Below, piece after piece: positions 1 to 64,000 of a stretch of DNA of 64,000 bases. Both the position numbers and the translations under genes were made by a program. Numbering within the stretch: position 1 is the stretch's first letter; every line of letters begins with the position of its first letter. The notes below the pieces were generated by a model. That model was not told where the DNA came from and searched no databases. It saw nothing but the letters and a program-made list of their open reading frames with translations. Source of the stretch: Eledone cirrhosa (Eukaryota); assembly GCA_964016885.1 (NCBI GenBank), contig OZ024744.1, positions 37,262,001-37,326,000 on the forward strand, read 5' to 3'.

Positions 1-264
1 AGAAACAGAGCTAAGCCTCTTATAACCCCGAAGAAAATACCACGGAGGCGGAGGGGGTATTTATAAGAGGCTTAGCTCTGTTTATAATATATTGTTCATA
101 ACTCCCTCTGGTTGAGTAATCTTTGAAGTGTGGTGACTGCTGGAAAGCTGCCATTACTCATACTTCTCGCCCCCTTCACCACCTCTTCTACGGCTTCGAT
201 ATAAATACCCCCTCCGCCTCCGTGGTATTTTCTTCGGGGTTATAAGAGGCTTAGTTCTGTTTCT
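1..264. repeat. Nested inverted repeat (partial inverted PLE pLTR-like)
   Basis: 1-64 is the reverse complement of 201-264 (1 mismatch); 3-25 also pairs with 61-83; lies just upstream of a hammerhead motif and a (TA)n tract. Confidence 0.85.
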
Positions 265-358
265 CGACCGTTATATCGCGTGACTATCTCCCCCTCCGCC
301 TTTTGGGATTCTTTCTCACGTCGTGTAGACGCGTTCTTGAAGCTAGTAAAATGAGGTA

Positions 359-448
359 TCCTCTTGATAAGTCGGCAGACTTCGCAAGGACTCTATATCT
401 TTATGATGTATTGTTTTTGTTTATGCCACGAAACTACGTAGTCGAGGA
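359..448 (+). ncRNA. Type I hammerhead ribozyme motif (PLE-type, U3-A8 core)
   Basis: Stem I TCCTC/GAGGA; core TTGATAA (364-370); stem II GT(C)GGCA...TGCCAC; GAAA (430-433); palindromic helix III ACTACGTAGT; GUC triplet (441-443). Confidence 0.75.
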
Positions 449-517
449 ATCTAGGAGCAGTTTAGGTATGATACATTTTATTACTAATTATATCTAAATA
501 TTTCTTCTCTCTTCATA

Positions 518-628
<111 letters not shown>

Positions 629-767
629 AAAAGTGTAATTTTCTACACAATACGAAGGTTATAGGGAAAATTGAGGTTGGTAATGGCACATGGAATATAT
701 AAGAGACAGAATACTTTTTTGTGAAAAAACATAATTTTATAAGGTAAGGAAATAATAAAGGGTATAA

Positions 768-815
768 AAAATGAGCGGTTTCGATGGGTCTGCAAAAGCC
801 ATCTTTTCAAATGTT
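768..815 (-). ncRNA. Partly decayed hammerhead motif in a PLE pLTR-like fragment (about 627-1120)
   Basis: Minus strand: aacat-TTGAAAA-GATGG-loop-CCATC-GAAA-CCGC-TC-atttt; helix III ACCGCT is one change from palindrome ACCGGT. Confidence 0.55.
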
Positions 816-1127
816 GATTAATATTAAGAAAAATTAATAATACGAAGAGTTAAAATTTGAGCTTTGAAAATTCAAGTATAAAATTCATTGTGGGATTTCA
901 TAGCAGTTTTCATCTAGGTAGCAACAACAGGCTGACTGCTGTGTCCCTTTCTGGTAGTGAATGAGAAGTTATTTGGGGTGTGGGTTATTTTATAAAGGTC
1001 AGATTTAGCAATCACCAACTGGCCAGCTGCTGGTCAGTGAGGGGGTGGAAGCAATATACGTACACATATCTTCCTGTGGTGGGTAGGAGAGTGGAGCGTG
1101 ATAGAAAGGGATTTAGTGCACTTACAC

Positions 1128-1161
1128 CTATATATACACACATACCTTCATCCACACATAC

Positions 1162-1256
<95 letters not shown>

Positions 1257-1321
1257 CACACATACATACACACACACATACATATACATACACACATACA
1301 CACACACACATATATACACAT

Positions 1322-1380
<59 letters not shown>

Positions 1381-1459
1381 CACACACACACACACATATA
1401 TATACATACACATACATCCAGATACACACATACATACACACACACACATATATATATAT

Positions 1460-1517
<58 letters not shown>

Positions 1518-1620
1518 CCCCACACATACATACACACACACACACATATATATATACATACACACATACAAACATACACACACAATATAAATGTATATAT
1601 ATAAATACAGATATAGATAG

Positions 1621-1659
<39 letters not shown>

Positions 1660-1805
1660 TACATACATACATATATATATATATATACACACACACATAC
1701 ATTTAAACACACACATATATGTGTATACATACATATATATATATACATACACACACACTTTCGTACATATATGTGTAGCCAAATGAAAATATATATATAT
1801 ATATA
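1128..1805. repeat. Compound (TA)n/(CA)n/(TACA)n microsatellite
   Basis: Direct reading; accounts for the overlapping YI/HT/CV-rich ORFs. Confidence 0.97.
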
Positions 1806-1806
1806 A

Positions 1807-2036
1807 TGAGAGAAAAAGCTATATATAGTATACGAAACAGTGTATTTTATAGAAGAATATGTACACAGGTGGAATCATAAGTGAAACCTTATAGTGCTAT
1901 TTCACATTCGGGAGAGTGTAGCGCAAAATCAATCTCTAGTTTGACTGATGATTCCACGAGAGTACATATCCTTGTATAGAATATGTATTTGGTATATATA
2001 CGATATACGGCTCTTTCTGTCTCTCTGTATATATAT
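1807..2036. repeat. Diverged fold-back element between TA tracts
   Basis: atatgtac..gtggaatcat..agtgaaac pairs with gtttgact..atgattccac..gtacatat; outer arms pair imperfectly. Confidence 0.6.
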
Positions 2037-2058
2037 TAGTCTTCAATTTTTTTATTAC

Positions 2059-2117
<59 letters not shown>

Positions 2118-2138
2118 ATTAATATATATATATATATA

Positions 2139-2419
2139 TTGTTATACTTTGGGAGGGTCATGCTGCCAATAAAAAACACACGCACCAGTTGCTTTCACTT
2201 CAATTTATTATATATTTATAAATTTATAAATTTACAAATTTACAAACTTATAAATTTCTGGTTGGTTGGTTGGTTCCACAACCAGATAGTTGTTTATATA
2301 TAGTCATAGTCCTTTCGTCACACACTCTGTGACCTCTTCAGTGACTGGGGATTCCTTTCTTCGTTTCTGTGCCTTTCCTTTCTTCTATCCTACGCCATTT
2401 TGTTTCTGTGTGTGTGTGA
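2139..2419 (-). mobile_element. Solo Penelope-like pLTR fragment, same family as 49594-50845
   Basis: Aligns along its length with 49594-49865; contains a hammerhead; flanked by TA repeats. Confidence 0.85.
2302..2346 (-). ncRNA. Minimal type I hammerhead ribozyme motif
   Basis: AGTCA-CTGAAGA-G-GTCAC-agagtgt-GTGAC-GAAA-GGAC-T-A-TGACT. Confidence 0.8.
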
Positions 2420-2449
2420 ACATTCTGCTATTATATATATATATATATA

Positions 2450-3214
2450 ATAGCAGAATGTCCTGGCGTTGTTCGGGCTTCTAAACATAGATTGGCATGT
2501 TTATCCCTCCTTTCTGAAACAGTACAGAGAAGTACGGAATACTCCGGCCTGGGGATGGTGTCTACATTTTGTGCTTAAGCAAATCATTTTCCATTAAGAT
2601 TTTTTAAAAGCATGTAATTGCGTTCCCTCTCTTTTTTGTTGTTGTTTTTGCTGCTGTTGGTGTGATAGCAGCCGTTGGTCATACTACTAACACAGTCTCG
2701 TCCTTCTTCAGCCAATCGTGTATATCCCCTTCTGCCTCGTCTACCTAAACAATGATTGTAGCACCTCCTTGTACACAATGTTCCTTGTTCTTCCGTGTCG
2801 GTCATATGCAAAGACATGTGTCTTGCTTCCCACCTTGAGCGGCCAACGTATAGTTGCCCGTGTGAAAAAGATGAATCTTCCAAAAGAAGACCAGGAACAG
2901 CTACGGTCTGACCCTGGGATTTGTTGATAGACATTGCAAAGCTGACACGATTCGGCTAATGGTTCGTTGGTTGTCTGTTTCAAGTGCTCTTCTGGTGGCA
3001 GTATGTTCAGCATCTTGCGACCGTCGAATAGCAGATTCCACTGATGATTCGTTTTCCCGCCTTGTTTTTCTTGCCGCTTTCGCAGTATTTCGGCTAATGG
3101 AGTATTCCTTCCTTCGAGGCATCACCTAAAAGCAGGACGAAGTACACTAAGACTAACTGGTAGAGTAAGGAGTTAACTTGTCAGTGATGCATGTGATTTC
3201 CGAACCGTTGACTA
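2450..3214 (-). mobile_element. Internally deleted Helitron remnant
   Basis: PIF1-type helicase C-terminal motifs MSINKSQGQT..FSHGQLYV..SR and ..TRNIVYKEVLQ* (2741-2940) fused to a Rep/Hel N-terminus-like MPRRKEYSISR.. (2945-3125); Helitron-type 3' end cccgaacaacgccagg-acattctg-CTAT at 2450-2478; 5' limit uncertain. Confidence 0.8.
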
Positions 3215-3366
3215 TGTAATTGCTGGCCTTGTGCCAACATTAGTGGGACTTTTTGGTTGGCATATCGGCAGTAACAATGACGATAAGCCGTCTGTGCTTT
3301 CGTGAAATAAATACGTTTGTTTATATTTTGTTTTTGTGTATGCAAAAATATCTGTACACGAATATA

Positions 3367-3437
<71 letters not shown>

Positions 3438-3445
3438 CATATTAT

Positions 3446-3496
3446 AGTTTAAGCAAAGAATCGGTGCTTTCACCCTTAACGGGATTTTCTGAAACT
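3446..3496 (-). ncRNA. Variant hammerhead-like motif (copy of the 55698/56471 family, decayed G8A)
   Basis: AGTTT-CAGAAAA-T-CCC-gttaa-GGG-T-GAAA-GCA..TGC-T-T-AAACT. Confidence 0.5.
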
Positions 3497-3734
3497 AAAA
3501 AAATCAATCTGTGAACGCAGAAGTAAATATTTCGAAAAACGTTGCAAGCGTAGAAAAACAGGAAGACGATACTTTGGTTCGTGAAGACATTCCCTGGCAA
3601 TGAACGGAAAATAACGAAGATAATACGTCAGCATTTAGAACAATATTTGTCATAATGTCGTATGCAGACAGCCAGACATACAGATATTATAAGGGTGCGA
3701 AGTTATAGCTATGTATCTATCTAAAAAGACAGAC

Positions 3735-3933
3735 TAAGAAAGAGAGAGAGATTGATAACCGGCGCCTAACACCCCTTTAACAACAGAAAATTGAAAATAA
3801 AATCTGCAGTTAATATCTTTACACAGCAAGGAATATATAAATGCAAGTTTGAAGTCAATTGGAGTAGAAATGTGGATTTGTATAGACTTTGAAAAAATTA
3901 GGACACACAGAGACAATTTCAGTTTTAAATATA

Positions 3934-3935
<2 letters not shown>
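3735..3935 (-). mobile_element. Possible 5' part of a non-autonomous Helitron
   Basis: Minus strand starts atatatttaaaactgaaattgtctctgtgtgtcc..aaatccacatttctactccaattgacttcaaacttgc, resembling Helitron-N 5' ends; same strand as the adjacent remnant. Confidence 0.4.
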
Positions 3936-3980
<45 letters not shown>

Positions 3981-4313
3981 TCATATATATATATATTAAT
4001 TCATTAGAGTATTATCAGTTCTGGAGGAGGAGTCCCTCCCTGGATTGCCTCCAGCCTCATCGGTCACAGCCATGGACACTCTGGTTCCAAATGATGAGTG
4101 AGATTGTTCTCCGTCTGCCTCATAGTTGTCCTCACGGCCTTGTCCACTTTCATGAAGTCCATCCCATCACTCTGATGACCTTGGCGGGGTAACTCCATAG
4201 ATGGTTGAGACTGAGGGACTATGGTTGATATTGTCTGGCTTGGTCCACTGAGTGTCCCATACTCGCCACTATTTGGATATATACACACATATTCAGGTTG
4301 ACAGGGGGAAACG

Positions 4314-4650
<337 letters not shown>

Positions 4651-5044
4651 ACTATTTGATAGCCATTGACTCTCCTGAGTCTTTCCGTCCTTTGACCAAT
4701 TTTGGCGTGTTGCCTATTTAGTCACAGGCGACATGATCATGCAACATGTTTATGTTACGTGTTACCCATAGTGCTCAAGAGCCATCGTCTTAAGATTTAC
4801 CAATTTTCACGTCCAGAGTCGGGAATGTGGCATCTCCGAGTATATTAATGAGATTTTTCATGCGTTATAGTTATTGTATGCTGTATGTATTTCTTACCTT
4901 CACTGCTCATAGCTGTGTCTAGAATGTCCGAATGTGGTGTTTTACAATTATATTAGCTGTATAAAGTCATATAGTAATAGTTACATATTTCGTGACTTGA
5001 AGCTACGTCGGTTTCCACGATGAGTGTTACAATTGTTTGATCAA

Positions 5045-5290
5045 GAGAGAAACCTGCTCGTAAAATTAGTATATAAGTGGCTGAGTATTCCTCGTGGACA
5101 CTTAAAGTAATTCTCAGCGCAATTCAGTATGACACAAAGTAAGACAAGTTTGTCTCTTTGAAGATACAGGCATAGTCCATCCAACGGGCTTCCAAACTGT
5201 TTCCCTCTACCAAATTAAACTCACAATACATGGTTCGATCGGAGGCTATGGTAAATGATACTTGCACAAGATGCCACAAAGAATTCAATG
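5045..5290 (-). mobile_element. Decayed SINE with a CORE-like central region
   Basis: Minus strand gtggcatcttgtgcaagtatcatttaccatagcctccgatcgaacc..ttgtgagtttaatttggtagagggaaac..gaagcccgt resembles invertebrate tRNA-SINE bodies (recognised from memory). Confidence 0.45.
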
Positions 5291-5394
5291 GATCTAAAGT
5301 TAAAAACAAACACTAAGTCCATAGTTAACACCGTAGTTATAAAATGTGACACCAAAATAAAGTTTCTACACACAGAAACATACACACACACACA

Positions 5395-5459
<65 letters not shown>

Positions 5460-5519
5460 ACGTGCTTGTGTGTGTGTGTGTGTGTGTGTGTTTCTAAATA
5501 CCTATTGTTTAATTATTAC

Positions 5520-5685
5520 CCTCAACGGAACGGTTTGACAATTAAAGTTCGATAAAATAAGTACCAGATTCGAAATATATGAACAAGGCTCTATATGATC
5601 AACTAATATATTTGTATACGGTACTCCGCGGCATGACCGTGGTGCAGTCACTGAAGCTAGTAAAATAAAAATAAAATAAAATAAA
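5520..5685 (+). mobile_element. Decayed SINE 3' half with (TAAAA)n tail
   Basis: cgataaaataagtaccag (shared with the Nin-domain SINE) ..gcatgaccgt..cagtcactgaagctag-taaaataaaaataaaa. Confidence 0.5.
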
Positions 5686-6811
5686 GCAAGCTCGCATTAA
5701 ACAAGATACTCTCAAAACTTTTGTAAACAAAAGACTATTCTTATTTACGAAGTGCAGAACCGTTCAACCAACAGTAATTATAGGGATTGTCTCTTATTAA
5801 TGGATGACTTTTAGTTTAAGAGGGAAATGCCGGGGATATTAATTATAAGTCAATAATCCGGAGCCGCTAATAAAGCGACATGTTAAATTCTCGAAGATTG
5901 ATTAAACAATAAAGATTAATTAACTGAGAAAGAGAGGATAAACATTGATTCACTTCTAATATAGAAAGAAGCATACATTAGTAATGAGGAATTTATTGTT
6001 ATTTTAAAGTCTCTAATTAAGGATATGAAACTAATCAATCTGACATTGCTAAGACGTCATCCGGAAGATGTGAGTTTCTTTCTGGGTCAAAATGTGCTTT
6101 AGAGTCGATCAATTGTTGACCATCTGTGGAGTCAAAATTTCATTGGATGTAATTAGAAATTCTAAAATTAATTGACCATTAGACACAGATTTGACTAAAG
6201 ATATTGTTTTGTTTTGCATTAATTAAGAATTGAACGGATTTTGTTTCGATTCCTTACGCCACGTCATTAACTTTACGTGCGCCACCGCTGCCAATATCTT
6301 TGGGAAAAAAACCATGAACATCACAACAGACATAACAGTACAACATGAAGTCAATAGAATTGTTCAATAGAGTGTTACAGACACTTAAACGGAATACCAA
6401 ACAATTGGTCATAGTTGCATTGATACACAAGCTGTTAAGGTGTACCTGTAACATAGCGACCATGTTTATATATACTTAGGTACGAAAGCACACGCACTGA
6501 TTTTCAGTATGTGTGAGACTATCCTCCTTCAATCGATAATAAAAGTGGTACATATATATTACACACACACACACGCGCGCGCGCGTGCGTATGTGTGTGT
6601 GTGTATACTACTCCTTGCCTGTCTGGATAAACTTACCACTGTCTGCACCCCGTTTCCTTCATATGACCAGTTCACTATGATAAACTCAACCAAAGCACTA
6701 CCATGACCAGTGACCTACTTTTTCATATCCTACAAATATTACTACATCGTCGTAAAAGCTTGCTGAACACACAACCCGGAACCACTTGGCGGAGTGGTCA
6801 GGATTTTACAT

Positions 6812-7062
<251 letters not shown>

Positions 7063-7208
7063 CGGGTGTGTATGATTGTGTATAGAAGATTATATTAACA
7101 AGAGGAATTCCAACTTTGTCTGATTTACTCGTTTTATTTACAATACTTTAAAATTTATATACTATATAATGAAATAGTATGATAGAATATTAAATTCTAA
7201 GTGTTAAT

Positions 7209-7247
7209 TGAACAAGTACTTTCATGCTTTCGCAATCTTCAGGTTCA
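7209..7247 (-). ncRNA. Minimal type I hammerhead ribozyme motif (39 nt)
   Basis: TGAAC-CTGAAGA-T-TGC-GAAA-GCA-T-GAAA-GTAC-T-T-GTTCA; GNRA-capped stem II; palindromic helix III AGTACT. Confidence 0.8.
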
Positions 7248-7863
7248 TAATATGTGGTGACAGTCAAGTTTGCAATTTTCAACTGAATCGATATATATAT
7301 ATATACATACATATATACCTATATCAGTGCACTAACATAACGTAGTTCGTATTGGAAGTGTATATAAAGCCGTAACCGATATGTTTATGTATAACAGACA
7401 TCAGCCTCACTATGAACATTTTAAACATTATCGTGTCATAACCATCTCAGGTACTAGTGAAAATATCAGCCATGTTGTTTCTGGAAATATTCTCTGGGTA
7501 TTGAAACGGTATCGATCTCTATTTGCTAGCTATGGCAAATGAATCTACTACAAATAAAGTATTAGGTAAAAACAAAACAAATGATAACTTTTTTCAACAA
7601 GATCAATAATTATAAAAGAAATCGTTTAAACGATTGAATCGATTTTGGTAGTAAGAAATTGGGGAGTGCAAGTGATGTTTTAAGTAGGGGCTCTGAAATT
7701 GCTGGAGAAATTCAAGAAGATATCGATAGCTTCTGACAGGAGAAACTCACATGACATACATCTGCAGACCTGCCCGCGTCTAATAAAAGCCCAAGCGGGG
7801 TGTACCATGAAAACAAGGAGAGATGAGGCAAAATGGGAAGATATTTCATAATGAAAGCTATAT

Positions 7864-7933
<70 letters not shown>

Positions 7934-7989
7934 ATATATATATATATCGTTTTATATAACTCTCTCTCTCTATATATATATATATATTA

Positions 7990-8490
7990 TAATTGAATAT
8001 AAAAAAGAGATAAACACAGATATATACATATATGTGTTCAAATGGTAAGGGACCAGAATCGCTAAGGTGAAAAAGATACTAACTATGGACAATAGGGTTT
8101 GCCAGACACAATTTAAGAATAAATCAAGAAATTAAATACAAACCGGAATTGTGGTAACTACCAGGCGCACAGACAGCAGTTGGTGATGCTGTTTCGCAAT
8201 TTAATTGTGAAGAGCATCGCCAAATGCAGGCTGGGTGAATGGTAGTTACCACAATTCCGATTTGTATTTATTTTTTAGATTTATTCTTAAATTGAGTCTG
8301 GCAAACTCTATTGTCCATTATTAGTATCTTTTTCGCCCTAGCGATTCTGGTCCCTTACGATTTCAACACATATATGTATATATCTGTGTTTATCTCTCTT
8401 TTACATTCAATTAAAATATACGGCTCGGAAAACATCTCTTTCCTTGAGCTATTTTAATGTAAGATACTATTTTGAATTTCTAACTCAATA
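7990..8490. mobile_element. Long fold-back element (about 420-nt hairpin 7990-8413 plus unique tail), same family as 54741-55050
   Basis: 7990-8162 pairs with 8240-8413 and the centre also pairs imperfectly; tail 8418-8490 matches the reverse complement of 54741-54813. Confidence 0.85.
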
Positions 8491-8625
8491 TATAACTTTG
8501 ATATATATATATTATATAGTATATATATATATATAATTATGTATCCATACATACATATATGTATACAGACATACAGTAGTATGTATATATATAGATACAT
8601 GTACACATATATATATATATATATA

Positions 8626-8865
8626 TGTACGTATGGGTTTACCGAACATTTATTATAATGTTCGGTTTGTTTGTAAACAAACAGCCCGAATTAAGCAGAA
8701 CAGTGTTCGACAACCAACATTGCCCTTTTGTTCAACACTGACAAAGGAACGATGAACTAGTTTCCAGCTTATTAGCTGTCATCAGCACCGTATACCTTAC
8801 TGTCAATCGATTGAACGTAAACAAACCGAACATTATAATAAATGTTCGGTAAACTCATACGTACA
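8626..8865. mobile_element. MITE-like element with about 47-bp TIRs in TA context
   Basis: 8626-8672 vs 8819-8865 inverted, 1 mismatch; each TIR contains an internal CCGAACATT..AATGTTCGG hairpin. Confidence 0.8.
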
Positions 8866-8967
8866 TATATATGTGTGCATGTATGTATATACATACTACT
8901 GTACGTCTGTAAACATAAATGTATGTACGTATACATACTTATATTTAAGTATCAGCCGTACTAAGAA

Positions 8968-9558
8968 CCGCCACCACCACCACCACTGCCTCATTATCAC
9001 TACCGCCGCTATGCTCTCCCGCTACCCCCTGCTACATTCTAGAATTCCCACTAAAAGAGAAAGGCATCAAAATATATAAATAGACTGAATTGATGACCCG
9101 GTCAAAATAAAAAAAAACAAAAATAAAAATCAAGTTTTAGTTTTAACAAAATGTTTAATTCCAATATTAAGAAAATATGTCAACACATATACGCGCTAAC
9201 GATAATTTCACTAAAGATAATTTCACCACCAACACCACCACCACTACCACGATGACAACTCTGGTCAAGTCGACTCAAATTTCTACTCCAACTTCAACAC
9301 CATCACTACAGTAATACGACCAAATCACCACCACCACTGCCTCATTATCGCTACCGCCGCTATTCTCTCCCACTACCTCCTGCTAGTTGCTGCTAGCACG
9401 GCACCGCCACCACCACCACCGCTGCCTCATTATCACTACCGCCGCTATTCTCTCCCACTAGCCCCTGCTATATTGTAGAATTCTCACTGAAAGAGGAAGG
9501 CATCAAAATGTTTAAATAGACTGAATTGATGACCCGGTCAAATAAAAAAAAACAAAAA
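8968..9558. repeat. About 155-bp direct repeats (8968-9123, 9404-9558; partial third copy 9326-9384)
   Basis: Shared ccaccacc..ctgcctcattatcactaccgccgcta..aaggcatcaaaat..gactgaattgatgacccggtcaaa. Confidence 0.9.
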
Positions 9559-9761
9559 TCAAAATCAAAGCAGCACAGCAACGACGAAAAACGTAAAGAA
9601 AATAAGAATGAAGAGAAAAACAAACAGACGGACAGAGAAGGGAAGGGAAAAATTAAGTCAGACATTCAAACACTACATTACAATGAAACTTATGCTTATT
9701 CATTTTTGGGGTTTTTCTGCCTGTTTGTTTGTTTGTTTATTTGTGTTCGTCTACAGCGTGA

Positions 9762-12700
9762 TAATGCCACACAAAAGTCACGTGGGGTGACGAAACCACC
9801 GGAGACGATGAATTCACCGGTGGTTATGTAACCATACATTCGCCAATCCTCGATAAGAGTGTTTAAATGTCGAACCTAAACAGTTCGAATAACGGTGAAA
9901 TGGAGACTAGAATGTCATGTGACAGATTCTCACCCAACAGGTGCTCCCTGGCTCAGCAGCAGGGACCTGGCTGTCAACCAAATACTGCTGGTGTCGGAGG
10001 AAGAATAAGAAGGAAAGGGACCAGAACCAACTGGACGAAAGAATTGAATAGAACTGTTATGCAATGTTACCTGAAGAGTAACCCCAAGGAGAAAGGCTAT
10101 AGGAAACGGATGCATAACATCTGGAACGAGATTGGTCTATTTAAATTAGATGAACAAAAATTGGCTGGGCAGGCTCGGGTAATAAGAACTAATGGGTGGA
10201 TAAGCGAGCTGGAACTGGAGGAACTGAGCAGAGAGATTAGCTTGGAGATGGAGAGTGGAGTATGCCAGGCAAACGAGCAAGTGGGAAATGAAGGTGAAGA
10301 GGTCGAGAGAATGGAGGAACCACCCGAAGCAGACAATGATCTGAATGCTGAGATAAATAGTACCTGGAATAGAGATACGGCCACTGAGGAGATGAATGCT
10401 GACGGGCTAGGACAAGATTTGGTTGATATCCTAAACTTAGTGGTAGATGAATTGAACAATGATAGTGGGAGACCTATGAACCTAAGATTTGTAGACAAGA
10501 AAAAGTTAAAAGAAGGAACAGCTAAGGTAAACAAAGTCATCCCATACCTTGAGGCGAGGAGCCTTCACCAGTGCAACAATATCCTCAAAGCAGCAGCAAA
10601 TACGGTGAGGAAACTACTTGGTTTAAAGCGAGAACAAACAACAGACAAGAAAGAGCAGAGCCTTGGTGGAAGAAACGACTGAGGGGTCAAATTAGGGAAA
10701 TGAGAAATGACATTGGAAAGCTTGAGTCCCAACTGAATGGGACACTAAAAAACATAGACACTAAAAATAGACTGGAAATAAAGTACAAAACTAGGAGGAC
10801 AAAGCTAAATATTATCATAGAGGAACTGAATCAACGCATTGCAGCAAAGAGTGCAACAATCAGGCGATACGAGAACAGAGTCAGTCAGTATAGAAAGAAC
10901 CGCATCTTCGACAACAACCAGAATATGTTGTTTGGACAGCTTGAAGGGAAAGAAAGAGGCAACGACTTGATCCCTGAGGCGAAACAAACTAAAACATTCT
11001 GGAGAGGAATATGGGAGCAGGATGTTAAACATAATGACCAGGCAGTGTGGATTGAAACAGTACAGAAGCAGATCAGTGAACAGGAACACCAACAAACTGA
11101 TTTGAGTATCACAATTGAAACTCTTAAGGGGCAGGCCAAAACACTAACCAAATGGAAATCACCAGGCCCAGATGGTGTGCAGGGGTATTGGATTAAAAAT
11201 ATAACATCCCTCCACCCGAAACTGACAACCATGTTCAATGACTGCTTGATGTCAGGTGAGGTACCAGAGTGGTTGACAAAAGGTACCACAGTTCTGATAA
11301 TGAAAGACCGAATCAAGGGTAATGATGTTACCAACTATAGACCTATCACATGTCTGTCCGTAATGTGGAAACTGTTGACAAGCATTATGTCTGAGGAAAT
11401 CTACCATCACCTCCACACAAACAACTTGTTACCGGAGGAACAGAAAGGATGTCGAAAGAAGTCACGTGGTACAAAGGACCAGTTACTTATTGATAAGATG
11501 GTAATGAGGAATTGCAAGAGGAGACACACTGGTTTGCCATGGGATGGATAGACTACAAAAAGGCATTTGACATGGTGCCTCATTCTTGGATCACCAAAAG
11601 CCTGGAGATCTTCAAGGTGGCAGATAACATCAGACAGTTGTTGGGCAAAAGTATGAAGGCTTGGAAACAGAGTTAACATCAACTGGAGAATCCTTGGGAA
11701 GCGTGAAGATCAAGAGAGGTATCTTCCAGGGAGATAGTCTGTCCCCTCTGTTGTTTGTCCTTGCCCTGATGCCCCTGACCAGTGTACTGCGAAAAGTGAG
11801 AGCAGGATACAGGTTGGGAAAGGGAGGGCTTACCATCAAACACCTCCTCTTCATGGACGATCTTAAGCTCTTCGGGAAGAGTGAGAAGGAGTTGGATGTG
11901 CTTGTTGACACTGTCCGTATTTTCAGCAATGATATATGTATGCAATTTGGTATTAGTAAGTGTGGAGTCATTGTGATGAGGAGGGGTAAGTTGAGCAGAA
12001 GTAACGGAATCCAGATACCAACAGGTGAGATGATAAAGGAAATTGACTCTGAGGAAGGATACAAGTATTTCGGCGTTCTGGAGGCTGATGACATCAAGAA
12101 TAAAAAAAATGAAGGAATTGATAAGAACTGAATACCTTCGGAGAGTAAGGAGCGTATTAAAGTCACATCTGAACAGTAGGAATGCCATAAGTGCAGTAAA
12201 TTTCCGAGCTGTGTCTATTATTAGGTACAGTGCGGGAATTCTGAGATGGAATGTTGCTGAACAAAAAGAAATGGATAGGAAGACTAGGAAGCTATTGACT
12301 ATCTACAACATGTTCCACAAGAGGATTGATGTCGATAGATTCTACTTAAGGAGATCTGAAGGTGGAAGATCTTATCAGCATAGAGGACTGTGTTCAGATG
12401 GAGAAAAACAACCTACACAAATACGTGACTGATAGTAAGGAGCCAATGCTCAGAACTGTACTGAAGGAGGGCGCAATAGGCCAGGGGATGTCCAAGGAGG
12501 AAATAACATCAAGGATAAAGAGCAGCCTTCAGGAAAAATCCCTTCATAGTACCTTCTTTGAGAGAAGGAACTGATTGAAAAGAGGAGACCTTAAAAAGGC
12601 TACAGAAGGAATGTTAATGGCTGCGCAGGAGCAGGCCCTCAAAACGAAGTGGTTGAAACACTAGATTTACAAGGAGGAGGCTAGCCCACTGTGCAGGAAC

Positions 12701-13353
12701 TGTGGAGAGAGAGAGGAGATTGTGGCTCACATTGTATCTGAGTGTAAATACCTAGCCCAGATTCACTATAAAGGCTGGAGACATGATGTGATGGGCAGGG
12801 TGATCCACTGGCACCTATGCAAAGTAAACAATTTACCACATTCTGAGAAGTGGTGTGAGAATAAGCCAGAGGCGGTGATAGAAAACGATCAGGTGAAGGT
12901 GCTGTGGGATTTTAGGATACAGACGGACAAGAAACTGGAACACAATAGACCTGACCTGGTGGTTTTGGACAAAGAAAATAGATCGTGCCTGATTGCGGAT
13001 GTGGCCTGCCCATTCGACACGAGAGTGCAAGAGAAGAAGAGGGAGAACATTAACCGATACCAGGACTTAGAGTGGGAGGTAAAAAGGATTTGGAAATGCC
13101 ATGATGTCAAAGTGATCCCGATTGTCATAGGCGCACTAGGGACTATCTCAAAAAGTTTCCAGGGATGGTTAAAGAAAATTGGCCCCTTCACGCTTTTTGG
13201 AACGCTTCAAAAGGCATGCTTGCTGGGAACAGCAAGAACCCTCCGATACGTCCTGAATATCTGAGGCTGCAGGTAGTGGCTTGATATTCATTTCAACAAA
13301 CTTTCCAGTTAACTAACACCAATGACTGAGACTCAAAGAGTAATAACAATAAA

Positions 13354-13395
<42 letters not shown>
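9762..13395 (+). mobile_element. R4/Dong-clade RLE non-LTR retrotransposon, near full length, disrupted (R4-1)
   Basis: Single-ORF layout: N-terminal WTKELNRTVMQCY..GYRKRMHNIW..EQKLAGQARVI, RT, CCHC, RHD, PD..D endonuclease; short 3' UTR; (AAT)n tail 13341-13395. Confidence 0.92.
9867..13264 (+). pseudogene. R4-1 RT + restriction-like endonuclease ORF, frameshifted
   Basis: KSPGPDG, YRPITCL, EEQKGC, DYKKAFD, GIFQGDSLSP, LFMDDLKLF, RHD, NRPDLVV..IADVACP, IPIVIGALG across at least 6 ORF pieces. Confidence 0.92.
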
Positions 13396-13397
<2 letters not shown>

Positions 13398-13644
13398 TTT
13401 CTTTATTAACCACAAGGGTTTACATAAAGTAGACATTAAGGACAGTGCAGGACAATGCAGGACGGTACAAATGGGCATTTCTGCGTGTAAAAAACAAAAA
13501 CAGAGGATGTAACAAAAATAACAATGAAAAATTCCCCAATAGGGGGGAGACTTCGGAGGGACATTTGTGGAGAAAGCCCAGTAAAAAGCCACAATGACCC
13601 TGACCACCAGGGCAAGTGCCCTCTCCCAGTTTTCCACCTTTAAT

Positions 13645-16600
13645 TTACAGATATATGCTCAGAGTAGGCCCATTCACTCGGGCCATTCTTGCTTCTCTCA
13701 CCCATCTTTCAACAAAATGCTGGGAAGAGAGCACTTCCCTCTCTACTCTGATTTTCCTTTTCAAATGAAATTTGAAAAAGTCAATCAGAGCATCACCGAA
13801 GAGGTAAGTGCTCGTCTTCAGCCCTTTCAAACGTGTCCACCATACTATCTCCTTCGCCATGACCAGCAGACAGATAAAAACTGCCTGCCCTTCCCGGCTA
13901 AAGGAGGAGGGCGGGGCAATCCTCACGATGGACTCAGATGATAGCCGGATCCGTCCTACACGCGACAGCAGGTGTTCGACATAAACCCACAAGTCAGCAA
14001 TTTTCGAACACTGGACGAGTGCGTGCAGGACGGTTTCGTCGCCCTGCGCGCATCTCGGAGATGCCCGGCTGACGGCACCTCCATGCCTGTAGAGTTTATC
14101 CCGAACTGGCAAGGCTCCTCGGTAGCACTGCCAGGCCAGAGATTTCTGGAAGTTGCCCATAGGCCCTGGCCCGAAAGTTCTTCCGAAGAGATTGGCTAGT
14201 TGATTTTCGTCGACGCCTAGAGTTTCCACAAGAACGTCGTCGCTCTTCCCCTCCACTAATCCTCTATAGAACGCCGAGGTGGAGTTTCCACCGATCACAT
14301 TGCCCGATTGGTCGAGGGCTGTGAGCGCCTGAAGACATTCCAGTCTTCAGGCGCTCCCTCTCGGTCTTCGCTTGACCCAGGACTGCAGCACCGTCAAGGA
14401 AACGAGCTGGGGAAATACATGTCTAGCCAACGGCGACCACACATGATCACCGTCGAGGAAGAGGTGGAGATGTCGTAGCCTGAGCGCGTGCCTGCGCAAC
14501 ATCAGCCACGGCATGCCCTGCCCTCCACGTAGCGGGTGTTGACAACAGATGGACCGCCTGACCATCGGAGCGCGTCCCTTCCACAAAAAGCGAAAGAGCA
14601 AACGCTCCAGCGCAGTCAGGCGAGGCTTAGGACAAGGTACGACGGTTAGGCGGTAGCAGATAACAGACGCGATGTACGCGTTAGCTGTTCCGCTCGACCT
14701 TTCAGGGATAGCTTCCTCTCCACCCATTTCTGGGTGAGAGAAGCCACCCTGCTCGTCACCTCTTCCCAGTTTTTGTCTGTCTGGAGGTCCGGACCGAAAC
14801 AGACCACTAGCAATTTAACCGTTCCGTCCGTTCAGCGTCCGACGACGCTGTTGGACGGCATGAACCTGCCTCTCCAAGTGCCGAGCTGCAGGCCCACTGA
14901 CTTTTCCTGGTTGATCATTGCTCCTGTCACCGCTTCGTATTCTCTTAGTGTAGTGCCGATCGCCTCGATGTGTTTGGCGTTCGACACCACTACGGTGACA
15001 TCGTCCGCATATGCTGACACGGATCTTCCGCATCCTAGTTCGCGCGGGACCCCCCTCAACGTCTCCAGTTTGTGCAGTAATGGCTCGAGAGTCAATACGT
15101 AAAAGAAGGACGAGAGGGGACATCCTTGGCGGACCGAGCGCATGATGTTGAACGGTTCCGACAGGTGACCGTCACTCTCACCACAGAGCAGATGTCGCTG
15201 TGCATGGCAGCGATCCAGCCTCTGAAGATAGGCCCAAAGACAGCCGCCCTCAAGACTGCCGCTAGGTAACGATGGTCGACCCTATCAAAAGCTTTCGACT
15301 GATCTAAATTGATCAAGGACCCACCCGTGCCAAGTTCCCTAGCTACCCTCTCTACGATGTATCGCATGAGGTGGAGGTTGTCGTGGATGGATCTGTCGGG
15401 AATGCCGCATGTCTGCGCCTCTCCCACCAGACCACCAACGACAAGCGCCAACCTCTTTGCTAGCACCTTGGCCAAAATCTTAAACTCTGTGTTTAGCAGA
15501 GTTATGTCCCGGAAATTATCTATGTTATCCCCCTTGTTCGGATCCTTTCTCAGCAGTGCCACCGCTCCTCGGCTCACAGAACTGGGAATTCTCCCGTTCT
15601 GTTGCCAGTAGCAGTAGACGTCCGCCAAGAGGCCTCCGAACAAGTCTGGCATATGTACGTAAAGTTCAGAGGGCAGACCATCCAAACCAGGCGATTTACC
15701 CCTTGTGCAGCCAGTCATTGCCTCCCTTACTTCAGCGGCTGTTATCGGCTTTTCGCAACACCTCGCCTCAGTGGCCGAGAGCTGCGGCAGTCCGTCGAGG
15801 TAGACACTAAAGTCCATCCCTCGACCCGGCCCACCATTGTCCCCGAACAGCTGAGCGAAGTTTCGCTGAAAAGCTTCACACATTTGACCTGGATCGAGTA
15901 GCATGCGCCCGTCGTGGTCCACCAAAGACCGGATCGTGGCTTTGTTGCCACGACGCGCCTCCGCCACTCGGGCCCATTGAACGGCTTTCGTCCCCTCGTG
16001 TCTGAGAGCACGCACCCTTGCTCTGACAACGCAGCCTTCGTGCTTTGCATTGAAGAATTGGTCAAGGGCCAATTTCGCCACAAGCACGTCGGTCGCAATG
16101 CCTTTGCTAAGCGCCTCGTCTAATTTTCTAACTAGTTCTCCATCTGCTCTATTTTTCTCTATTACTAAAGCCTTACTAAACCTAATCGATTCTATTCTAA
16201 TCGCTCTTTTCAGAGCAAACCACCACTTGTTGTTGACGATGGCCCCCGTCAACGCCCGCTTAACTAGTTCGATAATCCGGTCTCTGTTGGCCTTGCGCGC
16301 TGGTAACGACGCGTTTAGCTTCCAGTAGCCGGGCCCTCGTCTATGAAGCCTATCTAAGTCAAGCACACAGATTACGAATTTGTGGTCCGTGTAGCTGACT
16401 ATCTTGAATTGTGGACAGCCTATGCTAGACTTATCTATTTCCCTACAAAATACTCTATCTAGATATGATCTGGATGACCCTATGCGATTTGTCCAAGTCC
16501 ACATTGGCACATTCGGGAAATCCAATCGGTACCTGTTAGACAGTTCAAAACGCCTGAGCAGGTTGGTGAGGCTCTTGCACCCTCCACCCCTATCCGCTAA

Positions 16601-17062
16601 TCCCACACAGTCCCAGCGTGCATCTAAGATCCCGTTCCAGTTCCCCACTAACACTAAAGAGCGGGATGTTCCAAGAAAGGTCTCCAGACGCCGGAAGAAA
16701 TCAGGCCGCCCTGCTCCTGACGGGGCATAGACGGCCACTAGCCTGAAAGCTTGCCCGTCTCCGCTGGTCACGTCCAGCACCACCAACTTACCCTCTGGGT
16801 CCAGGAAGATGGCCCGTATGGCGAGATCCAAACCTCTCCAAAAAAGCACAGCAACTCCTCCCCCCGATCCAGGACGGCTGGGAGATGCGTATACATCGTA
16901 GTCGCCGAAGATCGGTGCGAAGGCCCGTGCTTCGGAGATTCTGGTCTCACTGATGGCCACTACATCTATGTTTAGTGACCTGAGGTCGTTGAGCAGGTGA
17001 CCCTGCTTCCATGACGACCCGAAGCCACGCGCATTTATGCTGCCTATTCTGAGTGAGGTCAT
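13645..17062 (-). pseudogene. Copy A ORF2 (APE-RT-CCHC), disrupted
   Basis: Aligns with intact ORF2 of copy B; frameshifts near 15170 and 14685, TGG>TGA at 14347, substitutions GDWN>GNWN and FRPI>FRDI. Confidence 0.92.
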
Positions 17063-17791
17063 GTTTAAAATAGAGTGGAAAAGATGGGAAAACCACTTAC
17101 CGTACTTTTCGTAGAGGAGGGATGGTTTTTCCATCCCTTTTCGCTTGGTCGTCTGGTGAAGGGACCGTTGAATCGTCCCTTCGGCTTGTCGTCGGCTCTT
17201 CTATGAGTATGGCCAAATATACTCTTCGGTTGATAGTTCCTCCTAGGTCTCTGAAATCACCAACTGCGTTGGGGAATTTCGTTTTAATGTTTGTGTATTG
17301 TTTCTGTGCTATTTTTAGCAGTCTTATGTTAGTTGGCGTATTGATTGGTGCTGGTATTATGTAGTCGTGTTGTGAAATGTCTGTATGTAAGTCATTAGTT
17401 TCTTGTGTGTATTTATTGCCGTGCATTTATTTTTCTGGGGGTGGGTGTGGTTCTGCTATTTTCTTGTCCTTGTTGCTGGGTGTGTGTGTTTTGTTGTTGT
17501 GTTTGCGATGTTGGTGCTTGTGGTGGTGGTGTTGAAGGTGTTGTTGGCGGTGGGGTTGTCGCCGGTGGTGATGGTGGTGCTAGTGTGGGTGGTGATGGTG
17601 TTGGTGGTGTTGCTGCTGTGAGTCTCTTTGCAGTAGACTTTACCCTTTTTTCATTTCTTTCCTCCCTTTTCAAAGGCGACGATGCGCTGCTTCTGCGTTT
17701 GTGCCTTCTTACGACCTTTTGCCATCCCTCTCCCACCTCACACTCCATGTCTGATTCTGTGAGGTCGGGGAGGGGTACCAGCTCCACTCTT

Positions 17792-18379
17792 TCACTTGGC
17801 GCTTCTTGTCACCATGGCCCTTGCGACTTCCATCTCCTCCTCTGTGACTAACACTGTCTCGATATTTCGGGCGACACCGGCAAAAGAAGTGGTCCCTTTT
17901 TCAGCAGCACCACTATTGCTGCCGCTAATGGTCTTACTGGTGGTGCTGAGGTCGCTATTACATGTATCGATGTCATTGTTGATGTTTTCGTTGGTACAGT
18001 TGTTGGTGTTGTTGTTGTTTTCGTTGATACTGTTGCTGTTGTTACTGTTATTGTGGCTGTTGTTATTATTGTTGTTTTTGTTGATACTATTCCTACTATT
18101 ATTGTTGTTGTGGCTGTTGTTATTGTCATTGTTATTGTCGTTCTCGACCTTACCGCTGTTATTTTTGTTGTTGCTGGAGTTGTTGTTGGTGTTGTTGTTG
18201 GTGTTGTTTGTGTTAGAAATATTTGTTAATTTTAAATCTGTAACAATCTCCTTCTCCTTTTCCTTTCTAATATTTTCGTTTATATTTACCTCCGCCGGAA
18301 CGCTCTCTTGTTGACATCATAAAATCACCCTCTCTCTGTGTTGTCTGACAGCGCTCTCTCTGTTTCTTGTGTTATCCAT
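17792..18379 (-). pseudogene. Paralogous ORF1 N-terminus of copy A
   Basis: caacATGG start, in-frame TGA at codon 21, Asn-rich tract, then SFAGVARNIETVLVTEEEMEVARAMVTRS homologous to SFAGIAKNLETILITNEELEEAKKMVTKN of copy B. Confidence 0.75.
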
Positions 18380-18589
18380 GTTGAAATTTTTTTTTTTCTC
18401 AAAAAATAATTTTACACAAATAAAAGGGTGGCGTATTATTTACGAGTGAACCCCTGTATTAGGTGGGTCAATACTTCTAAACTTTTATCAAATTTAAAAC
18501 TTGAATAAAAGGTTTAGAACGGTTGAAAATGAGGTAAAACGTTGAAAAAAAACTGAGGCGATAAGAAGCGTGGCTTCACCAACAATAAA

Positions 18590-18624
<35 letters not shown>

Positions 18625-18884
18625 TTTCTTTATTAACCACAAGGGTTTACATAAAGTAGACATTAAGGACAGTGCAGGACAATGCAGGACGGTACAAATG
18701 GGCATTTCTGCGTGTAAAAAAACAAAAACAGAGGATGTAACAAAAATAACAATGAAAATAACAATGAAAAATTCCCCAATAGGGGGGAGACTTCGGAGGG
18801 ACATTTGTGGAGAAAGCCCAGTAAAAAGCCACAATGACCCTGACCACCAAGGCAAGTGCCCTCTCCCAGTTTTCCACCTTTAGT

Positions 18885-21800
18885 TTACAGATATATACTC
18901 AGAGTCGGCCCATTCACTCGGGCCATTCTTGCTTCTCTCACCCATCTTTCAACAAAATGCTGGGAAGAGAGCACTTCCCTCTCTACTCTGATTTTCCTTT
19001 TCAAATGAAATTTGAAAAAGTCAATCAGAGCATCACCGAAGAGGTAAGTGCTCGTCTTCAGCCCTTTCAAACGTGTCCACCATACTATCTCTTTCGCCAT
19101 GGCCACCAGACAGATAAAAACTGCCTGCCCTTCCCGGCTAAAGGAGGAGGGCGGGGCAATCCTCACGATGGACTCAGATGATAGCTGGATCCGTCCTAAA
19201 CGCGACAGCAGGTGTTCGACATAAACCCACAAGTCAGCAATTTTCGGACACTGGACGAGTGCGTGCAGGACGGTTTCGTCGCCCTGCGCGCATCTCGGAC
19301 ATGCCCGGCTGACGGCACCTCCATGCCTGTAGAGTTTATCCCGAACTGGCAAGGCTCCTCGGTAGCACTGCCAGGCCAGAGATTTCTGGAAGTTGTCCAT
19401 AGGCCCTGGCCCGAAAGTTCTTCCGAAGAGATTGGCTAGTTGATTTTCGTCGACGCCTAGAGTTTCCCCAAGTACGTCGTCGCTCTTCCCCTCCACTAAT
19501 CCTCTATAGAACGCCGAGGTGGAGTTTCCACCGATCACATTGCCCGATTGGTCGAGGGCTGTGAGCGCCTGAAGACATTCCAGTCTCCAGGCGCTCCCTC
19601 TCGGTCTTCGCTTGACCCAGGACTGCAGCTCCGTCAAGGAAACGAGCTGGGGAAAAACGCGTCTAGCAAACGGCGACCACACCTGATCACCGTCGAGGAA
19701 GAGGTGGAGATGTCGTAGCCTGAGCGCGTGCCTGCGCATCATCAGCCACGGCATGCCCAGCCCTCCACGTAGCGGGTGTTGACAACAGATGGACCGCCTG
19801 ACCATCGGAGCACGTCCCTTCCACAAAAAGCGAAAGAGCAAACGCTCCAGCGCAGTCAGGCGAGGCTTAGGACAAGGTACGACGGTTAGGCGGTAGCAGA
19901 TGACAGACGCGATGTACGCGTTAGCCACCTCCGCTCGACCTTTCAGGGATAGCTTCCTCTCCGCCCATTTCTGGGTGAGAGAAGCCACCCTGCTCGTCAC
20001 CTCGTCCCAGTTTTTGTCCGTCTGGAGGTCCGGACCGAACCAGACCCCTAGCAATTTAACCGGTCCGTCCGTCCAGCGCCCGACGACGCTGTTGGACGGC
20101 ATGGACCTGCCTCTCCAGGTGCCGAGCTGCAGGCCCACTGACTTTTCCTGGTTGATCATTGCTCCTGTCACCGCTTCGTATTCTCTTAGTGTAGTGCCGA
20201 TCGCCTCGATGTGTTTGGCGTTCGACACCACTACGGTGACATCGTCCGCATATGCTGACACGGATCTTCCGCATCCTAGTTCGCGCGGGACTCCCCTCAA
20301 CGTCTCCAGTTTGTGCAGTAATGGCTCGAGAGTCAATACGTACAAGAGGGACGAGAGGGGACATCCTTGGCGGACCGAGCGCATGATGTTGAACGGTTCC
20401 GACAGGTGACCGTTCACTCTCACCACAGAGCAGATGTCGCTGTGCATGGCAGCGATCCAGCCTCTGAAGACGGGCCCAAAGCCAGCCGCCCTCAGGACTG
20501 CCGCTAGGTAACGATGGTCGACCCTATCGAAAGCTTTCGACTGATCTAAATTGATCAAGGACCCACCCGTGCCAGGTTCCCTAGCTACCCTCTCTACGAT
20601 GTATCGCATGAGGTGGAGGTTGTCGTGGATGGATCTGTCGGGAATGGCGCATGTCTGCGCCTCTCCCACCAGACCACCAACGACAAGCGCCAACCTCTTT
20701 GCTAGCACCTTGGCCAAAATCTTAAACTCTGTGTTTAGCAGAGTTATGGGCCGGAAATTGTCTATGTTATCCCCCTTGTTCGGATCCTTTCTCAGCAGTG
20801 CCACCGCTCCTCGGCTCACAGAACTGGGAATTCTCCCGTTCTGTTGCCAGTTGCAGTAGACGTCCGTCAAGAGGCCTCCGAACAAGTCTGGCATCTGTAC
20901 GTAAAGTTCATAGGGCAGACCATCCAAACCAGGCGATTTACCCCTTGTGCAGCCAGTCATTGCCTCCCTTACTTCAGCGGCTGTTATCGGCTTTTCGCAA
21001 CACTTCGCCTCAGTGGCCGAGAGCCGCGGCAGTCCGTCGAGGTAGACACTAAAGTCCATCCCTCTACCCGGCCCCCCGCTGCCCCCGAACAGCTGAGCGA
21101 AGTGTCGCTGAAAAGCTTCACACATTTGCCCGGGATCGAGTAGCATGCGCCCGTCGTGGTCCACCAAAGACCGGATCGTGGCTTTGTTGCCACGACGCGC
21201 CTCCGCCACTCGGGCCCATTGAACGGCTTTCGTCCCCTCGTGTCTGAGAGCACGCACCCTAGCTCTGACAACGCAGCCTTCGTGCTTTGCATTGAAGAAT
21301 TGGTCAAGGGCCAATTTCGCCGCAAGCACGTCGGTCGCAATGCCTTTGCTAAGCGCCTCGTCTAATTTTCTAACTAGTTCTCCCTCTGCTCTATTTTTCT
21401 CTATTGCTAAAGCCTTACTAAACCTAATCGATTCTATTCTAATCGCTCTTTTCAGAGCAAACCACCACTTGTTGTTGACGATGGCCCCCGTCAACGCCCG
21501 CTTAACTAGTTCGCTAATCCGGTCTCTGTAGGCCTTGCGCGCTGGTAAGGACGCGTTTAGCTTCCAGTAGCCGGGTCCTCGTCTATGAAGCCTATCTAAG
21601 TCAAGCACACAGATCACGAATTTGTGGTCCGTGTAGCTGACTATCTTGAATTGTGGACAGCCTATGCTAGACCTATCTATTTCCCTACAAAATACTCTAT
21701 CTAGATATGATCTGGATGACCCTATGCGGTTTGTCCAAGTCCACATTGGCACATTCGGGAAATCCAATCGGTACCTGTCAGACAGTTCAAAACGCCTGAG

Positions 21801-22304
21801 CAGGTTGGTGAGGCTCTTGCACCCTCCACCCCTATCCGCTAATCCCACACAGTCCCAGCGTGCATCTAAGATCCCGTTCCAGTCGCCCACTAACACTAAA
21901 GAGCGCGACGTTCCAAGAAAGGTCTCCAGACGCCGGAAGAAATCAGGCCGCCCTGCTCCTGTCGGGGCATAGACGGCCACTAGCCTGAAAGCTTGCCCGT
22001 CTCCGCTGGTCACGTCCAGCACCACCAGCTTACCCTCTGGGTCCAGGAAGATGGCCCGTATGGCGAGATCCAAACCTCTCCGAAAAAGCACAGCAACTCC
22101 TCCACCCGATCCAGGACGGCTGGGAGATGCGTACACATCGTAGCCGCCGAAGATCGGTGCGAAGGCCCGTGCTTCGGAGATTCTGGTCTCGCTGATGGCC
22201 ACTACATCTATGTTTAGTGACCTGAGGTCGTTGAGCAGGTGACCCTGCTTCCATGACGACCCCAAGCCACGCGCATTTATGCTGCCTATTCTGAGTGAGG
22301 TCAT
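18885..22304 (-). CDS. ORF2: APE endonuclease + reverse transcriptase + CCHC finger (1139 aa)
   Basis: INARGL, ISET, VAVYAP, VGDWN, SYLDR, TDHK; KSPGLDGLP, FRPITLLN, LDQSKAFDRVDH, VRQGCPLS, YADDV; CPRC..HALVQC. Confidence 0.96.
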   Translation of the reverse strand: MTSLRIGSINARGLGSSWKQGHLLNDLRSLNIDVVAISETRISEARAFAPIFGGYDVYASPSRPGSGGGVAVLFRRGLDLAIRAIFLDPEGKLVVLDVTSGDGQAFRLVAVYAPTGAGRPDFFRRLETFLGTSRSLVLVGDWNGILDARWDCVGLADRGGGCKSLTNLLRRFELSDRYRLDFPNVPMWTWTNRIGSSRSYLDRVFCREIDRSSIGCPQFKIVSYTDHKFVICVLDLDRLHRRGPGYWKLNASLPARKAYRDRISELVKRALTGAIVNNKWWFALKRAIRIESIRFSKALAIEKNRAEGELVRKLDEALSKGIATDVLAAKLALDQFFNAKHEGCVVRARVRALRHEGTKAVQWARVAEARRGNKATIRSLVDHDGRMLLDPGQMCEAFQRHFAQLFGGSGGPGRGMDFSVYLDGLPRLSATEAKCCEKPITAAEVREAMTGCTRGKSPGLDGLPYELYVQMPDLFGGLLTDVYCNWQQNGRIPSSVSRGAVALLRKDPNKGDNIDNFRPITLLNTEFKILAKVLAKRLALVVGGLVGEAQTCAIPDRSIHDNLHLMRYIVERVAREPGTGGSLINLDQSKAFDRVDHRYLAAVLRAAGFGPVFRGWIAAMHSDICSVVRVNGHLSEPFNIMRSVRQGCPLSSLLYVLTLEPLLHKLETLRGVPRELGCGRSVSAYADDVTVVVSNAKHIEAIGTTLREYEAVTGAMINQEKSVGLQLGTWRGRSMPSNSVVGRWTDGPVKLLGVWFGPDLQTDKNWDEVTSRVASLTQKWAERKLSLKGRAEVANAYIASVICYRLTVVPCPKPRLTALERLLFRFLWKGRAPMVRRSICCQHPLRGGLGMPWLMMRRHALRLRHLHLFLDGDQVWSPFARRVFPQLVSLTELQSWVKRRPRGSAWRLECLQALTALDQSGNVIGGNSTSAFYRGLVEGKSDDVLGETLGVDENQLANLFGRTFGPGPMDNFQKSLAWQCYRGALPVRDKLYRHGGAVSRACPRCAQGDETVLHALVQCPKIADLWVYVEHLLSRLGRIQLSSESIVRIAPPSSFSREGQAVFICLVAMAKEIVWWTRLKGLKTSTYLFGDALIDFFKFHLKRKIRVEREVLSSQHFVERWVREARMARVNGPTLSIYL

Positions 22305-22339
22305 GTTTAAAATAGAGTGGAAAAGATGGGAAAGACCAC

Positions 22340-24436
22340 TTACCGTATTTTTGGTAGAGGAGGGATGGTTTTTACATCCCTTTTCACTTGATCGTCTGGT
22401 GAAGGGACCGTTGAATCGTCCCTTCGGCTGGTCGTCGGCTCTTCTAAGAGAATGTCTGAATATACTCTTCGATTAATGGTTCCTCCTAGGTCCCTGAAAT
22501 CACCAACTGCGTTGGGGAATTTCGTTTTAATGTTTGTGTATTGTTTCTGTGCTATTTTTAGCAGTCTTATGTTAGTTGGCGTTTTGATTGGTGCTGGTAT
22601 TATGTAGTCCTGTTGTGAAATGTCTGTGTGTTCAATTATGTAAGTCATTAGTTTCTTGTTGTGTGTGTTTATTGCCGTGCATTTGTTTTTCTGGGGGTGG
22701 GGTGTGGTTCTGCTATTTTCTTGTCGTTGTTGCTGGGTGTGTGTGTTTTGTTGTTGTGTTTGCGATGTTGGTGCTTGTGGTGGTGGTGTTGAAGGTGTTG
22801 TTGGCGGTGGGGTTGTCGCCGGTGGTGATGGTGGTGCTGGTGTGGGTGGTGATGGTGTTGGTGGTGTTGCTGCTGTGGGTCTCTTTGCAGTAGACTTTAC
22901 CCTTTTCTCATTTCTTTCCTCCCTTTTCAAAGGCGACGATGCGCTGCTTCTGCGTTTGTGCCTTCTTGAGACCTTTTGCCATCCCTCTCCCACCTCACAC
23001 TCCATGTCTGATTCTGTAAGGTCGGGGAGGGGTACCAGCTCCACTCTTTCACTTGTTGTTGTTGGTGATGTTTGCACTGGAGTCTCTGTTGCAGCTGCAT
23101 TTGGTATTGCTGTTGTTGTTGTTAATATTTCCACTGCTGCTGCTGTCTTTGATTTCCGTGGAGTGGGTATGGGTGCCACGGACCTATCGTTCCTGGTTGC
23201 CGCTTGTCCTGTTGCTGGTAGCCGTGGAACCGGATTCGGGAGGAGGGGGGTTTTCTCCTTTCTCAGGGTCTTCTCGTTGCAGAAGGCCCTGAGGTGAGTC
23301 TTCGATCCACAGCGAAAGCATTTCGGGCGTTTGCCCTCAACACTTATGGGCAGTTGAGTGCCGTTATCGAAGTCTATCACATCCGGGATAGCTTCGATGC
23401 ACTCCTGGTTGGTTTGGATTAGCATCTCAATGGAGGAGCCGACCCAATCTTCTCTTACTTTTTTCTGTACTTGCAGTACAGTTGTTTTGTCCTCGATTCC
23501 GACGAGGACAGACGCGGCCAGCCAAGAAGGGGTCATTCCGGGGGGGACGTGGGTCAGTTTGACCCTCACAATTTTTTGCCCGCAGTAGGAGGGCACCAAC
23601 ACCATTTCCTCGCTCCTTAGGGTCACTACTGATTGGGCCTTTGCCTCCTGGGGTGTGGCAAAAAGTACGTCTACGGTGGCGTATTTTTTGCCTCGGGTGA
23701 TGTGCGTTTTCCTCTGCCACACAGACCCCAAGGCTTTTTGTATTTGGGCCTCTGTGGCTCTTTCCACCCTACGGGATTTTGTACTTACTGTACGGTACGT
23801 GACCGTACAGTGCTCTTGGGTTTCGAAAAAATTTTTCGCTGCCTTGCAGATTGCTCGGTGTCCGTTCTTTGTCACCATCTTCTTCGCTTCCTCTAATTCC
23901 TCATTTGTTATGAGGATTGTTTCCAGGTTTTTCGCAATACCTGCAAATGAGATTGGTTTTTCTCTGCTGTTGTTGTTGTCGTCAGAGCTGCTGGTACTTT
24001 TGTTGTTGCTGCAGGTACTACGACTACTGCCTCCGCCGCTGTTGCTGTGGTTGTTGTTGGTGTTGCTGCTGCTAATGCTGTTGTTGTTTATGCTGCTGGT
24101 GATGCTGTTGCGGCTGCTACTGTTGTTTTCATTGTCACTGTTGCTGTTGTTATTACGGCTGCTACTGCTATTATTCCTGACGTCAGACGAATGAACTGGG
24201 TTTTCGTATTTCCCGCACACCTGTTTCGTCGCTGTCGTCGTCGTCGTGGAGAAACCTTGCACGCTTTGCACGAGACTTTTCTTTTCTTTCGTCGCTTGCG
24301 AAAGAGAAGGGAGGGAGAGAGACACATTTAAAGAAGGGAGGGAGAGAGACAATCTTCTCTCTGCTGTAGTGATGATTGAGGAAGAAGAAGACGGAATGAG
24401 TGGGAGTGACGTATGAAATTTCTTTTTCGTAGCCAT
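22340..24436 (-). CDS. ORF1: gag-like nucleic-acid-binding protein with CCHC knuckle (698 aa)
   Basis: Uninterrupted ORF upstream of ORF2; S/N-rich N-terminus, RRM-like middle, CFRCGSKTHLRAFC knuckle, P/T-rich C-terminus. Confidence 0.9.
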   Translation of the reverse strand: MATKKKFHTSLPLIPSSSSSIITTAERRLSLSLPSLNVSLSLPSLSQATKEKKSLVQSVQGFSTTTTTATKQVCGKYENPVHSSDVRNNSSSSRNNNSNSDNENNSSSRNSITSSINNNSISSSNTNNNHSNSGGGSSRSTCSNNKSTSSSDDNNNSREKPISFAGIAKNLETILITNEELEEAKKMVTKNGHRAICKAAKNFFETQEHCTVTYRTVSTKSRRVERATEAQIQKALGSVWQRKTHITRGKKYATVDVLFATPQEAKAQSVVTLRSEEMVLVPSYCGQKIVRVKLTHVPPGMTPSWLAASVLVGIEDKTTVLQVQKKVREDWVGSSIEMLIQTNQECIEAIPDVIDFDNGTQLPISVEGKRPKCFRCGSKTHLRAFCNEKTLRKEKTPLLPNPVPRLPATGQAATRNDRSVAPIPTPRKSKTAAAVEILTTTTAIPNAAATETPVQTSPTTTSERVELVPLPDLTESDMECEVGEGWQKVSRRHKRRSSASSPLKREERNEKRVKSTAKRPTAATPPTPSPPTPAPPSPPATTPPPTTPSTPPPQAPTSQTQQQNTHTQQQRQENSRTTPHPQKNKCTAINTHNKKLMTYIIEHTDISQQDYIIPAPIKTPTNIRLLKIAQKQYTNIKTKFPNAVGDFRDLGGTINRRVYSDILLEEPTTSRRDDSTVPSPDDQVKRDVKTIPPLPKIR

Positions 24437-24675
24437 GTTGTTTTTTGTTTAAAATGAAATTTTGGGTACAAAACCCCAATAACTGATTATTTAACCCCGA
24501 AGGGCCAAATAACGGACAGAAAGACCCCTCTCACGAGGAGGAGGGTGTCTTTATCAACAATTTGGTTCAAGTTTTAAACAATTTACAATTGTTTTAACGG
24601 TTAAAAATTACTATACCTTACAGAGCCGAGCCTCCGTCAACCATGGCATTCAATAATAATAATAATAATAATAAT

Positions 24676-27421
24676 TATGCATCGGCTAAAGTCACCACTC
24701 ACTTATGTGGAGTGAAGATGAAAAAACAAAGGAATTCCCACAAGAAATCTACTTGGCAAGATAACATCAATCGCCAAATAAACCTTCTCCGATCTGACAT
24801 AGAAATTTTAACAAACTATAAAGTAGGTGAACATGTTAAACAAACTAAACTTAGAAAATTGAAAAAAAAGTACAGTATAAGATCAACATGTGACATAGAC
24901 ATGCTGATAGAAACAATCAAGCAAAAAGTGTCGGCCAAAGCTGCTCGTATAAGGCGCTTTGAAAAACGATCTAGATTCTATAAGGACAATAATATGTTCA
25001 AAAACAACCAAAGAAACTTCTACAGAAAAATTGGTAAGTCAACAATAACTGCTAAATCAATACCACCCAAGGAGGAAGTGCAAGAATTCTGGGAAAAGAT
25101 CTGGGCCGAAGAAAAAGTTCATAACATACATGCCCCATGGATAGACAGACAAATGAAAGAAACAGCTCACCTTGAGGAACAAACATGGGAAAATATAACA
25201 GTTGAACAGCTGCGCTTGGCTCTAAGAAAAACCAGCAAATGGAAATCCCCAGGAAAAGACAAAATACAAAACTTTTGGATAAATGCCTTCACAGAGTCTC
25301 ATGAGCTGTTAGCCCAACTTTACAATGAAATAGTTAAGGAGCCAGAAAAGATACCACCATGGCTAGTTAACGGCATTACATTCCTGCTACCGAATAATGA
25401 TGAGACAAACAATCCCAAAAATTACAGACCGATAACCTGCTTGACCACAATGTATAAAATTTTAACATCAGTCCTAACTGAATACACATATGACCACCTG
25501 ATAACAAATGACCTATTTCCCATTGAGCAGAAAGGGTGTAAACGAGGCTCATATGGCTGTAAGGATCAGCTTCTGGTTAACAAAATGATACTGGAAGATT
25601 GTCATAATAGGCACAAAAATCTATCGATTGCTTGGATAGATTATAAAAAAGCATTTGATAGTTTGCCACACAGTTGGATTGAAAAATGTTTAGAGATTTT
25701 CAAAATATCCCCCGTTGTCAGGAGGTTTTTGTCATTCAGTATGAGGACATGGAGAACGACACTCCTTTTGAATAGTGAAACAAAATCACTGGAAGCTGGA
25801 GAAGTTAACATTAATTGTGGAATTTTTCAGGGTGACTCTTTATCACCGCTTTTATTCTGCATCGCACTTATACCATTAGAGTCTATGACAAAACCTGAAA
25901 CTATTTGCAAAAAATGATGAACAATTGCAAGGGCTATTATCCACTGTGAAGCAGTTCAGTGATGACATTAAAATGGAGTTTGGACTGGATAAATGCGCCA
26001 AAGCAATGTTCACCAGAGGAAAGCTGCTGAAGAGTTCAGACATTAATCTTCATCGGGGGAACGTGATAAGAGAGCTTGATCAAGAACAAACTTACAAATA
26101 TCTAGGTGTTTGTGAAGGAGACGGAATCAAGCACTCGACAATGAGGGAAAGGATAAGGAAGGAATGTTACCGCAGAGTCAGAGCAATCTTAAGAACGGAA
26201 TTGAATGCAAGGAATAGGATCGATGCCATAAACACGCTTGCCATACCAGTAGTAACCTACAGTTACAATGTCATCAACTGGTCAAGCACAGAGATCTGTA
26301 GGCTCGATACAAAAATCCGAAAATTCTTAACCATGCACAGAATGCATCACCCTAAGGCAGACATAGATATAATATATCTCCCTAGGAAAGAAGGAGGACG
26401 TGGGTTAATCCAGTTAGACATTGCGTTGAAAACTGCAACAATTGGATTATCCACATATCTAAGGGAATCACATGATTGGATGATCAAACTCGTTTTGAAA
26501 CACGAAAGCACCAAAAGATCATATTCCATTACAAAAGATGCACAAAGATACAGTAATGGACTACAAATTTCAGAAGTCCCATTTACTGCTGAAATGGAAA
26601 ACACAGAAAAAGCAAAGCAGGTAAAAGTAACTGCAAAGAAAGAACTGCTACAGAAACTGGCTAAGAAATGTCAAGAAAAGCCTCTGTATGGAAAATACCC
26701 AGAGCGAGCTAACAATCCTGATGTTGACAAAACTTTAACCCATCAGTGGTTGGCATCCTCTGGACTGAAATCGGAGACTGAAGGACTGATTATATCCGGA
26801 AAAGATCAGTATCTGCCAACACAAAATTACCAAGCCAACATAATAAAAAATGGATGCCGTGTATGCAAAAAACAACCAGAGACCATTGACCATATAATTT
26901 CAATGTGCAGTCCTATAGCTCCAACCGAATACCTAAACAGGCATGACAGAGCTGCACAATACATACATTGGATAATGTGTAAGCATTTTGACCTACCCCA
27001 TCAAAAGAATTGGTGGGAGCATCAACCACCTCCCATACTTGAAAAAGATCACATCTCAATCTTGTGGAACTTTAGCATCCAAACGTACCGAAAAATAGAT
27101 GCAAATAGACCTGATATAATATTGAAGGACTTTAAAATGAGGGTATGCCTGCTAATTGATATGTTCGTTCCAATAGACAAGAATGTATGTATAAAAACAT
27201 TTGAAAGATTGAGCAAGTATAAGGACCTGGAGATAGAAATTGGAAAAATGTGGAAATTGAGAACTAAAACAATACCAGTAGTTGTAGGCGCTCTGGGAAT
27301 GATACCTAAGGTGTCTAATGATTACTTATCGCAAATCCCAGGAAACCCGCGTATAGGAGAAATACAAAAGATAGTACTACTGGGAACTGCCCATATACTA
27401 AGGAAGATTCTGTCAAGATAA
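24676..27421 (+). pseudogene. R4-2 RT-RLE ORF with internal deletion of the catalytic MDD region
   Basis: ORFs 24643-25917 and 25925-27421; after GIFQGDSLSP..LIPL the sequence jumps to LKLFAKND with a frameshift near 25880; CRVC..H..C, RHD, NRPD, KYKDL and VVVGALG are retained. Confidence 0.9.
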
Positions 27422-27564
27422 GTACATCACAAGTCTAAACACTAAAGATGCATGTGTGAGTATATATGTTCTTTCGTGAACATGGCGGACCTTGTTGTCT
27501 CTTGAGGTCACTGGTTGTGACTTGGTGATAACTCGTATGAACATAAAGCAAGATAAATGCAACT

Positions 27565-27596
<32 letters not shown>
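24676..27596 (+). mobile_element. 5'-truncated R4/Dong-clade element (R4-2), (AAT)n on both sides
   Basis: RT and RLE motifs homologous to but diverged from R4-1; (AAT)8 at 24652-24675 and (AAT)10 tail at 27567-27596. Confidence 0.93.
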
Positions 27597-27598
<2 letters not shown>

Positions 27599-27829
27599 TG
27601 TCTTTATTAACCACAAGGGTTTACATAAAGTAGACATTAAGGACGGTACAGGACAATACAGGGCGGTACAAATGGGCATTTCTGCGTGTAAAAAAAACAT
27701 AACAGAGGATATAATAAAAATAACAATGAAAAATTCCCCAATAGGGGGGAGACTTCGGAGGGACATTTGTGGAGAAAGCCCATTAAAAGGCCACAGTGAC
27801 CCTGACCACCAGGGCAAGTGCCCTCTACC
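27597..27829 (-). mobile_element. 3'-UTR-only insertion of the copy A/B family (copy D)
   Basis: Aligns with 13396-13628 and 18623-18868; (AAT)n on both sides. Confidence 0.92.
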
Positions 27830-27847
27830 AATAATAATAATAATAAT

Positions 27848-30823
27848 GATTTCATTTATTAGCCACAAGGGCCGACATGTAGGGGACAATACAAAGACAG
27901 GGACAGTGGGGTTTACAATAAGGTCGAGTAAAAGTGCACAATGGCAAGACTAATTTAACAATGAAAATATAAAAATATAAAATAAACTATGCTTAAACAT
28001 AACAAAATAAATTCCCCGATAGGGGATCGACGACCCTGGGGTGATTCGGGTACCCCACCAATCCTGAACCACCCTGCGCTTCTAGGGCACCCAGGAGAGC
28101 ACCCCTCTCCTCAAGTTAGCCAGCCTATAGGCGCATGGTCAGAATAGGCCCATTCACACGAGCCATTCTCGCCACATTCACTCACCTTTTAGCAAATGTA
28201 CTGGGGGGCAGCACTTCTCTCTCCACCCTCACCCTCCTTTCCAGGTGAAACTTGAAGAAGTTGATGAGGGATTGGCCGAAGAGAAAAGTGTCTGCCTTTA
28301 GTCCTTTCAACCTGGTCCACCATATAATCTCTTTCGCAACTGCCACCAGACAGAGGAAAATGTCCTGCTCTTCCTGACCTAAGGAAGGTGGCGGCTCGAT
28401 CTTCACTATGGACTCGGCCGATAGCCGGATTCGTTCCACACGCGACAGTAGCTGTTCGACATAACTCCACAAGTCAGTAATGCACGGACATTAGACAACT
28501 GCGTGCAGAACGGTTTCGTCGCTCTGTACGCATCTTGGGCAGGTCCGTCTGAGAGCACTTCCGTGTCTGTAGAGTTTATACCGAACCAGCAGTGCCCCCC
28601 GGTAGCACTGCCAAGCGAGGGATTTCTGGAAATTGTCCATCGTCCCCGGCTCCAAAGTCCTCCGGTACAGACTGGTCAGTTCGACTTCGTCGAGGCCCAA
28701 AGCTTCTCCGAGTGCGTCATCGCACTTGCCCACCACTAATCACCTATAGAACTCGAGAGTGGAAGTTCCACTGATCGCATTGCCCGCTTGGTACAGGGCA
28801 GTGAGTTCCTGGCAACATTCCAGGTGCCAGTCACCCAGTCTCGGTCTTCTTGAACAAGGACTGCAGCTCAGTCAAAGAAATGAGCCGCGGAAAGGCCCGT
28901 CTGATAAACGGCGACCACACCTGTTCACCATTGAGGCAGAATATCTGGAGATGTCGCAGCCTCAACGCATGTCTGCGCATCATTAGCCACGGCATGCCCA
29001 GCCCTCCGCGTAGAGGGTGCTGGCAGCAGATGGACCGCCTCACCAACGGAACTTGTCCACTCCACAAGAATTTGAAGAGGATCCGTTCAAACTTAACGAG
29101 GGGCAGACGGAGGGCAAGGCACGACGGTTAGGCGGTAGTAGATGACTGACGCGATGTACGCATTCGCCACCTCCGCGCGACCTTTCAGGGATAGCTTCCT
29201 CCCAGCCCATTTTTGGGTGAGACTGGCTACTCTGCTCGTTACCTCGTCCCAATTATTTTCCACCTGGAGGTCTGGTCCGAACCAAACCCCGAGCAACTTT
29301 ACTGGTCCGTCCGTCCAACGCCCCACGACGCTGTTGGACGGAATGGGCTTGCCTCTCCAGGTTCCGAGCTGCAAGCCCACCGATTTTTCCGGGTTAAGTT
29401 TGGCTCCTGTCAACCTTTCATATTCCTTCAATAAGGTGCCGACCACCTCGATTTCTGAGGTGTTCGACACCATCACCTTCCACGTCCGGGTTCGAGCGGG
29501 ATGCCCTGCAACAGCTCCAGCTTCCGCAATAAAGGCTCGAGAGTCAATACGTACAGAAGGGAAGAGAGAGGGCACCCTTGACGGGCCGATCGGGAGAGCC
29601 GAAATGGTTCTGAGAGGTGGCCATTAACCTTGACCACCGAGCGTGTGCCGCTGTGCATTGCAACGATCCAGCTTCTAAAGACAGGGCCGAAGCCAGCTGC
29701 TTTGAGGACAAACTCCAGATACCGATGGTCGACCCTATCGAATGGTTTCGATTGATCTAAATTGATCAGTGCCCCACCGAAGCCAGGTTTACACCCTACC
29801 CTCTCTATGATGTATCGCATGAGGTGGAGATTATCGTGTATGGACCTGGCTGGGATTGCGCAAGTTTGCGCCTCCCCAACCAAATCCTCGACGACAAGCG
29901 CCAATCTCTTTGCTAATACCTTGGCCAAAATCTTAAACTCTGTGTTGAGCAGAGTTATGGGCCTGAAGTTGTCTAATGTATCCCTCTTGTTCTCGTCTTT
30001 CCTCACAGAACTGGGAATACTCCCATTCTGCTGCCAGTTACAGTAGAGTGCTTCGAGGAGTTCGGAGAACAAGTCTGGCATATTTACGTAAAGCTTCTAG
30101 GGCAGGCCATCCAAACCGGGTGACTTGCGCCTCATGCAGCCGACAAGGACGTCCTGAAGTAATCGGCCTTTCGCAGCGCTCAGCGTCGACCGTCGAGATG
30201 CGCGGCAAGCCGTCAAGGTAGGAACTGAAATCCGCTACTCTCTCTGACGCGCCACTCTCCATGAACAACCGAGCAAAGTGCTGGCGAAAGGCCTCACACA
30301 TCCGCTTGGAATCGCTTATCTCGTGTCCGCCTCGGTCCGCCAAAGACCGAATTGTGGTTTTATTACCACGCTGCGCCTCCGCCACGCGGGCCCATCGAAC
30401 AGCTTTAGTTCCCTCGTTTCTCAGCGCACGCGCCTTAGGTCTGACAATGCAACCTTCGTGTTTGGCATTGAAAAATGGTCTAATGCCATTCTCGCCGTTA
30501 GCACGTCAGTTGCAATGCCACTACAAATAGCCTCGTCTAACCTATCTACCAGCTCCTCCTCCTTTCTATTTTTCTCTAACGCTAGTTCTTTGCTGAACTC
30601 TATCGAAGTTACTCTAATCTCTCTTTTGAGAGACCCCCACCATCTGTTGTTGATGATCCCCCCTGTCAACTTTTGCTTAACTAACTTGTTGACTCGGTCC
30701 CTGTAAGCTTTACGTGCCGGAAATGACATGTTCAGCTTCCAGTAACCCGGTCCCAACCAACGCGTTTTATTTAGGTAGACCGTACAGATCACAAATTTGT
30801 GATCTGAATAGGCGACCGCTTTT
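27848..30823 (-). mobile_element. 5'-truncated, decayed L1/Tx1 paralogue (copy C)
   Basis: ORF2 remnants 28125-30820 (SDHKF, GYWKLN, FRPITLLNTEFKILAK, RQGCPLS, CPRC..ETVLH) with frameshifts and loss of YADD; distinct 3' UTR; (AAT)6 and (AAT)5 flanks. Confidence 0.92.
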
Positions 30824-31012
30824 AATAATAATAATAATAGTTTCTACTTTTGGCACAAGGCCACACAATTATCCCAGTGTATTACTGGTACTTTATTTTA
30901 TGGACCCCGTAAGGATGAAAGGCAAACTTAACCTTGGCAGGATTTGAACTCAGACCATAAAGGGCGGTAACTCTTTGCTGCAAAGCATGGCGTCCGATCC
31001 TGTACCGATACT
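30824..31012 (-). mobile_element. tRNA-derived Nin/Deu-domain SINE
   Basis: B box GAGTTCAAATCC, domain aactttgcctttcatccttacggggtc.ataaaataaagtaccag, tail ggccttgtgccaaaagtagaaact(att)n. Confidence 0.88.
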
Positions 31013-31057
31013 AATAGTAATAGATGACAACAAAGAATCAGTACTGCATTATATATA

Positions 31058-31243
31058 TGGATTGGTAGTATCGGTAGAGGGTCGGACGCCATGCTTTGAC
31101 GCATAGAGTTACGGTCTTTGCCATTCTGAGTTCAAATCCCGTCGAGGTTAACTTTGCCTTTCATCCTTACGGGGTCGATAAAATAAAGTACCAGTAATGC
31201 ACTGGGTAATTGCTGGCCTTGTGCCAAAAAGTAGAAACAATTA
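31058..31243 (+). mobile_element. tRNA-derived Nin/Deu-domain SINE
   Basis: A-box-like tggtagtatcggtag, B box gagttcaaatccc, same domain and tail. Confidence 0.9.
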
Positions 31244-32236
31244 TATATATATTTAATTGCATATTACATATGTTTCACTGCCGATCAGCTCGAGGAACGA
31301 TCGAATAATATGTGTGTACTCACATGTAGACGCCCCCCCCCCCCCCCCCGCCATATATATACGCACGGACACGTATAAGATTATATACATGGATTCTTCA
31401 GTAGTCGCATACTAGATTTTAAGCGAGCAAGCTGGAAGGGTGGGGCACTGAACGATAACTTTCACAACTTTATCACTTAAGCAGTGCTAATTTTACGCAT
31501 GACAGTTACATTTTCGGTACGGGTGATCAATTTACATTCGCCATATTGGAACCAATTTATAGAACCCTGTGAGGTCATCTCTAGCTGTCCATCTCCTGCT
31601 ACACCAAATCCGTAAACTAGTACATGAGGCACATCCAAGCCACTGTTGTTCAGCTTTAAGCCAGTTCTGTAATTCAGCAGAAATTTGATTATCGGCTTTC
31701 TAGAAAAGACTACCGCATGTTTCAATTTTTGTAACAGACATAGCGTATGTAGGAGAGCTTCGTTCAATATGCTCATCTTTATTCTAGGAGGTTACGGGTG
31801 TGAATCGAAATAAATTTTGTTGGTATTTTTAGCAAGTTGAGGGACCACGTACTGGCTTCGCTGTTGGCTCATGTTAAATGCAAGTTCTTAATGTGAATAA
31901 AAATACTTACAAGAGTCACTGTGACCAACGAAAATCATCACAACGATTTTATTATACGTTGGTAAAAATTATAGAATCTTTACGTTTCCTTTAACTGATA
32001 ACATTTATTTTTTTATGTATCTTTTACAAATCAGATACATGTCGCTAAATCATTATTACTTTTTTTTCTACCAAAGATGTAATATTCCTTTTTTTCCACA
32101 CAGAATATCAAAGTGATTGCGAATAATCTCAACATTTATGATTCGAAGATTGACATTTTCCCACCTTCTACTCATATCGCTAACATTTTTTTTTTACTTT
32201 ACTTTTTATTCACTTCTCTCCCTGCTCCTACCATCA

Positions 32237-32346
<110 letters not shown>

Positions 32347-32976
32347 TTCCCTGTGTGTGTGTGTTTTTTTCTCAAACGATGTATTTACCCTTTCAATTTG
32401 TAGTAGTCGTATTTGTATCGAATATTTGTTGGAACATTTTCTGTTAGCAAATCATCATTATGTATTCTGAGAAATGCTGTATTCTTTTGAAGGCAAAAAC
32501 TCGGTAAATAACATGCAATGGCAGTAAAATCAGCGTTATCTGATTAGATATTGTCAATGTAAATACATTGAATATGGTCTCTGAAGGATATATGTCACTA
32601 AGAAGAAACTTATGTTTACAATATAGCAAAAAAATAAATAAATAAACACGAGAAAAACAAAAAAACAATAACAACAGCAACAACTATTATCATGATAATG
32701 TCTTTTTTATTTTTATTTTATTTTTTTACATATGGGAACAAACGAATAGCATGCAACATGTAATTACATAAAGTAAGAAGAGAGAAGACAATATACTTTC
32801 TTTGTCTTATTATTATTATTCTTTTTTTTCTTTTTTTTTTTTTACGAAAATTTGTGAATCTGTGAAGTTGAATGTCTTGTGGATTGGGGACAGCCGTTGT
32901 TATGTGTGCGTGTGAGGGTGTGAGTGTGGGGGGGTGGGGGTGGGGGGTGGGGGGGGGGTTGCATCTATGAATTTCA

Positions 32977-33928
<952 letters not shown>

Positions 33929-34570
33929 GGTTTCGGTTAGACGTGATTAAGCAAGTCACATGATCCACGAGGCATCAGAACATATACGTGTATAGCTTAA
34001 ACCAGAAATAAACACTGAGCTGTAGTTTCGATTAGCCTTGAGTAAACTGTTTGATCTAATACTCTTGTTACTCCCTAATCTAATATATTATTTTATTTCA
34101 TCTAGCGATGCACGACAGTTGTTGAAAGAGAGATATTCCAGGGCGTTCAACCTTTTAGATCGTTGGCCAATGTTATTAACGGCATAAGCTATGTTAGATC
34201 TCTTCCAACGGAAATTAAGATCATCAAGGAAATTAATTATTTCCATTATTTTCACGAATCACTAGAAATCTCTATCCGCCGTTATTCTTAGATTTTAGTT
34301 AAGTTTCTCTATTGTTTGGTACTGATAATAATGTTACTAATACTAATACTAATGCCAATATCGCTTTGGATAGGAAGTTAAAATATCAAAGATTCTTGCA
34401 AAGGTGTTTACTAATGTTTGACATGAGAAAAAGACAACAGCAAACACACATTTCGTGAACAGCGATACATATTGATTCTTAGGTGTGAATTCATTCCCCC
34501 GCAACGAGAGTTTCTTGTGTATGCTTGTGTGTACAATTACACTTTCTGTTCACCATCATCATCACCATTA

Positions 34571-34790
34571 GTAGATTGGCTGTATCGGTGGAGCGTCAGA
34601 CACCATGCTTTCCAGCATAGTTACGTCCCTTTACATTCTGAGTTCAAATCCCGCCGAGGTTAGCTTTGCCTTTCATCCTTACGGGGTCGATAAAATAAAG
34701 TACCAGTAACGTACTGAGATCGATTTAATCTACTTGTTTCTTTCCCCAAAATTGCTGGCCTCGCGCCTTTATCAGAAACCATTATCATTA
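34571..34790 (+). mobile_element. Nin/Deu-domain SINE (longer-body variant)
   Basis: Same head, B box and domain; extra gatcgatttaatctacttgtttctttccccaa segment; attatcatta tail. Confidence 0.87.
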
Positions 34791-34794
34791 TGGA

Positions 34795-34915
34795 TGTTGT
34801 TGCCGCTGCTGCTGCTGCTGCTGCTGTTGTTGTTGTTGTTGTTGTTGTTGCTGTTGTTGTTGTTGTTGTTGTTGTTATTGCTGTTGTTGTTATTGCTGTT
34901 ACTGTTGTTGTTGCT
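34795..34915. repeat. (GTT/GCT)n microsatellite shared as tail by the SINE (+) and R4-3 (-)
   Basis: Direct reading. Confidence 0.9.
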
Positions 34916-37900
34916 TTGTTGTTTGAAACTCCCTTTGAATTCTACTTCCTTCCCCTATCTTGCCGTGACACCTGAGGCAAAACTTGATAATATACGCATT
35001 TTACAATCAATTGTCACACACATGATGGCGCAAAGGCACATACAACAGTCTATTTGCGAGGTTTTTAAATTGATAATTCTCTTCTCTGGACATGGACAAG
35101 CGCCAGTCAGCACTATTTCTGTATTTCTTGCAGCAAAGGCTTTCCAGATATTTTTCAGTTCCTCTTTTTATCATTTCAAGTGCACCAACTATCATTAGTA
35201 TTGTTCAGGCTTTAAAATTCCACATTTTCTCAATTTCAATTGATAGATTTTTATATTTACTGAGCTTTCCGAAATCTTTCCAGGAGATGTTACGATCTGA
35301 AACATGTTTTGCTTTTATGGTCCTTCACAATTATAACAGGGTTGTTGGTTTTGATTGTTCTGTCAGTATTCATAGGGAAATCCCATAGGATAGATACATT
35401 CTCGTTTCCTATTACTGCATCTATGTGATGGTTATATCATTTTCCCTGTTTTTATACCATAAAACTTACATGTTATTCAATGTAAATAGTGCCCAACTCT
35501 ATCACGTAGCATTTTATATTCCCGTGGAGCTAATACGCTGTAGCCTGAAACCAGTTGCTCTCAACATGCTTATTGCAACATTGACACTTTGAGTCAGTTC
35601 GATTTCTACTCATATTGGCTTGGATATTGCGTATTGAAAGACACTGGTTTTGTGCAGCCAAAATGAAGCCTTCATTTTCAACTTTTAGCCCAGAACTCCG
35701 CAGCCACTGATAGATGAAAGTTTCATCTACATCTTCTTTGCTAAGGAGAAGATATTGCCTATGCAGTGTTTTTGCTCTCATTTAGTGCACAGTTTGCTTT
35801 GCAAACATTTTGGTGTTTTTGCGGCTTTAATAGCACATTCGCCATCATTTTCAAAATGTATTCCCAGTCCTTTCGCAAACTTCCTACTTTCCTTTGTGAC
35901 TGAATGCAATTCCTTCTTCCTTTCCTGAGCTGCAACCATTTGCAGCATACAATCATATGAAGTTTTAAGCTACTGATGCAGTGCAATGATTAATATATTG
36001 TATGACAGATGAAGCTGAATTATTCAATTACCTCCCCTTCTTTCTAGGAAGTTAGAGGCGATCCACATATGCTTTTGAGGTCAAACGTTTCCTGATTTTG
36101 GTGTCCATTTTCTTTATTTATCTAACGTTCCAATTTTTGATATTGAAACTAGGATTGCAAAAGCATTTATGGCAGATATTTTATTCTTTCAGTTGAGCTC
36201 AGTTTTTAAGACAGTACGTACTCCCTGGTAGCATACCTTCCAGATTCTCTCTTTCATGCTGGCATGGTGAATACCTTGGCCTTCATTGATCCATAGATAT
36301 CTGTAGGTTTGTTCCTGTTCTATTTTCCTAATTAAAGTATTCACATATATTTCCATTGAGTTTGTGCTTGTCATTCTGCCTTTCTTGAACGTTGCTTTTG
36401 CGCATTTTTCCAATCCAAACTCCATCCCCACATGATCTTTGAACACCTTCACTGTCTTCAGCTTCCAATTCGTTATCATTTTTAGCATACATCACAAGTC
36501 ATATAAAACAGAAGATTTATAGTTTTGCTGTCTATTTTGTAGCCATATTTTGTTTTGTTGAGCGCTAAAGACAGCGGTGTGAGTGCAATGCAAAATATCA
36601 GAGGAGAAAAGGAATCACCTTGAAAAATACCAAACTTAATACTTATGTTGTTGGAATTTACAATTCCATCACTGTGTGACAGTAATAAATGTGTATTTCA
36701 GGAAGTATGATATTACTGGAGAAAGTTTCAGAACACCCAATCTTTTAAAATCCATAAGTGGGGAACACTGCCGAATGCTTTTTTGTAGTTAATCCAAGCA
36801 GTACTCAGATTTCTAAACTTTTTATGAATCATGCGGTTAATGAGAAGTTGATCTCTGCAACTGTAAGATCCACAGCGGCCAGCTTTCTGCTCAATAGGGA
36901 AAGGATAAATTTATCGAAATCAGGAAATTTACATTTGTTTGCTTTCTTTAGTGCCAACTCCAGTTCTTCCGAAGTTATGTCATGCCAAGTTTGCCTCTCT
37001 AAATTATTGTCTCTTCCATCTTCTTCATCCATTCTCCATTCTCATTACAGAGTTTTTCTGTACTCCATACTGTTTTCCAGATTCCTTCAATTTCATGAAT
37101 TGAAGGTGGTTCCTTTACTTGAATTGTCCGTGTTCCAATTTCCCTGCAAAATCATTTTGCATTTGAAATAAAAAGCTTATTTTGCCCATAAAACCTGTTT
37201 CGTTTTTCAAATCCTCTGATCCTTTCAGCTGTACTTTCTGTTTCAGGTTTTTTTTTATTGGAATATCAGGTTTTGAAGTTTCATTGTATTTCTTAATCAC
37301 TTTCCTTCCTTTTCTTAACTTGACAAATTTCCCAACACATATTTCATCCAGGATCGATATATCTCCTGTCGTCATTTCAATTTCTTTCTCAACTGTTAAC
37401 GTCCAGGGTGGTTTTTTGTGAGTGTTGTGTCTTTTTTGCTTTTTCTTTAACCCACATTTCCTCTCTATTACCGTTGGTGCTGCATAAATAACCTCATTTT
37501 GTACTGATATATCAGGCTCCATCTCTTAAATTATGGCTTTAACAGCCCGATTGCCAGTTCTTATGTGTTTTATTTATTTTATTTATTTTTTTTTTTTTTT
37601 TGTATTCTGGTTGTTGCTTGTCAATTTTTGCAAGGACTCTCTTTCACCCATACTAATGTTGTTGTTTTTTTTCAAGTTCATTGAGAATTTCTAATTTTGT
37701 TTTTCTATCTGATCTACCTTCGTTCATATTGTCAATCTGTCCTTCAGCTTGACCCTGCTCTGTTGTGTTTATGATACCCTCAATGTTCCGTGAAATTTTT
37801 CCTGGTGGCAACATAGTCAATACATTTTGCGGTGTCTCTTCTATCTTTTTCAGCATTCTTTTTAATTTAACATTGCAGCTGTTAGTCTCTTGTTTCTAAG

Positions 37901-38085
37901 AATATCTCCTCTTACATTTGCAAGTTTATTTTCGTCCAGGTTTGGTTTTCTTTCTTTCTCTCCATACCCTGAAATAATATATTGTATGTTAATTCCGATG
38001 GTTTGCCGAATAAGTGATAGAATATGTATATCACTTCTTTATACTTTTCTCGAGTTCATTTGATACGCTCAGTTATTTATCTTCC
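34916..38085 (-). mobile_element. Heavily decayed near-full-length R4/Dong-clade element (R4-3)
   Basis: Fragments MIVGALE, YQWLRSSGLKVENEGFILAAQNQCL..CQCC, MEFGLEKCAK..YRYL, GIFQGDSFSP (about 36605-36635), WHDITSEELELALKK, KKPPW, N-terminal motif near 38020-38060. Confidence 0.85.
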
Positions 38086-38109
38086 TTGTGTTGCTGAACT
38101 TGGACGGCT

Positions 38110-38318
38110 TGGGTTGAGCGTCGGACAACATGCTTCGCGGCATAGAGTTACGGGCCTTTACGTTCTGTGTTCAAATCCCACCGAGGTTAGCTTTGCTTTT
38201 CATTCTTACGGGGTCGGTAAAATAAAGTACCAGTAATACACTGGGGACGATTTCATCGATTTTCCCCTCCCCTTCAAATTGCTGGCTTTGTGCCTAAAGT
38301 AGAAACAATTATTATTAT
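38110..38318 (+). mobile_element. Nin/Deu-domain SINE followed by (CAT)n tract to about 38510
   Basis: B box, Nin domain, tail gctggctttgtgcctaaagtagaaacaattattatt. Confidence 0.87.
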
Positions 38319-38947
38319 CATCATCATCACCATCATCATCATCATCGTCATGGCCATCGCCAATATCATCATCAGAATCATCATATCATCACCACCGCCA
38401 CTGCTATCACCACCACCATCACCATCATTATCATCACCATCACCATCACTGTCATCATTACGATGATGATGATGATGATCATCATCATCATCATCGTCAT
38501 CATCATCACCTTTTCGCGACTTTCTGTGTTACTTATGGTTATTTATGACTCCAGCTTGGGCTTAACACAAGCTTAAACATGGAAAACGACTGCAACTTTT
38601 CTCATTTTCTCAGACAGGAATTCTTTAAGAATATGTGCAGCCTCTAAAGCCACTGGTTTTGGAAGAGTAGTCATCCCCATACACTATGTTGAGGTTTTTC
38701 AAGTGGAAATTTGGTGGGATTGACCCCAAAGCACGTTGGATCACAGAAATGATGCGTATCTATTCCTTCCACATCCTTGTTATTTCTATCCTAAATTCGG
38801 GGTAACTCCTAAATTCTCATTTGTCTATTCACTGTGTGTCTATAAAATATTTTATGGCATTTTCCTGTGTCTGTGGGGACGTTTCTCTCGTGAATACAGA
38901 AGAAAGTTTCAATTACACAGTTCCGATTCTATTCTATGACAATTTAG

Positions 38948-39075
38948 TGCAGGCGCGTATGTTAGAGGCTAGAGAGTTGGATACACAAGCGTGAGGTTGC
39001 AAGTTCAATTCTCGGACTGGGTGATACGTTGTGCCCTTGAGTAAGACATTTTATTTCACGTTGGTCCTTCTGCCT
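38948..39075 (+). mobile_element. 5' fragment of a CORE-like tRNA SINE
   Basis: tRNA-like head with gttcaattc box then gttgtgcccttgagtaagacattttatttcacgttg; related to 45890-46208. Confidence 0.6.
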
Positions 39076-39569
39076 GTAGATATTATCAGTAATGGAAAGA
39101 TCCATGGAAACACTGTTTCCTTGTTCCGATCTGACAAAGTCCACCTCGCTCCATCAACCAATGATCTCCATCCATCCCAACCACCACCCTCTCCTAACAC
39201 CAGAAAATATATAAATACCACCACATTACTTGGACAGTCGCCTTCCTGATGATTTCTCCCGAATGAAACAGTTGTAGTCCTGTAGCCATTTCTATATTAT
39301 ATATATATATATAGTTACCCAGAATATATTACATGGATAGCAATGATATCACATTCACACGTAAAGGATATAAAACGGATACCAATATAGATACGGGTAT
39401 ATATCGATTTTAACTGAAGGATATATATTCCGTCACTCGCTGTCTCATTATATTCACAAACAAGATTATTTCGTATGGCATGAGTACACAAACATGTAGA
39501 ATTTGAGTTGCAAGAAAGCAATTATGGATGGCAATAATACTAATAAAACATGTTGCACAAATGTAATAT

Positions 39570-39610
<41 letters not shown>

Positions 39611-39850
39611 AATATATGTGTGTGTGTGTATATATATATATATAATATTTTGTTTGACCTGTTTAGCTTGCTTCGTCTTTTTGGCTTAGGTGGTTGATGG
39701 CTTCTTGACCGCCATCTCAGTTTGTTTGGCCTTATAACCTATGTTTATTGCTCTGGTCTTTAGTAGTCCATGGAGCGCTTGCCAGCATAACTCGGATATT
39801 GCGTTTCGCTTTGTTTTCGACAACAGCCGAAATTCGATGTCGCTGAAATT

Positions 39851-39913
<63 letters not shown>

Positions 39914-40122
39914 AAAGTGAGTGTTTTTTTACAAATTGAAAAATAACCGAGGTGTCCTACACGAGTGAACGTATAAAGAAATAAAGATGAAATCGAATTT
40001 TAAAAAAATATATATATTTATTCGGTTCCTTAAATTTGGTTCCTTAAATCGAATTTATATATTTATACTTTTTTTAAAATAAGACTCCAGTTGCATTTTC
40101 GATTTCATCTTTTTTTTCTCTG

Positions 40123-40495
<373 letters not shown>

Positions 40496-40521
40496 GAGAG
40501 AGATTTAAATGTAATATAATG

Positions 40522-40552
<31 letters not shown>

Positions 40553-40679
40553 GGTATCCACTGTAAGTTGTGGGGTCTATTCTGTATGAAGAACTCAATG
40601 TAATCCATATGTTGAAAATGTTGTAGGTTAAAATAAATCTCAGAAAACAGTAAAACAGTAAAAGGAAAACAGAGTCATG

Positions 40680-41406
40680 ATATAAGTTAAAACCATGAAA
40701 TAAAAAAATCAAGTCATTAGAGATATACTTCACTGCTTTACGATCGTTTCTAGATGGTGATAATACATTGTATCTATACTCAGTTATTATTTACCACACC
40801 GTACTATATTTTGTTGGTTCAGTTGTATATTATGGCATTACTATATCACATTATCTTATTATAATTTTCATCTTTTAATATACTATCTTTCCTAGCCATA
40901 ACATTAATTTATATTCACCTTAAAACTCAATACAACACTAATCACCATTTATGTTGACATTCCTTTTAAATTCACTATACAAGATACATTCAACTATCAG
41001 TTTGACAATCCCCTTCCTTCCTAATAGATTTTTATACCATTTCTACTAACACCCTTCAACCATTCCTTTCAAAGGGTCATGAGCTCAACTAAAGTGTATT
41101 ACTTTTCATCTTAACACCATACGAAAACTACAATTTGATTCGTTAGTTCTTCAACTACCTCCAATTAAGGACATGCTACTAATATGCTACTAATTCTGAG
41201 TCAAATTATTATTGAATAAAATTATTATTGCTTTTGAAAACAGCTGGGGATATTCATGTAAGTAAATATTTTCTCTATCTGATAGTTTGTAAATTTACAT
41301 AGATCAATAACTGAGTATAGATACAATGTATTATCACCATCTAGAAACGATCGTAAAGCAGTGAAGTATATCTCTAATGACTTGATTTTTTATTTCATTG
41401 TTTTAA

Positions 41407-41413
<7 letters not shown>
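40680..41413 (+). mobile_element. PLE-like remnant with about 108-bp inverted pLTR copy
   Basis: 40680-40788 pairs with 41306-41413 almost perfectly; hammerhead in the right arm; (TA)n flank. Confidence 0.8.
41227..41362 (+). ncRNA. Hammerhead motif with U3-A8 core and long stem II
   Basis: ATTGCTT-TTGAAAA-[about 100 nt, imperfect stem II]-GAAA-CGATCG-T-A-AAGCAGT; helix III ACGATCGT is a perfect palindrome. Confidence 0.6.
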
Positions 41414-41467
<54 letters not shown>

Positions 41468-41472
41468 GAAAT

Positions 41473-41669
41473 ATAATTGTTTCTACTTTTGACTCAAGGC
41501 CAGCAATTATCCCAGTGCATTTTATCCTGATGCTTTATTTTATCGACCCCGAAAGGATGAAAGGCAAAGTTAACCTCGGCGGGATTTGAACTCAGACCAT
41601 AAAGGGCCATAACACTTTCCTGCAAAGCATGGCGCCCGACCCTCTACCTATACTGCCAATCAACCGTCC
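41473..41669 (-). mobile_element. Nin/Deu-domain SINE, full length
   Basis: Reverse complement of the family sequence seen at 54284-54476. Confidence 0.9.
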
Positions 41670-41878
41670 TGATATAACAATACATATTTATAAATGTGAA
41701 AACTAAGGAACAGATGTGTCTTTAAACGTAAACATATATATATATATATATCTATATATCTATATATCTATATCCAAAATTAAGATAATCAAAATGATGG
41801 GTGTCATGCCAGAAAGACATGCGCCATATCACCCGCAAAATAAGCTCTAAGATTCTAACGAATAGGTCCGAGCATTTT

Positions 41879-42035
41879 ATAATAACTAGAAATTGATTAA
41901 CATATAAATAAACATTAATAATCTGGTTAACTTTATTTAGTTACCTACCTAGCTATGTGTGGTTACACACTTGTAAAAATTATCTCCTGTGATTATTCAT
42001 GTTTATTTATATGTTAATCAATTTCTAGTTATTAT
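41879..42035. repeat. 37-bp perfect inverted repeat ending in (TA)n
   Basis: ataataactagaaattgattaacatataaataaacat (41879-41915) pairs with 41999-42035. Confidence 0.85.
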
Positions 42036-42149
42036 ATATATATATCTAAATGTGTGTGAACGGTTGTACTATTGTGGTGTATAATTAAATATGTTAACGT
42101 ATGTTATATGTGTTATATGACAGTTTACTTGATAAAATACACACTCGAA

Positions 42150-43945
<1,796 letters not shown>

Positions 43946-44471
43946 CAGATAGAAGATAAGCATACCTTAACACACAATTTATATGTGTATATTATTTGTA
44001 AGTCTATATGTGGTTGCGCATGAGCAGACCATACGCATAGCTGCTCTTTTAAGCAGCAATATAGTATGCTATTTTGTCTGAAAATCGTTTCGCATCTGAA
44101 ATATTTCTTATGAAATCGATTCAAAGGCATTGATTCCAAATGTTTTTTAATTGGTTCTCTAGGAGAATTCGTTCCTTGCTTATACGCAAGAATGCCGCAT
44201 GCTGTGATTTGAACTGCTTCAGTGGAACCAACTAAAATTTCAGCTAATTTTTGTTTGGTTTTTGTGTTATTTTATTATTTTTTTGTTGTTGTTGTTGTTG
44301 TTATCCTATTTACCTGGCTTGCAGTTTATGTATTTCTTTTGAAACTTTACCATTAACTGTTATTGTTTAATGCCAGGAATTTGAACTCAAAGAAACATTC
44401 GCTAATGTCATTGTTATGAACGTTGTTATTGTTGTTGTTGTTGTTTTTCATGATGTTTATATGGTTGAATT

Positions 44472-44509
<38 letters not shown>

Positions 44510-45889
44510 TGTGGTGGTGGTGGTGGTGGTTACCTATTGTCTTTGTTCATTGTCCTTGTTAAATATTTTGTTTGGCACATACAGACTCACACACTCACAC
44601 ACACACACACACACTCACACACACTCACACTTACACACACACATGCGTATATATACTACTAAGAGCGAATGGTTATAGATACCCGTAAAAATACATGTAC
44701 CCTTATGGTTGATTGGATGATAAAGACATCTTCTGATGAGAGTCCAATAAGATTTGTAAATGGATTAAACATGTTTATATTTTTTTCAAATAACATGGAA
44801 GTTAGTATTGCCTGGCATGTTTACTTATTTACATATTAGATATGTGTATATATTTATACACATTAGTGTAATCTCGGTTACCCACTCTGGATGGGGAGAG
44901 GATAATTTAGAATGGAACCGTGTTGACTATGAACATCTCAAGCAGTATGGTCGTAAGGGCCTTGAGTCTGGTTTGTCTAAGTATCTTGTCATACAGGTTG
45001 ATTTAACCTGTCAAGAATGTGGCAGGTAATCTCTAAATTGGGTGAGCTTTGGAAGTCATCGGAGAAGGTACGTACACAAGGACACTGTCAACTGGGCATC
45101 GTAAGGCATGTCTGTTTGAGATGTGTGTGGAAAAAAGTGTGCCATAGATGGTGGACTGTAACGTCATTTGAAAGTGCACCAAAATAGGACGGTAACACCT
45201 ACTGTGAGAGGACTCCATTGTTCCAGCATCTGTGCAAGGGTGTGCAAGTCCCTAACAGGACTATAGAGACACATCTGTGCTGCTTATGATTAAGTGTCAA
45301 GCGATAGCATTACTCGAAATCGAGTTACAGCCATCATCTTGTATATATGTATGTGTTAATGTATGTGTTTATGTATGTATGTGTGCATGTATGTATTTAT
45401 GTATGTATATGTATGCATATGTATGCATATGTATGTATATGTATGCATAAATGTATATTTTTTGCCTCTGAGTATGTTTTTTAATTTATGATGTTGTTAT
45501 GGAGATATAGTATATGTATTATAGGCTGAACACCCGAGTATCACTGACTTATGGGTGCCTGTCGAACAGCTGTTGCAATTTTCAGGGTGGATATAACTAT
45601 TAACTGAGACCAGTGTGCGGATTTCCTCAAAATATCACTTTTATTTTTAAACACTGGCAATTCTCCTCCGTCTAATGGCTGTGATGGAAAGAGAACGTGT
45701 GATGGGCAAATTCTAAAGGAGTGGCAGGACAGGTAATTCATTCCCCATTGGCATATCCACATCAACATCTTCAAGGTGTCATTGAAGAGAAAGGCAGTTT
45801 GGAGATGGAAATTCAGCTCTCCATTTCATTTTCTGTGTGGTGTGTGAAAATGACAAAAATGAGCTGCATTAATAGACAGGGTAAAGACC

Positions 45890-46208
45890 CCCTACGGTCA
45901 CGAATGACCAAGGGATTTGCACCTAGAAAGTTCCCCTCCCAGGCAAAGTTGTTTGTGGAAGACCAGCAGTCACCCATGCATACCAATCTCCCATCTCCAC
46001 GCCACCGATGATGTCCTAGGGAAAGACAATGGCCGCTACAGTTTGGCTCCAGTGACGTCGCAACTCATTTCTACATCTAAGTAAACTGGAGTAACGTGAA
46101 GTAAAGTGTCTTGTACAAGGACACAACGCAGCACCCGGTCAGAGAAACGAACTCACAAGCTTTCGATTGCAAGCCCAATGCTTTAACCACCAAGCAATGC
46201 ACCCTCAC
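45890..46208 (-). mobile_element. CORE-like tRNA SINE
   Basis: Minus strand A-box-like ttgcttggtggttaaagc, gagttcgtttc, gtgtccttgtacaagacactttacttcacgtt; homologous to 63374-63663. Confidence 0.8.
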
Positions 46209-47049
46209 GTTAATAGACATATACACAGCATTAATGTTATTGGGAAAGATTTCCAGTTAGAGTACAGCTAATACAAAGTTACTGGCAGCGTGACAGGTCT
46301 CTGCAAGATAGGTGAGAGAGAACCGTCCCTAAACAGTCAAGCAGAGATGGCAAATGCATACATTGGCTCTGTTATTTATTATTTACAGCCAATGCATTGC
46401 TCCTATTTTCATGTAACATTGAATATTTTGCATAGTTTTAATACCCCTTACAATCAAACTTAACAAAAACAAGTTATGGTTATAACAACAGGAAAATAAG
46501 CTATCTAGTTTATTTTACGGTAATGATGAGCTTGAAGGACTTTTACATACATAGAAAGCATTCAGTGATGACATCAGGATAGAATTAGGGCTTGATAAAT
46601 TTGCCAAGGCCACTTTCAAGAAAGTAAAGTCAATAAATTCAAATTCAGTCGAACTAAATGTTGAAATAGTTATAAACAACTTGAGAGGGACAAATCTACA
46701 ATTGCCTAGGATTAAATGAAGGTTCCAGCATTCAGCATACAAGCCACTATCGTTGCCAGAATGATAATCATCTATGTGATATTTTACTTAATTTTATTAG
46801 ATTATATTCCATAATTACTAGAACTCTAGTATGATTGAATATCATTCTGTTGTAAATATGATTTTAAACAGATGTGTAAATGTATAAAGCAGATGATAAA
46901 CTTGTAACTGTGTAAAGTGTGTGACATGAACAATCTGGTGTATTTATTTTGTAGTGTATCAATGTATGTCGTGAGTTTCTCTGCCCTAGGTGTCGGGAAG
47001 ACACTTGGCAAGAAATGGAGCAAAAATGAAGGAAAAGGAAAAACATATA

Positions 47050-47242
47050 TAATAATTGCTTCTACTGTTGGCACAAGGCCAGCAATTATCCCAATGTATT
47101 ACTGGTACTTTATTTTATCGACCCCGTAAGGATGAAAGGGAAAGTTAACCTCGGCGGGATTTGAACTCAGATCATAAAGGGACGTAACTGTGCAGCAAAG
47201 CATGACGTCCGACCCTCTACCGATACTGCCAATCTACCGCCC
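47050..47242 (-). mobile_element. Nin/Deu-domain SINE, full length
   Basis: Family match; tail abuts an R4-type 3' UTR tail-to-tail. Confidence 0.9.
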
Positions 47243-47780
47243 TAAAACAGAAATAATAATAATAACTCACATGCCTCCGTATGCATCACCCTAAATAGGA
47301 CGTTGAGCGACTCTACCTGCCCAGAACTGAGGGAGGCATGGGTCTACTTCAATTGGAGATGTCGTACAAGACAACAACAATTGGCCTACATTAATATCTT
47401 AAAGAAAGCAAAGATTAGATAATGAAGGCAGTAAAACAATATGCCCCCCCCCCCCCGATTTACACTATAATTAAAGAAAGCACCAAATATAACCATGAAA
47501 TAAATCTGAACACAGCTTTGATACACGAAACTCCTCTATCGACAACAGTGGCAAGAAAGACGACAGAAATATGAGCAAAGGAGGCAACCCTTCAGCAAAT
47601 GAAGACAAAATGTCAAAATAAATGTTTACATATCAATACTTGACTCGAACTATACAAGCTGATTTAAAGACCCATCAATGGCAGTTAATGACTGAAAGTC
47701 GTAACAGAATGTTTCACATAAGCTGCACACGACCCAATGCCTTGGCTTAAAAAAATATTAGGCAAACTTACAGGGAAAAC

Positions 47781-47960
47781 ATAATTGTTTCTACTTTAGG
47801 CACAAGGCCAGCAATTATCCAGTGCATTACTGGTACTTTATTTTATCGACCCCGTAAGGATGAAAGGCAAAGTCAACCTCGGCGGGATTTGAACTCAGAT
47901 CGTAAAGGGACGTAACTATGCTGGAAAGCATGGCGTCAAACCCTCTACCGATACTGCCAA
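47781..47960 (-). mobile_element. Nin/Deu-domain SINE
   Basis: Family match; inserted in R4-4. Confidence 0.9.
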
Positions 47961-48915
47961 AATGATTCAAAATGAAGGTTCTGCGATAGAAATACAGAAC
48001 CAGTGGATCACCTAGTGTATGTCTGTACCTCCTTAACACTGGATGAATAAAATGAGAGTGTGGGTCAGTATATCCACTGGAAAATATGTAAATTCTATGA
48101 AAAAGAAACAATACCATTCATATCCAGTAACTAAATTGATAATGTTATAATACTGTGTGATTTCAGAATAAACACTGACAGAACAATCAAAGCGAACAGA
48201 TCAGATATCATAATCAAACATGAAAATAACAAAATGTGTTTCATGATAGACATGACAATATCTGCTGATTGCAATGTGTCTTATAAGGTATTTGAAAGAA
48301 ATTCAAAATAGTAGGGATCTTTTAATATATAGAGATTAAAAAGTGTGGTGCATTAAAGCCTCCTCTATTCTAGTTATATTTAGAGCACAAGGCCAGATAA
48401 ACAAGGGACAACTCTTGGATCATATACCAGGTAAACCTTATATAAAAGATATTCAGAACATCGGACTCACTAGTATTGCCCACATTTTGTGAAGGGCATT
48501 GTCAATAAAATCTAGGGAAAGGAAATCACGTTGTAACCTCTATGTGACTCACATCCATGTACAGAAGGTTGCATATTATCCATTATATTCAATTTTGGCT
48601 TTAGATGTGTTTATATTTGTAAAAGGAATTGGTTTTACAGACTATATGTGTCTATACATATTGTATATAGACCTTTTGAATCTATGAATATTCTGTGTGT
48701 GCTGGTGTCTGTGTGTATGTATGTGTATATCTGTGTATGGGATGTATTGTTGCTTGCTTTCTCAACCTCTCAACAACATACTGTCAGCTATCTATGGTAC
48801 TGAGAAAAAATGTGTCATAAGAAACTTTCAACCAACCCAGACACCTAGTTGAGACCCGGGTAGGGGAGAATGTATGTAAATGTACAAATATCCAAGGAAA
48901 TAATAATAATAATAA

Positions 48916-49460
48916 ATGCATCGATTGTCATGGTGATCATATAGAGCGTGCCAATATTCGGATGGAGAAAACATGAACTTAACGACATGGATGATCGATT
49001 AATATGATAAAAGCTGAAGGAGAAAGGAGCAATATGTTAAGAAAATGTCTGCATTGCGATTGTATATACAAAAAAGTATGGGTGGAAAGGGTGTTGTTGG
49101 AATAAAGGTATGTGTGGCGAGTGAACAGAGGACAATGGTTTTATATGTTGCAAGTAGTGAGAAAAATATTCTTCACTATTTTGGAAATGAGGCTGGACTA
49201 TGAAAAGAGCTTATTGAGAGCAGGAGTGATTACAAGTGGAGAATCATAAAAAAGAAAACTGGAAACAGAGAAGTGATGTTGTTTCATGGTCAGTTTGAGA
49301 GGAACAAAAATAGGTTTAACACAAGCAAATCATGGGATTGAATAACTAAGGGAGATTTGAAGCGGAAACAGGTTTTCCCAAGACCAGGCACTGTACATAA
49401 ACTCAGTACGGCATGATATTTACAATCAGGTAGATTCACAAAAGTGTAGGATGTTGGGGG
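48916..49460 (+). mobile_element. Decayed R4-clade internal fragment directly after the R4-4 (AAT)n tail
   Basis: RLYIQKSMGGKGVVGI, FHGQFER, TKGDLKR, QDQAL, SQKCRM remnants. Confidence 0.6.
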
Positions 49461-49482
49461 TCATTCTATTTTCTATGACGGC

Positions 49483-49598
<116 letters not shown>

Positions 49599-49749
49599 CT
49601 TTGGGAGGGTCATGTTGCCAATAAGAAACACACGCACCATTTGCTTTCATTTCAATTTATTATAATAAATTTATAAATTTAGGAATTTATAAATTTATAA
49701 ATTTCTGGTTGGTTGGTTGATTCCACAACCAGATAGTTGTTTATATATT

Positions 49750-49792
49750 GTCAAAGTTCTTTCGTCACACATTCTGTGACCTCATCAGTGAC
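49750..49792 (-). ncRNA. Minimal hammerhead ribozyme motif in the 3' pLTR
   Basis: Reverse complement of 50611-50653. Confidence 0.82.
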
Positions 49793-49992
49793 TGGGGATT
49801 CTTTTCTTTGTTTTTGTGCCTCTCTTTGTTCTGTCCTACGCCATTTTGTTTCTCTGTGTGTGTTGTGTGCTCAGTCTGCGCATGCGCCACATCCGGGTGT
49901 CTGTGTGTGTTTATATTTGTTTATTTATTTGTGTATTTACATGTTACCGGTTGGTTGTTTGTTCTATGTGTGTGTGTGTTTTCATTTTGTCC

Positions 49993-50325
49993 TTAATTGT
50001 AAGTTGTGATGTTGCTGTTCCACTCATATTTTCTATTTAATTTTGGTTGTAATTCTTTTATGTTTATTGCCTCTGTGATTTGTCTAAACATTGCGTCTTT
50101 TCTGTGTGTAGATTCTATTTTGATGTCTATGTTCTCTAATTTACCCTTATGTTCTATTTTAGCATGCTGGTAGAGTACAGATGATTCTTTACTATCTTGA
50201 AGGTCTCGCCAGTGTTCATTTATCCGTTCCCCTACACTAGGGGCTGTCTCACCTATGTACACTATATTTTTGTCTCTACATTGTCCTTCAGTACATGTTA
50301 TGCTATACACTACATTTCTAGTTTT
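49993..50325 (-). pseudogene. PLE GIY-YIG endonuclease domain (C-terminal fragment)
   Basis: VYSITC..C..VYIGET..ERINEH..SVLYQH..H..RQITEAINI..PKLN. Confidence 0.88.
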
Positions 50326-50610
50326 TCAGTTAATATGGGGGCTTATTTTACAGGTTATACATTTCTTATCTATACAGGGGTGTCTTTGAAAAGGGTATGT
50401 CTTGCTAATAAGTGTTTTTACGGAGGTACCTGGTCTTTCTACTATCTTAATATTGAGTTTATGTTCATCTAGGGCCCTTTTAAATTTGTAAGCTAATTCA
50501 CAAATTTAGAAGGGCCCACAACACACACACAGCACACAACACACACGCAGAAACAAAATGGCGTAGGACAGAACAAAGGAGAGGCACACAAACAAAGAAA
50601 AGAATCGCCA

Positions 50611-50653
50611 GTCACTGATGAGGTCACAGAATGTGTGACGAAAGAACTTTGAC
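50611..50653 (+). ncRNA. Minimal hammerhead ribozyme motif in the inverted pLTR
   Basis: GTCA-CTGATGA-G-GTCACA-gaatg-TGTGAC-GAAA-GAAC-T-T-TGAC. Confidence 0.82.
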
Positions 50654-50846
50654 AATATATAAACAACTATCTGGTTGTGGAACCAACCAACCAACCAGAA
50701 ATTTATAAATTTATAAATTCGTAAATTTATAAATTTATTATAATAAATTGAAATGAAAGCAACTGGTGCGTGTGTTTCTTATTGGCAACATGATCCTCCC
50801 AAAGTATAACAATATCGGTTTCAACACACGATTTCAGATAAAGATA

Positions 50847-50934
<88 letters not shown>

Positions 50935-50938
50935 CATA

Positions 50939-50970
<32 letters not shown>

Positions 50971-51038
50971 CATATATATTTATTTCAATAGAAAGTCTGA
51001 ATTCTGACACCCCAGCACACCAGCCATATTCACTGAAC

Positions 51039-51378
51039 CAGAACAATTCTCCCCGCCCCATTTCTCTTGACCATTATCTTTTCTTTGACACAAAATTCTC
51101 TAAAAAGCTACAAAATAAATTCCAAAATACGGGCGCGAAATTTTATGTACTTGTCAACGTGACAATCATAATTTCATTTATAACCAATCAAATTACCTTT
51201 CAGCACATCAGTCATACTCAGAACAACTCTCTCCATCCCTTTTTCTTGACCATTATCTTTTGTTTGGCACAAAATTCTCTAAATCGCTATAAAAAAAATT
51301 CCAGAATACGGGCGCGTTATTTTATGTACTTGTTCACGTGACAGTCATAATTTCATTTATAACCAATAAAATTACATT
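51039..51378. repeat. About 181-bp tandem duplication with degenerate further subunits to about 51620
   Basis: cagaacaa..tcttgaccattatctttt..cacaaaattctctaaa..aatacgggcgcg..ttttatgtacttgt..cgtgaca.tcataatttcatttataaccaat occurs twice. Confidence 0.85.
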
Positions 51379-51829
51379 TTAAAAAAAAAGGCCTTCGCGA
51401 GCCACCTTTTTAAGTAAAATGAAATTCAAACACAAACTGATGCGAAAGCTGATGTGCTTATTCACGTGACTGCATCAACCAACCAAACTTCACTAATATA
51501 TGAAAAAACAACCTGAGAACCCCCACCGCCGCCTGTTTGAAGACAAATATAATAATAACTTTGTAACGCGAATTGGCGCGAAATTTATTATACTTATTCA
51601 CCAATCAACCAACCAAATTACTTCTCTAAAAACCTGGCATTTCGAGCCACTTTGTTCCATATAAAACAGAAGTAACATTCAAAGACCAACCAGATGTGAG
51701 AAAACCACAAACCCTCCATCATAATACTACTTTTGAGAGCCAGAAGAACTGCGAAACCGGTAAAGGAACCAAATAAATATATATTAAAAAAAAAAAGACT
51801 CCAGTTGCATTTTCGATTTCATCTGTTTT

Positions 51830-51864
<35 letters not shown>

Positions 51865-52103
51865 TAAATATTTATATAAAAATTTACCCGGACCCCTGGA
51901 AATGACGGTATAATCCAGTACAGGGTTTCTGTGACACCTAAATCAATAATACTGTCTGCTTAACGAAATAAGCCTCTGGTATAATGATCGAACAAGGATA
52001 TCACTTTCTCAACAGGTATTTTGTTCTGTGCCAGCATTTTGAATCTCACAGTGTTTTGAAAGCACATGTGTAACTCTACAGGGGAGAAAACCCCATATAT
52101 ATA

Positions 52104-52190
<87 letters not shown>

Positions 52191-52246
52191 ATATATATAC
52201 ATGCAGATATATATATATGCATGTATATATATATATATACACACAC

Positions 52247-52362
<116 letters not shown>

Positions 52363-52539
52363 CTGTGTATATATGTATATGTATATATATCGAAACTGTC
52401 ACGCACATTATGAGTGCCGGCACAATGCTCACATAAAAGGATTACAAAAGGTGTCCATGATAAAGTGTACAAACTCGTTCACTGGTGCTTCAGTAAATAT
52501 GGCTTTGAAACTGTTCAAAAATGGTAGCAGCATAAACTA

Positions 52540-52705
52540 GGAAAAGTGACTGAAAGTGAAAATGAAAATGCCAAGATCTTGTGGGACTTTATTGAGAATT
52601 ATTCAGCAGAGAAAACCTGACATCATTGTTGTTCATCAGAAGGAGAACAAGTGTTGGATAATTGATGTGACAGTGCCAAGGGATCATTTTACCATTTGGA
52701 AAGTA
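52540..52705 (+). mobile_element. R4-clade RLE fragment followed by (GTT)n tract (52717-52945)
   Basis: ENENAKILWDF and RKPDIIVVHQKENKCWIIDVTVPRD. Confidence 0.7.
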
Positions 52706-52716
52706 AACTATAACAT

Positions 52717-52755
<39 letters not shown>

Positions 52756-53077
52756 TCTGCTGCTGATGTCGTTTTTGTTGTTGTTGTCTTTATTTTTGTC
52801 GTTGTTGTTGCCGTTCTTCTTGCTCTTGTTGTTGTTGTTGCTGTTGTTGTTTTTGTTGTTGTTGTTTCTGCTGCTGTTGTTGTTTTTGTCGCTGTTGTTA
52901 TTGTTGTTGTTGTCGTTGCTGCTGTTATTTTTGTTACTGTTGTTTTGACAGAACTACATTAGAATCGCCAACATATATATATATATTCAAGGCCGCCGTC
53001 CTGACTAAATGTGTGGCCGTCTTCTTGTGTCTCTGCCTTTTCAGCCGCATGGATTATATTCCTTTGTTAAATTTCGA

Positions 53078-53135
53078 ATACCTGATGATGTCACCGGATT
53101 AATACTTAACCCGGTCATTGAAATATTCATAGTAT
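53078..53135 (+). ncRNA. Hammerhead motif followed by AATAAA in a PLE pLTR-like fragment (about 52985-53325)
   Basis: ATAC-CTGATGA-tgtc-ACCGG..CCGGT-catt-GAAA-TATTCA-T-A-GTAT-AATAAA. Confidence 0.65.
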
Positions 53136-53325
53136 AATAAACCTTTAAGGAGTTACACCAGTCCAGCCCCCTGTTATTTTATAATAATTAACTCCGTACT
53201 CACACCACCAACAAAACAATGACGGTTTAATTGCATTACGTCGAGTGCTCTCCATAATATTACATCGAGGTTGACCATAGGAAATGACCAGTTCTAACCA
53301 GTGGTGAACCAACAAACCTAAATGA

Positions 53326-53371
<46 letters not shown>

Positions 53372-53445
53372 CGAAGGAAATGTGGTAAGGAACCAGGTGG
53401 ACCATAACGCACCAAAGTACTCAATACTTAGGGTAGTAGAGTGGG

Positions 53446-53507
<62 letters not shown>

Positions 53508-53519
53508 AATTATCATATA

Positions 53520-54040
53520 TAGTTGCGTTGGTATGGACATGTGATGCATATGAAGAACGACAGCTGTATAAAAAAGTGCAGGGTAATGAAAATTGATGGA
53601 AGCTACGGAGTGGATAGACCAAGAACACCCTGGGACGAGGTGATAAAAAGTTACTTTACTCACTTACACCTCTCTAAGGCAATGACCCTGGATCCAGACC
53701 TTTGCCACCACGCAGTTGTACAGAATACTCAACGACCATTGCATACAAACCTACAGTCAGTAGGCACCTCTTAACCCAATGAACCCCAACCTCCCACCCA
53801 CCCTCTCTCGTCCCGTCCACTCTGTCGATGACACAACATTCCACACTGTAATGTGGTCGTGTAGGAGACACTGTAAAAAGGCTCTCACTCCACACTGTAA
53901 AGGTGGTTGGTGTTAGGAAGGGCATCGGTTGTAAAAAAACATGCCAGAGACACTTCGGTACGAGCGTTCCCGCATCAAATGGAACAAAACCATCTAACCC
54001 ATGCTAGCGTGGAAGATGGACGCTAAACGATGATGATGGT
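53520..54040 (+). mobile_element. RTE-clade LINE 3' end with (GAT)n tail
   Basis: LRWYGHVMHMKNDSCIKKC..G..RPRTPWDEV is the RTE post-RT C-terminus; ends cccatgctagcgtggaagatggacgctaaacgatgatgatg. Confidence 0.8.
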
Positions 54041-54283
54041 GATATATATATATAATCAATTATCATATTATACGATCAAATTACATAGACAATATATACT
54101 CATCATATATGTATAACCGTCGTCACATTTACTGTCCCACTGAATCACCACAGCTTTTCCTGTTATCTCTTAATTTTGTAATGTATGATTTTATTTTTAA
54201 TTTACTATATTTACTATAATTCTATTTCTTTACGTTATGGCGTAATTTTTTTTTTATGTACTATCTACATTATCTATTTTCGA

Positions 54284-54476
54284 GACGGTGGATTGGCAGT
54301 ATCGGTAGAGGGTCGGACGCCATGCTTTGAAGCATAGAGTTACGGCCCTTTATGATCTGAGTTCAAATCCCGCCGAGGTTAACTTTCCCTTTCATCCTTG
54401 CGGGGTCGATAAAATAAAGTACCAGTAATACACTGGGATAATTGCTGGCCGTGTGCCTAAAGTAGAAACAATTATT
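54284..54476 (+). mobile_element. Nin/Deu-domain SINE, full length
   Basis: A-box-like tggcagtatcggtag, B box gagttcaaatccc, Nin domain, tail ggccgtgtgcctaaagtagaaacaattatt. Confidence 0.9.
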
Positions 54477-54740
54477 TACAGCAAATAAAATAATAAATAG
54501 ACAGAGAAAGCAAATAAGAAAAAAACAAAAAACAGATAAGGATAGATAGATAGATGGATAGAAAGAAAGGAGAAAGAAAACACAGAAAGAAAGATGAGTA
54601 TTGACGTACATGTACGTCAATACTCATTTTTTTCCATTTCTCCGAGGGTTCTTAACCCCACTATCAGGCTAAATAATTTTCTTTAATTTCTTTAGTCAAA
54701 ATACGGCGATAGCTTACATTTATAATATATCAAAGGCATC

Positions 54741-55050
54741 TATTGAGTTAGAAACTCAAAATAGTCTCATTACAGTAAATTAGTTCTAGGAAAGAGATGT
54801 TTCCGAGCCGTATAGTATAACTGAACAAAAACGAAAAACGAACACAGACATATACATATATGTGTTCAAATCGTAATGGACCAGATTCGCTAAGGTGAAA
54901 AGAATACTAACTACAGACAATAGGGTCTAGCAAACCCTATTGTCCATAGTTAGTATTCTTTTCACCTCACCGAATCTGGTCCATTACGATTTGAACACAT
55001 ATATGTATATGTCTGTGTTCGTTTTTCGTTTTTGTTCAGTTATACTATAC
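54741..55050. mobile_element. Fold-back element (hairpin 54810-55050), same family as 7990-8490, opposite orientation
   Basis: About 118-bp arms with a very short loop near 54928. Confidence 0.85.
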
Positions 55051-55395
55051 ATATATATATATATACACATATGTGTTTATAAATGTGAAATGTATGCATG
55101 CTATTTTTGCGGCGTGGTAAATCAATAAATAGGTGAACACATCTTTAAATTAGCATATTTAAATACAAGATGGTGGCAAGAAAGGAGGAGGAGGAGTGAC
55201 ATCAACAAATTGACAGCTTTCTATATCTTTTCCTCTTTTTTTTATTATTTGGTTTATCTAACGTTCCCTTGATTCGTTCATTCCTTTATGCTTTCGTTTG
55301 TTCTTTCATTCGGTCGTTTTATTTTCTATGACCGCCTCCCTCTCTTTTTCTCCCCCCCCCCCCTCTCTATATATATATAGATATATATATCTATA

Positions 55396-55557
55396 CAGGT
55401 AAAATACCGTTATAACGAATAACATTAAAACAAATTTTTCACTATAACGAAATTTATTTTCAATCCCCGGCCACACGCTCGATGTCGTTATCAAGAATTT
55501 TTTGTGACAACAATTTCTTTTATATCCTGTGTATTTCGTTATAACGGAATTTCACTG
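55396..55557. mobile_element. pogo/Tigger-like MITE
   Basis: ta-caggtaaaataccgttataacgaa / ttcgttataacggaatttcactg termini; internal tataacgaa repeats. Confidence 0.65.
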
Positions 55558-55585
55558 TTTATATATATTATATATATAAATTATA

Positions 55586-55655
<70 letters not shown>

Positions 55656-55697
55656 ATAATAATAAATTTGAAGACTAAAATCCAAAGAGGACTCGAT

Positions 55698-55750
55698 AAG
55701 TTTCAGAAGATCCCGTTAAGGGTGAAAGCAGTGATTCTTTGCTTAAACTT
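55698..55750 (+). ncRNA. Variant hammerhead-like motif (CAGAAGA core)
   Basis: AAGTTT-CAGAAGA-T-CCC-gttaa-GGG-T-GAAA-GCA..TGC-T-T-AAACTT; the host repeat 55651-55775 recurs at 56382-56570. Confidence 0.6.
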
Positions 55751-55781
55751 TAATCTGTTATTTTAATAAATATATATAAAT

Positions 55782-55902
<121 letters not shown>

Positions 55903-56311
55903 CAAACATGCATACATACATATTCGTATACTAGTATGACTGAGTGACTCTGTGTGTGTGTTCCTCAGTGTGTGTGTGTGTGCTAGTATGATTAAGTATG
56001 TACGTGTATATACACTTTATTATCGTCTTTCAGTCTGTCGTAATTCATAATTCATTTACTAATTCATTATTTCATTAATTTATTCACTAATCTATCTTCC
56101 ATCAATTTTATTTTTTTTCTTTGATTTCTCTCTTTCGCTGTCCAATTAATTTTTTTTTTGTTTTTTTTTGTTTTGTTTTCTTTGTTTTGCAATATTATTA
56201 TTCATTAATTTTCTATAAGTGTGATATTATCGCAAATTTTCAGCTTTAGAACGAGGCCAACACATTACATTGGTTTCATTTGTCTATCTACATTCTACAT
56301 TGAAATCTCAT

Positions 56312-56384
<73 letters not shown>

Positions 56385-56470
56385 GTAATAATAATAAATT
56401 TGAAGACTAAAATCCAAAGAGGGCTCGATAAGGATAAATATATATCAAATATATAAGAACCGTAGAGCAA

Positions 56471-56561
56471 ATATTTATTAAAATAACAGATTAGAGTTTC
56501 AGAAGATCCCGTTAAGGGTGAAAGCAGCGATTCTTTGCTTAAACTTTAATCTGTTATTTTA

Positions 56562-56569
<8 letters not shown>
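56471..56569 (+). ncRNA. Variant hammerhead-like motif with 29-bp stem I
   Basis: 56471-56499 pairs with 56541-56569 (one G-U); core CAGAAGA 56500-56506; GAAA 56520-56523. Confidence 0.62.
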
Positions 56570-56613
<44 letters not shown>

Positions 56614-56619
56614 CTCACC

Positions 56620-56659
<40 letters not shown>

Positions 56660-56665
<6 letters not shown>

Positions 56666-57446
56666 GGTGAGTAATATTGTAGAACAATAAAACTATGCAT
56701 ATATCAGATAAGTACCACTCGACAGTTGGTAGAATTGGAGTATATATAATAAAGATGAAATAAAACATGGTTAGACAATAATAAATAGAAGAACCGATTT
56801 ATTTGGACTTTGTAATCATAAATCCTACAATACCTGTGACAAAGTAATAGCTGATGTCCTATAACATATTCCACGAGTCACTGTTACCTTTACACATCTT
56901 TCATTATATTCTACAATGTATTATTTTGGTTTTCTCATTATATATTAAACCTTTGATCTTCTTTTCTATAGCCTTAGATTTTCGATCAAACCTTCGTAGA
57001 TTTTGTAAACAAATGATGACGTCACATTATAATTAAATTTTCTCTACGTTTTTTCTACGTGTATAAATCCTTCTAGCAATTTTCTTTATTTACTTGTTGA
57101 TATAAAATGAAAATTAAATAGTATACGCCACATATATTTTTACTAGAAATGATTAATTTTGACATAGACTATTTTTATTTTATTTTATAAAAATCTTTTT
57201 ATATTTATTTTAGTAATACATTTTTACACTTCTTAATCCAATGTTTAGTATTTAAACCCAATATAAAATAATATACCCAGTTTCTATATTTAGACCTCTA
57301 ATATTTGAATACCATCTATAATATTCGGACATACACCTCATCAATTTACTTTTTAACCGTTATTTACAGCTGTTTTCATTTTGACAGCGTTCCTGATCAA
57401 AAGTCTCTCTCTCTCTCTCTCTCGCTCTCGCTCTCTCTCTCTCTCT

Positions 57447-57498
<52 letters not shown>

Positions 57499-57832
57499 CT
57501 CTTTCTCTCTCTTTCTCTCTCTCTCTCTCTCTACTCCCTTCTTTTTTCTATTTTTTCTTTCTTCTCTTCTTTTTTCCTTTTTCTCTTCTACCTTCCTTTT
57601 CCTCTATTTTCCTATCTATTTCTTACTATAGGATTAACACTTATATTTCTGTCATATGTAGACTTAGCACTTTCCTATAAACAAGTGCTATTATGCCAGA
57701 TATCATTGTACCTTATTTTATCTGAGGAGAACACAATTTTTGTCCCTGGATGATTTTGTATTCGAAATACGTATAATAAAATATATGGAACTCTTATAAC
57801 CATATTTTATTTCATCTTTATTATATATATTA
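56660..57832 (+). mobile_element. PLE-like remnant with short inverted terminal copy and hammerhead
   Basis: 56741-56773 pairs with 57797-57829; hammerhead plus AATAAA near the right end; internal (CT)n 57404-57530. Confidence 0.6.
57714..57783 (+). ncRNA. Type I hammerhead ribozyme motif with canonical core
   Basis: TATTTTAT-CTGAGGA-GAAcACAA..TTGTaTTC-GAAA-TACGTA-T-A-ATAAAATA; G10.1-C11.1 present; helix III ATACGTAT palindromic. Confidence 0.82.
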
Positions 57833-58026
57833 TATATATTATATAAATAAATAAATATATATATATGTACATATATATTTACGTATAGCACGGAGTTATG
57901 TGCATAAACACACATGTATTATGACAGTATTGTGTTAGCTCAATGTGTTAGCTCAATGTACAAGAACAGAGCCGTTATATGAGAAAGAAACCAAAGAACG
58001 CTTACATACTCAAACAGTTTTTATTT

Positions 58027-58071
58027 GCTTACAATGTTTCATCCATACCGTTTGGTAGAGATCCTCAGAGC
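58027..58071 (-). ncRNA. Minimal hammerhead motif directly followed by AATAAA
   Basis: GCT-CTGAGGA-TCTcTACC-aaac-GGTAtGGA-T-GAAA-CATTG-T-A-AGC-aAATAAA (GUA triplet). Confidence 0.72.
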
Positions 58072-59599
58072 TTAACTAATACAGTGCTGAGTATAAGCTC
58101 CACAAAGCCTAGTCACACGAACAATCGGATGGTAAAGATAGGGAGATCGGAGATGGCAAACAAGGAGAGGGTACATGTTGGGGTTGTTAAGCATCACAGC
58201 TAAATGCCAGGGCACAAGTAGATTTCACAAGATGCAGATACAATTGATGGCTCACAAAAGCAAAAAATACAGGCAATGGTTAAAACATAATAAAAAATAA
58301 AATAATAAAAAAAAATAAAAAAAAAAAACGGAAGATAATATAAAGAGATAAAAAGTAAAAAGGTAAAAAAAAAAATAAAAAATAAATAAAAATAAAAAAC
58401 AAAGAAGAAAAATGTTTTAAGCACATAAAGAAGCCAGAGGAATTTAAGCGCTGGTCCCCAATAAAACGAGTGAATTGGATCTCCGTAACTTATAGTTATA
58501 TAAGCATTAGGAGGTCCTTGCGGTACATCCAGAAAGACCACAGTAATCAGAATCCCCGCCATGTTATACATATACAAGGTATACTGGTAGGTACCCGAAT
58601 TACGTAGCCCATGGGTGCTCCACAAGCATATAGGTAGGTATTACATAAGTGCAAGCCATACACAAGCAAATTAGGGTTATTACAGGATAGAGCTGAGTAT
58701 AACAAGTATATAGGCAGGCACCACATATAAAGCAAACTATGCCCAAACAAATCTGGGTTATTGTAAGATAGAGCTGAAGCAATCTTATTTTAGTTACTGT
58801 AAAACCAACTGGCAAATTATTACACATGTATATTAACCGTATAGGCTAGACCAATCGGTTACATATTTCCCGAATATCTAGGGGTTAAATAGAAATAGGG
58901 TTGTCAGTAGAAAACTAATCCGTCTAAATAACACAACATATGTAGATCGTTCAAAAGTACAAAATAGTTGGATATAAATTATCACTCAAACATAACATCA
59001 CATCCAGTCACATGAATTACATGCTGGATTTATACATCAAAAAACCCCTCTATGTATAAGATCCGAAGCCGTATATTATAATGAGTTCAAGAATCAGTTC
59101 CAGATTCAAAGTCTCCACACACAATCCAGTCACGAACTCGTCAAAAACAATGCCTGGTAACAGCGGCAGCGATCCACGTGGGTAAACAATCTATACAAAA
59201 CAGAAAAGAAAATAACACGAAGTGCCCAAATCATTAAATCCACCAGTTACGCTAACATGCCTGCTAGGTGGAGTCAAACCCCAACATATATAGAGAGATT
59301 ATAAAAGACAGCCTACATACCACGTAAATTTATAAATCTGGCTCAAGATAACATGTTACTTTGTTTATCGCCGCTAAGTGTATAGAAATGCACATCAGTT
59401 GATGACGTTTTTAGTCAGATAATGACGTGGCGTAAAGGTGGTAAATAAAGGGGGATTACTCTAATGTGTCATCTATAAGGTTATTTAATTCGGACTGCAA
59501 ACAAAATAAAAATAAATAGAAAAAATAATATTTAATCACCAACAGACCTCATACTAATTCGACAGATTCGTGCTAAACAAACTATATTGTTATTAAGTA

Positions 59600-59979
59600 T
59601 TAATGGACCTGCAGCTTTGTCAAGTGTATTACACTAAAGATCATTAAAACTCGGTTACTATATGAAAAGTCGAAAAGGCCGATTACTAAAACTAAAATGG
59701 GGGAGTGTTCAACAGGAGTAAAGACCCAAAATCCCACATAAAAGGAACTCACAAATTCCCAATGTGCCAACACGGTGTTCTCAATCCCGGTATGACCTGT
59801 ATGTATTACCAAGGGTGGGGAGTGGGAAGGGTACGCAAGTTCCGCATTAGGGAGGGTCCAACTATTAACTATATACGCCCCAATAGGTCTGTGGGACTAA
59901 GTCCATTGGGGCGAGTGTTGGAATTACGCTCATCGTAATAGTAATAAGTTGTTATATAAGATCCAAAATCATTCGCCAT
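59600..59979 (-). pseudogene. Disrupted small ORF of unknown function (repeat unit 1, about 125 codons)
   Basis: MANDFGSY..GPSLMRNLRTLPTPHP/..NTVLAHWE..PVEHSPILVLVIG..SNRVLMIFSVIHLTKLQVH*; one stop, one frameshift; codon-level similarity to unit 2. Confidence 0.6.
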
Positions 59980-60066
59980 AAATATTAAGGACGTAACGCC
60001 AACCATCCACAATCATAGTGATACTATACTAATTGTACAAATAAAAATAAAAATAAAATGATAAAG

Positions 60067-60370
60067 TTAATAATTATAATAATAGACCTCCAGGATTATC
60101 AGGTGTGTTGTACGATAGACCATTACAATCCGGTTACCAAGTGATATTTTAATAGACCCTATTGTTTCACTAATTCTAATATGGGGGAGTGTTCTAATGG
60201 GTTCGGTTCAATCAGAGAGTATAATATATAGGTTCCATAGTAGGTAGAGTTATAATAATCCCAATGTGCAAGTATTGTGTCCACATTACCAGGGTGGGGA
60301 GTGTGCAGTGCACGCATGTTCCGAAGCATGAATGGTCCAGCAGAGATGCCCAAAATGGTTATTTGGACTA
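60067..60370 (-). pseudogene. Disrupted small ORF of unknown function (repeat unit 2, 5' end lost to (TA)n)
   Basis: [59 protein letters not shown]. Confidence 0.6.
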
Positions 60371-60402
60371 TATATATGCATATATATATATATATATATA
60401 TA

Positions 60403-60476
<74 letters not shown>

Positions 60477-61069
60477 TGTATATATGTATATATATATATA
60501 TATGAAAAAGATGACCCCGACGGCAGAGCTCAAGCCGTTTCATCAACTAGGGGGCTAAAAGTGGAGACGGAGACCTTGTGTTTTTTAGCAAATGAAAAGA
60601 ACACTTTGGGGTTGAGTTTGATTTACTCAATGGCCCACCTTTCTTCAGCTATTCTCTGGTTATTGATGATGGTTACCATGCATTGCTGCAGGTTATATTT
60701 TTTTGACTCAAGCAGGGTGATAGCCGTCGAATGTGTGTGTTGCTGTTGGCAGTATTTTAGTGTGTTAATTTTTTTATTTGTTCTTTTTATTTTTTTTTAT
60801 AATTGTTTTTCTGTGTTGGGGGATACTGCACTTAGTTTTGTTCACAGGTTTTGGTGGGGGTGTGTTTTGTACATATATTTGTCACAGTGTCTACAAAGAT
60901 CTGCCAATATGTTTTGATGTTGGTGAAGTGTGTGCGTGTGTAAAAGACCTGTCAACATGTGGTAGTTCGTTCATAATTGCATCCCAGGTGGCATTGTAGA
61001 GATCCATGTTATCAAATGGGTGGGCTGGAAAGAGGTCCCTAGGATTAGCTTTCGGCTGGTAGAATCTCA

Positions 61070-61750
61070 GGTTACAAAGAACCATGTCATGGTCTGAGAA
61101 CATGTTTTTTTACACTGTAATATTATGTAGTGTTAGTGTGGTTACTAAACACTACATCCAGAATGTTCTTCTGATGCCTTGTTGGTGCAAGGACAAGTTG
61201 GGACAAGACAAACTCATTCATGAAGTCAAGAAGTGACTCGACAGCCTCTTTGTCAGTGGTTGAGGCTGAGGAACCTGGTTTCAAACTACATGTAGACCAA
61301 TGGACACAGGGTAGATTAAAGTCTCCCATCAAAAGTATGTTGCTAGAATGGCACTGTTTAATAAAGCATTTAATACTGTTGAGGCATTCTTTGAAACAGA
61401 TGATGGGTGGTTGTGGGGGCCTATAGAGCCCAACTAATGTCAGGTCATTGGCTTTATTGTGCACAGTGACTGATACACAGTATCCATTAGAGAATGTTGT
61501 GTTGCCATCTGCCGTAAAGGAATCATGCAGGAAAATGGCAGTTCCACCCTTCCTTCTGCCAACACGATTCGCACGGATGGTTGTGAAATTTCTCACTCTT
61601 ACTTCGGTCTCCAAGTGGGATTGTCAAGGTGGGTCTCAGTAAGAATGAAGGGGATGTGAAATGGATGGTTACCAACCCAATCCTCAATGAATTGGATCTT
61701 CCATTTCTGTGGATTGGTGGATGGGCTGATACCTTGTGTATTGAGTGAGA
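61070..61750 (-). pseudogene. APE endonuclease domain, frameshifted
   Basis: LNTQGI, LTETHL, R..RKGGTAIF, GLYRPP, LMGDFNLP, PTR..NILDVVF, FSDHDMV. Confidence 0.88.
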
Positions 61751-61813
61751 ATGTGGAGGCTAGTGTGGTGGCTGGTTTTGACTGTTGCAGGGGGCTTGTT
61801 TTGTGATTGTGTG

Positions 61814-62683
61814 TTAGTGACAGCAAGGATGGTGTTGGGTGATGGCTAAAATGTTTTTCTCTATCTCTTTTGCCAAGTTCATGGCTAAAAAAGAAAGATT
61901 TATTTTTTGTTCAGGGAGCAGTTTTTGATTGGATGTGTGGTTACAACATTGGATAGGGTTGCAGTTCCCTCTTTTGTTTTTGTTTTTGTATTTGTTGTAA
62001 TTGTGTCTTTGTGAAAAGACTGGAGCAGCGTTATTTTTGTTGATATTGTATTTGTTGTTGTAATCGTGTCTTTGTGGGGAGATTGGAGCAGCATTACCGC
62101 AGCAGGGGGCGGCTTTATCCTGGTTTGTGGGTTGGCATGAAGCCCCTTTTCTGTTCGTGCGTTGTGTCCCAGAAAGATGAGTGAAGGGACAGTCAGTCAG
62201 CAGACATAGCTTCTCACGTTGGGAATGTTGGCAGATTTTGGGACTGCGACCTATACGTGCGGGCCTGGCAGTGTTAGTGCGCCTAGTACCCGGTAAATGG
62301 GTAAATATACAGTCGCTACGTGTGCATAGCCTCTGACGTAGTGAGTAGCGGCATATTTGGAGTTTCAAGTATGTGAAGTGGGGTGGGGTGCATCCAGCTC
62401 CATAAATTTAAAAAAAAAAGTTATTTTGACTATGGCATGGCCGTGGTGGTGATGTGGGGGAAGGAAGCATTAGTGGTGATGATGATGATAACTGTGGTGG
62501 GAGAGAGAGCAGTGGTCCATTACTAGCAGTTGATGCGGCAGAAGATGGTGACGGTGGTGATGGTGATGGTGATGGCGATGGCAGAGTGAGTGGGTGAGTG
62601 ATACTGTCATTCTGTAATAAAGCTATTATGCTTGAATTCAGTGGTTGCTCCTGGTTTTCTGGCTGTTGTTGTTGTTGTGGCAG

Positions 62684-62753
<70 letters not shown>

Positions 62754-63097
62754 GGCTGTTGTTGTTGCTGTGGCTGTTGTTGTGGCTGTTGTTTTTGTTG
62801 TGGCTGTTGTTTTTGTTGTGGCTGTTGTTGTGTTTGTCCAATGGAGTAAATATTTCGAAGTTTTTCAAAATGGTTTTGAATTAGTTTGAAAGAGACTTCT
62901 ACGTGTTTTAGTTTGTTGAGTACCTGCTTAGCAGACCTCGTGGTAAATGTTTGAGCTGTTTTTTCAGCAATTTCATTCAGACATGACGCGTTAATGTTTA
63001 TTGTTTGTGACAGAGAAAACCATGTGTTTATTTCATTTAGGTCAATTTCATTTTCAGACCAATTTCGTCCGTTGTGGGCTTGTTGGTTAGTAGTCAT
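61814..63097 (-). pseudogene. LINE ORF1 with polyQ, P/S-rich tract and tandem CCCH zinc fingers (frameshift at the T-run near 62410)
   Basis: CRYSLRQRLCTRSDCIFTH and CQHSQREKLCLLTDCPFTH (C-x8-C-x4-C-x3-H); ATG at 63097; directly upstream of APE. Confidence 0.72.
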
Positions 63098-63373
63098 GTT
63101 TTTTTCTTTTTTTTTTTACCCTTGTGTGTGTTTTAAGATATTTGACATTTGATACGTGAGTGAGACTTTGGTTATTTGAAGAAATTAAAGAATCGTGTAT
63201 ATATATATATGTATGTAAAAGGTAAACAGAAATAACGACACAATCGGTACAGTATATATATATATTGTGTACATAGATTACATACTAAATTTAAGTGAGA
63301 AAATCTCTCCTTATGGGTGTATAAACCAGACAGATAATGTGTTAGGAGGTATTGATTTTTTTGTGATTGTGAC

Positions 63374-63663
63374 GGCACATGGCTTAGTGGTTAAAGCGTC
63401 AAGTTGTGGGATTGATTCTCGGACAGGGCTTTCACGTAACTCCACTTCACTCGGCTGTAGAAATGAGTTGCGACGTCACTTGTGCCAAGTTGTATCGGTT
63501 TTTGTCTTTTCCCTTGGACAACATCAGGGATGTGGAGAAGGGAGGCAGTCACGCACGGGCGACTGCTGGTCATCCACAAACAACCTTGACCAGCCATTCC
63601 TCGGAGAAAAACATTCTAGGTTCAAATCCCATGGTCATACGTGACCGAAAGAGGTCTTTACCA
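63374..63663 (+). mobile_element. CORE-like tRNA SINE, internally deleted
   Basis: A-box-like tggcttagtggttaaagc; gtagaaatgagttgcgacgtcac and cgtgaccg..ggtctttacc shared with 45890-46208. Confidence 0.78.
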
Positions 63664-64000
63664 GATATTTGATCATTTAATAGTTCAACAACACAACGTA
63701 CGTTTTTGGACATCATCCTGCTTCGGAAAGTGAAGCAGTATGTATATTTTATTGGTCAATAGGCTCTTGGTTTTGAAGAATTAAACTCCCTGCAGTGTAT
63801 AGCGAATTCTTTAATTATTGGTAATTCCAATAATTTCTTCCGCAAACGAAACCCTGTTAGGGAGATCTTTATATAAGTGAGACTAGCAAAACATTGTTTT
63901 GTATTATCTGCCTGGTTTATTGCTTCTCTGGATGATATCTTGTCTATATAGTTTATTCATTCATTGAGATGGTTAAGTATTAGAAACATTAACATTTAAA

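What the first reader, a model, noticed from the sequence alone, without database searches (positions are those of the whole stretch)
57920..60370. Unexplained element with tandem paralogous small ORFs upstream of a hammerhead and poly(A) signal
Seen: two minus-strand units about 480 bp apart align as protein over about 90 aa ([106 protein letters not shown]). Many differences are synonymous (ccc/cca, ctt/ctg, acc/aca, ttg/ctt, cct/cca, att/ata, gta/gtg), implying past purifying selection. A weaker third unit may be ITISYGDPIHSFYWGPALKFLWLLY (about 58425-58500). Units are separated by U-rich spacers, some ending like splice acceptors (ttttgtttgcag near 59495, ttttgtatag near 59191). The segment ends in a hammerhead plus AATAAA. 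I recognise no protein family. Inference: a large PLE/retrozyme-like or virus-derived element carrying an accessory gene array.
Basis: partly seen in the sequence, partly recalled or inferred. Interest (0 to 1): 0.72.

Follow-up and report, generated by a model that had tools for sequence, protein, structure and literature searches.

The report
Non-coding tail of Hydra Penelope retroelement
This stretch is the tail of an old, front-truncated copy of a known kind of jumping gene (a Hydra-clade Penelope-like element); its two tandem units are one duplicated piece of DNA that shows no sign of coding for protein, and its hammerhead is a predicted, untested self-cutting RNA, so it is ordinary apart from the tail being long for this clade.

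Summary
The tandem units (479 bp apart), hammerhead motif and AATAAA are real; the accessory genes are not. Window 60371-57872 (minus) is a 5'-truncated copy of a high-copy repeat lying between (TA)n tracts. Fuller copies put it directly behind one RT + C-terminal GIY-YIG ORF with the Hydra-clade marks (RW[RK], DKT, CxCx5C, CxxC/CxH, no CCHH). Across 31 unit copies, dN/dS is 0.72-1.09 in all six frames, each with 17-23 shared stop positions. The RT-EN ORF control gives 0.22-0.66 and no internal shared stops. The unit diverges as fast as RT four-fold sites. The pair arose by one duplication in one subfamily; older subfamilies have one unit; no third unit was found. AATAAA can pair as outer stem I, and copies end in (TA)n, not poly(A). 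Mildly unusual: 1.9-3.1 kb non-coding 3' regions give ~5-6 kb monomers, versus 2.1-2.7 kb for published complete Hydra families. The scan noted Hydra-type elements before, in this and other genomes.

The parts
57872..60371 (-). 5'-truncated copy of a Hydra-clade Penelope-like element: non-coding 3' region (pLTR-forming part) plus leader tail; no RT/EN left in this copy
   Evidence: 86-93% identical to the nearest copies
60372..60505 (.). (TA)n tract at the 5' junction of the insertion
60009..60371 (-). unit A of the tandem duplication (5'-cut, carries a 22-nt deletion); non-coding
59547..59988 (-). unit B of the tandem duplication; non-coding
58622..58777 (-). second, small internal tandem duplication (about 80-bp period, 76% identity)
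58280..58420 (-). U-rich tract that varies in length between copies; explains the long stop-free F/L/Y reading that includes the proposed third unit
58020..58079 (-). type I hammerhead motif: CUGAnGA from 58068, GAAA core, 3-bp stem III with 1-nt loop, predicted cut after 58030 (GUA); 17 of 19 modelled pairs kept in this copy
58020..58025 (-). AATAAA; can pair with the upstream U-rich strand as outer stem I; poly(A)-signal role untested
57872..57984 (-). about 105-nt 'long end' extension, equal to the first part of the leader that precedes the ORF start in full-length copies
57800..57871 (.). (TA)n / AT-rich tract at the 3' junction

Best explanation
The region is the long non-coding 3' part of a Hydra-clade Penelope-like retroelement, left as an old 5'-truncated copy between two (TA)n tracts, likely by reverse transcription that began at the element's 3' end and stopped early; the two units are one 480-bp duplication, not genes. 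Shown: full copies read hammerhead - AATAAA - 230-nt leader - one RT + GIY-YIG ORF of about 850 codons - 1.9-3.1 kb 3' region - hammerhead. Copies share two fixed 3' ends, have variable 5' ends, often with inverted partial copies, and end in (TA)n. Inferred from known PLE biology: transcription starts in an upstream partial copy (pLTR), the GIY-YIG nicks (TA)n, and the RT copies the RNA from its 3' end. The hammerhead, with its 3-bp stem III, would cut mainly as a dimer to trim tandem precursors. Inferred here: the unit was duplicated once in a source element, likely by a template jump during reverse transcription, and both halves then drifted without protein constraint while the family kept spreading.
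For: Repeat with shared 3' ends and inversions: 71 matches, 40 of 1738 first-look candidates scored. RT-EN ORF directly upstream in C3:74.90 Mb and other copies; RVT_1 E 7e-5, below Pfam's cut-off. An intact 845-codon ORF exists in a younger sister subfamily (L153). Hydra motifs. (TA)>=3 at 56 of 66 copy ends against 11.8% of random positions. Unit dN/dS 0.72-1.09 with 17-23 shared stop positions per frame; ORF control 0.22-0.66 with 0. 0 of 8 unit windows have a stop-free sense frame, against 28 of 28 ORF windows. Unit divergence equals or exceeds RT four-fold sites in 16 of 18 pairs, and is 0.01 lower in 2. A and B each form one side of a 100/100 branch, with matching branching order. Hammerhead stems 89.5% paired over 52 copies, with both-side changes at 2 stem II pairs.
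Against: My own automated block pick on the real pair gave pN/pS 0.45, about 1.6 SD below the shuffled mean, so a faint trace of ancient coding is not excluded. Stop-free readings of 100-117 codons occur in single copies (L094, L098), and one of 78 codons in most copies of unit A. Most copies are decayed, which dilutes any signal, although the ORF control kept its signal in the same copies. Rfam does not recognise the hammerhead, and two of its covariation measures are at shuffle level. The RT-EN tree against reference Hydra sequences was not built.
Confidence: 0.92

Rival explanations
1. The element carries an array of small accessory proteins under purifying selection (first reader; Terminon-like or virus-derived cargo).
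For: Peptide blocks look alike; 13 synonymous differences in 53 codons; dN/dS 0.62 in the chosen blocks.
Against: Stops are shared by many copies in every frame, including inside the blocks: 10 of 31 rows at the first codon of block 1 and 14 of 31 at the W of AHW. A 22-nt frameshifting deletion is shared by two copies. No periodicity; neutral rate. No family hit below E 0.1. A young sister subfamily with an intact RT ORF has 26-39 majority stops per frame in its own 3' region.
Confidence: 0.03
2. The unit is a long-dead fragment of a coding gene captured behind the ORF; it was once translated and now drifts.
For: Weak sub-1 dN/dS in chosen blocks. Open stretches of 102-117 codons in one frame in the L091/097/098/099 subfamily. 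PLEs are reported to transduce host DNA (PMC6431247, passages).
Against: That frame has shared stops in the other subfamilies. tblastx between the deepest 3' regions finds only low-complexity matches. No donor was seen among the 72 matches, but only 40 of 64 candidates were scored and their contexts were not all read.
Confidence: 0.06
3. The long 3' region is a functional cis-region (promoter for the downstream tandem copy, or RNA structure) kept by selection on length or composition rather than on sequence.
For: Every subfamily measured has 1.8-3.1 kb between ORF and hammerhead, with a U-rich tract near the end. In Penelope and Chlamys the pLTR holds the start site (PMC8557442, passages).
Against: Overall divergence is at the neutral rate. 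Upstream partial copies in front of full ORFs are often only a few hundred bases long. No structure scan of the region was run apart from the hammerhead. This rival can hold together with the best explanation.
Confidence: 0.2

Closest known systems
Hydra clade of C-terminal EN+ Penelope-like elements (Craig et al. 2021, PMC8557442; e.g. Hydra-1_Obim, Penelope-1_NV)
   Same: Single RT + C-terminal GIY-YIG ORF; RW[RK], DKT, CxCx5C, CxxC and CxH, no CCHH; canonical type I hammerhead with 3-4 bp stem III and 1-nt loop as in the paper's File S2; (TA)n targets; tandem and inverted partial copies.
   Different: Monomers measure 4.8-5.4 kb hammerhead to hammerhead and an estimated 5.9 kb in the window's subfamily, against 2084-2729 bp for the 14 complete families among 27 listed. 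The tail extension is about 105 nt against the 30-40 bp described for PLEs. The motif is mostly RWR rather than RWK.
Terminons (Athena-type giant PLEs of bdelloid rotifers; PMC6431247, passages)
   Same: PLE with long sequence ahead of a 3' hammerhead; mostly 5'-truncated copies.
   Different: Terminons carry real accessory ORFs and attach to telomeric repeats; here there is one ORF, an in-frame endonuclease, interstitial (TA)n insertion and no accessory ORF.
Non-LTR retrozymes (bioRxiv 10.64898/2026.07.22.740005, part 1 of 5 read)
   Same: Type I hammerhead related to PLE pLTRs; no protein in the stretch.
   Different: Retrozymes are short tandem units with a hammerhead in each; the two units here hold no hammerhead and are part of an RT-encoding element.

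Membership tests
Hydra-clade PLE | single ORF with RT and C-terminal GIY-YIG endonuclease | tested here: met
   intact 845-codon ORF in L153. Met by fuller copies; the window copy has lost it.
Hydra-clade PLE | RWK motif in the N-terminus | tested here: met
   RWR or RWK in most N-termini shown (RWK in L086, L108); decayed variants in some
Hydra-clade PLE | DKG changed to DKT | tested here: met
   SDKTK in most copies, DNT in L081/L083
Hydra-clade PLE | CxCx5C linker before the endonuclease | tested here: met
   CNCRRSENC / CNCRRKAEC
Hydra-clade PLE | no CCHH; CxxC and CxH flanking the conserved E and N | tested here: met
   CNLC...E...N...CIH read by eye
Hydra-clade PLE | canonical hammerhead near the 3' end | tested here: met
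   (motif and pairing; no Rfam hit; activity not tested)
Hydra-clade PLE | insertion into (TA)n | tested here: met
   56 of 66 ends against 11.8% background (one locus counted twice, several rows end by divergence)
Hydra-clade PLE | generally short (<3 kb); descriptive, not diagnostic | tested here: not met
   monomers 4.8-5.4 kb measured
Hydra-clade PLE | RT falls in the Hydra clade of a reference tree | not tested
   reference proteins were not brought into the tools
Terminon-like element with accessory ORFs | extra ORFs under purifying selection | tested here: not met
Terminon-like element with accessory ORFs | telomeric repeats after the hammerhead | tested here: not met
   ends are a fixed U-rich stretch or leader tail, then (TA)n or (CA)n
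Non-LTR retrozyme | tandem repeat units, each with a hammerhead | tested here: not met
   one hammerhead in the region, none in units A or B
Self-cleaving hammerhead | cleavage at the GUH site | not testable with these tools
   no RNA run listed; needs an in vitro assay

The most novel reading that the evidence does not exclude
This Hydra lineage repeatedly captured and replaced 2-3 kb of foreign, probably host-derived, DNA between its ORF and its hammerhead. Four subfamily groups have 3' regions that align only near their ends. That would make these elements high-copy carriers of non-coding cargo and double the size known for the clade. Simple neutral divergence of one ancestral long 3' region would give the same picture and is not excluded.
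Probability: 0.25. Interest if true: 0.45.

Novelty: new member of a known kind. Interest (0 to 1): 0.17.

Why it matters
Mostly a negative result: the apparent accessory genes vanish once many copies and an internal coding control are used. It adds a Hydra-clade family about twice the published length, with two fixed 3' ends, an AATAAA that can pair inside hammerhead stem I, and a young sister subfamily with an intact ORF (L150-L158, 91-98% identical). That subfamily could serve to test what the long 3' region and the hammerhead do.

Tried and rejected
Rfam scans: no hammerhead family match, only simple-repeat artefacts. Unconstrained fold of 58000-58100: z -1.0, hammerhead fold not the minimum-energy one. 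Pfam on 3 window readings and 2 from other copies, PHROGs on the same 5: best E 0.12 (ASFV_p49) and 0.29, treated as chance. tblastx among 3' regions hits all six frames alike, or only low-complexity sequence. Sequencing runs: no RNA holder listed, which is no evidence either way; no reads were laid, so splicing, circles and ends at the hammerhead stay open. Spliced leader copies: none among the 16 aligned leaders or the 8 of 20 printed; a small sample. A motif scan for other Hydra families' 3' lengths returned nothing, probably because the pattern was too strict. My recalled guess of the Nematis clade was dropped after reading the paper's diagnostics. Structure prediction and fold search of the units were not run, since no conserved ORF exists. 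Literature searches: 'Penelope-like + hammerhead + additional ORF', 'Penelope-like, Nematis, Naiad, pLTR', 'Penelope, octopus, transposable, hammerhead' and 'Penelope-like elements, hammerhead, long 3, Hydra clade' listed no paper describing a Hydra family with a 2-3 kb 3' region. The library lacks most subscription papers and Repbase. The supplement of PMC8557442 was read only in part (part 2 of 59, file cut), and bioRxiv supplements are closed.

Full report
Observation. The minus strand of 60371-57872 lies between two (TA)n tracts. Two units 479 bp apart align at the DNA level. A hammerhead core (CUGAGGA ... GAAA ... GUA) sits at 58068-58030, with AATAAA at 58025-58020. Rfam gives no hammerhead match.

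What it belongs to. The stretch is a dispersed repeat: 71 matches at 73-95% identity apart from the window itself, from 40 scored of 1738 first-look candidates, most sharing the 3' end, with variable 5' ends and inverted partial copies. The copy at C3:74.90 Mb continues 5' into an RT (GLYRDD) and GIY-YIG ORF that ends about 640 bases before the point matching 60371. Forty further 10-kb loci, chosen from the hits, show the same order. Full copies read hammerhead, AATAAA, about 230 nt of leader, then ATG. The proteins carry RW[RK], DKT, CxCx5C, CxxC and CxH, and lack CCHH. These are the Hydra-clade features in PMC8557442 (section 11 read; section 12; passages). Of 66 copy ends that do not run into the ORF, 56 have (TA)>=3 nearby, against 11.8% of 5000 random positions. 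Ends cluster at two sites, about 55 and 160 nt after AATAAA, and the window has the longer one. The named protein relatives are from octopods (2 of 33 hits).

Are the units genes? I aligned 31 unit copies (profile hits covering more than 330 of 486 positions; 5 shorter hits dropped). Over 406 columns and 310 pairs under 80% identity (the two cut rows left out of pairing), dN/dS was 0.72-1.09 in the six frames, with 17-23 stop positions shared by at least three rows in each. The RT-EN ORF of 11 of these loci gave 0.22, 0.30, 0.37, 0.66 and 0.38 in five 400-nt windows with no shared stop; the endonuclease of 23 loci gave 0.42 with one shared stop. In 90-nt windows, 0 of 8 unit windows had a stop-free sense frame and phase contrast was 1.04-1.21. 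All 28 ORF windows were stop-free in one frame, and 20 of 24 RT windows had contrast of 1.5 or more. The 31 windows from 59528 to 58002 had contrast 1.08-1.48; 7 had a stop-free sense frame, 4 of them in or beside the U-rich tract. Unit divergence equalled or exceeded RT four-fold sites in 16 of 18 pairs. Among 41 rows close to the window copy, each frame had 41-49 majority stops.

Their dN/dS is 0.62 in the window, 0.68 in other A-B pairs and 0.88 among single-unit copies. Picking the four best stop-free blocks from 200 phase-destroying shuffles of the same pair gives pN/pS 0.67 +/- 0.14, against 0.69 observed. My automated pick on the unshuffled pair gave 0.45, which is suggestive only. Stops fall inside the blocks in 10 and 14 of 31 rows. 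The long unit-A reading depends on a 22-nt deletion found in the window and 1 of 8 other copies. No third unit was detected. The acceptor-like AGs are kept in 11 of 17 and 11 of 23 rows. Pfam and PHROGs give nothing below E 0.1.

History of the pair. Fifteen single-unit copies fall outside a group of 16 in which all 8 A rows and all 8 B rows each form one side of a 100/100 branch, with the same branching order (joint branch 93/93, midpoint root). One duplication in one source lineage is the simplest reading (inference).

Hammerhead. Over 52 copies, 89.5% of cells pair, against 36-44% for slid controls. Two stem II pairs change on both sides; the cleavage triplet varies as GUA, GUU and GUC in most copies; CUGAnG and GAA-core positions are invariant or nearly so. 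Two of five measures were at shuffle level, and the structure was drawn from these sequences, so the slid control flatters it. AATAAA pairs as outer stem I in 33-48 of 52 rows per pair. PMC4209133 (passages) reports that such short-helix-III hammerheads need dimers and cut poorly in vitro; activity here is untested.

How it likely works. From established PLE biology (PMC8557442, passages): a tandem or partial upstream copy supplies the start site, the endonuclease nicks (TA)n, and reverse transcription from the 3' end often stops early. That leaves 3' stubs like this one. These steps are inferred, not shown here.

What is unusual. The 3' region is 1.9-3.1 kb. Monomers are 4.8-5.4 kb where both hammerheads are present, and about 5.9 kb by estimate for the window's subfamily. 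Complete Hydra families are 2084-2729 bp (14 of 27 listed; supplement part 2), although PLEs in general measure 4-6 kb (PMC6431247, passages). Four subfamily groups have 3' regions that align only near the ends. A young group has an intact 845-codon ORF and again no conserved 3' ORF; its longest open runs (108-241 codons) overlap simple repeats, apart from one 159-codon antisense run in L153 that was not followed up. Replacement and plain divergence cannot be told apart here.

Verdict. An ordinary truncated copy of a new, long member of the Hydra clade; the accessory-gene reading is rejected. Earlier scan notes report Hydra-type elements in this and other genomes; they are unreviewed leads, not support.

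Noticed in passing
window 60540-63115 (-): Decayed non-LTR retrotransposon fragment: apurinic-type endonuclease (Exo_endo_phos_2, E 9e-11) with upstream Q-rich and Cys/His-rich readings.
   Followed up: partly
window 60500-60545; L016:400-850: End of another small repeat next to the (TA)n tract, found as an inverted pair in L016 and in L005, L020, L028.
   Followed up: no
L167:2480-2780 and L168:2490-2790: Internally deleted copies: leader plus about 100 nt of ORF joined to the last about 190 nt with the hammerhead, at different junctions; short non-autonomous derivatives.
   Followed up: partly
L150-L158 (e.g. L153:2467-5016): Young sister subfamily, 91-98% identical over six aligned copies, one with an intact 845-codon RT-EN ORF and a 2.3-kb 3' region containing (GT)n-like tracts and internal duplications.
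   Followed up: partly
window 58005 and L081:2075-2080: GTAAGC just after AATAAA and TTGACAG just before the ATG could bound a retained leader intron, as in Penelope; the GT is not kept at that position in L114/L117, and no spliced copy was seen.
   Followed up: partly
L081:1905-2035 and homologs: The leader holds two similar GCTC...GAGCTAA hairpin-like motifs kept across all subfamilies aligned.
   Followed up: no
window 13354-30804: Three related GC-rich copies of several kb (13354-17798 vs 18581-23055 at 96.7%; 28135-30804 at 73-75%).
   Followed up: no
L021:217-4187 and 5070-5170; L022:2076-3089; L027:5414-5914: Other PLE families nearby: an inverted Penelope-type RT-EN copy, a different hammerhead end, and other Hydra-type endonuclease ORFs.
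   Followed up: no
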